Assembly: GCF_964204645.1 (NCBI RefSeq)
Contig: NC_134030.1
Coordinates: forward strand, 14,818,110 to 14,882,109
From: Tubulanus polymorphus
Taxonomy: Eukaryota > Animalia > Nemertea
DNA length: 64,000 nucleotides
Reading direction: 5' to 3'
Below, piece by piece: positions 1 to 64,000 of the stretch (its first letter is position 1; each line of letters opens with the position of its first letter). Position numbers and translations under genes: made by a program. The notes below the pieces were generated by a model. That model searched no databases, was not told where the DNA came from, and saw only the letters and a program-made list of their open reading frames with translations.

Positions 1-58
1 CGGGACGCGTTGAGAGGTAAGTGTTATGTTCAATTTTAATAAAAAATTTAGTATTAAA

Positions 59-3000
59 ATGGAAGCAAATAAGTACTACTGTCCAACATGTAATATCAAT
101 ATAGATAAATCCCAAAAATCAAGACACAATAAAACTAAAACACATTTAGATAATAAATTGAAACTAGAATATAAAGATGATATATTAGAAACTAAATTAG
201 ATGAATTAAAGAATGAAAAAGAAACATATAAATGTGATACATGTAATCAATCATTCAGTGATAAAAGATATTATAAAGAACATTTAAAATCTAAAAGTCA
301 TATTAGAAATATGAATAATGATATTTTAGGTGAAGATTATTTTGATAATGATAATGATAAGAAACAGAAGACAATTAAAAGCATAAAAAATAAATTAAAC
401 AATAAAAGACCATACATGGAAGATGTAAGAAATTATATTAATTCATTAGATAATAAAAAAAGATATAGAGATAACCGAAGCATTTAAAAGTGATATTGGC
501 CCAGCAGCTATCGAGTTTAAATTTCATAAAGGAAAAACATTAGAAGAAAATAAAAAACATTTAGAAAATATGAAAAATATTATAAAAATAATTACTGATG
601 TTGAATATCCTAAAATAAGTATTTCATCAAAAGTAAAGTTTATAAAATCTGAAGATAAACCAATATATAATATAAATTCTCATTCACAACATATTATTTC
701 AAAACAACATATAGATGATAAATTAGATAAATGTTATAATGAAGTAAAAACTAAAATAGAAGAGAAATATTTTGAAGGATCTGGTTTAATATTTGATGAG
801 ATAATATTTATGACTTTACATGTTTATAACACAAAATATAATAAGTTAACTAAATCAAAACCAATTGATGAAAATAATATATCATATTTATAAAGAACCA
901 GATATTGAAGCATCGAGTTATATCAAACTACCATTTAAAACCAATGCTGTAATAAATGTACAAAATGAAGATGATAAATGTTTTCTATGGGCTATAATAA
1001 GTTGTTTACATCCAACAGAAGATATTACACATAGTTTTAGATTAACTCATTATAAACAATTTGAAAAAAATTATAAGATAGATAAGTATCCTGTTATAAT
1101 TAAAAACATCCCAAAAATAGAAAGAGATAATAATATAAAGATAAATGTATTTGATTTAATCAAATTACCAAATACAAAAGGTAACAATATAAAACATTAT
1201 ACATTAGAACCTCTATACTTATCAAAAGATTATGATTCAAATGATGTGATAGATATATTATATTATGAGAAACATTATATGTGGATTAAAAGAATTGATT
1301 TATTTTTCAAATCAGAAAATGATTTTGATAATAAAATATATGTATGTAGAAAATGTATAACTAAATTCAGAACTGAAAGGGTATTATTAAATCATAAACA
1401 ATTATGTGAAAATCATGATTATTGTAAATTAGTTTTACCAAATGAAAAAGATAAAATATTAGAATTCAAAAAATGTGATTACAAAAATAAAGTACCATTT
1501 GTAATATATGGAGATTTTGAATCATTAAATAAAGAATTAACTGATCAAGATAGAAAAGAAATATATTATAAAAGAAAGAAACAAAATTCTAATGAAAATG
1601 ATTTTTCAGATGAACCACCAAAAACAAATACTATTAAAAAGATTCATCAATCAGCTGCTGCTTTCGGGTTATATATAAAATCTGATTATCCAGAACTAAT
1701 TAAAAGTGAATATTATCATTATAGAAATGAAAATGTTATCAATCATTTTTGTGACTTATTAATTGAATATGAAATAAGATTTAGTAAATTATTGAATACA
1801 AATATAGAAATTATAATGACAGAAAAAGATAAAGAAGAATTTGTGTTTGCAGGTAAATGTTATTATTGTGAAAAGATATTTAATTATAAAGATAAAAAAG
1901 TAAGAGACCATGATCATTTGAATGGAAAGTTTAGAGGCGCTGCACATGAGAATTGTAACTTACAAGCTAAGAAAATTAACTTTGTACCAGTTATATTTCA
2001 TAATCTATCAGGATATGATGCACATTTATTCATCAAGCAGTTATGTCATAAAATAGAAGAAATCAATAATGAAATAGAAATATTAAATTCAAATAGATCA
2101 AAAGATAAAATACCAACTTATAGATTTAGAATGTTAGCTAAAACATCTGAGAATTATATATCATTCCAATTTGGTTGCCTAAGATTTATAGATTCATATA
2201 GATTTTTAAATAGTTCATTAGATAACTTATCAAAATCATTAGTTGATGATGAATTAAAGATATTAAAAGAATATTACCCAAATATTGATGATTTTAAATT
2301 AATGAGATATAAAGGAGCAATTCCATATTCATTTTATAAATCACATAATGATTTTAAAATAACTGAATTATTGAAAGAACAATTCTGTAATTCAATGATG
2401 AATTAATAAATGAATATGTTAAAGATGAAGTCTATAATAGAACATTGAATATTTGGAATCATTTCAAAATAGAAAATCATGGGCAATTAGTAGATTTATA
2501 TCTAAAATCAGATGTATTATTATTAACCGATATATTCGAAAGGTTTAGAGATGTAAACCTAAAATATTTCAATATTGATCCTTGTCATTGTTATTCAAGT
2601 CCAGGATTAACATGGGATTGTGGATTAAAATTTACAGATATAAAAATGGATTTGTTAACAAATATAGATCAATTATTATTATTTGAAAAATCTATAAGAG
2701 GAGGAGTTTCAGGTGTATTAGGTGATAGATATTTCAATGTAAATGATAACCCTGGATATAAGTTATTATATATAGATGCAAATAATTTGTATGGTTGGGC
2801 AATGATGGAACCACAACCTTATGGAGTATTTGAAATAAGTGAAGTTTTACAGAATGAAAATAATGATAAATTTGATTGGAAGAAAAGAATTCTAGATATT
2901 GCAGATGATTCAGATACTGGTTACTTCTTTGTTGTAGATTTAGAATATCCTGAACATATTAAATTTAAATCTAGAAATCTAGCTTACTGTCCCGAACATA

Positions 3001-4092
3001 AAACTGTAACTCATGAAGAATTATCAAATTACCAAAAAAGAATTAAACCCGAAAATCATATTCATACAGAAAAGTTAATGGTAACTCAAGAAGATAAATA
3101 TAATTATGTAGTCCATTATAGAATGTTAAAGTTTTATCTAAATCAAGGAATGATAGATATGAGTACATACATATATTTCATTTAGTCAATCTAAGTGGTT
3201 AGAAAAATATATAGATTTTAACACTAAACAGAGAACTAAAGCTAAAACTGATTTCGAAAAAGATTTCTTCAAGTTAATGAATAATGCATTCTATGGTAAG
3301 ACTTGTGAAAATATTAGAAATAGAAATGATATTGAGTTAGTTAGTAATGGTAAAAGAATTAGACATTTACAAACATATCCTAAGTTCATTGGTAACAGAA
3401 TATTTGATGAAAATTTAGCCGCAGTTAAGATGAGAAGAACTTCAATGAAATTTAATAAACCAATCTATGTTGGCGCCTCAGTTTTAGAATTATCAAAATT
3501 ACTAATGTATGAATTCTATTATAATGTATTACAACCACTTTTTGGAGAAAACCATATAGAAATATTATATTTTGATACTGATAGTTACATATTAAAGATA
3601 AAAACTGATAACATAACTGATGATTTAAAAACATTAAAACATCATTTTGATTTTAGTAACTATCCTAAAGATCATGAATTGTTTAGCAATGATAATAAAA
3701 AAGTTCCAGGGAAGTTTAAGGATGAATTAGGCGGTGAAGAACTGATAGAGTTCATAGGTATTAGATCTAAAATGTATTCATATAAAACTAAAGAACATGA
3801 AGCTAAAAAGTTAAAAGGAATAACCAAAAGTGTAGTAGAAAAGAATATTCATTTCAAAGATTACATCAATTGTATATTCAATGAAGAAGATAGAAAACAT
3901 TAGATGAGATGTTTAAGATCTGAAGATCATGAAATGTTTATTGAAGAAATTGAAAAGATAAGTCTAAACCCATTTGATGATAAAACATATATTTTAGATG
4001 ATGGAATTCATACAGTTGCTTATGGTTGCAATTTAGATGAATACTTAAAATTTAAAAGAGAAGAAACAAAAGAGAACGAGATAATGAAATGA
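59..4092 (+). pseudogene. polB: Protein-primed family B DNA polymerase (Polinton type), frameshifted, with N-terminal C2H2 fingers and an endonuclease VII-like insert
   Basis: ORFs 26-487, 570-893, 865-2406, 2445-3185, 3277-3903 and 3904-4092 join into one gene. ExoI YGDFES, ExoII FHNLSGYD, ExoIII YLKSDV, PolA YIDANNLYGWAM, PolB KLMNNAFYGK, PolC YFDTDS; CYYC..RDHDH..AHENCNL. Confidence 0.93.
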
Positions 4093-4136
4093 ATTCTAAC
4101 GTGTTAATCAAATTTTAATAAAAATAAGTTATTAAA

Positions 4137-4490
4137 ATGGAGAGTAAACAAGCACACAGTGAGAACAACAAATTATTTCTAGATAGAATTAAAGATACTA
4201 CAAATGTAAAATCTGTAGAATATAAATTCAAAAAGTTAACAGAATTAACAATCCATAAGAAATATCTAATTACAAATATTGTTACAGTTACTAATAACTA
4301 TGGAGATAAATTAGTTATACACTTAGAATATGAAGGATTAAAAGGAAATACATATAAATTCAGAACATATTTACCGGATAGATTTCATAGATTATCAAGT
4401 GAAGATTTAGAAGAATTATGTTCTGGAGATTTCTATTTCGTATACAAAGGTAAGAATGAAAAAGGGCACCATGAAATAGATTTCGAATGA
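4137..4490 (+). CDS. Conserved small Polinton protein (117 aa), possibly an OB-fold/SSB-like protein
   Basis: Intact ORF with homologues at 43108-43464 and 61920-62273. The pattern KKLTEL..KKY.I...YG....L....YLP.RF is typical of a small Maverick protein. The fold is inference. Confidence 0.7.
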   Translation: MESKQAHSENNKLFLDRIKDTTNVKSVEYKFKKLTELTIHKKYLITNIVTVTNNYGDKLVIHLEYEGLKGNTYKFRTYLPDRFHRLSSEDLEELCSGDFYFVYKGKNEKGHHEIDFE

Positions 4491-4507
4491 GAAAATATGT
4501 AAAATAA

Positions 4508-5269
4508 ATGGTAGAATTAAAAGAATACAGAATATTTGTAGATTCTATAAAACTTACAAATTATAAATCTCATAATTTACTAGTACAATTAGATAGAGAA
4601 TTCAAGAATTGTGTAGATTTAAAATTAGTTAATATAAGTTTATGTAATTCTTTTTACAATATATCGAATAAAACTATTGAACATAGAGCTTTTTTAATTT
4701 TTAATAAAAATAAAAATGAATGGGTCTATATATATTTAAAACCAGGGTTATATAATTTAGATACATTAGCACAAATAATTAATAGAAAAGCCTGGCACAA
4801 ATTAGGTAGTAGTTCTGGGTTTAGTATTAGATTTTTAAAAAGTGAGAGTTCTGATAGAATAAAGATAAGGTTGTCTAATAGTGAAAAACATAAATTTATG
4901 GTAAAAAAACCTATAGCTAAACTGTTAGGAATTCTTCCAGATAGAACTTTTACAAATATTGACGCTACTACACCAAACTTAATACCTTACACACATTTTT
5001 ATATTTATTGCAATTTAATCGATCCTACAAAAACATTCGAAGCAACTAAAGATATAACTTGTAATTCTGGTTTACTAAACATTTTACCATTGAAGAATGT
5101 TAAAGAATTTGGAACGCAAATAAATTATAATTTAACAGAATGTGATTTCAAACCATGCATTCCTCGTTTTAATAATTTTAGATTAGAAATTAGAAATCAT
5201 GATGGATACTTAATTGATTTAAATAATTTCCCTGTAATTTATGAATTAGTTATAAGATGTAGAGAGTAA
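4508..5269 (+). CDS. Polinton minor capsid protein (penton)
   Basis: SFYNIS, LKPGLYNL, AKLLG, FYIYCNLI, LLNILPL and LEIRNHDGYLIDLNNFPVIYEL follow the Polinton penton pattern. Homologue at 62291-63063. Confidence 0.75.
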   Translation: MVELKEYRIFVDSIKLTNYKSHNLLVQLDREFKNCVDLKLVNISLCNSFYNISNKTIEHRAFLIFNKNKNEWVYIYLKPGLYNLDTLAQIINRKAWHKLGSSSGFSIRFLKSESSDRIKIRLSNSEKHKFMVKKPIAKLLGILPDRTFTNIDATTPNLIPYTHFYIYCNLIDPTKTFEATKDITCNSGLLNILPLKNVKEFGTQINYNLTECDFKPCIPRFNNFRLEIRNHDGYLIDLNNFPVIYELVIRCRE

Positions 5270-5384
5270 TTTTTTTCAACTAATATATGAATAAGTTTTA
5301 AAATAATAAAGGTTATTTATTGTTACTGAGGTTTCAATATAAATTTAAAAAAGAAATATAATTTAAGGTATTTTCAAATAATAT

Positions 5385-5462
5385 GTATTAAATACGTATT
5401 AGATACGTATTAGATACGTATTAGAAACGTATTAGATATGTATTAGATATGTATTAGATACC
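5385..5462. repeat. 11-bp tandem repeat (CGTATTAGATA), about 7 copies
   Basis: Directly visible. It lies at the convergence of the + and - Polinton gene blocks. Confidence 0.85.
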
Positions 5463-5532
5463 TTAATACTTAAAACCCCCTTTTTTATTTACTATTATTT
5501 TATACAATTTTCAACTAATATTATTATTTGAG

Positions 5533-6432
5533 TTAAATATAATTACTTTCTGAATCACTTTCATCATCACTCTCCAATTCATCATCAGACCCTAACAATC
5601 TATTCAAATAATCTACCGAATCTACATCAATAATTGGTTTATTGATATACTTATTAGTCATCTCATTTATATCATCAATAGTTGTTTCATTGTTATACTT
5701 ATTCACTCAATCAAATTTATCATTATTTTCTACTTTATGTTTCATAGAATCTTTATTATCAATATGCTTATCTGTAACTATATCACCATGTGGGTGCCGT
5801 ATGGCACCATTTTCATTGTCATCTTTCTTAGTGTTTGACCTTTATATTGTATTTACAATGCTTGATTCTAATATTTTTTTAGCAGCAGATAAATCTAATT
5901 CATCATTACTAGGTTCCTTAGATAAGAATTCACCTAATAAATCTTTATATAAATCTTTACCATCTACTTTTTTATTTGAAACAAACTTTGTAACATAATT
6001 AAATGGGTGTTCTATAAATTCTCTTATACCAACACGATCTATTACATTAGTAATATGTGAATTTGTATTCATATGATTATTCCAATTTGATGGAGCGTTT
6101 GAAAATTCACCTTTACAATAATCACAATAATTTCTATTTTCACTAACATTTAATATTATTTCATTATTAGATGTAGTAGGTATTATATTATTAGATGGAG
6201 TAGGTATTATATTATTAGATGTAGTAGGTATTATATTATTATCAATTACATTACTTAAATTATCAACAACTTCACTTTTATTATTATCGATTTCTATTAG
6301 TTTAGTTTTATAAATTTTGAAAACAGGATCAAATATCAAAGCTATATTACAAGGTTTTACATAATATAAACCATCATTATTTTCATGTGTATCGATGTAT
6401 GGAATATGTTTATATACTTTACCTCTTTCCAT
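5533..6432 (-). pseudogene. Polinton hypothetical protein with NNIIPT repeats, a C2H2-like finger and an acidic tail
   Basis: ORF 5842-6432 (YCDYC..H.....H). The same frame continues through two stops to an acidic end DDELESDDESDSES at about 5533. Confidence 0.55.
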
Positions 6433-6464
6433 TTATATAATATATTTTTATTAAAGTTAGCATT

Positions 6465-7694
6465 TTAATACATAACACTATCTAATTGTGAATTTACAAT
6501 ATTTAATTGCGCGTCAGATACAATATAAATGTGCATTTTAAAATTTTTGATTCCTTTATTCTTTGTCATGAATAATTGTATTCCATCTTTAGTGTTTTGT
6601 AATTTTTTTCCAGAACAATGTAATGAATTATCCTCTGTTGTTCTAAAATCTAACCATAATGCATATTTATTGCCGGTTATTACAATTTTCAGATGATTTT
6701 ACTTTTTCATTCATAAAATGTTTTCAAATTTCTGGCCATTGATCAATCATTCTCATTCCTTGACAAAATATTTTATTTGCTATTCCTTCGATAGTTATTT
6801 CTACTTTTGTTATTTCAGGATTATAATAATTATCAACATTTATTGCGCCATTAGTATATGTTGCAATGGTAAAAAATATTAATATACCTTTAATAGATCT
6901 TCTTGGGAAGTTAATATTCTCATTAATTATTTCATCATTTGCATTAATAGTTACGGTTTTAAATTTATCAATATAATCATATAATAATGAAAATCCTTGA
7001 TGGTATTGAGTTTGAATTATACTTGAAATATTTTCATCAGTTACTGTATCATATTCTAAACATATATTCGATAATTTATAACTCATATCTTTATTAACGC
7101 TAGATAATACAATTTCATTTACAGGAGCAAATGTTATCTCAAATATAATATCTTCTTGAATTGCGTATTTATATAAAGGTGCATTATTATTTATCAATTC
7201 AAAGTCTAATGGAATTTTATATTTGCTTCCATATATACTTTTTATCAATTTATCTACAGCATTAGTTAATATTACGCTATTTTAGCTTCTGATCTAAATT
7301 TATTTTGGTTTTCTGATTGGATGCCTTGAAATATCATATTATTTCTATTTTCTTTAGTTAACCATAAATCTTTATAATGCATAAATAAATTATAATCATC
7401 TAATGAGAAAACTGTTTCTGGACCAATCTTTATTGTTAACTTTTTAATCAAATATCTTCCAACATTATCAACAACATAATTATTATTATTACCGATTACT
7501 TTTATATCGGCCGATAAATAAATACTATTTGGAACGTAAAAAGTATTTTGTGTTAATCTAGGAATTCTAACGTATAAAGTTTCATCGGGATTAATATTAG
7601 AAGGGTTATGAGTAATTATATGATGTGATCTTTCTGCTTTAATAGCATTAGATATTCTATGATTCTTAGAAGGATTGATATAACTCCCACTCAT
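6465..7694 (-). pseudogene. Polinton major capsid protein (double jelly-roll), disrupted
   Basis: ORFs 7272-7694 and 6724-7248 plus a C-terminal piece I translated (YALWLDFRTTEDNSLH...HIYIVSDAQLNIVNSQLDSVMY*). The motifs ITHNPSNI, NVGRYLIKK, YKDLW, IPLDF, LSNICLEYD and PRRSIKGIL match invertebrate Polinton MCPs. Confidence 0.8.
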
Positions 7695-7764
7695 TTATTT
7701 AACAAAAAATTTAATTATTTATTTTTAATCATGGTTACTTGATATTTTTTGATATCATATTCAC

Positions 7765-9198
7765 TTAACCAAAAATAATTGCACTTACAACTGTAATTAA
7801 AAATAAAATAATATGTTCAGCAGCAAAGTTAATAATGTTTCCTGCAGATTTCAATATAAAACCAACAATTGATGCAATAATTCCTGGTAAAGCTGCAGCA
7901 GATTTTTTAGATAGTTCCCATAAATATTTTGCTAATTTCTTTAAACCATCTTTAACTTTATCTTGTATAGAATTATTATCTGGGGGTTTATCTGGTTTAT
8001 TGGGAGTGGGAGTAGGAGTAGATTTTAAAGCATTTGATATTGCTAAACCAATTGTTGTAAATAACATAGTTACAGCTGTTAGAATTGAAAGAATTGTTAT
8101 TCCTTCTAATTTAAATAACAATTTTATTCTATCTTTCAATGATATTTCAGAATCTGGTTTCATCAACAAATCTTTAAAAATAACTTTTAATCTATTTATA
8201 TTATAATCATATGATTTTAATAATAATTTAATTTCTTCTTTTTGTAATTCTATGTTATATTCTAAATCATCTTTTTCTTTTTCTAAACTCAATTTCTTCA
8301 ATAACTTTATTATCTCTATCTAATTTTAATTGTTCTATTTCTTTATTTTTATCAGTTAATTCTTTTTCTAAAGTTCTAATTTTAAAATCTCATACTTTTA
8401 TCATGCGCAATTTTATCAGATGCATTTCTTATACTAATAATCTCTCTAATTGCTTTATCAGAAAATATATCTAAATCTTCTAATTCTTGATCTGTTGCAT
8501 CAAGTAATCCATTCGGTAAAAGTTTTTCAATTGGAACTTTATTTGATTTAAGTTTACTAGTTTTGGAAGTTTTATTCTGTTCAGAACTTGTTTCTGGTTC
8601 TAAATTATTATCGATTGTTTCAAATAATTTATTGATTCTTTGTTTAAATACTCTTTCATTTTTAATAATTTCTTCTTGTGTTACATCTTCTGGTTCATTA
8701 CTATTTCTTATTATTTTAATTTTAGATAGTAATGAGTCAGACTTAAGCAAAGTTAATTCTGCTAATATTTTTTGTTTGTTTTTTATAAGAGATATCAATA
8801 TAATAATCATCTTTCAAACGATAATAATATTCACCATCTAAAAACTTTAATTCTTGTACTAAAAGTCTAGCGCCTCTATCATTTATATTATATCCAGATT
8901 CTTTAAATACATGTTGAAATTCATACATAAATTCATAATTTTCTAAATTTTCTCTTTCTAAACCTGGGTCTAAATTTTCAGTAGGTATTCTCGATCTAAT
9001 TCTTCTATCATTTTCTTCTGTTGATGGGACTTTAGAACCACTATCTGCTAAATTAGAATTATATGCTGATTCATCATCATTATCAATATCAGTTTCATTA
9101 AGATTAGCACCTGCATCATTATAATCATCATCAATATATCCTTCATTATTATTTCCCATTTCTCCAATTTCATAATCTTCTCCACCTTCTACATCCAT
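7765..9198 (-). pseudogene. Polinton coiled-coil/membrane protein, frameshifted
   Basis: Three overlapping ORFs (8743-9198, 8382-8810, 7765-8301): acidic N-terminus, coiled coil, then hydrophobic/amphipathic helices (ALPGIIASIVGFIL...). Confidence 0.6.
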
Positions 9199-9214
9199 TT
9201 ACATAATAAAAAAA

Positions 9215-12200
9215 TTAAAATTTAAAATATAATATTCCTCCGATTACAATTCCTATACAAGTTATAGCTAATTTAGTATTTTCATGGGATTTATTATCAT
9301 CATTTAGTTTAATTATATCATGTTGAATATTATCAGTTTTTATATTTTCTGATGTATTGTAATCTTTTATTTTAGAATCATTATTTGATTTAATATTTTT
9401 AGTTTTAGTTTCCGTTGATTGAATATGTTTTTTATTTTTTTCACCTTCCATTAATTTTGGAGCAGTAATAATCTTTTTATTTATATCATTCAATCCAAAT
9501 GAATTATTTATTGTTGCAGTTTTAATTAGATTATTATAACCAATTATGTTTCCCATCTTTAATAATAAATCATTAGAAATAATTAATAGATTAGGGCCTA
9601 TACAATAATTAAGTCTTACATGAGATTTATCTAAATAATTTTGATATCTTATAATGTTTTCTGGAATCGATCTATTTTTAGGCCAGCCGTAGGCTGAGCC
9701 TATTACTATACAAATGGAGCGAATTTAAATGACATGGTTTCCACACAAAAGGCTCTTTTGCTTGCCAAGTGAGGGCATATTCGAACAAATCACGTATTTA
9801 AGCGTAATCCATTCTCGGAATCGTAGCGAGCAGAATTTTGAAATAGGGTCTCATAAAAATGTTTTCTGCATTTTTCACGAAAGTTAAATCGGGAAAATTT
9901 CAATTTTTATCAGCCAATCAGGAAGTTGTGTCTTCCCCGTTATTGGTTTATCTGAAAATATCAGCAGCTGTTCACGTGAATTATCGCGATTTCATTACTG
10001 GCGCTTTTGCGCATGACGTCATGTATCAACACGCGACAATACTTCCGCGTTCGCTACGTGTTCGCTGATTGGCCCATTTACTGGGAAATTCCACAGAAGC
10101 CTAATGTGGTTTGTTACAAGCGCTGTGATTGGCCCGACCTGATTCTGGCATGGCTTTAGCTTAGTGGGTTCGAATCCCTTGACGGGTGAAGATGATGGAT
10201 CCTATCAATATCTATTGAAACAAATAAGTTTCCCGGTTCGATATTTCGAGGTTTCTTTGAATTTTGGAGTGATATTGAAATCCGGTAAATACCAGCGGTA
10301 GATTGTGAAAACCCATTGCATGATATTTGTATTACTTAATCAACGAAAAGCGTCGGGGCCGCGCCAGGAGTTTTCGTGATTCAAGTAGCGCAATAGCCTA
10401 CTTCTTCGTGTTCGTCCACCTCAATTTTCACTCCGCCGATCTCTGACACGGCTCTGTCCCCGTCGGCGCTGTGATTGCACTTTCGTACCACCAACATTTT
10501 TTATTTCTATATCAGGGAGGTCTGGAGAATAAAAAAGTCAAAATTTGGATATCACATAGGCCTGATTTCATCGAATAAGTCGACCATGGTCGTTACGTTT
10601 CCGTACTTATTACCACCTAAAATCGTCTGAACAATTTTGTCACAACCAACATTTCGTTTACAGAAATCAGGTGTTCACGTGAATCCGCGGTATCGTCTAC
10701 TGTTTTACTTCCGGGTTTTATTTTAAGATTTAAAATTGTATTTCAAGATCGATTTCTATGAAATCTTTAGTTGATTTGGTGTTTGGGAGGAATTTTTATT
10801 TGCTCTACAGAAAATTCATCCTTGACAATTGCGCAAGGTTCGCGAAAAAAAGGTTTTACCAAATCGGGTGTATGACCTTGATATGCTAATTAGCCATGTG
10901 CCCGAATTGCAAATTCAATCAAATTTTATTCTGCCAAAAAATGTTAAATACAATTCGCTTTCCGAGAGTTAATGGTATGCTGCATGGAACAAAGTTGTTT
11001 TGAGATGGGTCTTGAAGCTATTGAGGTCGAGAGATAACCATCTAGATAGTTCGTGAGAGTTCCAAAGTTTTGAAGACGCTTCAACGTAATTTCTTGATAT
11101 TTGTTTTATACGTGTAACTACCCTAGACACATCTTCAGGCCAAAAACTGGCCCTGTCAGATTCAAGATGGCCGACTGGCAGCCATTGTTGTTCGCCAAAA
11201 TCAGCACTTTTTACACATTTTTGAAGTTTTCGAGGGAAATTTTGAAGACACTTTTATCAATAACCTTGATCATTCGTATATATTTGTATCCCCCGAGGGC
11301 CCATCGGCATGAGAAAAATTGAGTCGATCGGACTCAAGATGGCCGTACTGTGACCTTTTTTGTTCCCAAAAATGTCAATTTTGGCCTGAATTCTGAGTAC
11401 TGTAGCTTTCTAATGGTGCGCCATGTTTCATTGCAATTTGTAATGGGTATTCTTTGGAAAGGGATCTTTTGTATCTGAGAGGGTATTTTTGACCAGGCAA
11501 TTATGACGCACTTGGCAGCCATCTTGGGGTCATCAGTACTCATTCGTAGGTGGAAAAAAAGTTTTTCCACATCATAATTGATACTTAAGCACATTTTGCT
11601 ACTATAATCAATTGGAAAGTTGTAGCTCATGACATGTTCTATGATCGAGGTGAGTTTCAAGCTCATTGGTTTTTTTTATGGCCACCAGGGGGCGTTGAAC
11701 AATACAATAACTTAGTATTTCTATATTACATTCGTTCCTGCTGTCTGTGTTAACACACGATTTTACTATGTAAATGATATTGAGCAGGGAGTGTATATTG
11801 ATAAATATAACCCACAGATTACATCATTTATAAAAAGCAAATCTGACAGGCTGGCCATTGTGCCCCTTGGGGCTCTTGTTATCATTATGAATTGAATCTT
11901 CAAATAAAACTTTAAATTGTTTCTGTGTATCAAATGATGTATTCAAATTTCCAATTATCGGTGATCTTGTTTCAACTTGTGCGCCTAAAATACAAATTAA
12001 ATAAGTTCTAATAGATTGATTTATTCTTTATACCTGATTTTGTAAAACCTTCACTATTTTCTAAAATGAAATAAACCCAACCATGATAGTTTTCTTGTTT
12101 TAAATGATCATAAAATTTCGGTAATTTATTGAAATTTAATGTTTCTAAATCCTTAGTTTCTATTTTACCACAACCTAATTTATTATTTTAGATATTATAA

Positions 12201-12804
12201 AAGCTATTAGATGGTATGGGAAGTGCACAATATTCTGCAATCTTTTTAGGGCAAGGAAGTGATCTTATTGTTCCAATTTTTGTTCTAAAATCAGAATTAT
12301 TTATATCTATATCAAATTCATTGCAAATTTTATAAAACTTAGATAAATTAATATTATTATCTAATTCTTTAAAATACCTAGATCCTGGTAAAGCGCACTC
12401 TAATTCATTTAATATTATTCTGATTTGAAAGTATGTATGAAATCTAAATAAACTTTGAATTGATTTATATTTAGAATTATTCAAATGATCATTCCAACTT
12501 ATTCCACATCCTGTTGTTGCACAATAAACAGCAAAATTTAATTGGTTCTGCCAATACTTCATATTAGATTTTAATAACCATTGTTTTTCATCTTTCAATT
12601 TTTTAAAATTAATTAAATATACATGAAATATATTTTCCATCTTTGCATTAAAATTATTAGTTTCAGTAACATAAATTTCTAAATTAGTTAATGAATCTAA
12701 AACTTTATTTCTATATGTAATATCTTTATTAAAATCTATTGCTGGAATATTATATTTAATTTATTTTTATTATATTGGAAAGCTTTTGGAAAACTATCTA
12801 CCAT
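9215..12804 (-). pseudogene. Conserved Polinton hypothetical protein with a C-terminal TM helix, split by a Helentron-type insertion
   Basis: WQNQLNFAVYCATTGCGIS, RFHTYF and RINQSIRTYLICILGAQV. The frame reads ...FEDSIHND|KNRSIPEN... across the 9680-11880 insertion and joins ORF 9215-9556. Confidence 0.7.
9675..11880 (+). mobile_element. Non-autonomous Helentron/Helitron2-type element (HINE-like)
   Basis: 5' TTTTT-AGGCCAGCC followed by an adjacent inverted repeat; 3' subTIR GGCTGGCC (11849-11856), hairpin GCCCCTTGGGGC and a TCTTGTT end. It sits in a T-tract with no TSD and cleanly interrupts a Polinton ORF. Confidence 0.75.
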
Positions 12805-12820
12805 TTATATAATTAAAAAA

Positions 12821-13255
12821 TTAATAATTTATTAATTCTTTTAATAATTTATCTTGTTCTTCAACTGTTTTATGACCATTTAAACTTATGATATAATCTA
12901 GTGTGTTCTTTAATTTATTAATTTCTTTTATATTAGTTTTAATTATTTCTTTATTACTTTTTATATTTAATTTTGAACTTATACCAGTTAAAACACTTGA
13001 ACTTAATCCTAACACACCAATTGATATAGCTAAAGGTGTTAATGGACTGAATATTGCTAGAAATGTTATTACAGAACTTATTGTAACCGAACCACTTATA
13101 ATCAAATAATATATAATTTTACTTTTTAAATATTTTTTCTTTTTTATCTTTAAGTCACTTTCAAATTCTAATATTTGTTTTTCTAAATATATTTTTAATT
13201 TAGTTTTATTTATATCATGAGGAATAATATCAATACTATCAACTTTATCTTCCAT
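12821..13255 (-). CDS. Polinton two-TM membrane protein (144 aa)
   Basis: Intact ORF with two hydrophobic helices flanked by coiled coils; TAAATG start. Confidence 0.65.
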   Translation of the reverse strand: MEDKVDSIDIIPHDINKTKLKIYLEKQILEFESDLKIKKKKYLKSKIIYYLIISGSVTISSVITFLAIFSPLTPLAISIGVLGLSSSVLTGISSKLNIKSNKEIIKTNIKEINKLKNTLDYIISLNGHKTVEEQDKLLKELINY

Positions 13256-13273
13256 TTATTTAGAAAAAAAATA

Positions 13274-13696
13274 CTAATTAGTAAATTTATAAGCAACAAA
13301 TATAACAATAACAGTTCCACCTAAAATCCATATTATTTCATATTTCTGTTGTTCTTTACTCGGGGTATAATAATCTGATAATTTAGGTTTGTATAGATGT
13401 AATTTTTCTTTATTGGTTACCGCGTTATATAAACTCATTGCATCATCAACTGATTGAAAATATCTATGTGAAATCTTCTGATCATATAATTCTTTATTGA
13501 TGTAATACATATAGTTTTGTCGTTTTTCTCTATATTCTTCTGCAGCTTTATTGTATTTCTCTAACGCTAAGTTATGTCTTCTTTGTTCTCCTAATGAACT
13601 ATTTTTATCAATATGCTTGAATAAATATCCACCAGCAGTAAATGCCAAAGCGTTAACAATTGCCGATCCTATAATAGTTATAATTGCAGAAGCCAT
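13274..13696 (-). CDS. Conserved Polinton protein (140 aa) with hydrophobic N- and C-termini
   Basis: MASAIITIIGSAIVNALAF...EQRRHNLALEKY. Homologue starts at 63683. Confidence 0.7.
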   Translation of the reverse strand: MASAIITIIGSAIVNALAFTAGGYLFKHIDKNSSLGEQRRHNLALEKYNKAAEEYREKRQNYMYYINKELYDQKISHRYFQSVDDAMSLYNAVTNKEKLHLYKPKLSDYYTPSKEQQKYEIIWILGGTVIVIFVAYKFTN

Positions 13697-13713
13697 TTAT
13701 TTAGCAAAAATAA

Positions 13714-14641
13714 TTATGCATTTTTATGGGAGAAATAACCTAATATTTCTTCATCTTTTAAATCTTCAAATTTATAAACAAATGGTTTAGTTAATATTAT
13801 CTTTTTAATCTTGAATATTTCTTCAGTAAAATTTGGGGTATAACCTTTATAAAATGTTTTTCTATATTTAGATATTCTAACGTGTTGTCCTATTTTAAAT
13901 TTAGGTTCACCGAAATCATGTGTAACAAACGCACCATATAAATTATTCCAAACTATTTCCGAATTATCTTCTTTTCTAGCTTGTATAGGTTTCATATTTA
14001 TAGAACTATGTTTAGAATTATTATAACCTTTCAGCAAATCATCTAACACATCGATATATTTATATGTTTCATTAGCAGTAAAATATTTCCACATTCTAGT
14101 TTTCAATGTTTTATTAAATCTTTCTATAATAGATGCTTTTTTATCTGAGTGTGTTGAAAAATATTTTACATCGTTATCAGATAATAGTTTTTCAAAATGT
14201 TTTGTTATAGAATTCCTTACCTTCATCAAATTGTATCTTATCTGGAATAGCTTCTTTAAATATTGATTTAAAAGCATTTGTTACTTCTATACCAGTTTTA
14301 TTTTTGATTGGAATTGACCATGCGTATCTACTGAATATGTCTATAACATTCAGTATCCAGAAATATCCTTTGTTGTATTCCTCTAAGTTCTTCATATCAA
14401 TTAAATCTGCTTGCCACTGTTGATCGATATATGAAACCATAACTTTCCTTGTTAAATAAGTTTTATCCATTTTCTTGTGGATTTGATATGTTGGTTGATT
14501 TTGTAACCATAATCTTAATTCACTATATTTTATATCACAATTATCAGATTTAATTTTATTCCATAATTCTGAAACGTTAGAATATGATACTTCACTCTCT
14601 GGGTTATAATATAAATCTCTTAAATATTGTTCTTTTTTCAT
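13714..14641 (-). pseudogene. Polinton retroviral-like (rve/c-) integrase, frameshifted, chromodomain deleted
   Basis: YYNP, WQADLIDM, VIDIFSRYAW, QFDEGKEF, KASIIERFNKTLK, YNNSKHSSI, FKIGQHVRIS. Confidence 0.9.
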
Positions 14642-14647
14642 CTTATT

Positions 14648-15013
14648 TTAATCCATTAATAATAATTTAGATTTAGTTTCAATGACTTTATGATTTGACT
14701 TATTTTCTGGTATGACAGGTTTATCATCGGAATCATCTTTATCATCAGATTTGAATTTTGATTTATATATTACACCGGATAATATAATAACTGTTACTAA
14801 TCCAATTGTAATATATAGTTTATAATTACTTCCAGCATTAGAAGAATCAGATGGATTATTATTTGAATCAATATCAGATAATTTCTGTGATTCATTTATA
14901 TAAGTAAATTTCTTTTTCTTAGCTTTTTTTAATTCTGAAGATCTTTTGCCTAATTCTCTTGCCCATTTAATTTGTTTCTCAGATCTAGCCTTTTTCTTAA
15001 CTCCATCACTCAT
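14648..15013 (-). CDS. Polinton basic single-TM protein (121 aa)
   Basis: Intact ORF with one hydrophobic helix. Homologue at 52549-52910. Confidence 0.65.
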   Translation of the reverse strand: MSDGVKKKARSEKQIKWARELGKRSSELKKAKKKKFTYINESQKLSDIDSNNNPSDSSNAGSNYKLYITIGLVTVIILSGVIYKSKFKSDDKDDSDDKPVIPENKSNHKVIETKSKLLLMD

Positions 15014-15132
15014 TTATTTTAGTTAATTTTTGTTCTGATTCATTTTCTGTTTCGACGTTGGGTTGTAGTACATCTGTTTCGTTCTTACCTGATTTATATT
15101 CCATAGGCTTGATATTCGAAAATGTTATGACA

Positions 15133-15989
15133 GGTTTCATTATCTCTCTTCTCCACGATTTTCATTATAACGTTATGCGTTCCCCTTTCAAACAAACCAA
15201 ACACCCAAGTATCTTGGTGTCCGCTGCCTTTGTTGTATTTTCTTCTCTTCCCAAACAACGATTCATCTATCTCGGTAATTGTTTCGTCAACATCGCCTCT
15301 AACTTGTATCGGAGATTTCTCCACAGATCTGTGGCATATTTCCCTGTATTTGTCGAACCATTCCATTATGGTTTTCTGATTGATATGTGGTAATAATTTC
15401 TCTGCTTGGTAAACTTGGAGGTCTATTGCAAATGTGTATAGTATCATCATTAGATCCTTAAGAGGAAGTTTGGAGCCCTGAAAAAAGGCAATACATTTCT
15501 TTAGAAAAAGTGTTTTATATGGCCCGAAAATGATATTGCCATCTTTTTACATACAATTGGCTGACGCGCATTTTCATTGAGTTAAAATAGCCGGCTTGGC
15601 TTAAATGATGGTAAAATGTGTCGCAAAATGTTTCTGCGTTACAAAAAGACGTAAGTAACCAGTAGACTCACCTTGAAAATCGATTCGTGGCGAACAGATT
15701 TCACGGAATAACACAAGCCACATCTTCATACAAAACCATCGAGACAATCATTCTTTACTTTCAATTCCATTTGAACTTTACTACAGTTAATACACTCGAA
15801 GTTGTAACTTATAAGACCAAGAGACTTCATATAGCCAATTGCATCCATTTCAAGTGACCGAATTACTTCATAAATGCCAGGATTTTCGTCCATCTCTCTG
15901 TACTTTTGGCACTTTTTTACCCAGATAGGCCTCTGATGTCTCGATCTTATCTTCATAGATCTTACCAATAATAATGACCGCGTTGCCAT
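15133..15989 (-). pseudogene. Merlin (IS1595/IS1016-like) transposase, copy A: 2 exons, premature stop, C-terminus deleted
   Basis: Zn ribbon CINC..WRC, EIDESLFGKRRKYNKG and WVFG. A TGG>TGA change at 15726 relative to copy B. Fused to Polinton sequence at about 15132. Confidence 0.85.
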
Positions 15990-18900
15990 TAACAGCCATG
16001 TATTAATTAATTTTGAAAGAGCCAGTTCAAGTCCCGTAGCATTGGATATAGTGTTCCGCCCAAAATTACATTATAAAAAATGAATATTTAAGTTACATAG
16101 ACTTTTTAAACCAATTTGGTTTATAATAAAAGTGGCCATAAAAATCAGACGCCCACACCTAGTCCCTCAATTCCAGCCACTTTAAATAAGGGTAATCCCC
16201 TTAGACAAACAGTCCATCGATTCTCACGAGAGCGTATTTTCTCGCCCGATCGTGACGATCTCTCGGGTTAGACAAAATTTATACCCCGATAAGAGCGGGC
16301 ACGCGTAGCGATCAAACCGAAACTCTGACAACGTACGCCGGTTCAATAAAAGTGATATCAACAATGCATCCTATTGGTTGATAAAATGGATCGCGGGCGG
16401 ACGAGCGAATTAAAATAATCGGCCGAAAATATCAAACAATCGCCGGGCGATTGAGTCGGCCGACGACAAAGCTCTCCATTCTCATAAATATGTTTGCTTT
16501 TTTATCAAATCGTGAATTCGGCACTGAGATCAACATCATGAATTCTGTAAATGGTACAGACATTGATGGAATTCCGTATAAAATACATTATAGGCCTATT
16601 CAAAATTTTGATGTTTTCTTTCCATAGTTTCCAAGTGTGTGATATATGTCCGAAATATAGTTGTTTTTTATATAGTTTATTGTACAAAAACCTCAACTTT
16701 TTTATTATTATTATTATTATTATCTTTATTTCCTGTAAATTATAACAAGATATACAAAGTAAATGCAATGTAAACTTTGATTTATTATTGTGGTCTTCTA
16801 GCTGCTAATCACATTTTTAACTGGAAATTTGGTACTGTAAAAATTATTTGGGCGAAAAATACCCTAACTTCCTATTTTGTGATTGCCCCGCCCGGGAAAC
16901 CGGATGTTTTTTTGGTGTGGCCTAATTTTGCAGTGGTTTTCATTTCATTTCAAATATGAAAGCCCAAGGCAATTTGCATGCCGTCGTTAAGGTTAAACGA
17001 TCACTGTCTGAGAGAGATGCTGAACTGTTTTCCATAGCAACGAAACAACGGTTACAACAATTGTTAGTCATCGGCTCATTACTTGTCAAGTTTTCGTCTT
17101 CTCTGCTGTCAAGATGAGAGAAATCGTCCGTATTTGTCAGTCTGATGTGCAGCGAGTGTATCGCAAGTGTTGGAAAGAGAAGGTACCATGGAAAGATATT
17201 CTGCATCCTGATGTTTTTGAGTGGATCGAATGTTTCGCAATAGCCAAAAGTGCACCGATCAACATCACCGTGGGCGGAATTTTATCCGTGGTATCGAGTT
17301 TAGCTGGACCAAAATGTCGAATAGTGACTGCAGATATTACAACGCCTCTAAATACGTATATAATGAATATCTGCGAGGTTGGAGGGGGTAAATCGCGTGT
17401 TTACGACGAAGTGTTGTACGCTGCTGACCAGGAGCTGCAGCAAAAAGGTGAAAAAATTTCACTTCTTCTAGAAAAATATACAACCGCTGGAATTCACACG
17501 CACCAAAGTAAAAATAAAGGATACGGGATCATTGCTGGCGATGAAGGCATTCGAATCTTACAAGATATTAATTCAAAGCAACAACGTGGCGAGTCGGAAC
17601 GTGCCTTACTCAACAAACTTTGGGGGGGGGGGGGCCATGGCGATACAGCCTGTCTCTCATCAGGCAAGAGAGGTTTTGAAAATACGTGTATTTGCATGAA
17701 TATATTGATACAGCCTGGACCACTTCTTGATGAATTATCTATTGGTGCTGATGGCTTCTGGGACAGATTCCTGTTTTTGTGCTCGAAGCCACACATATTT
17801 ACCGCGGAGGAAACAAAAGAATTCTTCGACCGTCTTAAAAGATCAAGCGCCAGCTTTAAAGATTTTGTGAGGTCAGTGTATGATACGTTTAGACAAGGAC
17901 AGACAATGAAGCTTAGTCCAGATGCTGAGATAATCTTTGGTGCCATCAGGAACGACTACGCCTCTTATGTAAATCAGTTATACGCAACTGAATCCGATGA
18001 TGATGGTAAGTTAAATATTAAAATTCTTCAGAAATTTTGCTAAATTGATACTATTGAGGGGGTTTCTCATAAATCTAATACTAATGTTTTGTCTTATTAC
18101 AGATGAAAAAGAAAACTCGGCTGAAAGCATTCCAATTGTTACCAGCAAAGATACAATCCACATACTAAGATTATCTGGAATAATAAATGTATTGGAGAAA
18201 ACTTTGGTGAGTCTACTAGACAAAGAAAATCAAATTTCGACGGACAGTCTTATCACAATTGAAGCTCGGCACGTCAGGGCTGCACGGCAACTGTACCACT
18301 CAATGTCAATCGTACGACAAATTATGCTTCAAGTAAGTATAGATAATCGTGTGCTTTCAATTTCTAGTAAACAATAGGACCTTCATCAAATTTTTTCCAT
18401 AGGACAGGTGGTATCACGTTCGTGTGGTGTTGACAATCGACAATCGAAATGACCATTATTGTCGATGATATTTATCGTAACTTCGACAAATACAGTACAG
18501 GGTTTTGGCTTTTAACAATTATGTTATCTTTTCAGGCTGCTAAAAGATGCGAGACACAGGTTGCTAGAAAAGGTCCTTCACCAAAGACGTTTGGAGAAAA
18601 GGTGATCGCATTAGTTTGTCGCTCAAATGGACCTGTGATATCAGTCAGGACTATACAAAAGAGCATCGGACATGGGTGCACAACATTGCACATTCAAAGT
18701 AAGGTTGTTCAGAATCGAATGTTTCATAAGTCTATTTGATTCTTACAAGTATCCCGGTCCCTACGGCTAAAAAGAAATAGTTTGATTTAAAATTTGTGGT
18801 AAAATTTGTAATCAGTGCATTCTATATTGTTGGCTTGATCGTGATTTTTAAAATAATGTACAGGGTAGATAGGGTCAACTTATAATCTCAGCAGAAATGA

Positions 18901-19118
18901 GAAACAAGCGGCCAAACAAGCGGTTTGGCTATCAATCTTTTAGCCTCGCTATAATGCATCGATGAGTGGTGATGAAAGAGCCAGAGTATCTATCAATATT
19001 TCATCTCAAAATCATTAATTTTAAATAAACACCTCTAGCTTTTAAAAAAAACTCTAAGTTTGATTATTTGATAAATGTAGCTTATCAGTTGGTGTCAATG
19101 TATTTGTGTGATTTTATA
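15360..19118 (+). repeat. Near-identical direct duplication of 36315-40050
   Basis: ORF translations are the same in both copies; only a handful of substitutions and homopolymer indels are visible by eye. Confidence 0.95.
17114..18698 (+). pseudogene. DUF3987/YfjI-like (MCM-clade AAA+) ATPase gene, copy A, last exon lost
   Basis: Walker A EVGGGKS, TTAGI, Walker B AGDEG, LNKLWGG, IQP and DGFWDRFLF. Phase-compatible GT-AG exons at about 17114-18005, 18103-18332 and 18536-18698. Confidence 0.7.
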
Positions 19119-20410
19119 TCAGGGTAATCCACGCACACACACAGCCCCTCGATCCCAGCCACTTTATATCAGGGGTAATCCACGCAAAAACACAGCCCCT
19201 CAATCCCAGCCACCTTATTCAAGGGTAATCCATGCAAACACGCAGCCCCTCGATCCCAGCCACTTTATTCAAGGGTAATCCACGCAAATACACAGCCCTC
19301 GATCCCAGCCACATTATATCAGGGTAATCCACGCACACACACAGCCCCTCGATCCCAGCCACATTATATCAGGGTAATCCACGCACACACGCAGCCCCTC
19401 GATCCCAGCCACATTATATCAGGGTAATCCACGCACACACGCAGCCCCTCGACCCCAGCCACATTATATTAGGGTAATCCACGCACACACGCAGCCCCTC
19501 GATCCCAGCCACATTATATCAGGGTAATCCACGCACACACCCAGCCCCTCGATCCCAGCCACCTTATTCAAGGGTAATCCACGCAAACACGCAGCCCCTC
19601 GATCCCAGCCACATTATATAAGGATAATCCACGCACACACACAGCCCCTCGATCCCAGCCACATTATATCAGGGTAATCCGCGCAAACACACAGCCCCTC
19701 GATCCCAGCCACTTTATATCAGGGTAATCCGCGCAAACACGCAGCCCCTCGATCCCAGCCACTTTATATCAGGGGTAATCCACGCACACACACAGCCCCT
19801 CGATCCCAGCCACTTTATATCAGGGTAATCCACGCACACACCCAGCCCCTCGATCGCAGCCACTATCCACGCACACACACAGCCCCTCGATCCCAGCCAC
19901 TTTATATCAGGGTAATCCGCGCAAAAACACAGCCCCTCGATCCCAGCCACCTTATTCAAGGGTAATCCACGCACACACGCGGCCCCTCGATCCCAGCCAC
20001 ATTATATCAGGGTAATCCACGCACACACACAGCCCCTCGATCCCAGCCACATTATATCAGGGTAATCCGCGCAAACACACAGCCCCTCGATCCCAGCCAC
20101 TTTATATCAGGGTAATCCGCGCAAACACGCAGCCCCTCGATCCCAGCCACTTTATATCAGGGGTAATCCACGCACACACACAGCCCCTCGATCCCAGCCA
20201 CTTTATATCAGGGTAATCCACGCACACACCCAGCCCCTCGATCGCAGCCACTATCCACGCACACACACAGCCCCTCGATCCCAGCCACTTTATATCAGGG
20301 TAATCCGCGCAAAAACACAGCCCCTCGATCCCAGCCACCTTATTCAAGGGTAATCCACGCACACACGCGGCCCCTCGATCCGAGCCACTTTATATAATCC
20401 ACGCACATAC
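19115..20410. repeat. 50-bp minisatellite (about 26 copies) with a 388-bp higher-order duplication
   Basis: Unit AGGGTAATCCACGCACACACACAGCCCCTCGATCCCAGCCACTTTATATC. The identical ORFs 19714-19974 and 20102-20362 show the 388-bp period. Confidence 0.95.
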
Positions 20411-20657
20411 CCAAATTTTAAAATGCTGAGGTTAACGCTTCAACTGCTTTTCTGACAATTTTATCCTCTTCTCTCAGCCATGATCAGATGGATATGAAGT
20501 TTGAAACGTCGGACACAAACAGTTTTTATTAAATGAGACTCAAAGTAGTTAATTTAATTACAATTAGAAAATTGAGATTACATCTCATACATTATCGGTT
20601 ACTATCCGTTGAATTTTAATCACCAATGTACATTTTGAAAATGATATATTTATAGTC

Positions 20658-21210
20658 TCAATGCCGCACAATGTCTTTCATAATCGGCCAAAAAATATCC
20701 CCATTCGGTCTACCAAACCTATACCGATACACAAACTCATCCAAGTAGATACCAATTCTACCATGAAGAACTCCTTTCATCTTCTTGATTCTGCCTTTAG
20801 CAATCCCCCATAGGCCTTCAATGCCGTTTGTGCAGACTCCATCACTCGACTTGAATTCCAAAGAATGATTTACTACACCATGCTGATAATTATCACGGAG
20901 ACTCCTGTAAGCAGCCCACCCATCACTATATATGGTTGAACCATCCATCACATGTTTATGAATGATTGGCAAAAGGGTTTCATTATCTCTCTTCTCCACG
21001 ATTTTCATTAAAACGTTACGCGTTCCCCTTTCAAACAAACCAAACACCCAAGTATCTTGGTGTCCGCTGCCTTTGTTGTATTTTCTTCTTTTCCCAAACA
21101 ACGATTCATCTATCTCGGTAATTGTTTCGTCAACATCGCCTCTAACTTGTATCGGAGATTTCTCCACAGATCTGTGGCATATTTCCCTGTATTTGTCGAA
21201 CCATTCCATT
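20658..21210 (-). pseudogene. Merlin transposase copy B, catalytic C-terminal part (gene split by the P element)
   Basis: EIDES, YSDGWAAY, VNHS, TNGIEGLW and YLDEFVYR are the IS1595/Merlin DDE motifs. The gene continues at 36315-36944. Confidence 0.9.
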
Positions 21211-22129
21211 CACAGGGGTTTGGCGATGGGCTTGGATCGTGTTTTCTATGTGGTTGCTTGGATCGAGAAATCGAAAAAATTGAATATTTCCTTTACTCAC
21301 GAACGCTGCTCATCACAAACCCGGAAATGATTAGCGGAAGTATGTGGCAGTGTTGCGTCGAAATTTTACCGCAGGTGCTGTAACATAATTTTCGTTTTTC
21401 ATGAGTTGATCGCTGATAATCGTAATATACATTGAGAAAAATATGAAATGTTTTTCTAAAATACTACCTATCCAGTATCAAACATTCATATATTATCAGT
21501 CGCGTCTGACTATATAAAATCACAAGGGATGAAACGCCTTCAGAGTTGTGCCAGCCAGAAAGTTGGGACAGTCACGTGACTAACGCTTCTAATTTGCATA
21601 TCACTGACTGAATGCGAACCTTTTGTCATCACCGTCGGCGAGATGATGCTCAAGAATTCTGGGGTTTTCAATAGGAATTCAACGGGTGACCAGGCTCGCT
21701 GCTGTAAGCTGACCAAAATGTAGCTGTTTGAAGGAGGGGATTTCAAGGAAAATATCGGTGTTTTACCCTACCATCTGTTTATTAAACTCGAAATTTGCAT
21801 TGAGATAAGCACGTAAATAATCCGTGGGTATATTTAATCACTTCATTTTAGGCCGTTTTGATGTGATATTTGCATTTTTTTTGCGCTTTTGTACAGCGCG
21901 GCATGACGGCATGGCGCCGGTCATTTTCCTTTTCAAAAGTTTCAATGTGTCTGGCCGGGATGCATGAGTGCTCATTTGTTCTGTGCTGATTGTTATCTGC
22001 ATTTGCAATCTCACTGACTGACTCCGAATCAAAGTTTACTTTCCATTTTTGCCTGGTTTTAAACACCACTGACCCTTAAAACCACCCCTGTGCTTTTTAG
22101 CTAGGTTGTTCATTGCATCATTCATCTAG

Positions 22130-22603
22130 AACTCAAGTTTGATTCCATCAAGCAATTGAGCTGAAACTCCAATTTGATTCCATTGCACTATTTTGATCCG
22201 AAACCGCAATTTGATTCCATCACACAATTGAGCTGAAACCCCAATTTGATTCCATCACACAATTGATCTGAAACTCCAATTTGATTCCATCACACAATTG
22301 AGTTGAAACTCCAATTTGATTCCATCAAGCAATTGAGCTGAAACTCCAATTTGATTCCATCACACAATTGCTCTGAAACTCCAATTTGATTCCATTGCAC
22401 TATTTTGATCCGAAACCGCAATTTGATTCCATCACACAATTGATCTGAAACTCCAATTTGAGTCCATTGCACTATTTTGATCTGAAACCGCAAATTGATT
22501 CCATCACACAATTGATCTGAAACTCCAATTTGATTCCATTGCACTATTTTGATCTGAAACCGCAATTTGATTCCATCACACAATTGAGCTGAAACCCCAA
22601 TTT
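22130..22603. repeat. 35/37-bp minisatellite, about 13 copies
   Basis: Unit CCAATTTGATTCCATCACACAATTGAGCTGAAACT. It ends about 10 bp before the Pif1 ATG. Confidence 0.93.
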
Positions 22604-25600
22604 GTGGACAGAATGTTAAATCCTGAGCAACAAAAAGCAGTAGACCTTATTGCAGCAGGTCATTCTATTTGTATTTTGGGTCAAGCAGGTTCTGGAAAAA
22701 GTTTTTGTATACGTAAAGCCGTGACGAAATTGAAAAAACAGTCAAAGAAAGTTGCAGTTTGTGCAACTACTGGTATTGCTTGTTGTCAATTGACAGACCT
22801 TGATGCAGTCACTATACATAGCTGGTCAGGTATCTTAGATGGACGTTTTTCTAAATCTGAGATGAAGAAGAGGCTCATGACAGACGCCCAACTTATCGAT
22901 GTTAAAAATTACATTTCATCAACAGATATTTTGTTCATTTACGAAATTTCAATGCTCAGCGCATATATTTTTGAACTCATCGAGTTCACTTGTCGTACAG
23001 TGCGAGGTTCATCACAGTGGTTTGGTGGTATGCAAGTAGTAGTGAGCGGTGATTTTTTTCAATTACCACCAGTACCAAATCTGGAATACGAAGATGATGG
23101 CCATTATTGCTTTGAAAGTAGTATATTTAATTTTAGTCATGTGATGATTTTGAGTAAGGTTGTTCGTCAAGCTGATGAAGAGTTTATTAATATCATCAAT
23201 GAGGTAACTCGTGGTATTACATCGAAGGAAAGTAATTCCTTTTTAGCAAGTTTAACGCGTCCTTTACCAGAAAATCTAACTGTAACTCATCTATTTGCAA
23301 ACAATTTTAATGTAGAAGTTACAAACCAAATGGAGTTAAGTAAACTTGCCGGTATTGGGAAAATATATGTAGCTACTAGTGAGGAAGGGACATCTGATTC
23401 CCTTAACTCTTTGCCAGCAGTTCATAAGTTACACTTGAAGATCGGTGCGCCAGTTATTTTGATAAGAAATATCAACAAATTTCTTGTCAATGGTTTACAA
23501 GGCTATGTAAAGAGTATGCACCCAGATTTTGTAACAATATTTTTTCCGTCTGTCCATAAAACTGTTGACATCAAACCAGCGGTGTTTTCTGTATTTTCAA
23601 AAAGAAAGCGTGTAAATATTTGCAAGCGATCGCAACTGCCTTTGCGTCTAGCATTTTCATTGACGATACATCGTTGCCAAGGTATGACTTTAGAAGCAGT
23701 TTCTGTTGATTGTCGCAACATACGAACAGCTGGTCAGTTTGGTGTAGCAATCAGTCGTGTAAGAACACCAGATAATCTGCGTGTCCTACATTACGAGCCC
23801 AAAATATGCATCAAACCCCCATCAAGCGTTATAGTTTTTTATGAGGAGCACATAATGGCTTCTGCAGATTTTGTTCATGATCTGTCGTGCTGTGTTTTTG
23901 GTGAAGGTATATGCCCTATTGATGCAATTAGCTTTGATTCGGAATGTCAGTCAGATGAAGATAGTCAATTCGACGAATCCGATTTGCGAGCTATAGATTA
24001 TTTTTTATCAGGTCAAACTGATTGTTTCGATAGCAGTCGATCCTCAACTTACCCTTCTACAATCGACCCTTGTCATGTTGTAAAACAATTGAAATTTTCG
24101 GACGCAGTTGTTGATAATCAGATCGACCAAAATAGAGTTCTCGATGATATCTCATCGTCTATCGATTTGAATCTTTACATCTCACATATCTGGTCGAAAT
24201 TGGATTACTTATATGAGTTACATGTATCTTCAACCATGATCCAGCAACCAAAAAACCAGGTGCAATACATATCAGCATTTCATTCATTTGTGACTAGTCA
24301 AGAATTCCTGACTTACTCCGAGCAATTGTTGAAGCGAAAACCCTTAACTCCGATTGAGATTAAAGTGTGTTCAAGAATCTGTTTCAAACTATTATCCAAG
24401 TATCTGGAATTTCGTACTTCAAGCATAGATAGAATTGTGATTGTAAATAGTTCAGCAACTGTTGAGTCTAGTGCCCACGGAAAAGTTCGTTACGTGGGTG
24501 GTTATTGTATTTTTTCCGTTTCTCGCTATTTCCAAAAACTCGTCCGTTTTCATTTAGCAAAGTTGGACGAATGTTTTTATGTAGCAAAGTTGAAATTTGA
24601 TTTGTTACAATCACTCAGAGTCGCTCAGGCTATGCTTGAAGAGAGTGTTTATCAAGAAACACTTGTTGAAACTTTGCGTCGGCAAAATTCGTTTGAAGGT
24701 CTAACGAATATATCAGATAAAGCTTTCGAATTTTTCCTCGAACTGGAGAAACTTCGTATTCGATATCATAATGTAAATAATCAGGCATATGAGACTCTGT
24801 TGGAAGATGCTCTCAATTATGTTGTGAGGGACTCTGGTATCAAGGCGAAGTGGTTTAGTTTGTTTGAGATAACTAGTCATATTCCTGAAGTTACGGAATC
24901 ATCTGGAATTCGTGATTTGGTCGATAAACTTTTTCTTATTTCCACTGCAATTTTAGATATTTTTCGAGATGTCTGTGTGAAGTATATGAAAGTTGGGAAT
25001 GCTCAATTCCGTAAAGATCTGTTACAGTATATCGGCCAAAAAAAGACTCAAGCCCATAGACGTCAAATTCTTATAAGAAAAGAGAAGCAATCGCAGCAGC
25101 AGTCCGGTATTATTACTATGACTACTATCAGAAATAATCCCACTACCATACATTCAATCATTCAGTATGCATTATCTAATCAATCATTTAAATTTGATGG
25201 TTTCTGCAAAGCTGACCTAATGATATTATGTCGCTGCTACGGTATAAAATCAGTTTCTAAACTGAATAAGGTTGGCCTTGTAAACGCGCTGTTGGAAACC
25301 CTGTGTGAACTAGAATCCATGCCGAACCCCGAATTTCTCGTCCAACGTAGTATCTCTAGCAGCAAGGTGGTATTACAGCAACAGCAACACAGCATTGTTG
25401 CTGTTGCTGCTGATACTGCTGCTGATGGTATTGAAGGTGCTTCTAGTTCGAAGGATTCTTCGGGATCAGAACAGAGAGGTCTATTAGCTCTGCCCATTGC
25501 AACATCTGCAGACTGCCATAGCTCTATAAAGACTTCTTCAGGGAAGCGAAGTGTTCGTAGTGGAACGCGGGGTAAATCCGTGACCCGGAAAAAACCAAAA

Positions 25601-25810
25601 ACAGAACCTGTTTATACGTGCCCTATCTGTAAATTGGAATGGTCACTTTCTAGAGAGTTCAGTGATTACTGGCTGGAATGTGGAAACTGTTTGAAATGGA
25701 TAGATCCTAAATGTACTGGCCTTATTGTAGGCAGCCCTGAATGGTTACATATTACATCCGATCCTAACATTGAATGGCATTGTCAGTTATGTAAACCATC
25801 GACTTCATAG
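22604..25810 (+). CDS. pif1: Pif1-family (SF1B) helicase with C-terminal helical region, SAP-like motif and PHD finger (likely ATG at 22613)
   Basis: GQAGSGKS, ATTGIA..TIHSW, YEISM (variant Walker B), GDFFQLPPV, VRQ, LVNG, QLPLRLAFSLTIHRCQGMTL, QFGVAISRV; KADLMILCRCYGI..NKVGLV; CPIC...WLECGNCLKWIDPKC...WHCQLC. It is transposon cargo, not shown to be the host orthologue. Confidence 0.88.
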   Translation: MDRMLNPEQQKAVDLIAAGHSICILGQAGSGKSFCIRKAVTKLKKQSKKVAVCATTGIACCQLTDLDAVTIHSWSGILDGRFSKSEMKKRLMTDAQLIDVKNYISSTDILFIYEISMLSAYIFELIEFTCRTVRGSSQWFGGMQVVVSGDFFQLPPVPNLEYEDDGHYCFESSIFNFSHVMILSKVVRQADEEFINIINEVTRGITSKESNSFLASLTRPLPENLTVTHLFANNFNVEVTNQMELSKLAGIGKIYVATSEEGTSDSLNSLPAVHKLHLKIGAPVILIRNINKFLVNGLQGYVKSMHPDFVTIFFPSVHKTVDIKPAVFSVFSKRKRVNICKRSQLPLRLAFSLTIHRCQGMTLEAVSVDCRNIRTAGQFGVAISRVRTPDNLRVLHYEPKICIKPPSSVIVFYEEHIMASADFVHDLSCCVFGEGICPIDAISFDSECQSDEDSQFDESDLRAIDYFLSGQTDCFDSSRSSTYPSTIDPCHVVKQLKFSDAVVDNQIDQNRVLDDISSSIDLNLYISHIWSKLDYLYELHVSSTMIQQPKNQVQYISAFHSFVTSQEFLTYSEQLLKRKPLTPIEIKVCSRICFKLLSKYLEFRTSSIDRIVIVNSSATVESSAHGKVRYVGGYCIFSVSRYFQKLVRFHLAKLDECFYVAKLKFDLLQSLRVAQAMLEESVYQETLVETLRRQNSFEGLTNISDKAFEFFLELEKLRIRYHNVNNQAYETLLEDALNYVVRDSGIKAKWFSLFEITSHIPEVTESSGIRDLVDKLFLISTAILDIFRDVCVKYMKVGNAQFRKDLLQYIGQKKTQAHRRQILIRKEKQSQQQSGIITMTTIRNNPTTIHSIIQYALSNQSFKFDGFCKADLMILCRCYGIKSVSKLNKVGLVNALLETLCELESMPNPEFLVQRSISSSKVVLQQQQHSIVAVAADTAADGIEGASSSKDSSGSEQRGLLALPIATSADCHSSIKTSSGKRSVRSGTRGKSVTRKKPKTEPVYTCPICKLEWSLSREFSDYWLECGNCLKWIDPKCTGLIVGSPEWLHITSDPNIEWHCQLCKPSTS

Positions 25811-26149
25811 ATAGAAATTCATTTTTGAGTCCATGGTTGAATTTCATAAGACTTGGCTCTAAGCCAGTTTTATTGTACACAAATACTAGTGTTGCATAGC
25901 AACACTGAATGTATTGATTTTATCTCAGTGCAAATGTAAGACATTATTGGACAGCTGTTGGTGCAAGGGGGGCTTTGCACAAGATCATATAAGATCATTG
26001 ATGATATCAGTGTATGAAAAAAAACAGATCAAACAGTTCTCTACCACAAACACTGGTATCATCAATGATCCTCTGTCATCTTGTGACAGGCCCCAGGTGC
26101 TGGTTGCATAGTCACGGTATAGATACCCGACAAGTAAGACTTAGTTCTA

Positions 26150-26323
26150 GGGGATCATTTATTTATTACGTACGCATAAAATATGAATTTTTTAACCCAA
26201 GGCCCTCCCCTCCGCCATGCAAAATCGGCTATTTTTTCATATACATTAAGCATTACAGTGACATGCAAATTTGCACTTACCCCTTCCCCTCCCCTAATGC
26301 GTACGTAATAAATGAATTAACCC
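26150..26323. mobile_element. About 170-bp MITE (GGGG-ATCATT..TTACGTACGCA TIRs; Zator/Harbinger-like). Further copies at 27389-27605, 32099-32252, 32719-32887, 33190-33350 and 34251-34410
   Basis: Repeated about 25-bp TIRs with a shared interior, often flanked by TA/TAA-like sequence. The superfamily is uncertain. Confidence 0.7.
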
Positions 26324-26386
26324 TATAGCCAATCTACTTAAGACCACTTATGCACTTTTGGGTTTAAGCCATGACTGCAACTGGCT

Positions 26387-26575
26387 CCTCGTACGATTAA
26401 TATTTATATTTACACTGAACCTCATTCGTACGACTAATTATCTGAACCTCATTCATACGACTAATAATCTGAACCTCATTCGTACGATTAATATTTATAT
26501 TTACACTGAACCTCATTCGTACGGCTAATAATCTGAACCTCATTCGTACGACTAATATTTATATTTACACTGAAC
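26387..26575. repeat. Short tandem repeat (TGAACCTCATTCGTACGACTAAT with variable spacer)
   Basis: About 5-6 units between the convergent Pif1 and transposase stop codons. Confidence 0.8.
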
Positions 26576-26590
26576 TACAGTCACTAGATC

Positions 26591-29500
26591 TTAAATTCTG
26601 CATCCAACACGCCTAGGATTCAATGCTGAATCTTTTCGAACGATAGGGTAATCAGTGCCCGCTGCATCAGCATTCGCTTTTCTTGAAATGCACGGATTAC
26701 ACAGGATGATTGATGTGGTAGACGCACAATACTGACCATAGTTTGGGTTATCGTTTGCGCCATTAAACTTTGCTCTTTGTTGGCAAAACCAATTTTCCGC
26801 TACGTCACTATTTATTATATTGTGGTTTATAAACCCACCAGCCTCTGTTTCTAGACGACAAATATCAATGAATCCGAGACAGCAGCTGTCCAAATCGTAG
26901 CGCGTTTGTTGTGACATAACATTGGTCTTGATGGATTTTGCCTTGCGCGGTTTTATTTCTGCTGATTCCCATTTTTTTAAAAATGCATGGGCTTCCAACA
27001 TTTTACACAATCTGTTGTCGGATGTACTCCTAATCGGACGTGGATCGCGAAATAATGATACCAGTTTGCTGGTAGCGTTAAGAAATTCGATGGTGCCCAA
27101 CAATTTCTCGCTTTCAATCTGATCGAGGGTTTTTTGGAACATCTGCAATGCAAGAAGTAGTTTTATTAAAGTGGGAATAAACTTGATCAAATTTTTTTGA
27201 TGTGTCATTCACAAACGGATCTATTTGAAAATGTAAAGATCAGTTTATAATGACATCAACAAAATATGAGTTTTTCCCATGATAAGCGATCATTCACTTA
27301 ATAAACACACATAAAATTTGAATTTTCCCACGACGCAAATTCAGAAATTTTGTACTATTGTTTGAGCATTATACACAATTGCACTGAAGGGGTCATAAAT
27401 TTATTACGTACGCATTAGGGGAGGGGAGGGGAGGGAAGGGGAGGGTAAGTGCAATTGTGTATTATTGCTTTAAGTACAGAAAAAATGGCAGATTTTGCGT
27501 TGCTGGGAGTTAATATTTTATGCGTGCTTGATGTGACAGATCCTTAGCCCCTTCCCTCCCCTCCCCTCCCCTCCCCTAATGCGTACGTATTAAAGTAATG
27601 ACCCCTAATGAGATGTTGCATCAAAGTTGGTTGAAGAATTTCATGTATCATTGTCATCATATTTTTTGGATTTTATTCTATGTACATGAATCACAAAATA
27701 AGAAGCATGGCGCCTTACTCCGGTTCCTGAACTTCGCTGAAAAAGCTGAAACACTGAAACGCTGAATCGCTGAAATAAAAACGCTGAAATTTCAGGGAAT
27801 TTCCGAAAAACGCCGAAATTTCAGGGAATTCCCGAAAAACGCTGAAATCGTGCTAGGTACCGACAATACACGTTTTGAAATAATATCCGGGCCGGTATCC
27901 GCTGCCGAGTCCTGAACCGTCTTTTAGTCTCCACCTTCGGTTACAGAGACATGCATGGGCAGTATGTGTGGAGTATACTTCTAGAGGGCCACTTGTTGAA
28001 CAAATTAATTCGCTTGAAATCCGGATTTTTAATGCATACAGGCAGCATGATGAGGAAAACCCTTTCACAAACCGTGCAAGCCAACTTAAACACTATGCTC
28101 AATATTCCAAGAACATGGTTTACTTCTATCGTTCATGTATAAAACAGGATTATAAGCAACTTTTCTTTTGTCAACACGTTGATGGGCGACGGACTATGGT
28201 ATTCTCTGAAGGAGGTAAATTAAATTTGACAGCTAGTTATATAAATGATGCAGCTTTTGGACAAAAGGGATCTAACTAAATGTCTTTTTAATTCACCGTG
28301 GAATGGAATGGATTGACGCCAATGACATGCAGTAGGCCCCTACTTATAGGTCATACTAATTAGCGTCAACCAATTAATCTAAATCGGGCAAACCATTCAA
28401 CAACTGTAATTTATTTGCTGTGTTGTGATAATAATAGGTTTTTTTTTTTTTAATGACATACCAACTGTTAGAAAAATGTACCGATTCTTATTTTTAGACT
28501 ACTACGGTATCTATAAAAGGAGGAGTCATAGATAAAGTTGATTTGCTCAGCTGGACACACTTCTTGTCAAGTACATCATCTCAAGTATTGGGTGTTTTGT
28601 AAGTTTGATTTCAGTATTTATTTACTAAGTGCTGTTCCCTCGGGCCTCAGTGCTTTCAAACTAGGCCCACCCCATAGGCTATATCTCCAGAGTGTGTTAG
28701 CCACTATTCTTTTATTTCCTACTTTAAATGCACTTTTTTCTATTTTTAGACTCGGGCTAAGAATGTGCAAATTTGAGATACTGAGAAATCAGATGGCACT
28801 AGTTAACTTGAACTGCGAAATTTGCAGCAGGATAGCTGAACGACACAATTTTTAAAAACAAAATGGCTATTCGAATGCTATTTCAGTGATAACTTGATTC
28901 AACCAGAGAGAAATAAGTCAATTGGGGATGTACAGTACACCCACTTTACTTCCCCGTTTTCCTGGTACCAAATATTTTATCTTAAGCTAAGCAATATTCT
29001 AAGGTATGCTAGTGAATTTCATTAGAATATAAAGCAATGGAACCAGAATTCAAGCCCGAGTTAAGCGAACTATTGATTCTGATATAATGTAAGAACTGAT
29101 TTCTTTTGTGTATTCTTATAATGTGTTAAGTATTATTTTAAGCTGTTAAATAATATAATTAGACAAACGTCAAATTATTGGATCTTTCTTGTTGACTCGT
29201 TTAATTTTGTGAGTTTAGAGTTCCAGTCAATCCACATTGTGCAGTGCCTAGCCTTCATCTAGTACTAAAGCCAAGCCTGTGTATGGGAAAACGTTGTTCG
29301 ACTCTCATAAGCCAGACAAATAAAAACTTGCAATACATTGCAGATAGAAGTCTCCAGCAAGTAGACAGAGAAAGTAAACCAGGTTTTACCCCGTACCCTA
29401 CCCGGCATCTTCACCTGTCAAGGGATTCGAACCCACTACACTAAAGCTGTTCTCCGAACCGCTTGACCTCGAGTCGTTACTAGCCGACCAGAATCAGGTC

Positions 29501-32500
29501 GGGCCAATCACAGCGCTTGTTACAAACGACATTTGGCATCTATGGAATTTCCCGGTAAATGGACCAATCAGCGAACACGTAGCGAAAACGGAAGTATTGT
29601 CGCGTGTTGATATATGACGTCATTCGCAAAAACGCCGGTAATGAAATCGCGCGTCGTGAGGCCAGGGGGCAGGTGGAAGCGAGTTTGGGAGCGATACTGG
29701 TCTCCTGGCAAGCGAGGATGCCTACCCGGGAACGAAAGACACTCCAAGACTCCTTCCTTGAAGAGATTGTAGAAATATGGCACCCAATCGTAGTAATGCT
29801 AAGTACAGTATACTATGACGGTTGAACCTTTATTCACACCAAAATAGAATCAAAGTAGTCATAAGTTCCATGATAGCACTTAATTTGGGTTATCAGGTTC
29901 AGCCTTACTAGCTGTACTTTCATTCAGCTACTACTTTTGTATGAGACTTGGCAATGATAAGTTGGAAGAAATCACCAAATATAAGAAAAAATATTGAGAA
30001 TTAATATTACTGTAATTAAGAATTTATTCAAATGAAGTGATAATTTCATTGTTAGATCGTACCGGTATATGCGCATAAAACAAAAAACACATCTAACAAT
30101 CCACGCAATCCGCAATCGATCAAGTCGAACATGACGACGACCTCAAGGCATGTCTCTGTAACCGAAGGTAGAGTCTAAAAGACGGTTCAGGACTCGGCAG
30201 CGGACACCGGCCCGGAAAGAATTTCAAAACGTGTATTGTCGGTACCTAGCACGATTTCAGCGTTTTTCGGGAATTCCCTGAAATTTCGGCGTTTTTCGGA
30301 AATTCCCTGAAATTTCAGCGTTTTTATTTCAGCGTTTCAGCTTTTCAGTGTTTCAGCTTTTTCAGCGAAGTTCAGGAACCGGCCTTACTCGGACATGGCC
30401 AACTTGGACAAAAAAAGAAATTTTCCAATTCCTTACTCGGACTTCGCTTACCTCGAACTAAATTTGCCAATCCCAGTTTGTGCGTGTTAGACAAGGTTTT
30501 ACTGTACATTGTATGTATTTTTCCATGATGATGATCCATGAAATTATACGGCCAAGATTACCAGTACTCACTTTCATCAGATGTAACATATCGGAATCCA
30601 GAACTTGTTCCGCAAGGTAGTTCCTCATTTTTTCATTTTGATCTGGATTGATGTGTTTTTCTGTCAGTTTTCGGTGGATCCGTAGGGAATTGTTGTTAGT
30701 ATCCCACTCATGGGCTGCTGCCCAGTGTTTCCATAGTATATCTCGATTGCCGACGTTCAGAAGTCTAGTGTGGAATTTTTGATGACCACTTTTCAGAACA
30801 TTGTTGCGGATCTTTTTAAACAGATGCTAGGATAGATAAATAACACCGTTATTAGTACTTGAAATCCCCTCAGGTGAGAGAGCAGTGAAAACTGGTAAGT
30901 ACCCTAGTAAATAACTTGTTTCATTTATCCAGATAAAAGTTAATTTGTTTTGTTTTTTCTTTAATTTACAGCTCTTACCGATGGGTCCATTAGAAGAGGA
31001 AGTGGCTTATGTCCGAAAGGATTTAAAGTCGTAAACTTTCCCTCGATAGGGAGCATCATTTTCATCAATGTGCGATTACATTGCGCTCCATCCATACACA
31101 TGTATGTCACCTGAAAAGTTACCATACAGCTTTTCAATATTTTTATACATTTACCGGGTGATATTTTAGGATGTATTATAATCTACCTCGAAACCCCAAT
31201 TCCCTAGTTCGCAAATCATTTCAGATAAGATCATATAGAGTTCAGCAGCACTAGCTTGATCAGTTGGATAACTAGCAATTGGAAATCGGAAGCCAGTGTT
31301 TCCCATGAATGTGAGCTGCAGGACGTGGTTTGCAATTTTAGGCTCGTACTTTCCTACAATGGTAAAAAACTATATTTTACAGAATATGGTGGTGGATTGG
31401 ACACGCAGCAGTTGGTGTGTTTGAGGATTTAAGCAGAAGAAATTTTAATGGGAAACATTTCAGGGAATTACCTGCCAGGAGCGCCCTTAAATGATTTCCA
31501 GCATCGCCCATATCAACGAACCCTTGAAGTATAGCGCGGCCATTTTTGTAAGTAATTTGTAGGTCTTCCTATTTAAAAAAAATGAAATGTAAACAAGTGG
31601 TATCATTTTTAACCCATTAGCACTCAGGAATTGCACTATGTTCTGTCTATAACTCCTCAGAAAATTCAAGGGAAAATCCAAATTCATCACGATACAGAAT
31701 AGCTCATTATGACATTGATTGAATATTCCTGTGGTATTTCTTTTGATAGATTTTGTCTATTCAATATTTTTGTCAATGTTTCATTTTAGGCGTGGATCTT
31801 GATTCAGTACCTGTATTGACATTTCATCGAAGATGAGACCGCCACGTTTTGCTTCATCCGGTAGACGTAATCGTTCGCTTTCTTGAGAAAGCCCCATCAA
31901 CAGAACGGTGTTGTATCCAGTGCCATGGCTAACTTGGCTTTTATAATAATGTAACAGCCGTCCGGATGGCAGTCGGAACATGCTACTTGCTTTCATGTCG
32001 GCAAACGCTTTAGGCGACTGACACCAAAGTCTGAGACAAAACGCGATAAGTCTGAAATGTAAACAAGATTGATTGTAAATAGAAATAAGTTTCGCTTTGG
32101 GATCATTCATTTATTACGTAAACATAAAATTTGACTTTTTCAACCCCCTCTGTACACAAATCGGCCATTTTTTCATGTATATTTAGCATTGCAGTACGCA
32201 ATTGCACTTACCCCTCCCCCTCCTCTAGTGCGTACGTAATAAATGAATGACCACTATTGCAGCTATCAATCTTGATCTATGTAGTCCCACAGTAGTCGAT
32301 TAAAGTCATACTTAAAACATTGACAAAATTAGTTTCAAACTGTTTTAAGAATCTAATTTGACCGGCTACTGCGGCACTGCACCGATTTTGTCTACGCACT
32401 GTACCTTAGACAGTCAAATAGATTACAAAATCAGATCGTCTAGGCATATATAAAAAATGATTGTCTAAGGTACAGGCAGCAGATTGGTACCTGCATATAT

Positions 32501-35208
32501 GCTATCCTTGCTTGCCAGGGTTTAATTGCCTGCTGATCAAGATCATGCCCACACTAACTGTGGCCGCAGATCATTCATCAGTCTATTACACAGTCCAAGA
32601 TTTCTTAGGGAGACAAATTGCCGCTGAGCGGCCACCAGTCTATATACTTAGTCAGTCGAATGCATCCTGCAACTGACGTTTATGGCAAACTGGCTTCTGA
32701 TTTCAAATTGCTAATTTAGGGTTAATTCATTTATTACGTACGCATTAGGGGAGGGGAAGGGGTAAGTGCAAATTTGCATGTCACTGTAATGCTCAATGTA
32801 TATGTAAAAATAGCCGATTTTGCATACATGGGGGGGTGGGGTTGAAAAATTCAAATTTTATGCGTACGTAATAAATGAATGATCCCCAACTAATCAAGCT
32901 AGTGCGGAACTTTATATGATCTTATGAGAGGGATAATTTGCAAACTATCAAATTGGCACAATACAAACAATGTATCTGATTGGCTAGATATATAGACTTG
33001 TGGTAGTCAAGTGGCAACTTTTCCGCTCAAGAAATCGGTGCCATGTAAAAGATTTATGAAGGAACTATGGCCACGGTTAATGTTGGCATGAATGAGCTTT
33101 GGCGGGAGGTAATCAAACCCTGGCAAGTGAGGATTTTTAGGTCATTATTGAGAAAGGATACTAATTTTTTAAAGCCCACTTAGGGCTAGGGGTCATTCAT
33201 TATTACGTACACATTAGGGGAGGGGGAGGGGTCAGTGCAATTGCGTACTGTAATGCTTAATTTATATGAATCAATGGCCGATTTTGCGTACAGAGGGGGA
33301 AGGGGGTTGAAGAATGTAAATTGTATGCGTACGTAATAAATGAATGATCTCTAGCGGTTGAATGAACTTACTTCGGGTGCCATTTCATCTGTCTCTTGTC
33401 TTGGCATGATAAACTGTCATTTTGGACACGTAAGAACAATTTCAGTGCTTCATTGTCAGGAACTTTTTCCAAATAGTCGTCCAGCAACTTGATCAGGTCA
33501 TCGCTATCTTTTTCGCTTAATTCCAGTAAGTCTTTTTTTAAGCATTTTGAGTGTTCGTAGTATTTACAATATTTACACGTTGAACATTTTGTTCCGACGT
33601 CCGAATGAATTATGCGACAATTAATTGATCTTAATCTGGTTTTATCAATCATGCTTTTATAAGAAGTGTCAGTCGATGTACATTTTTTACAAGAAGGTAG
33701 AAATCCATTACAAATTTTCAAAAGTTTTATTTGATTTAAAATCAAATCTAACGAATTTTCAGTGTCAACCTGATCATTGATTTTGAACTCTATTAGATTG
33801 ATAGTCCGATGCAAAACCGTCAAAGTTACTTTGAAATCCGACTGAATGTTGATTTCTTTGCAGACTTTGGCTGCATTCGTTGAATTTCCGCAACAAAAAG
33901 TTCCGATTTTCATATTGGTGACATTTTTCTCGAAGAGAAAATATCCATCAGGGAGCTCCACTGATTGCATTCGAAAATCACGTTTCTCATTTATCAAAAG
34001 CGATGGCGATTGTGTCTGCATCGTCAGACCAAGAAGATATTTGTACCTTTTTCCATTTTCTCTTAAACGCGCGATTTTAACTTGAGGATAAAGTTCCTTG
34101 ACTTTTTTCGTTAACTTTACTGATGAACATGGAATTAGTTTTAAAATATCTTCGTATTTCAACTTCAAAAAATTGCTTTCTTTACAATTTTTCAGCAACC
34201 CGTAAATTGTAAATACAGAGAAATGGGAAAATGCACAACTATGTATAAATGGGTTCATCATTTATTACGTATGTGTGAGAGCATATTTTGTTACCACAAT
34301 CAATTGCAAAGTTGTAGCTCATAGTGAATATTGAATTTGTAAGATTGTTGAGCATTTCAACCCCTTTCCAAGTGACCCCTAGTTTACATAATGATAAATG
34401 AATGATCCCCAACTGATCAAGCTAGTGCAGCGGAACTTTATATGATCTTTTGCGTGCGAAATAAATGAATGAACCCAAATCATACGCCTACTTGGTTCCA
34501 CAGTTGTGAGATTGACTGAATTGATTGAATGGATATTCATATTTTCGAACAACAATGGAATCCGAGTCGTGTATTATTTGAACCTGCAATAATTTTAAAA
34601 GTATTCGTGCAGGAAAGGAAACCAGCTGAGATAAAACCTGGTATAACAATACGCCCTCACTTGCCAGGGTTAGATTACCTGCTGATGAAGATCATGTGAA
34701 CAGAAACGTGGCAAACACTGGTTTTCGATTTCGAATTGCTAGTTATCCAACTGATAAAACTAATTGGAAATTGGCTCGATGCCTGGTGGCTGCAAAGCGC
34801 TAACTTTTCCTTACAACTTAGGCCGTATAGTGGATTAATGAATGAACTGCAGCCACGGTTTGTGTTGGCATGAGCTTTAACAGCAGCAGGTGATCAAATC
34901 CTGGTAAGTGAGGATGTGGCATTGTTCTTATTGTCACTGGCTTTATAGAATTTATAATTAGTTTTTATTTTAGCTCTGATGCATATGAAAATGTTACCAT
35001 TCCAGGGGCAGGGTTAACAAATTTATAGAGTAATCTTTTTCAATTCTTGAATCTTTTCCAACTGATTTCGATTTAAGTTTAGCCCTCAATTTGTAAAACC
35101 TGAGCCCCAGGCATAGGTCTATTTAATCATCAGACAGGTGGATGCGAAATCTTACCATTTCACGATTTGTGAATCACTAATGCAATTGCTGTTCTCCTTA
35201 TTGTCCAT
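26591..35208 (-). CDS. P-element/THAP9-family transposase, multi-exon
   Basis: Phase-compatible GT-AG exons at about 33372-34199, 31811-32051, 31472-31568, 31187-31353, 30979-31110, 30572-30826 and 26591-27142, with a tentative first coding exon at about 35156-35208. Motifs LRLWCQSPKAF..LPSGRLL, IFDEMSIQ, GFVDMG, CMDGAQCN, DPSHLFKKIRNN, KMRNYLAEQV and SDVAENWFCQQR..NDNP. Confidence 0.88.
27721..30381. mobile_element. Non-autonomous long-TIR element (Mutator/Foldback-like) in the last transposase intron
   Basis: About 235-bp TIRs (27721-27955 and 30148-30381) containing short CGCTGAAA repeats. 9-bp TSD GCCTTACTC at 27712-27720 and 30382-30390. Confidence 0.85.
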
Positions 35209-36314
35209 TTTTAACCGTGGTGATCATTGATGGTACCTGATGATGAATGGATCATGTCAAAATAAGCTGTGATCATATAGAATTTGGTCATTGAGATTGA
35301 TGGCCTGTCTTCTTTATAGATTACATTACATTACAAACTTGTGTCTTACAATAAAAATGAAAATAAAGATATGAGAATTCTTGTGTTAAATCTTTTGATA
35401 AAACTTCAATGTATATAGGCCTACAGATCAAATGAGGATGCTGAAAGGTTGAGGAGTGGATTTCTCCATATCAAAGTTCAGGCCTACACGCTTGGTAGCA
35501 TGCTAATGTAATGCCCATGTGCTGAAACTTGGTAAAGTTGACTCGTCGTTTTCAAATGTTCATGGACTTGCCTCGGACACCGATTACTAGTGAAGTTTGA
35601 ACTTGTTGGATACAACCGACCACCTCGTGCGCTGCGTCATTCCAAAATCCCGTTTCGAATCCAACGGATTATTCAAAAGTGGCGCATGCGCAAAAATAAA
35701 AATTAAAATCCCGAAATAGATAAAATAGACCGTCAGGTAGCGACTCCTGGCGTTACAATTGTAGTTACGTGTTCTCGAACGTAGGAGAGATCGTCTGAAG
35801 TATCAACGATGAAAACTATAACACGGAAAATATTTGAGAATAACTTTCATTCAAATGCAATTCTAAATCTATGAATTATACAATTGATCATAATTTATTC
35901 TTATTAAGTTATTAATTTCATATGAATCATAATTTGACAATGAATATCGGTCTGTGAATGTGTTGACTTTTCATGTTGAAGTTTTAAACATGATGACGTC
36001 ATCAGGATGTCACGTGACTGTCCCAACTTTCTGGCTGAAAATTTAAGTACGGCGGAGGCCTGGCGTTACATCCCTTGTGATTTTATATATAGTAAAGCGT
36101 GACGACCGTCTGATACTGACCCTTATCAGCCAATTGTTTATCGGAACTTAATAGCGGATAAATATACAACATTAACACAAGGTATTTCTGTGATATTTTG
36201 AATTTATTTGCAGTTCATATTTAGCGCCATTCTCGCGAGATTATTAACAACCCGGAAGTAAAATCCAAGCAACCACATAGAAAACACGATCCAAGCCCAT
36301 CGCCAACCCCTGTG

Positions 36315-36944
36315 ATTCCATTATGGTTTTCTGATTGATATGTGGTAATAATTTCTCTGCTTGGTAAACTTGGAGGTCTGTTGCAAATGTGTATAGTATC
36401 ATCATTAGATCCTTAAGAGGAAGTTTGGAGCCCTGAAAAAAGGCAATACATTTCTTTAGAAAAAGTGTTTTATATGGCCCGAAAATGATATTGCCATCTT
36501 TTTACATACAATTGGCTGACGCGCATTTTCATTGAGTTAAAATAGCCGGCTTGGCTTAAATGATTGTAAAATGTGTCGCAAAATGTCTCTGCGTTACAAA
36601 AAGACGTAAGTAACCAGTAGACTCACCTTGAAAATCGATTCGTGGCGAACAGATTTCACGGAATAACACAAGCCACATCTCCATACAAAACCATCGAGAC
36701 AATCATTCTTTACTTTCAATTCCATTTGAACTTTACTACAGTTAATACACTCGAAGTTGTAACTTATAAGACCAAGAGACTTCATATAGCCAATTGCATC
36801 CATTTCAAGTGACCGAATTACTTCATAAATGCCAGGATTTTCGTCCATCTCTCTGTACTTTTGGCACTTTTTTACCCAGATAGGCCTCTGATGTCTCGAT
36901 CTTATCTTCATAGATCTTACCAATAATAATGACCGCGTTGCCAT
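36315..36944 (-). pseudogene. Merlin transposase copy B, N-terminal exons (36627-36944 and 36315-36432)
   Basis: CINC..WRCGLC..SVRHESIFK|GSKLPL with a GT-AG intron. It joins in frame to 20658-21210 once the P element and one TSD are removed. Confidence 0.88.
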
Positions 36945-38066
36945 TAACAGCCATGTATTAATTAATTTTGAAAGAGCCAGTTCAAGTCCCGTAGCATTGG
37001 ATATAGTGTTCCGCCCAAAATTACATTATAAAAAATGAATATTTAAGTTACATAGACTTTTTAAACCAATTTGGTTTATAATAAAAGTGGCCATAAAATC
37101 AGACGCCCACACCTAGTCCCTCAATTCCAGCCACTTTAAATAAGGGTAATCCCCTTAGACAAACAGTCCATCGATTCTCACGAGAGCGTATTTTCTCGCC
37201 CGATCGTGACGATCTCTCGGGTTAGACAAAATTTATACCCCGATAAGAGCGGGCACGCGTAGCGATCAAACCGTAACTCTGACAACGTACGCCGGTTCAA
37301 TAAAAGTGATATCAACAATGCATCCTATTGGTTGATAAAATGGATCGCGGGCGGACGAGCGAATTAAAATAATCGGCCGAAAATATCAAACAATCGCCGG
37401 GCGATTGAGTCGGCCGACGACAAAGCTCTCCATTCTCATAAATATGTTTGCTTTTTTATCAAATCGTGAATTCGGCACTGAGATCAACATCATGAATTCT
37501 GTAAATGGTACAGACATTGATGGAATTCCGTATAAAATACATTATAGGCCTATTCAAAATTTTGATGTTTTCTTTCCATAGTTTCCAAGTGTGTGATATA
37601 TGTCCGAAATATAGTTGTTTTTTATATAGTTTATTGTACAAAAACCTCAACTTTTTTATTATTATTATTATTATTATCTTTATTTCCTGTAAATTATAAC
37701 AAGATATACAAAGTAAATGCAATGTAAACTTTGATTTATTATTGTGGTCTTCTAGCTGCTAATCACATTTTTAACTGGAAATTTGGTACTGTAAAAATTA
37801 TTTGGGCGAAAAATACCCTAACTTCCTATTTTGTGATTGCCCCGCCCGGGAAACCGGATGTTTTTTGGTGTGGCCTAATTTTGCAGTGGTTTTCATTTCA
37901 TTTCAAATATGAAAGCCCAAGGCAATTTGCATGCCGTCGTTAAGGTTAAACGATCACTGTCTGAGAGAGATGCTGAACTGTTTTCCATAGCAACGAAACA
38001 ACGGTTACAACAATTGTTAGTCATCGGCTCATTACTTGTCAAGTTTTCGTCTTCTCTGCTGTCAAG

Positions 38067-40373
38067 ATGAGAGAAATCGTCCGTATTTGTCAGTCTGATG
38101 TGCAGCGAGTGTATCGCAAGTGTTGGAAAGAGAAGGTACCATGGAAAGATATTCTGCATCCTGATGTTTTTGAGTGGATCGAATGTTTCGCAATAGCCAA
38201 AAGTGCACCGATCAACATCACCGTGGGCGGAATTTTATCCGTGGTATCGAGTTTAGCTGGACCAAAATGTCGAATAGTGACTGCAGATATTACAACGCCT
38301 CTAAATACGTATATAATGAATATCTGCGAGGTTGGAGGGGGTAAATCGCGTGTTTACGACGAAGTGTTGTACGCTGCTGACCAGGAGCTGCAGCAAAAAG
38401 GTGAAAAAATTTCACTTCTTCTAGAAAAATATACAACCGCTGGAATTCACACGCACCAAAGTAAAAATAAAGGATACGGGATCATTGCTGGCGATGAAGG
38501 CATTCGAATCTTACAAGATATTAATTCAAAGCAACAACGTGGCGAGTCGGAACGTGCCTTACTCAACAAACTTTGGGGGGGGGGGGGGCCATGGCGATAC
38601 AGCCTGTCTCTCATCAGGCAAGAGAGGTTTTGAAAATACGTGTATTTGCATGAATATATTGATACAGCCTGGACCACTTCTTGATGAATTATCTATTGGT
38701 GCTGATGGCTTCTGGGACAGATTCCTGTTTTTGTGCTCGAAGCCACACATATTTACCGCGGAGGAAACAAAAGAATTCTTCGACCGTCTTAAAAGATCAA
38801 GCGCCAGCTTTAAAGATTTTGTGAGGTCAGTGTATGATACGTTTAGACAAGGACAGACAATGAAGCTTAGTCCAGATGCTGAGATAATCTTTGGTGCCAT
38901 CAGGAACGACTACGCCTCTTATGTAAATCAGTTATACGCAACTGAATCCGATGATGATGGTAAGTTAAATATTAAAATTCTTCAGAAATTTTGCTAAATT
39001 GATACTATTGAGGGGGTTTCTCATAAATCTAATACTAATGTTTTGTCTTATTACAGATGAAAAAGAAAACTCGGCTGAAAGCATTCCAATTGTTACCAGC
39101 AAAGATACAATCCACATACTAAGATTATCTGGAATAATAAATGTATTGGAGAAAACTTTGGTGAGTCTACTAGACAAAGAAAATCAAATTTCGACGGACA
39201 GTCTTATCACAATTGAAGCTCGGCACGTCAGGGCTGCACGGCAACTGTACCACTCAATGTCAATCGTACGACAAATTATGCTTCAAGTAAGTATAGATAA
39301 TCGTGTGCTTTCAATTTCTAGTAAACAATAGGACCTTCATCAAATTTTTTCCATAGGACAGGTGGTATCACGTTCGTGTGGTGTTGACAATCGACAATCG
39401 AAATGACCATTATTGTCGATGATATTTATCGTAACTTCGACAAATACAGTACAGGGTTTTGGCTTTTAACAATTATGTTATCTTTTCAGGCTGCTAAAAG
39501 ATGCGAGACACAGGTTGCTAGAAAAGGTCCTTCACCAAAGACGTTTGGAGAAAAGGTGATCGCATTAGTTTGTCGCTCAAATGGACCTGTGATATCAGTC
39601 AGGACTATACAAAAGAGCATCGGACATGGGTGCACAACATTGCACATTCAAAGTAAGGTTGTTCAGAATCGAATGTTTCATAAGTCTATTTGATTCTTAC
39701 AAGTATCCCGGTCCCTACGGCTAAAAAGAAATAGTTTGATTTAAAATTTGTGGTAAAATTTGTAATCAGTGCATTCTATATTGTTGGCTTGATCGTGATT
39801 TTTAAAATAATGTACAGGGTAGATAGGGTCAACTTATAATCTCAGCAGAAATGAGAAACAAGCGGCCAAACAAGCGGTTTGGCTATCAATCTTTTAGCCT
39901 CGCTATAATGCATCGATGAGTGGTGATGAAAGAGCCAGAGTATCTATCAATATTTCATCTCAAAATCATTAATTTGAAATAAACACCTCTAGCTTTTAAA
40001 AAAAACTCTAAGTTTGATTATTTGATAAATGTAGCTTATCAGTTGGTGTCAATGTATTTGTGTGATTTTAATTGTAGGTTCTTTGGAGGAATTGGAGAGA
40101 AACGGTTTCGGTGCAATGAAAACGCTGAAAGCAGCCTCGGCCGTCGGAAGAAAGTCTACCTACTTCTTTAAACCGCACCCATCAACACTTGTCGAGAATA
40201 ATCGACAAATAAAAAGATCAGAATGCGCTTTCGACCGATATACCGCCAACTTTTATTCAGTCAATGATATGACTGATACATCAAAGTTGATGTGCAGAAT
40301 GCACCATCCTGACAACGAATTACTTCAGGATCTTCTAACCCAAGCGGACGTTTCTGAAAGCCAATCTGAGTAG
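38067..40373 (+). CDS. DUF3987/YfjI-like AAA+ ATPase with winged-helix-like C-terminus, copy B, 4 exons; +1 frameshift in a poly-G run
   Basis: Same exons as copy A plus a last exon 40078-40373 (TTGTAG|GT TCT TTG, phase compatible). G14 at about 38575-38588 versus the in-frame G13 in copy A. Confidence 0.7.
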
Positions 40374-40677
40374 TTTCTGTGAGTAATCTTGTAGTGCAAT
40401 CTATCAAACAATTGGTAATTCATAACTGTGTGGGTGATTAAACTTTAATAGTTATCAATCAAGAACAATCTCTGAGTTGTGCTTCTCTAAAGCGTGATGC
40501 ACACGGCATAGGAAAAAACATGGAAACACAGCATAATCAAGCATGTTTGATCTTGAAACAATGTTTCTCGTAAACGCACGGAAAAATATTTATGTCTTCT
40601 TTGTCCTTGTTTTCCTGTGCCCTGTGCGTCGGACTTGCAATTTTTAACTCGTCTAGTGACGACAAATGAAACAGGCC

Positions 40678-40942
40678 GGCAATTCTAAATCGTCGGAATT
40701 GTCGACGAGTAAAATAGGTCGGCAATTTAAAATCGTCGGAATTGTCGACGAGTAAAATAGGTCGGCAATTCTAAATCGTCGGAATTGTCTACGAGTAATA
40801 TAGGTTGGCAATTCTAAATCGTCGGAATTGTCGACGAGTAAAATAGGTGGGCAATTCTAAATCGTCGGAATTATCGACGAGTATAATAGGTGGGCAATTC
40901 TAAATCGTCGGAATTGTCGACGAGTAAAACAGGTCGGCTACC
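40678..40942. repeat. 43-bp tandem repeat, about 6 copies, each with an internal imperfect palindrome
   Basis: Unit GGCAATTCTAAATCGTCGGAATTGTCGACGAGTAAAATAGGTC. The array ends GGTCGGCTACC, a possible Merlin terminus. Confidence 0.9.
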
Positions 40943-40949
40943 TGGCTCG

Positions 40950-42893
40950 CGGAAGAATACGTGCTATGTACTCAGCCTGGGCAGATCTACTTTTACCTGT
41001 TCTGGAGTTGAGCCGACTACGGTTAGTGTTATCCTCGAGGACTGGTGATTCGAGTAAATTCTCAGAAGTTAAGATCTTATGACCTTTATTCTGTGTAGAC
41101 AACTCCGGATGATCTTTCGAAATGGTGGTCAGAACACGTGATCGTCTGAACTGTTATCAGAGGGACTGTAAAAATCATTGGTTTCATCTACAGTTTCTTC
41201 CTCAATTGATTTACTCTCGACCGTCCTTTTCATAACTTTTTCTTTTACAGGTTTAGGCTGTTTCAATTCAAAAGTCTCTCTTGCCGGAAATACCAGGGGG
41301 GAATAGCATATTTCGATGCAATATCCGTTTTTTTTCTGCCTTCTCCACCCTGTACAACGAATACTGGAAAATCCTCATCAGCTAGTTTCTGTCTACCTTT
41401 CAGGCCGACATTTCGAACTAGAACAGTATCACCTACTGCTAGTGCGCAACCATGAACCTTTTTATCGTAATAATATGCCGATTGGTCTGATTTCTCTCGT
41501 CACTTTTCGTACGCTTCCAACCAAACTTTCTGAAGGTTCTGCTGTAATTCTTCGCTGAATTTGGTTCTGAAACGGTGAAGGCCAAACACTTGATCGACTG
41601 GAATAATTGGTTCCCTGCCAAATAATAGCGTGTACGGTGCATAACCGGTAGATTCATGTGGAGTACAATTGTACTGCCAGACAACGGTTTTTAGATGATC
41701 TTTCCACTTAATCTCTGAATCAAGGTCGAATTCATTCTCTCCACCACTCCATTTCTCTGAGGGTGATACGGTGTTGTTTGACTGCGTTGCATTCCTAGAA
41801 GTTGACATAATTCTCGAATTGTTTCACCCTCGAAGTTTAATCCTTGATCACTGTGGATCCTAAGTGGAATGCCGTACTTCACTATAAACTCATCGTACAA
41901 AGCCCGTGCTGTAGTCTTGGCTAATTGGTTCTTTGTTGGTATTACGACGGAAAACTTTGTAAAGTGGTAGGTGATGACTAACAGGTTCTCAAATCCTTTC
42001 GACGGTTCAACAGTGAGAAAGTCTATACACACAAGTTCTAGCGCTTGGTGTGTTAGAATTGGCTGTATTGGAGCTCGCTGAATTGGTTTCGGTGTCTTGT
42101 GAATAACACAACGATGCCAAGATTTCAGGTAATGATCTACATCCGAGTACATATTCGGCCATACAAATCGCGATCGTAGTGTCTCTAACGTTTTGTCTCG
42201 CCCAACGTGACCAAAGTTATCATGCACCAATTCCAAAACTTGATTCCGGTGTGTACTTGGTAGGACTACTTGTTTCGTCCCACGCGTATCACTAATTCGT
42301 AGTCTCAAGTGAACTCCATTTTCCAAAAAACAGACTAGAAACAAATCGACGGTACTTTTGTTCGTCACGATTCCTCGGGAAAAAATTCACCTTATCTCGT
42401 ACACAACGCCGTATCTCCCGTAGGATTGGATCATTCTGCTGAAATGAACCAATCGATGGATTTTTCGATGTCCGCAGTTGCGATCTCATCACCAAACCAA
42501 TCTACCTTCGGACTAGTTAATGGGATGGGTGCATAATTGATTAAACGCACATCGCTCGAATAACTTGACAAGAGACATGTTTTCGACTGAGTCCGTCAGC
42601 ATCGCCGTGACGTTTTCCGGGTTTATATTCAAATTCCAAATTGAAGACCGACAAATTCTGGAGCCAACGATGGCTGGTGGCGTCTAACTTGGCTTTTCTG
42701 AGTACATATGTCAACGGGTTGGGTTGTTGTCTGTTCGCACTGTACAAGACGCTCCGTACAAGTAGTCATAGTAGATGTCCGTCGCCCACTTTAATGCTAG
42801 AAATTCTAATTTGTGAATTTCATATTTCGATTCGGAATTCTTCAAAGCCCTGCTGGCATAAGCAATTACGCGTTCTTTCCCTTCTTGTACTTG
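40950..42893 (-). mobile_element. Ty3/Gypsy LTR retrotransposon pol fragment (RNase H, zf-H2C2, integrase), degenerate
   Basis: IAYASRALKNSESKY..HKLEFLALKWA, NPLTYVL, YKPGKRHGDADGLSR, HDNFGHVG, CIDFL, IHSDQG, TTPYHPQRNGVVERMN, YNCTPHESTGYAPY. No LTR seen. Confidence 0.9.
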
Positions 42894-42894
42894 G

Positions 42895-43052
42895 TAAGTA
42901 ATAGGGAATGTGTTGTTCTAGATCAAAGGTCGAAAGGTCGAGTGAGTAAAAAATGAAAAATAAATTCTCGCACACTCGAATTTATTTTTCAGTTTTTAAT
43001 CACTCGACCTCTCAACCTTTAATCTAGAACAACACATTCCCTTTTATTCTTA
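42895..43052. other. About 150-bp imperfect palindrome (foldback) upstream of the Polinton genes
   Basis: GGGAATGTGTTGTTCTAGAT... pairs with ...ATCTAGAACAACACATTCCC around a small loop. The right arm resembles 57634-57690. Confidence 0.85.
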
Positions 43053-43107
43053 AAATATTAATCTAATAATTTCTAAAATCAATTTTAATAAGAAATATGT
43101 TATTAAA

Positions 43108-43464
43108 ATGGAGAGTAGTAAACAAGTACACAGTGAGAACAACAAATCATTTCTAGATAGAATAAAAGACATCACAAATGCTAAAACAGTAGATTATGAA
43201 TTTAAGAAGTTAACAGAATTAACAATTCATAAGAAATATCTAATTAAAAAGATTGATACAGTTTCTCACATATATGGAGATAAATTAGTTATCCACTTAG
43301 AATATGAAGGATTAAAGGGAAATACATATAAATTCAGAGCATATTTACCAGATAGATTTAATAGATTATCAAGTGAAAATTTAGAAGAAATATGTTCAGG
43401 TGATTTCTATTTCATATATAAAGGTAAGAATGAAAAAGGGCACCATGAAATAGATTACGAATAA
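43108..43464 (+). CDS. Conserved small Polinton protein (118 aa)
   Basis: Homologue of 4137-4490; intact. Confidence 0.7.
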   Translation: MESSKQVHSENNKSFLDRIKDITNAKTVDYEFKKLTELTIHKKYLIKKIDTVSHIYGDKLVIHLEYEGLKGNTYKFRAYLPDRFNRLSSENLEEICSGDFYFIYKGKNEKGHHEIDYE

Positions 43465-44493
43465 AATAGAATCAGTTTTGACAAAAATTTGATATTAAAA
43501 TGGAAGCAAATAAGTACTACTGTTCAAGATGTAAAATTGATATAGATAAATCTCAAAAAGCAAGACATAATAAAACTAAAACACATTGAGAAAATAAATT
43601 AAAGTTAAAATATAAAGATGACATATTAGAAACTAAATTAGATGAATTAAAGAATGAAAAAGAAATATATAAATGTGACACATGTAATCAATTATTCAGT
43701 AAAAAAAGATATTATAAAGAACATTTAAAATCTAAAAGTCACATAAGAAATATGAATAATGATATTTTAGGTGAAGATTATTTTGATAATGATAATGATA
43801 AGAAACAGAAGACAATTAAAAGAATAAAAAATAGAATACACAATGAAAAGGCCATACATGGAAGATGTAAGAAATTATATTAATTCATTAGAAATAGAAA
43901 TAACCGAAGCATTCAAAAGTGATGTTGGACCAGCTGCTATCGAGTTTAAATTTCATAAAGGCAAAACATTTGAAGAAAATAAAAAACATTTAGAAAATAT
44001 GAAAAATATTATAAAAATAATTACAGACGTAGAATATCCTGAAATTAGTATATCTTCTAAAGTTAAATTTATAAAATCTGAAGATAAACCAATTTATAAT
44101 ATAAATTATCATTCACAACATATTATTTCAAAACAACATATAGATGATAGATTAGATAAATGTTATAATGAAATAAAAAGTAAAATAGGAGAGAAATATT
44201 TTGAAGGATCTGGTTTAATATTCGATAAAATAATATTTATGACTTTACATGTTTATAACACAAAATATAATAAGTTAACTAAATCAAAACCAATTGATGA
44301 AAATAATTTATCATATTATAAAGATGATAATATTAATGGATCAAGTTATATTAAACTACCATTTAAAACTAATGCTGTTATAAATGTACAAAATTCTGAT
44401 GATAAATGTTTTCTATGGTCAATTTTAAGTTGCTCACATCCTGCAACTGATAATATTTGTAGAGTATCAAATTATAAACCATTTGAAAATAAT

Positions 44494-47400
44494 ATGTTAC
44501 CACTGTGTAAACGTCAAATATGATTCAGCTTTGAAACCGAACATACGCGGACGTACAATCAACAAATATTAATTCATTTGGCCAGGCATTTATTTTGGCA
44601 TTCAAACATCATGATACTGTATTATCACCATGCTTAAAAATGGATCTGTCCTATTAGGAACTCATTTGAAGCACCTGCCGAGTCGATAGATTGAGTGAAT
44701 TTACAGATAAGAACGTATTATGATTTAGAATAGATTTAAGAAGTTAATGTTTTTATTGAAATATTTGAATAAATACATATATTTTAGTGTAGATTCAATC
44801 AATAAATTATGAATTGATCTGGTCTGGGTTTCCGGCTGATGTTGATTTTGGCTTTTATGGATTACAAATTCTATAGTGATAAACAATTGATACCTGCAAC
44901 ATGTGTGTAAATCAAACCTATTCCACTAGTTGCGTGTGTTTCCTAATAAACGGGAGAGTCACTCTTGATCTGAGTTATGGTCCAGGGACACCATGCCCAC
45001 TTGGGAAGTGGTTCCAAATGCTCAACAATCTAACGATTCAGGTATCAAAGGTATAAAACATCTCTTTTCAAAGAATACCCATCACAAATTGCAATGAGAA
45101 ATGGCAAACTCAGAATTCGGGCCAAAATTGACATTTTTGGGCACTAAAAAAGGTCATAGGACGGCCATATTGAGTCCGTATCCCAATTTTTGTTATGCTG
45201 ATGGGCCCAGGGGGCATACACATATATCCGAAAGATCAAGGTAATTGATCAAAGCATCTTTTAAATTTCCCTCAAAAAGTTCAAAAATGTGTAAAACGTG
45301 TTGATTTTGGCGAACAACAATGGCTGCCAGTCGGCCATCTTGATTCTGACAGGGCCAGTTTTTGGGCTGAAGATGTGTCTAGGGTAGATACATGTGTAAC
45401 CCAAATATCAAGACATTACATTGAAGCGTCTTCAAAACTTCCTAAAATAACTGATTTCCGTCTACGGACGGACGAAAAGTGAACGCAATAGCCCGCTGGG
45501 ACTAAAGTCCCAAGTGGGCTAAAAATAATGTTCATTTAGTTATAGAAATTCATTGCCTTTTTGGAGTTTCTGTAATAATATTTGTTCTGCCCTAATTTTT
45601 ATTACTGTATGAACCAATAATATGCTTTGTAAATATGATGTAATAAAATAAATTTGAATCAAATTTGAACATGAGAATCAAGCATAACTTGTGTTTTTTC
45701 AACTTGTCTTTTGTTAACAGTTTCAGAGTTTCAATTACAATCAAATCCAAATTGGCTAAAAAGTACATAGGACTAAATGAAATGAACCGTTAGTTACTGC
45801 AAACCTATTCCAGTGTTATGTCGATCGTGTTGAATCACTTTCCCTGAGTTAAAAGAATCAGATCTTCTATGGTACAACATCGGCCGAAGAGAGATATCTT
45901 GGTGTTGACGGTCCTTGACCATCTAACTTCATGCGTTTGACATTGGAATCAGCATCATACCCATTTGAACAGCAAAATATTCATACAACATGAAAATCTA
46001 CAGTACATGTATACAGTAATCAAACTTTCACCGATGTTGGATATTTGAATGAACATTAGGTTTATTTCAGTATTCTAAAGCAGGGAATAATAAGCCCAAT
46101 CAATAGGCCCTATTCTCATTGGAACAATTGTATAATGCGTACGCTATACTGTACACAAATCAGTCAAGAATGGAGAAATCGGTACGGTATACCAAACCTA
46201 CGAACAGCAAAATGTACAGGCCTACAATAATTCGTAATACGAGCCGTGACCACATGAACGTTTTGGTTTGACTAATAATGTCAGCAGGTCAGAGAAGGCC
46301 TGGCCAAACTTAATCACATGGCTCAAATCAATTAGCCTTTCTGCGTGTGAATATTTCACTGTATTGTTTTAAAAATAGGCCTATCGAGTGAATTAGTACA
46401 TAGACTGATTTAGACTTTAGGCTAGTCCTGACCAAATCCTATCCATGTTATAATGGCACCAGTTAGGCCCTATAGTAACATCACTGGAGGGCCGACGAGA
46501 GGGAAAAAGTTGTGTTTGTAGTACATAGGCATGGTAGGCTTGAGGTACTCACTTAATACTTCAAACGCTGTTGTTACCTGTACGTGACTGTACGGTGATT
46601 TCTACAGGTTAGCCGTATGTGAGTACGTTGACGCTCAGACTTGCAATATTGGGATTCGAAACCAAACGAAAAAAAATCCAGTTGAAGTCCGGTGATTTAC
46701 CCACTGTGCCACAGAACGTAACTGCAGGGTGGATGAAATTTAATTTACAAATAGCCTAGCCACCCAAACTCTATTCTTTCACGCATGCGCGTTTGCAGAT
46801 TATAGAAACTCACGTACAGCGTTTTTAGGGAACTCACGAACGGTTAACCTGTGGATATCACCGTACAGTCACGTACGGGTAACAACTTCGTACTTAAAAA
46901 ATGGTAATTGGCGGCTTAAAATGCTATTGGGTACTATATAATGGTATGACTGCAGTTTAGGTGGCCCTAATGGTTATATACCTAACCTTACCATAACACT
47001 ATTCTTTAATAACACTAGCGCCACCCAGTGGATAGGTGACCCAAACTGCAGTTAGACTACTGTGGGTACCGTAGTAGGCTATCGATAATCACCTGATACT
47101 TTTCTGTCGTTTGTTTTCTCTCTGAGACGAACGTAATTCTAGTAGCCCTCCGCGACTCAACGACCTTGATTTAAACTTGATCAATTCAAAATCTGTTTAT
47201 TGACGCTTTTGGTTACATGAACTGATCAGCAATATACTTAAATGAAATAACCGGAATAACAAGAAATCAAAAATATTAAAGCGGTAACAAACAAATGCCC
47301 GTAAACCTGTCAGACACGCGAACGCCGGACTCGTAAACTCTTGGACTGGGACCCGCTGAGCAATAAATTCATAAAATTGACTTTGAAATTGATTGTGGAG

Positions 47401-47736
47401 AAGAGAGGGAATTGTTCAATAGCTTTTCTTTAGCTCTTCCTCGAAAAGAAGAGAGAAATTTCGGAAAGAAAACACAACATGGCTACTAATTGAACGGAGC
47501 TAAATTTCCGATGTTTACGGCTCGACAGTGCCTTTATAACGTGGATTTATCAAAATTCCCATGCAGTATCTGGAGATTGAAGTGAGCTGAAGGATATCAT
47601 ACGGATTGTATCGGCGACAGCGGTAAGGTAAGGAAGCCTTTACACTTTTAACAAAAACTGTGTGGAAAAGGGAAAAAAATAATAATAATCACGCGAATTT
47701 CAATAGGGTTTTCTGTGAAGAAACTGAAAACCCTAA
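44494..47736 (-). mobile_element. Composite non-coding insertion with a Helentron-type end at about 47736 and nested MITEs
   Basis: Higher GC than the flanks. Terminal inverted repeat TAGGGTTTTC...GAAAACCCTA (47704-47735) beside (AAT)n. An internal inverted pair at 46570-46616 and 46841-46887. Confidence 0.55.
44947..45525 (-). mobile_element. Non-autonomous Helentron-type element (HINE-like)
   Basis: On the minus strand: TTTTT-AGCCCACTTGGGAC, adjacent inverted repeat, (GTCC)n, then matching subTIR at 44995-45006 and a short hairpin. The interior is homologous to about 11060-11460. Confidence 0.7.
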
Positions 47737-50268
47737 TGAAAATGATATAATTGATTATTCAGATCCTCTAATAACAATTACAATTAAAAAGATTCATCAA
47801 AGTGCTGCAGCTTTTCGATTGTATATAAAATCTTATTATCCAGAACTAATTAAAAGTGAATATTATCATTATAGAAATGAAAATGTTATAAATCATTTTT
47901 GTGAAATCAAATTTAGTAAACTATTAGATACAAATAATGAAATAATCATGACAGAAGAAGATAAAGATGAATTTGAGTTTGCTGATAAATGTTATTATTG
48001 TGAAAATATATTCAATCTAAAAGATAAAAAAGTGAGAGACCATGATCATTTGAATGGAAAGTTTAGAGGCGTAGCGCATGAGAATTGTAACTTACAAGCT
48101 AAGAAAATTAACTTTGTTCCAGTAATATTTCATAATTTATCAGGGTATGATGCACATTTATTCATCAAGCAACTGTGCCATAAAATAGAAGAAATCAATA
48201 ATGAAATAGAAAGAGTAAATTCAAATAGATCAAAAGATAAAATACCAACATATAAATTTAAAATGTTAGCTAAAACATCTGAGAATTATATATCTTTCCA
48301 ATTTGGGTGTCTAAGATTTATAGATTCATATAGATTTTTAAGCAGTTCATTATATAATTTATCAAAATCATTAGTTGATGATGAATTAGAAATATTAAAA
48401 CAACACTATCCAAATAATGATGATTTTCAATTTATGAGATAGAAGGGAGCAATTCCATATTCATTTTATAAATCACATAATGATTTCAATATAACTGAAA
48501 AGAACAATTCTATGATGAATTAAAAGATGAATATGTTAAAGATGAAGTCTATAATAGAACATTGAATATTTGGAATCATTTTGGAATGAAAAATCATGGA
48601 CAATTAGTAGATTTATATCTAAAATCAGATGCATTATTATTAGCTGATATATATGAAAGGTTTAGAGACGTAAATCTAAAATATTTTAATATTGATCCAT
48701 GTCATTGTTATTCGAGCCCAGGATTAACTTGGGATTGTGGATTATAATTTACAGATATAAAAATGGATTTGTTAACAAATATAGATCAATAATTATTTTT
48801 TGAAAAATCTATAAGAGGAGGAGTGTCAGGTGTATTAGGATTTAGACATTTCAATGTAAATGATAATCCTGGATATAAGTTATTATATATCGATGCAAAT
48901 AATCTATATGGATGGGCAATGATGGAACCTCAACCTTATGGAGTATTTGAAATAACTGAAGTTATACAACATGAAAATAATGGTAAATTTGATTGGAAGA
49001 AAAGAATTCTAGATATTTCAGATGAGTCAGATACTGGTTACTTTTTTGTTGTAGATTTAGAATATCCTGAAGATAAAAATTTTAAATCTAGAAATCTAGC
49101 TTACTGCCCCGAACAAAAAACTGTTACGCATGAAGAAGTATCAAATTATCAAAAAAGAATTAAACCTGAAAATCATATTCATATAGAAAAGTTAATGGTA
49201 ACTCAGGAAGATAAATTTGATTATGTAGTACATTGTGGAATGTTGAAATTTTATTTGAATCAAGGAATGATTCTAAAAAAAGTACATAGATATATTTCAT
49301 TCAGTCAATCTAAATGGTTAGAAAAATATATAGATTTTAACACCAAACAGAGAACTAAAGCTAAAACTGATTTCGAAAAAGATTTCTTAAAGTTAATGAA
49401 TAATGCATTCTGGAAAAACTTGTGAAAATATAAGAAATAGAAATGATATTGAGTTAGTTAGCAATGGTAAAAGAATTAGACATTTACAAATATATCCAAA
49501 ATTTATTGGTAACAGAATACTTGATGAAAATTTAGCTGCAGTTAAAATGAGGAGAACTTCTATGAAATTTAATAAACCAATTTATGTTGGAGCAACAGTT
49601 TTAGAAATATCAAAATGATTAATGTATGAATTTTACTATAACGTATTACAACCTCATTTTGGAGAAAAGCATAGAAATCTTATATTTTGATACAGACAGT
49701 TACATATTAAAGATAAAAACTAATAACATAACAGATGATTTAAAAACATTGAAAAATCATTTTGATTTCAGTAATTATCCTAAAGATCATGAATTGTTTA
49801 ACAATGATAGTAAAAAGGCGCCCGGTAAATTCAAAGATGAATAAGGAGGTGAAGAAATGATTATATTTAATATAATGATTAAATTTATAGGTATTAGGTC
49901 TAAAATGTATTCATATAAAACTAAAACTCATGAAGCTAAAAGTTAAAAGGAATTACCAAAAGTGATGTAGAAAAAAATATTCATTTCAAAGATTACATCA
50001 CTTGTATATTCAATGAAGAAGTTAGAAAACATAAGATGAAATGTTTAAGATCTGAGTACCACGAGATGTTTATTGAAGAAATTGAAAAGGTAAGTCTAAA
50101 CCCATTTGACGATAAAAGATATATTCTGGATGATGGTATACACACAGTTGCTTATGGTTGCAATTTAGAAGAATATCTAAAATTTAAAAGAGAAGAAACA
50201 AAAGAAACGGAAATAATGAACAGGATTATAACGTGTTAATCAAATTTTAATAAAAATATGTATCATGA

Positions 50269-51001
50269 ATGGAAAGTACACAATCACAAACTATCAATAT
50301 TCCGAATAGCGTTGTTAATATTTATCATAAGAAATGTTCAAAATGTGAATTGAATAAACAATCTTCAGAATATTATAAAGATTAAACTCAGAAAGATGGT
50401 AAGCAAAGTTATTGTAGAACTTGTGTTAAAGAAATGAATAAGCAATACCGAGCAAATAATCCAGATTATCAAAAGGAATGGCGAAATGATAATCCAGAAT
50501 ATTTAAGAGATTGGAAAAAAAAGATAATAGAGAATATTATAATGAGTACCAAAATAATTACCAAAAAAGAAAGATATAAAACGGATCTTAATTTTAAATC
50601 GAAACAATGTGTAAGTTCTAGATTAACAAAATTATTCAGTAAAGAAACGCATTCACCCACACTATCTAATTTATTGGGGTGTTCAGATGAATTTCTCAAA
50701 TCATGGATAATATATCAATTCGACGATAAAATGAATGAAAAAAAACTATGGTGAATACTTTCATATTGATCATGTGTTGCCGATTTTTAAATTTAACATG
50801 AATGATGAACACAATCAGATATTAATCTGGAGCTGGAAAAACTTAAGACCTTTAGAAAAAGTTGAAAATATTAGGAAAGGTAACAAACTAGAAATGAAAT
50901 TATATTTAGATCAACTGGTTAAAGCAAAGACATTTGTTGAATTATGGAACTCAATACATAATGAAAAATACGTTGAATATAAACGTTTAGAAAACCGGTA
51001 A
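50269..51001 (+). pseudogene. HNH-type endonuclease of the NCLDV/phage kind with an N-terminal CxxC..CxxC finger
   Basis: KKCSKC...YCRTC, LLGCS..FLKSWI..QF..KM...NYGEYFHIDHVLP...W.NLRPL...EN..KGNK. Contains stops and frameshifts. Confidence 0.75.
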
Positions 51002-51999
51002 CTCTCGATGTATGTCAAACTGCCTATGCACTTATACTAGCATCTGTGTCGCGTATTATAAATTCAGTTGAATTGGGAGTAGTACCTCATTTGAATATTG
51101 ATCGAACGTGCTCTTTCAGTTGAAAAGAATTAATTAACTTCGTCATAAAAGAACATCTGTTGCTCAGGCAGACAGTGTTTGGCTAGTGAATAACTGGCAG
51201 TTATAAGCGCGCAGTGCATAGGCATAGGAACGCATAGGATTTCTCTCTAGAAACACAATTTTAGGAGTAAACAGTTTACAGTTATAAATGTAAGTACCGT
51301 TTTTGTTGTTATTAAGGCGTCGGGAAACGTTAAACATGTTTAAGTGCTGTAATTCATATTTGACTACAACTTCAAGTTAGTTTTATTCTACGCTAGATAT
51401 TTATCTTTTAGATAACAAAATGCTTCGCGTAACAAGAAGACAATTGCTATTTGAGTCATGAAAGTGAATATGGAAGGATGTGAAATCAGAAATTACGGAT
51501 ATTTCAACTCATCAGACTGTAGCAGTTTAGTCATACTGTATAGACTTTCAATGCATTACGTTTGCCGGAATTTCAATTGCGTCATTCAGTCGTTGTTAAT
51601 GGTTACAGTGACAGATATTATACTTTATTGATTCCTGCATTCCGCGCATACCTTACCGCTCGGGAGCCGAGCGGCTTGGAATGTGGAAATCGATACCGAC
51701 TGTAGAATAAAATACATGTGTTTATGAAATAGTAATTCCACCAGTCGTTTCTTTGAATTGATTTTCAGTTTGAGGATTTATTATCGAGGATCCGAAATGG
51801 CTTATCTGGACAGTTATAATTACTGCTCCTAATAGATAGACAATAGTAGTGAGATATTGAATCCTAATTTAAATAAAAAGTATTAAAAAAGCAATAACTT
51901 CAAATAGCTAGTATAACTGATCAAACACTAGTATCACATAAAGTATTTATTCTTGTATCATTTTATAATATTTTTTTTCTCGCTTTTTTGCTAAAATAA

Positions 52000-52545
52000 A
52001 TGTCAAAGCTGATATTGAAAAGACAATTGAGGATTTGGGCATTACTGGCAATAATGATACAGTTGTTTCTAATTGTATTCAAAATGATAATATCGATTAT
52101 GAATACTATTTAACATGTAAGCACCATCTAGAGCTATTTATTGCTGGTGGAAAATCTAAGGAATTCTTAAATAGAATTATAACTTTTCAAGAATTAGATA
52201 ACATGAAACCAGATAAAGTAATAAAACATTTCAAAATATATGAAGAAGCTAGATTAGCTCGAATAAACGACTCTATTAGTGATGGAATAGTAAAATGTTA
52301 TTCAAAATTATGTAACCGGATTATACCAATTGATGATGAAAATAAATTATATAGTGATTTAAAGAATGATTATTTAGGTATGACAGAATTACAAAAATGG
52401 GTTGGATACGCGTCATTCCAATTAGGAGGAATAATGACATTGATTTCTACTGGAGTTATAACATTTTAAAATATTAAACCTATAGAATACAAAGATAAAA
52501 AAAAATCAGAAGAAGACATTGAATCAGAACAAAAAATAACTAAAA
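52000..52545 (+). pseudogene. Conserved Polinton hypothetical protein (about 180 aa)
   Basis: ORF 52035-52469 (IAGGKSKEFL...LYSDLKND) with a TAAATG start at 52000. Its 3' end is homologous to 15020-15130. Confidence 0.6.
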
Positions 52546-52548
52546 TAA

Positions 52549-52910
52549 ATGAGTGACGATATTAAGAAGAAACCTAGATCCGAAAAACAAATTAAATGGG
52601 CAAGGGTGTTGGGTAAAAGATCTTCAAAATTAAAAACAGCGGAGAAAAAGAAATTAAGTGATATAAATGAATCACAGAAATTATCTGTTATTGATTCGAT
52701 TGATAATCCATCTGATTCTTCTAATGCTGGAAGTAATAATAAATTATATATTACAATTGGATTAGTAACAGTTATTATATTTTCTGGCGTAATATATAAA
52801 TATAAATTCAAATCTAATAATAATGATTCCGATGATAAACCTATTATACCAGGAAATAAATCAAATGATAAAAACATTGTAAATAATCCAAGATAATTAT
52901 TAATGGATTA
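52549..52910 (+). CDS. Polinton basic single-TM protein
   Basis: Homologue of 14648-15013; stop slightly premature at 52896. Confidence 0.65.
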
Positions 52911-52917
52911 AAATAAG

Positions 52918-53996
52918 ATGAAAAATGAACAATATTTAAAAGATTTATATATAGTATCATATTCTAATCAGAATTATGGGATAAAATTAAATCTGATAAT
53001 GAAAATATAAAATATAGTGAATTAAGATTATGGTTACAAAATTACCCAACATATCAAATCCATAAGAAAATGGATAGAAATTATTTAACAAGAAAAGTTA
53101 TGGTTTCATATATTGATCAACAATGGCAAGCAGATTTAATTGATATGAAAAACTTAGAAGAATACCACAAAGGATATTTCTGGATATTAAATGTTATAGA
53201 TATATTCAGTAGATACGCATGGTCAATTCCAATCAAAAATAAAACAGGTATAGAAGTAACAAATGCTTTTAAATCAATATTTAAAGAAGCTATTCCAGGT
53301 AAGATACAATTTGATGAAGGTAAGGAATTGTATAATAAACATATTAAAAAATTATTATCTGATAACGATGTAGAATATTTTTCAACACACTCAGATAAAA
53401 AAGCATCTATCATAGAAAGGTTTAATAAAACATCGAAAACTAGAATGTGGAAATATTTTACTACTAATGAAACATACAAATATATAGATGTGTTACATGA
53501 TTTAGTGAAAGGTTATGATAATTCTAATCATTCAAGTATTGGTATGAAACCAATAAATGCTAGAAAAGAAGATAATTCAGAAATAATTTGGAATGATTTA
53601 TATGGTGCATTTGTTACACATGATTTTGGAGAACCTAGATTTAAAATAGGACAACACGTTAGAATATCTAAATATCGAAAAAGATTTTATAAAGGTTATA
53701 CTCCAAATTACTGAACTTACTTACTGAAGAAATATTTAAAATTAAAAAGATAATCTTAACTAAACCATTTGTATATAAATTAGAGGATTTAAAAGATGAA
53801 GAAATATTAGGTTATTTCTATGAACAAGAATTATCACTTGTACCAAACCCAGATGAAATAGAATACAAAATAGAAAAAGTATTAAAAACAAAAACTCTTA
53901 AAGGAAAAAAGTATTCTTTGGTGAAATATAAAGGCTATGATGACAAATTTAATGAATGGATTTTATCTAGTAAAATTAAAAGAATAAATGAATAAA
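52918..53996 (+). pseudogene. Polinton integrase with C-terminal chromodomain
   Basis: rve core in 53070-53714. A downstream frame gives YKIEKVLKTK...LVKYKGYDDKFNEWI. Confidence 0.9.
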
Positions 53997-54066
53997 GATT
54001 TATTTATATTTGAACCGCATAATATGTTAGTTACTGGAGTAACAAATTGTGATAAAACACATTTTG
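53988..54066 (+). pseudogene. 5' stub of Polinton packaging ATPase (A32-like)
   Basis: MNKDLFIFEPHNMLVTGVTNCDKTHF contains a degenerate Walker A. It is cut off by the following insertion. Confidence 0.6.
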
Positions 54067-54199
54067 TAAGAACATATCCTAGTTGAATGTATTGCTGACT
54101 TTGTGGACTTTACGGATTCCATAACGGATATTATAAGATTTTGGATACGAACCGAAGGAAGGTTTACTATCATTGTTTACGACAGTTGACACTTATTCC

Positions 54200-55260
54200 T
54201 TGCTTAGATCTGCAAATGGAGCGGCTCATATTAGACGCTAGGATGCACTACCCTGTTTAGAAGGATGTATCTTATCTCTGAAAAACCTCGTAGGGAGAAG
54301 GCCGTTTCTGAAGAAGTTATCATTGTTAAAATGTGGAATTCTGGTCACACAATCATTAATTGACGATCTAACACAATTATAAAAACAGGCATTTTACCAG
54401 CCAAATCAATATCTAGACTGGGGATTAGATTGGATATCATCACATCAGCCCCATAATACCGTTTGATGTTTATAGCAATGTCTACCAAGTCTTTAGCCTT
54501 TTCGTATATGCTCTCGTACGAGAGGCATTTTCGCAGATCATTCACCCAGCAGTGAATGATGATCAGAAGGTGGTTGCCATTGTAACGCTTCGCCCAGCTT
54601 TCAAGGCTACCCAATGTGGGTGTTTTTACGAAGTCCATTTCGGCATTGAGGTTTTTTGTAAGTCTTCGGAAGTCAATTAGTGATGGAGTCGGAGCATAGT
54701 AGGATTGGAATGTCAATTTTCGACGAGCTCGGTTCAAGATTAACTCGCTTGTTTTGACGACCGGATGACAACGGTATGTCATCTTTTGGAGCTGCTGGTT
54801 GCGGTTGCGATTGAACAAATTTCATCCGTTGAATGGTGGTCATCACATCAGTCGACAGTTTTTCGCGAATGGGAGTGAACTGTTCTTCAACGTAATTAAC
54901 GAGGCAAATAATCTCGTTCCAGTTTTTTGTTAGCGCAGATTGAGTCGACGCGATGAAGTTCTGTTGAGCGGTGTTATGCGTATGCGAATCTTTCTGTAGA
55001 CTCTCTAAGCAATGTAGTACCGTTTTAGATGAGTCGGACATGCCTGCAGCTTTCTTCTGTAGGTTGTTGATTTGTGATAAGAGGTTGACGTCGCTATGAT
55101 TATTGTTCTTATCAATGGAAGCTAAGGATAAGGCATTATCCGATAACAGCTGTTGGATGCTATCTTTGATCGCAACCATCCCTGACATTACCGTGACAAT
55201 CGATTCACTAATATCGTGAACAGGGGTAACTAATTTCGACACAGATGCCTCTACCTCCTT
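54200..55260 (-). pseudogene. LINE (CR1/L2-type) ORF1-like coiled-coil plus SGNH esterase remnant
   Basis: Coiled coil, LLCSDSI (block I), IIHCWVNDL (block III), ISNLIP, and DKIHPS (block V, about 54260-54275). Confidence 0.55.
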
Positions 55261-55855
55261 GATTATGAGCAGATGTCGTGCGACATCGAACCAATATAAA
55301 AAAGCTCACATAAAAAACGTACCGCGATTTTACATGAATTGGCTCAATGCCAACCTCATACTGCTGACAAAGCTAATCCAAAAGAAATCAACACTTATTC
55401 ACATTTTTCTTCAACCAGAATTTATTTTTTCATTATTTATTATGGAAAACACGAAGATTTGAAATATAAGTTTGAAAACTATCAAAAATTATAATTGTCG
55501 TTTCGTTTTGAAAGTTTTATATAAATCCATGTAGGTCACCTTCCTTGTCTATCATGCCAGATGTATGCAATACAGAGAAATGGCGGCCAATGGCGAAATT
55601 TGTGGAGAAATTAATTAATTTCTCAAAACAATGTTGATTAATCGCTCGAAACATACATAAAATTGGATTATTTCAGAAGGTACCTGTGTTAGTTTGTGAT
55701 TTAAGCCATTAATTGTGAACTGAAGTCAATAGAAATATATTTGAAGTGTTACTTTTTTCAACCGTGTTTTGGCCCATGTCATCCCTAACGTTGGTATAAG
55801 CCCATCCGATTACAAAAAGCTTACCACCAAACGATTTGGTAACTAACTAACTCGC

Positions 55856-55861
55856 TGTGTG

Positions 55862-55893
<32 letters not shown>

Positions 55894-55906
55894 TGCGTGC
55901 GTGTGT
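55856..55906. repeat. (TG)n(TGCG)n microsatellite
   Basis: Directly visible. Confidence 0.95.
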
Positions 55907-56379
55907 AACACAGAACACGCTTGTACATGGAGATATGATACGCTCATACAGCACGCCGCGCTGTTCTAGTCTAACGCCTCGCGCGCGATATTCAGCTCTA
56001 ATGCCGAGAGACTGGGGAGTGCTCCGGACACAAAGCAGTGAAGAATTTTGGAATTCGGATAAGGCCGGATCATTCTTTGCAGTTTCAGACGGTCGCTACT
56101 CTTGACGTAAAAACCACGTAAATTAATTGGCTAATGTCTATTTCAACCTGACTTGAGAGCATTCCGGGTGGCTTAGCTCAGTCAGTTTTGGTAGTACATA
56201 CCTGATAAAGGTCTTAGTAGGACCAGAAAGGACTGGCAGTCGACCTAAATCATCATTTTTTAATCCATTAGAAACTGTATTGAAGGATATCAAAAAAGTC
56301 TTCACTGAAAGGGGTTAAATGAAGAGAAGTGACTCCATGATTTGAAAGTTTAACAATATGTTTCCATGCCTACGTACCT

Positions 56380-56945
56380 ACCTTCAGTTAGTAGTCTTCA
56401 TTTTTTCTCATTTACTCCTTTGAACATCAACATTGGAATAGCCCAAGGATTATTTCTTCGAGCTCTACGTATTTGAGATCAAATGTTTTTAGATAAAGAA
56501 ATCAAACATATAAGAATTGCTCTCAAGAAACTAGCCTATCCAGACAAAATTTTGAACAAAGCTTATTTCAAAGCCCGAATTTCTCACTTTGGACGTAATG
56601 ACCTGACCACAAAACGCAGAGCTCAAAAGAATATTATTATCCCGTATTTATCTACTTTGGAACACTTTAAATCCACATTAAGCACCATCGACACTAGATT
56701 AGTCTTTCAGTATAATAACAAACTCAGTAATGTTTTAACCAAAAATAAACCCAACAGTGAGCTTATTGAGTCCGGGGTCTATAAGATACCATGTAAAGAC
56801 TGTAATATGATGTACATCGGCGAAACGGGACGAAATCTTAGTCAGCGTATTAAAGAACACAAAATAGATATCCGCAACCAAAAGCCTGGGAGTGGAATAG
56901 CAAATCATGTCTTTACAACCAATCACCAATTCACAGGGACTTGTC
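56380..56945 (+). mobile_element. Penelope-like retroelement fragment (RT C-terminus plus GIY-YIG endonuclease)
   Basis: LFLRALRI, LAYP, IIPY, SGVYKIPCKDCNMMYIGETGRNLSQRIKEH, IANHVFTTNHQF. Confidence 0.88.
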
Positions 56946-57015
56946 ACAATTGATAGTGAATGAATAAAACCAATATCAGTGACCAGGTCCACTATCCCTG
57001 TATAATATAAAAACA

Positions 57016-57463
57016 AGGGTGGCAACAAATTGTCAATCTGACAATGACTTCTCCACTTCAATCGACTGTAATTCCAAAAATTCTCAACCGATTCACATGA
57101 AATAAGCTTTAATACAACCTAGAAGACTTTCTGCTTCGAACGAGCCTTCAACCACCACTCTCCGACAATTATCTCACAACGAAATCACCTTTTCTTGACG
57201 AGAGATAGCTCAAAATGGAGGTCTACCGATTCTATGGTGGACAGCAAAATGGCCGTTTTTTCACTTCAAACGATGATTTCTATGTGAGATCTTAGAGAAA
57301 ACCCCAACAAACCATACATTTTTATAAACTACGCGGTCATACCTGTACGCTAATCTCATTTATTTGTATAATCCATAGCTTATTTCATGTGAATCGGATT
57401 TTTGGAATTACAGTCGATTGAAGTGGAGAAGTCATTGTCAGATTGACAATTTGTTGCCACCCT
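57016..57463. mobile_element. MITE with about 90-bp TIRs (AGGGTGGCAACAAATTGTCAATC...)
   Basis: 57016-57108 is the reverse complement of 57378-57463. No TSD found. Confidence 0.8.
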
Positions 57464-57885
57464 CCACTTCGCTACCGCTCCACTCCGCGACCAATTCATT
57501 TATTTACAATACACAAATTCATATAATCAAATATATTTTAATAATAATTATTATTCTATTATTCAACTGAAATGCACACGGTTTTGAAAATATATTATAG
57601 ATTTAAATTACTTTTAATATTTGTTTTTAATGAACTCGACCATTCAACCTTTAACCTGAAAGCCCATTACCCCTATTACTCTTAAAATAATCATATACAT
57701 GAATAACATTTAAATTGACAGATTATTCAATATAGAAGTATATATTTACAACATTATTTCAATATTCATATTTGTATGAGTTAGATTTTTAAACATTAAA
57801 AGTGTTAGTAAAGTGTGATTGAAATAATACATGATATAAATCATTGAACTTCTAAAATCAATTTTAATAAAAATTTAGTATTAAA

Positions 57886-60800
57886 ATGGAAGCAAATAAG
57901 TACTACTGCCCAACATGTAATATCAATATAGATAAATCCCAAAAAGCAAGACACAATAAAACTAAAACACATTTAGAGACTAAATTGAAACTAGAATATG
58001 AAGATGATATATTAGAAACTAAATTAGAAGAATTAAAGAATGAAAAAGAAACATACAAATGTGATACATGTAATCAATCATTCAGTGATAAAAGATATTA
58101 TAATGAACATTTAAAATCTATAAGTCATATTAGAAATAAGAGTAATGATATTTTAGGTGAAGATTATTTTGATAAAGATAATGATAAGAAACAGAAGACA
58201 ATTTAAAGCATAAAAAATAAATTAAACAATAAAAGACCATACATGGAAGATGTAAGAAAATATATTAATTTATTGGATAATAAAAAAGATATAGATATGA
58301 CCGAAGCATTTAAAAGTGATATTGGTCCAGCAGCTATTGAGTTTAAATTTCATAAAGGAAAAACATTAGAAGAAAATAAAAAACATTAAATAATAACTGA
58401 TGTTGAATATCCTAAAATAAGTATATCTTCTAAAGTTAAATTCATAAAATCTGAAGATAAACCGATATATAATATAAATTCTCATTCACAACGTATTATA
58501 TCTAAACAACATATAGATGATAAATTAGATAAATGTTATAATGAAGTAAAAACTAAAATAGAAGAGAAATATTTTGAAGGATCTGGTTTAATATTTGATG
58601 AAATAATATTTATGACTTCACATGTTTATAACACAAAATATAATAAGTTAACTAAATCGAAACCAATAGATGAAAATAATGTATCATATTATAAAGAACC
58701 AGATATTGAAGCATCGAGTTATATTAAACTACCATTTAAAACTAATGCTGTAATAAATGTACAAAATGAAGATGATAAATGTTTTCTATGGGCTATAATA
58801 AGTTGTTTACACCCAGTTGAAGATTATAATAAACATACTTATAGATTAACAAATTATAAACAATTTGAAAATAATTATAAGATAGATAAGTATCCTGTTA
58901 TAATTAAAAACATCCCAAAAATAGAAAGAGATGAAAATATAAAGATAAATGTATTTGATTTAATCAAATTACCAAATACAAAAGGTAACAATATAAAACA
59001 TAATACATTAGAACCTTTATATCTATCAAAAGATTATGATTCAAACGATGTCATAGATATACTATATTATGAGAATCATTATATGTGGATTAAACAAATC
59101 GATTAATTTTTTAAATCAGAAAATGATCACCATAAAATATATCTTTGTAGAAAATGTTTACATAGATTCAGTAATGAAAGTACATTATTAAATCATAAAC
59201 AATTATGTGAAAATCATGATTATTGTAAATTAGTTTTACCAAATGAAAAGGATAAAATATTATAATTCAAAAAAATTTGATTACAAAAATAAAGTACCAT
59301 TTGTAATATATGGAGATTTTGAATCATTAAATAAAGAATTAACTGATCAAGATAGAAAAGAAATATATTATAAGAGAAAGAAATTAAATTCTAATGAAAA
59401 TGATTATTCTGAAGAACCACCAAAAACAAATACTATTAAAAAGATTCATCGATCAGCTGCTGCTTTCGGGTTATATATTAAATCTGATTATCCAGAACTA
59501 ATTAAAAGTGAATATTATCATTATAGAAATGAAAATGTTATCAATCATTTTTGTGACTTATTAATTGAATATGAAATAAGATTTAGTAAATTATTGAATA
59601 CAAATATAGAAATTATAATGACAGAAGAAGATAAAGAAGCATTTGCGTTTGCAGATAAATGTTATTATTGTGAAAAGATATTTAATTATAAAGATAAAAA
59701 AGTAAGAGACCATGATCATTTGAACGGAAAGTTTAGTGGCGCCGCACATGAGAATTGTAACTTACAAGCTAAGAAAATTAACTTTGTACCAGTTATATTT
59801 CATAATCTATCAGGATATGATGCACATTTATTCATCAAACAGTTATGTCATAAAATAGAAGAAATTAATAATGAAATAGAAAGATTAAATTCAAATAGAT
59901 CAAAAGATAAAATACCAACTTATAAATTTAGAATGTTAGCTAAAACATCTGAGAATTATATATCATTCCAATTTGGTTGCCTAAGATTTATAGATTCATA
60001 TAGATTTTTTGATAGTTCATTAGATAACTTATCAAAATCATTAGTTGATGATGAATTAAAAATATTAAAACAACACTATACAAATAATGATGATTTCCAA
60101 TTAATGAGATATAAAGGCGCAATTCCATATTCATTTTATAAATCACATAATGATTTTAACATAACTGAATTATTGAAAGAACAATTCTATGATGAATTAA
60201 AAAATGAATATGTTAAAGATGAAGTATATAATAGAACATTGAATATTTGGAATCATTTCAAAATAGAAAATCATGGGCAATTAGTAGATTTATATCTAAA
60301 ATCAGATGTATTATTATTAACCGATATATTTGAAAGGGTTAGAGATGTAAACCTAAAATATTTCAATATTGATCCATGTCATTGTTATTCATCACCAGGT
60401 TTAACATGGGATTGTGGATTAAAATTTACAGATATAAAAATGGATTTGTTAACAAATATAGATCAATTACTATTATTTGAAAAATCTATTAGAGGAGGAG
60501 TTTCAGGTGCATTAGGTGATAGATATTTCAATGTAAATGATAACCCTGGATATAAGTTATTATATATAGATGCAAATAATTTGTATGGTTGGGCAATGAT
60601 GGAACCACAACCTTATGGAGTATTTGAAATAAGTGAAGTTTTACAGAATGAAAATAATGATAAATTTGATTGGAAGAAAAGAATTCTAGATATTGCAGAT
60701 GATTCATATACTGGTTACTTCTTTGTTGTAGATTTAGAATATCCTGAAGATATTAAATTTAAATCTAGAAATCTAGCTTACTGTCCCGAACATAAAACTG

Positions 60801-61965
60801 TAACACATGAAGAATTATCAAATTACCAAAAAAGAATTAAACCCGAAAATCATATTCATACAGAAAAGTTAATGGTAACTCAAGAAGATAAATATAATTA
60901 TGTAGTACATTATAGAATGTTAAAGTTTTATCTAAAACAAGGAATGGTTCTAAAAAAAGTACATAGATATATTTCATTTAGTCAATCTAAGTGGTTAGAA
61001 AAATATATAGATTTTAACACCAAACAGAGAACTGAAGCTAAAACTGATTTCGAGAAAGATTCCTTCAAGTTAATGAATAATGCATTCTATGGTAAGACTT
61101 GTGAAAATATTAGAAATAGAAATGATATTGAGTTAGTTAGTAATGGTAAAAGGATAAGACATTTACAATCATAACAGAATATTTGACGAAAATTTAGCTG
61201 CAGTTAAAATGAGAAGAACATCAATGAAATTTAATAAACCAATCTATGTTGGTGCTCCAGTTTGTTTTAGAATTATCAAAATTACTAATGTATGAATTCT
61301 ATTATAATGTATTACAACCACTTTTTGGAGAAAAACATATAGAAATACTATATTTTGATACCGACAGTTACATATTAAAGATAAAAACTGATAACATAAC
61401 AGATGATTTAAAAACATTAAAACATCATTTTGATTTTAGTTACTATCCTAAAGATCATGAATTGTTTAGCAATGATAATAAAAACGTTCCAGGGAAGTTT
61501 AAGGATGAATTAGGCGGTGAAGAAATGATAGAGTTCATAGGTATTAGATCTAAAATGTATTCATATAAAACTAAAGAACATGAAGCTAAAAAGTTAAAAG
61601 GAATAACCAAAAGTGTAGTAGAAAAGAATATTCATTTCAAAGATTACATCAATTGTATATTCAATGAAAAAGTTAGAAAACATAAGATGAGATGTTTAAG
61701 ATCTGAAGATCATGAAATGTTTATTGAAGAAATTGAAAAGATAAGTCTAAACCCATTTGATGATAAACGATATATTTTAGATGATGGAATTCATAGAGTT
61801 GCTTATGGTTGTAATTTAGATGAATACTTAAAATTTAAAAGAGAAGAATCAAAAGAGAACGAGATAATGAAAAGAATTCTAACGTGTCAATCAAATTTTA
61901 ATAAAAATATGTATTATAAACGGAGAGTAAACAAACACACAGTGAGAACAACAAATTATTTCTAG
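57886..61965 (+). pseudogene. polB: Protein-primed PolB, frameshifted
   Basis: ORFs 57886-58206, 58612-59106, 59243-61174 and 61246-61965 carry all Exo and Pol motifs. Confidence 0.93.
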
Positions 61966-62273
61966 ATAGAATAAAAGATACTACAAATGTAAAATCTGTA
62001 GATTATAAATTCAAAAAGTTAACAGAATTAACAATCCATAAGAAATATCTAATTACAAATATTGTTACAGTTACTAACAAATATGGAGATAAATTAGTTA
62101 TACACTTAGAATATGAAGGATTAAAAGGAAATACACATAAATTCAGAACATATTTACCAGATAGATTTCATAGATTATCAAGTGAAGATCTAGAAGAATT
62201 ATGTTCTGGAGATTTCTATTTCGTATACAAAGGTTAGAATGAAAAAGGGCACCATGAAATAGATTTCGAATAA
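61920..62273 (+). pseudogene. 117-aa Polinton protein, start codon lost (ACG) and disrupted
   Basis: DNA is collinear with 4137-4490. Confidence 0.75.
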
Positions 62274-62290
62274 GAAAATATGTAAAATAA

Positions 62291-63063
62291 ATGGTAGAAT
62301 TAAAAGAATACAGAATATTTGTTGATTCAAGAAAACTTACAAATTATAAATCTCATAATTTACTAGTACAATTAGATAGAGAATTTAAGAATTGTGTAGA
62401 TTTAAAATAAGTTAATATAAGTTTATGTAATTCTTTTTATAATATATCGGATAAAACTATTGATCATAATGCTTTTATGATTCATATTAGAAATGTAAAT
62501 AAATGGTTTCACCTAATTTTAAAACCAGGATTATATAATTTAGAAACACTAGCTCAAGAAATTAATAGAAGAGCACGGTTGAAAATAAGAAGTGAAGATA
62601 AATTTTTAATTAGATTTATAAAAAGTGATAGCACAAATAAAATTAAAATAAAGGTATATGATGAAAGTCAACATGCATTTATAGTCAGAAAACCTATAGC
62701 TAAACTGTTAGAAATTGTACCAGATACTGTTACAGGAAACGTAGATGGTAATTCAAATATAATACCTTTTACACACTTTTATATTTATTGCAATTTAATC
62801 GAGCCTACAAAAACTTTCGAAGCAACTAAAGAAACAATTTGTAGTTCTAGTATACTAAATATTTTACCGCTGAAAAATGTTAAACAATTTGGAACTCAAA
62901 TAAATTATAATTTAACTGAATGTGATTTTAAACCTTGCATTCCTAAATTTAATAATTTTAAATTAGAAATAAGAAATCATAATGGACATTTAATTGATTT
63001 GAATAACTTTCCTGTAATTTATATTACAGGATTATATTATTAGTTATAAGATGTAGAGAGTAA
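62291..63063 (+). pseudogene. Polinton penton, with a premature stop and a 3' frameshift
   Basis: Homologous to 4508-5269; ORF 62477-63043. Confidence 0.75.
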
Positions 63064-63079
63064 TTTTTTCATTATATAA

Positions 63080-63436
63080 ATGAATATAACTGTTGGGCCA
63101 AGCATATGTTTTGGATTTGATTTTAAACGTGAGAAAGAAATTAAATTTAACATTACTGATGTAATTACACATATCAAAAATATTACATTTTCTAATGAAA
63201 CAACATTTGAGTATGAAAAAACAATAGATAAAGAAACTTTTAATGTAGAAAAGATTACTAATTTAATTAGACAATCTTTAAGATTTTATGAATTAGATAA
63301 AGATTTTATCATCGATGATATTAAAAAAATAATAATTGAAATATATACAAATGAAACTAGTAATAAAATAAATGTTGAATTAATCATAAATAAGATAACT
63401 AAATATTTTGAAGATAGTAATTTTTTTGATAAATAA
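63080..63436 (+). CDS. Polinton hypothetical protein (118 aa)
   Basis: Intact ORF with a T7-N7-TAAATG start. Confidence 0.55.
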   Translation: MNITVGPSICFGFDFKREKEIKFNITDVITHIKNITFSNETTFEYEKTIDKETFNVEKITNLIRQSLRFYELDKDFIIDDIKKIIIEIYTNETSNKINVELIINKITKYFEDSNFFDK

Positions 63437-63655
63437 ATGAGTGATAATAAGTGGATAATAACTGGATTATATAATGGAGCATTACTATCAGTTGGAACTG
63501 TTGGTCATTCAATGGTATTAAAAAAGTATTCAAAATGGGAAGTGTTAATGTTGATAGATTTGATATAAATGATATTTTAAAATTAAAATTAGCAGTTACT
63601 TTATTCAATTTAACTATTGATTATTTAGAAAAACAAAAATATATTCCTCCCATAT
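63437..63655 (+). pseudogene. Small hydrophobic Polinton protein, frameshifted
   Basis: TAAATG start; ends ...DYLEKQKYIPPI. Its 3' end matches the sequence just upstream of the 140-aa gene at about 13700-13732. Confidence 0.45.
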
Positions 63656-63682
63656 AAATGCATAATTTTTTTTGCTAAATAA

Positions 63683-64000
63683 ATGGCTTCTGCAATTATA
63701 ACTATTATAGGATCGGCAATTGTTAACGCTTTAGCATTTACTGGTGGTGGTTATTTATTTAAACATATTGATAAAAATGGATCATTAACAGAACAGAAAA
63801 GACATAACTAAGCATTAGAGAAATATAATAAAGCAGCAGAAGAATATAGAGAAAAACGACAAAACTATATGGATTACATCAATAAAGAATTATATGATCA
63901 GAAGATTTCACATAGAGATTTTCAATCAGTCGATGATGCAATGAGTTTATATAACGCAGTAACCAATAATGAAAAATTACATCTACATAAACCTACAATA
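63683..64000 (+). pseudogene. 140-aa conserved Polinton protein, with an internal stop; runs off the window
   Basis: Homologue of 13274-13696. Confidence 0.75.

Follow-up and report, generated by a model that had tools for sequence, protein, structure and literature searches.

A P-superfamily transposon of Tubulanus polymorphus with a transposase probably split over two genes and the C-terminal domain placed on a Pif1 helicase

The transposase of the P-superfamily element at positions 21211-36314 of the window (the whole stretch of 64,000 nucleotides analysed, from the nemertean Tubulanus polymorphus) is split over two genes, and its C-terminal domain (CTD) sits on a Pif1 helicase encoded by the partner gene. 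The two genes transpose jointly within shared terminal inverted repeats (TIRs) and 7-8 bp target site duplications (TSDs), and they have long been inherited together under purifying selection. An ancient cut-and-paste lineage of the P superfamily with a split transposase is probably the best explanation overall. The positions of the features are given in Table 1.

Table 1. Features of the two-gene element and its target site (positions in the window).
Feature	Position	Strand	Remark
Left TSD ATTCCATT, 8 bp	21203..21210	.	matching single copy at empty site 15360-15367
Left TIR, 53 bp	21211..21263	+	first letters CACAGGGG
Left subterminal inverted-repeat arm	21498..21580	+	pairs with 36009-36103
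35/72-bp tandem array	22130..22604	+	immediately upstream of partner gene
Partner gene, single exon, 1065 aa	22613..25810	+	Pif1 helicase, P-transposase CTD, SAP-like, PHD-like
Pif1 (SF1B) helicase domain	22613..23890	+	Walker A at 22679, Walker B at 22937
Domain homologous to P-element transposase/THAP9 CTD	24455..25042	+	RYVGGY at 24488, GLTNISD at 24698
SAP-like helix-extension-helix motif	25202..25324	+	top PDB match of the profile is the Ku70 SAP domain
PHD-like zinc finger	25619..25792	+	Asp replaces His ligand in the window element's family
Last transposase exon: end of GTP-binding insertion, catalytic E, stop	26591..27142	-	no CTD after
Nested insertion, 2,663 bp, in last transposase intron	27720..30382	.	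235-bp TIRs, 7-bp TSD CCTTACT
Transposase exon: H of D-x-x-H, GTP-binding insertion domain	30572..30826	-	PF21788 E 0.001
Transposase exon: second catalytic D (MDG), D of D-x-x-H	30979..31110	-	
Transposase exon: RNase H N-terminal strands	31187..31353	-	PF21787 E 0.002
Small transposase exon	31472..31568	-	required for phase
Transposase exon: HTH domain, first catalytic D (FDEM)	31811..32051	-	
First recognised transposase exon: RFX/winged-helix-like N-terminus	33372..34261	-	no THAP
Right subterminal inverted-repeat arm	36009..36103	-	
Right TIR	36263..36314	-	
Right TSD ATTCCATT	36315..36322	.	

The element is a recent insertion, and its exact boundaries, with CA..TG termini, an 8-bp TSD and an empty site, are as the preliminary description had placed them. 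The left and right TIRs differ by one 1-nt indel over 53 bp, and the right end reads CCCTGTG. The empty site lies in a flank paralogue at 15133-19116, which has one ATTCCATT and is 99.8% identical to 20976-21210 plus 36315-40070. The subterminal inverted-repeat arms are candidate transposase binding sites. The size behind the earlier label "giant" comes in part from nesting: the insertion in the last transposase intron is missing from a 12,501-bp sister copy and is not part of the core element, which is about 12.4 kb, the insertion inflating the window copy.

The transposase was predicted as seven exons with 778 codons counted from the first recognised exon and no internal stops. Its six introns are all GT-AG and phase-compatible, and a 50%-identical family, whose introns are short, has them at matching positions. 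No RNA run was found to cover the locus, and the sequencing runs compared behaved as DNA. DEM, DG, DPSH and DVAE supply the D, D, D-x-x-H and E motifs, and the previously reported D/D/E and D..H residues were all recovered, within a P-type DDE core with a GTP-binding insertion. The window transposase was queried exon by exon, and an intronless natural relative (L022:13526-15895) was used for folding; the structure model matched 6PE2/6P5A (E 2e-20). The sole PDB match of the transposase profile was 6P5A_A, a single Pinctada transposase sequence giving no match in the PDB. The N-terminus is weakly RFX/winged-helix-like and not the THAP type that had been named as normal for P transposases; a THAP domain was found in none of the 62 transposases of the clade searched for it, and three of these had a weak RFX match. 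The CTD profile likewise matched none of 76 transposases of the clade. Among those with the catalytic E motif, mostly 55-95 aa separate it from the end, and because the polypeptide stops this soon after the glutamate the clade is without the P-transposase CTD.

The uninterrupted Pif1 reading frame earlier seen opposite the transposase was confirmed: it runs without stops from the ATG at 22613 and matches PF05970 (E 9e-28) and PF21530 (2B domain; E 1.5e-8). The helicase domain begins at residue 1, and no matches to Rep families were found. In a helicase tree that included no verified Helitron, it groups next to cellular eukaryotic PIF1 with weak support (0.67). Walker B reads IYEISM in the window copy and IDEISM in both sister copies and in a divergent family. 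This D-to-Y change is private to the window copy, the helicase motifs being intact in relatives, and judging from the changed motif the window copy's helicase is probably dead. The Pif1 part of the proposed Pif1-SAP-PHD protein stood; the other two modules are called SAP-like and PHD-like here. The Pfam SAP match is weak and present in 4 of the 28 partner members (best E 0.018), and the zinc-binding PHD His is replaced by Asp or Asn in the Tubulanus polymorphus families, which weakens the suggested chromatin-reading role. In relatives, molluscan ones among them, the C4HC3 ligands are complete (PF00628 E 3e-4).

Between the helicase and these modules, the middle domain of the partner aligned with residues 617-734 of 6P5A chain B over 117 of 118 residues (rmsd 2.9 Å) with a Z of 11.0, a value that for an all-helical domain falls within the tool's caution range and with which coverage, motif, Pfam and atlas agree. 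It was the sole match with Z ≥ 8 among 48,161 chains in the VIA-align search. The atlas matches were THAP9_C clusters and a full P transposase, and one partner member matches PF12596 (E 8.5e-5). The CTD motifs (R/Y/G, L, D, F) are near invariant in 65 sequences and form the best-conserved stretch outside the helicase. Other searches with the middle domain were less sensitive: Foldseek did not recover the CTD match in the PDB, the feature-based atlas search gave no match, and a homologue search with the domain alone found none, homologues being obtained with the whole-length partner. PF12596 had no match anywhere in the whole genome, which is uninformative. KolX was rejected as the identity of the domain, being a P2X7 ballast zinc fold. 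The preliminary description did not note the presence of the transposase's own CTD on the helicase. Across the clade, loss of the CTD from gene 1 and its presence on gene 2 are complementary.

Both genes lie inside one TIR/TSD-bounded unit in seven elements from four genomes, and TIRs starting with CA together with 7-8 bp TSDs characterize these seven and two non-autonomous elements. The sister copies share with the window element its TIRs, the 8-bp TSDs and the two genes. Two divergent families of the same genome, at about 50% identity, also have both genes, TIRs and a 7-bp TSD (C4, 9.1 kb; C8, 13.6 kb). Outside Tubulanus polymorphus, TIR/TSD-bounded two-gene elements were found in Pecten (16.0 kb, 605-bp TIR, 8-bp TSD), Pinctada (7.7 kb, 408-bp TIR, 8-bp TSD) and Glandiceps (11.4 kb, 299-bp TIR, 7-bp TSD). 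Further loci with the transposase next to the helicase come from Mercenaria, Ptychodera, two species of Branchiostoma and two ENA contigs; the flanks examined of Mercenaria, Ptychodera, both Branchiostoma and an ENA contig yielded no TIRs. The pair was present in all nine outside loci with enough flank, these having been ascertained from the helicase side. The partner is on the opposite strand to the transposase in every case, and in Pecten and Mercenaria the pair is nested antisense, with the unannotated transposase inside an intron of the helicase gene.

Distances of the transposase correlated with those of the helicase (Mantel rho 0.60, p 0.0008) and of the CTD (rho 0.68, p 0.0002), host relatedness explaining part of both. 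For the divergent families of this genome the dN/dS was about 0.15-0.2 (dN 0.4-0.6 vs dS near 3 for transposase and helicase alike). The two-gene P lineage proposed earlier is strongly supported by three of the checks then suggested, namely co-occurrence inside TIRs, co-phylogeny and dN/dS. The pairing is ancient, and the split design is common to molluscs, acorn worms and amphioxus. In every Tubulanus polymorphus copy examined, one or both of the genes carry a lesion. Some related transposase loci in this genome have a convergent CTD-like match and no helicase match; within a wider group of elements the helicase may thus be dispensable. The Pif1 branch may itself belong to a broader set of split P elements in which the second gene carries the CTD and no helicase.

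Pif1-family helicases stimulate repair synthesis, which favours a reading in which the transposase needs no CTD to act and the partner, its own CTD vestigial or self-serving, separately raises copy number via gap repair or guides insertion. In flies, HR or NHEJ mends the breaks left by P elements, with the help of a host helicase (PMC7776569), and the partner brings DNA and chromatin modules of its own, both in line with such an accessory role. A free helper would, however, have no evident need for a CTD, and the near invariance of the CTD motifs and their complementary loss and gain clade-wide make this reading unlikely. It is very improbable that the partner is a regulator whose CTD binds the transpososome and restrains it, limiting damage by repression or disassembly, and that the two genes further silence each other through transcription from opposite strands. 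The constant opposite orientation, even in intron-nested pairs, would suit this, and a truncated repressor is among the products of fly P elements (PMC7776569), but some active families should then have lost a partner that served purely as a repressor, whereas the pair was kept in all nine of the helicase-ascertained loci and helicase motifs are intact in relatives.

Since nested elements are abundant in the window and Helitrons typically carry Pif1 (PMC8788227), the partner might also be taken for a Helitron fragment, or a captured host PIF1 gene, that landed by chance in an ordinary P element. This was refuted by the divergent families, the TIR/TSD-bounded pairs elsewhere and the fusion of the helicase to a P-specific domain, and is left with next to no probability: the pair recurs in three outside phyla in several arrangements, both genes are under purifying selection, and a Rep domain is absent. 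The preliminary description had itself named copies with the same TIRs but without Pif1, and termini belonging to Pif1, as possible contrary findings; neither was borne out, because the genes share TIR/TSD units and co-diverge and no separate termini were seen.

With the CTD on the helicase, the partner is a probable structural subunit of the transpososome and not a loose helper. The gene 1 product consists of a winged-helix-like N-terminus, HTH, RNase H (D, D, E) and GTP-binding insertion, ending soon past the E, and the gene 2 product of the Pif1 helicase, the missing CTD, and SAP-like and PHD-like parts. The Drosophila P CTD holds on to both the target DNA and the single-stranded transposon end, which is looped out (PMC7776569). 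In the split transposase the partner CTD probably completes the transpososome in trans at these contacts, which would hold a putative 5'-to-3' helicase on the DNA ends. As to the use of the motor, we tentatively prefer that after strand transfer the helicase would load onto the single-stranded end, remove the complex and open the DNA so that the host could carry out repair synthesis, both at the target gaps and at the empty donor site; at the latter, a copy could be restored by templated repair. Melting of the ends before cleavage is a more doubtful use of the putative motor, and so, to the same degree, is SAP/PHD-guided tracking to forks or chromatin targets.

The elements share with Drosophila P and THAP9 (PDB 6P5A, 6PE2) the CA...TG termini, 7-8 bp TSD, HTH, split RNase H with D/D/E, D-x-x-H, GTP-binding insertion and CTD fold. 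They differ from them in having a winged-helix-like N-terminus instead of THAP, and in the CTD being on a second, opposite-strand gene, fused to Pif1, SAP-like and PHD-like parts. The two-gene elements have TIRs of 53-605 bp and are 7.7-16 kb long, Drosophila P being 2.9 kb. Use of a GTP cofactor and 17-nt staggered cleavage are further, biochemical, traits of the P superfamily. The second subunit of RAG-like transposons can carry a PHD finger. These transposons (RAG1L + RAG2L; PMC7204232) resemble the present elements in their two convergent genes within TIRs and a related RNase H fold, but RAG2, a kelch propeller, is unrelated to RAG1, whereas here the second gene holds a transposase piece and a motor. 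AcademH/AcademHP and KolobokH are also cut-and-paste DDE transposons with their own helicase, RecQ, which in Kolobok-1_CCri lies on the complementary strand (PMC9587614, PMC10045372). Their transposases belong to the Academ or Kolobok superfamily and not to the P-type fold, their helicase is SF2 RecQ instead of SF1B Pif1, the AcademH TSD is 9-10 bp, and a transposase domain, present on the partner here, is not reported from their helicases (PMC9587614, PMC10045372). Helitron/Helentron RepHel (PMC8788227) has a Pif1-family helicase domain in common with the partner, but the HUH Rep domain is absent here and TIRs and TSDs are present. IS21 IstA/IstB (PMC11208146) also pairs a transposase with a dedicated ATPase, by analogy only, the system being bacterial and its ATPase of the AAA+ type.

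No description of a split P element with a Pif1 partner was found in the papers searched. It is about evenly balanced whether the elements represent an undescribed bilaterian-wide, possibly wider, P branch with an obligate two-subunit transposase, in which a Pif1 motor encoded by the element would provide the target-gripping CTD in trans and the whole would form an ATP-driven eukaryotic cut-and-paste transpososome. The P transposase has so far been treated as a single six-domain polypeptide. The disassembly and repair step after strand transfer was stated as not investigated (PMC7776569); with the CTD naturally split off onto a helicase, both the role of the CTD and this step become testable with separable parts. 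The elements add a further case of a cut-and-paste transposon with its own helicase, together with a structural reason for the link, and the annotation "PIF1-like" on genes of molluscs, hemichordates and amphioxus may stand for something other than a host PIF1 or a Helitron.

The window element is bounded by a 53-bp inverted repeat at both ends, with a single base of difference between the two arms, and with the target site duplication (TSD) ATTCCATT beside each end. Its insertion interrupts a Merlin/IS1595-type transposase ORF in the second copy of a tandemly duplicated unit, and an empty site with a single copy of the 8-mer at 15360 is present in the paralog of the flank (99.8% identical). 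The exact termini, 8-bp TSD and empty site of the preliminary description were confirmed, as was an uninterrupted 1,065-aa Pif1 ORF opposite a transposase with clean exons. The element had also been called giant; the span is real, but it includes a nested insertion, because of which this copy reaches its present length, and a sister copy is shorter. No long ORF was found in the nested element.

Features of the window and of related elements in Tubulanus polymorphus (contigs C) and other animals; L, extracted locus. Pairs are a P-type transposase and a convergent middle-domain match, with no helicase match.
Feature	Position	Strand	Length	Remarks
Window element	21211-36314		15.1 kb
Insertion target	20658-21209			Merlin/IS1595-type ORF
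Duplicated unit	15133-21210, 36315-40070			copies 99.8% identical
DUF3987 ORF	17114-18043			in duplicated unit
50-bp tandem array	19113-20395			in duplicated unit
Partner ORF	22613-25810	+	1065 codons	Pif1 helicase from its very start
Partner middle region	24455-25042			aligned part, residues 131-326 of the model
Transposase		-	778 codons	seven recognised exons, no stop; 6/6 introns GT-AG, phase-compatible
Nested element	27720-30382		2,663 bp	235-bp TIRs beginning CCGGTTCC; 7-bp TSD CCTTACT; internal 29-bp repeats
MITE-like repeat	26141-26325, 27388-27608, 32096-32260, 32717-32893, 33187-33349		160-220 bp	very high-copy; in introns and between the two genes
AT-rich repeated segments	1-9600, 12000-15000, 43000-54000, 58000-64000			21-25% GC; Polinton-like (Pfam scan)
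Type B DNA polymerase and endonuclease VII ORFs	e.g. 59243-61174, 865-2406			in AT-rich segments (Pfam scan)
Sister	C6:17558176-17570676		12,501 bp	TSD CTTGGTTC
Sister	C8:7114176-7144627			enlarged by insertions
Non-autonomous element (L020)	C10:7959804-7960587
Divergent element	C4:15348023-15357122		9.1 kb	~235-bp TIR, 7-bp TSD
Divergent element	C8:6066675-6080260		13.6 kb	7-bp TSD
Distant member (L012-L013)	C9:7342449-7350877			rearranged as large inverted duplication; neighbours: 1339-aa polymerase B ORF, gag-like ORF
Pecten element	L021:9134-25114		15,981 bp	605-bp TIR, 8-bp TSD
Mercenaria locus	L023:10001-18231
Pinctada element			7,718 bp	408-bp TIR, 8-bp TSD
Glandiceps element			11,371 bp	299-bp TIR, 7-bp TSD
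Pair	C7:12765480/12767570
Pair	C3:14262927/14261244
Pair	C2:10545666/10540308
Pair	C1:18514060/18512097
Pair	C5:14178894/14180712
Pair	C8:4051623/4049640
Pair	C6:18197526/18195084
Pair	C12:11353300/11351049
Pair	C12:9438294/9439092

The only PDB match to a profile of 62 transposase relatives was the Drosophila P transposase, with D230, D303, the D-x-x-H motif and E531 aligned. A model of the intronless Pinctada transposase also matched the Drosophila P structures 6PE2/6P5A (E 2e-20, TM 0.8 by target). The intron positions in the window transposase are identical in a 50%-identical family having short introns. None of the 62 relatives had a THAP domain, and three gave weak RFX matches. The Drosophila protein runs on past the catalytic E into a C-terminal domain (CTD), whereas transposases of this clade mostly end 55-95 residues past it, and a profile built on the middle domain of the partner matched none of 76 transposases.

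Four lines of evidence agree that the partner's middle region is the CTD missing from the transposase. It includes the motifs Y[VI][GA]G[YW] and GLT-x-I-S-D, and one partner member matches Tnp_P_element_C (E 8.5e-5). A high-confidence model (pLDDT 90.6) aligns to residues 617-734 of 6P5A chain B (117/118 residues, rmsd 2.9 A) with Z 11.0, a size that chance can yield for helical domains, and this was the sole chain with Z ≥ 8 among the 48,161 compared. In the atlas, the two best matches came from the equivalent region of THAP9_C proteins and of full-length THAP-P transposases. Downstream of this domain the partner has a SAP-like motif, with Ku70 SAP as its best PDB match, and a PHD-like finger that is canonical in molluscan relatives but without its His in T. 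polymorphus.

The window element has two sisters, in which its left end and both of its genes recur. The sisters are about 1% divergent and their dN is close to dS, a pattern expected of recent insertions in decay; both have a frameshifted helicase gene, yet their Walker B is intact, while that of the window copy is altered. The element's ends are mobile, since they are borne by a 555-bp derivative that arose by deletion (TSD GACAATGA) and by a non-autonomous family of about 780 bp (L020 and at least 40 similar places; TSD TATTGAAG, read in one), whose 27-bp tips are identical and whose internal inverted arms are about 90% similar to the right end. The divergent C4 and C8 elements begin CACAGG, and each has both genes, convergent and about 50% identical to those of the window element; the two genes also occur together on C5, C9 and C17. 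Between the window and C4 elements dN was 0.38-0.58 against a dS of about 3 or saturated (transposase exons, helicase and middle domain), so purifying selection has acted on both genes.

Whole-length partner homologs were found in Pecten, Pinctada, Mercenaria, Argopecten, Glandiceps, Ptychodera and two Branchiostoma species, in addition to dozens of clusters. A transposase of the same clade lay a few kb away in 9/9 outside loci with enough flank, these being ascertained from the helicase side; two further contigs were too short to score. Full boundaries were obtained for the Pecten, Pinctada and Glandiceps elements. The genes are on opposite strands in every locus. Most are convergent, two ENA contigs have them head-to-head, and the helicase gene annotated in Pecten and Mercenaria has the transposase, itself unannotated, antisense within one of its introns. 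For the two genes, pairwise distances are correlated (rho 0.60, p 0.0008; 0.46, p 0.04 with close kin removed), host relatedness contributing a part. The association suggested earlier was borne out within TIRs, in relatives and in co-phylogeny, and the transposon with both genes is real, ancient and widespread.

By its transposase core and ends the element belongs to the P superfamily, although its architecture is not the canonical one with THAP and CTD in one protein. RecQ helicases are known on the cut-and-paste elements Academ and Kolobok (PMC9587614, PMC10045372), whereas the helicase here is Pif1. Neither a P element with Pif1 nor a split P transposase was found in the papers searched. 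In our own estimate it is rather unlikely that repeat catalogues such as Repbase and Dfam already list these families with mention of a helicase, and far less likely that the CTD split has been described.

In the Drosophila complex the CTD holds the target DNA and the looped-out, single-stranded end of the transposon (PMC7776569). In the simplest reading, the partner probably furnishes the CTD in trans, which would thereby position a helicase at the transposon ends. What the motor would do there is a more tentative matter: a role after strand transfer, in which the helicase would release the complex and open the DNA for repair synthesis, is preferred, at somewhat less than even chances, while end melting and targeting, ranked equally, are judged a little less likely.

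In T. polymorphus, the middle-domain profile also matched at at least nine more P-type transposase loci, convergent and 1-5 kb away, where genome profile searches gave no helicase match, these counts being lower bounds. Judging from such matches, split P elements may form a wider class in which Pif1 was gained in one branch, and the nine loci may be split P elements that lack Pif1.
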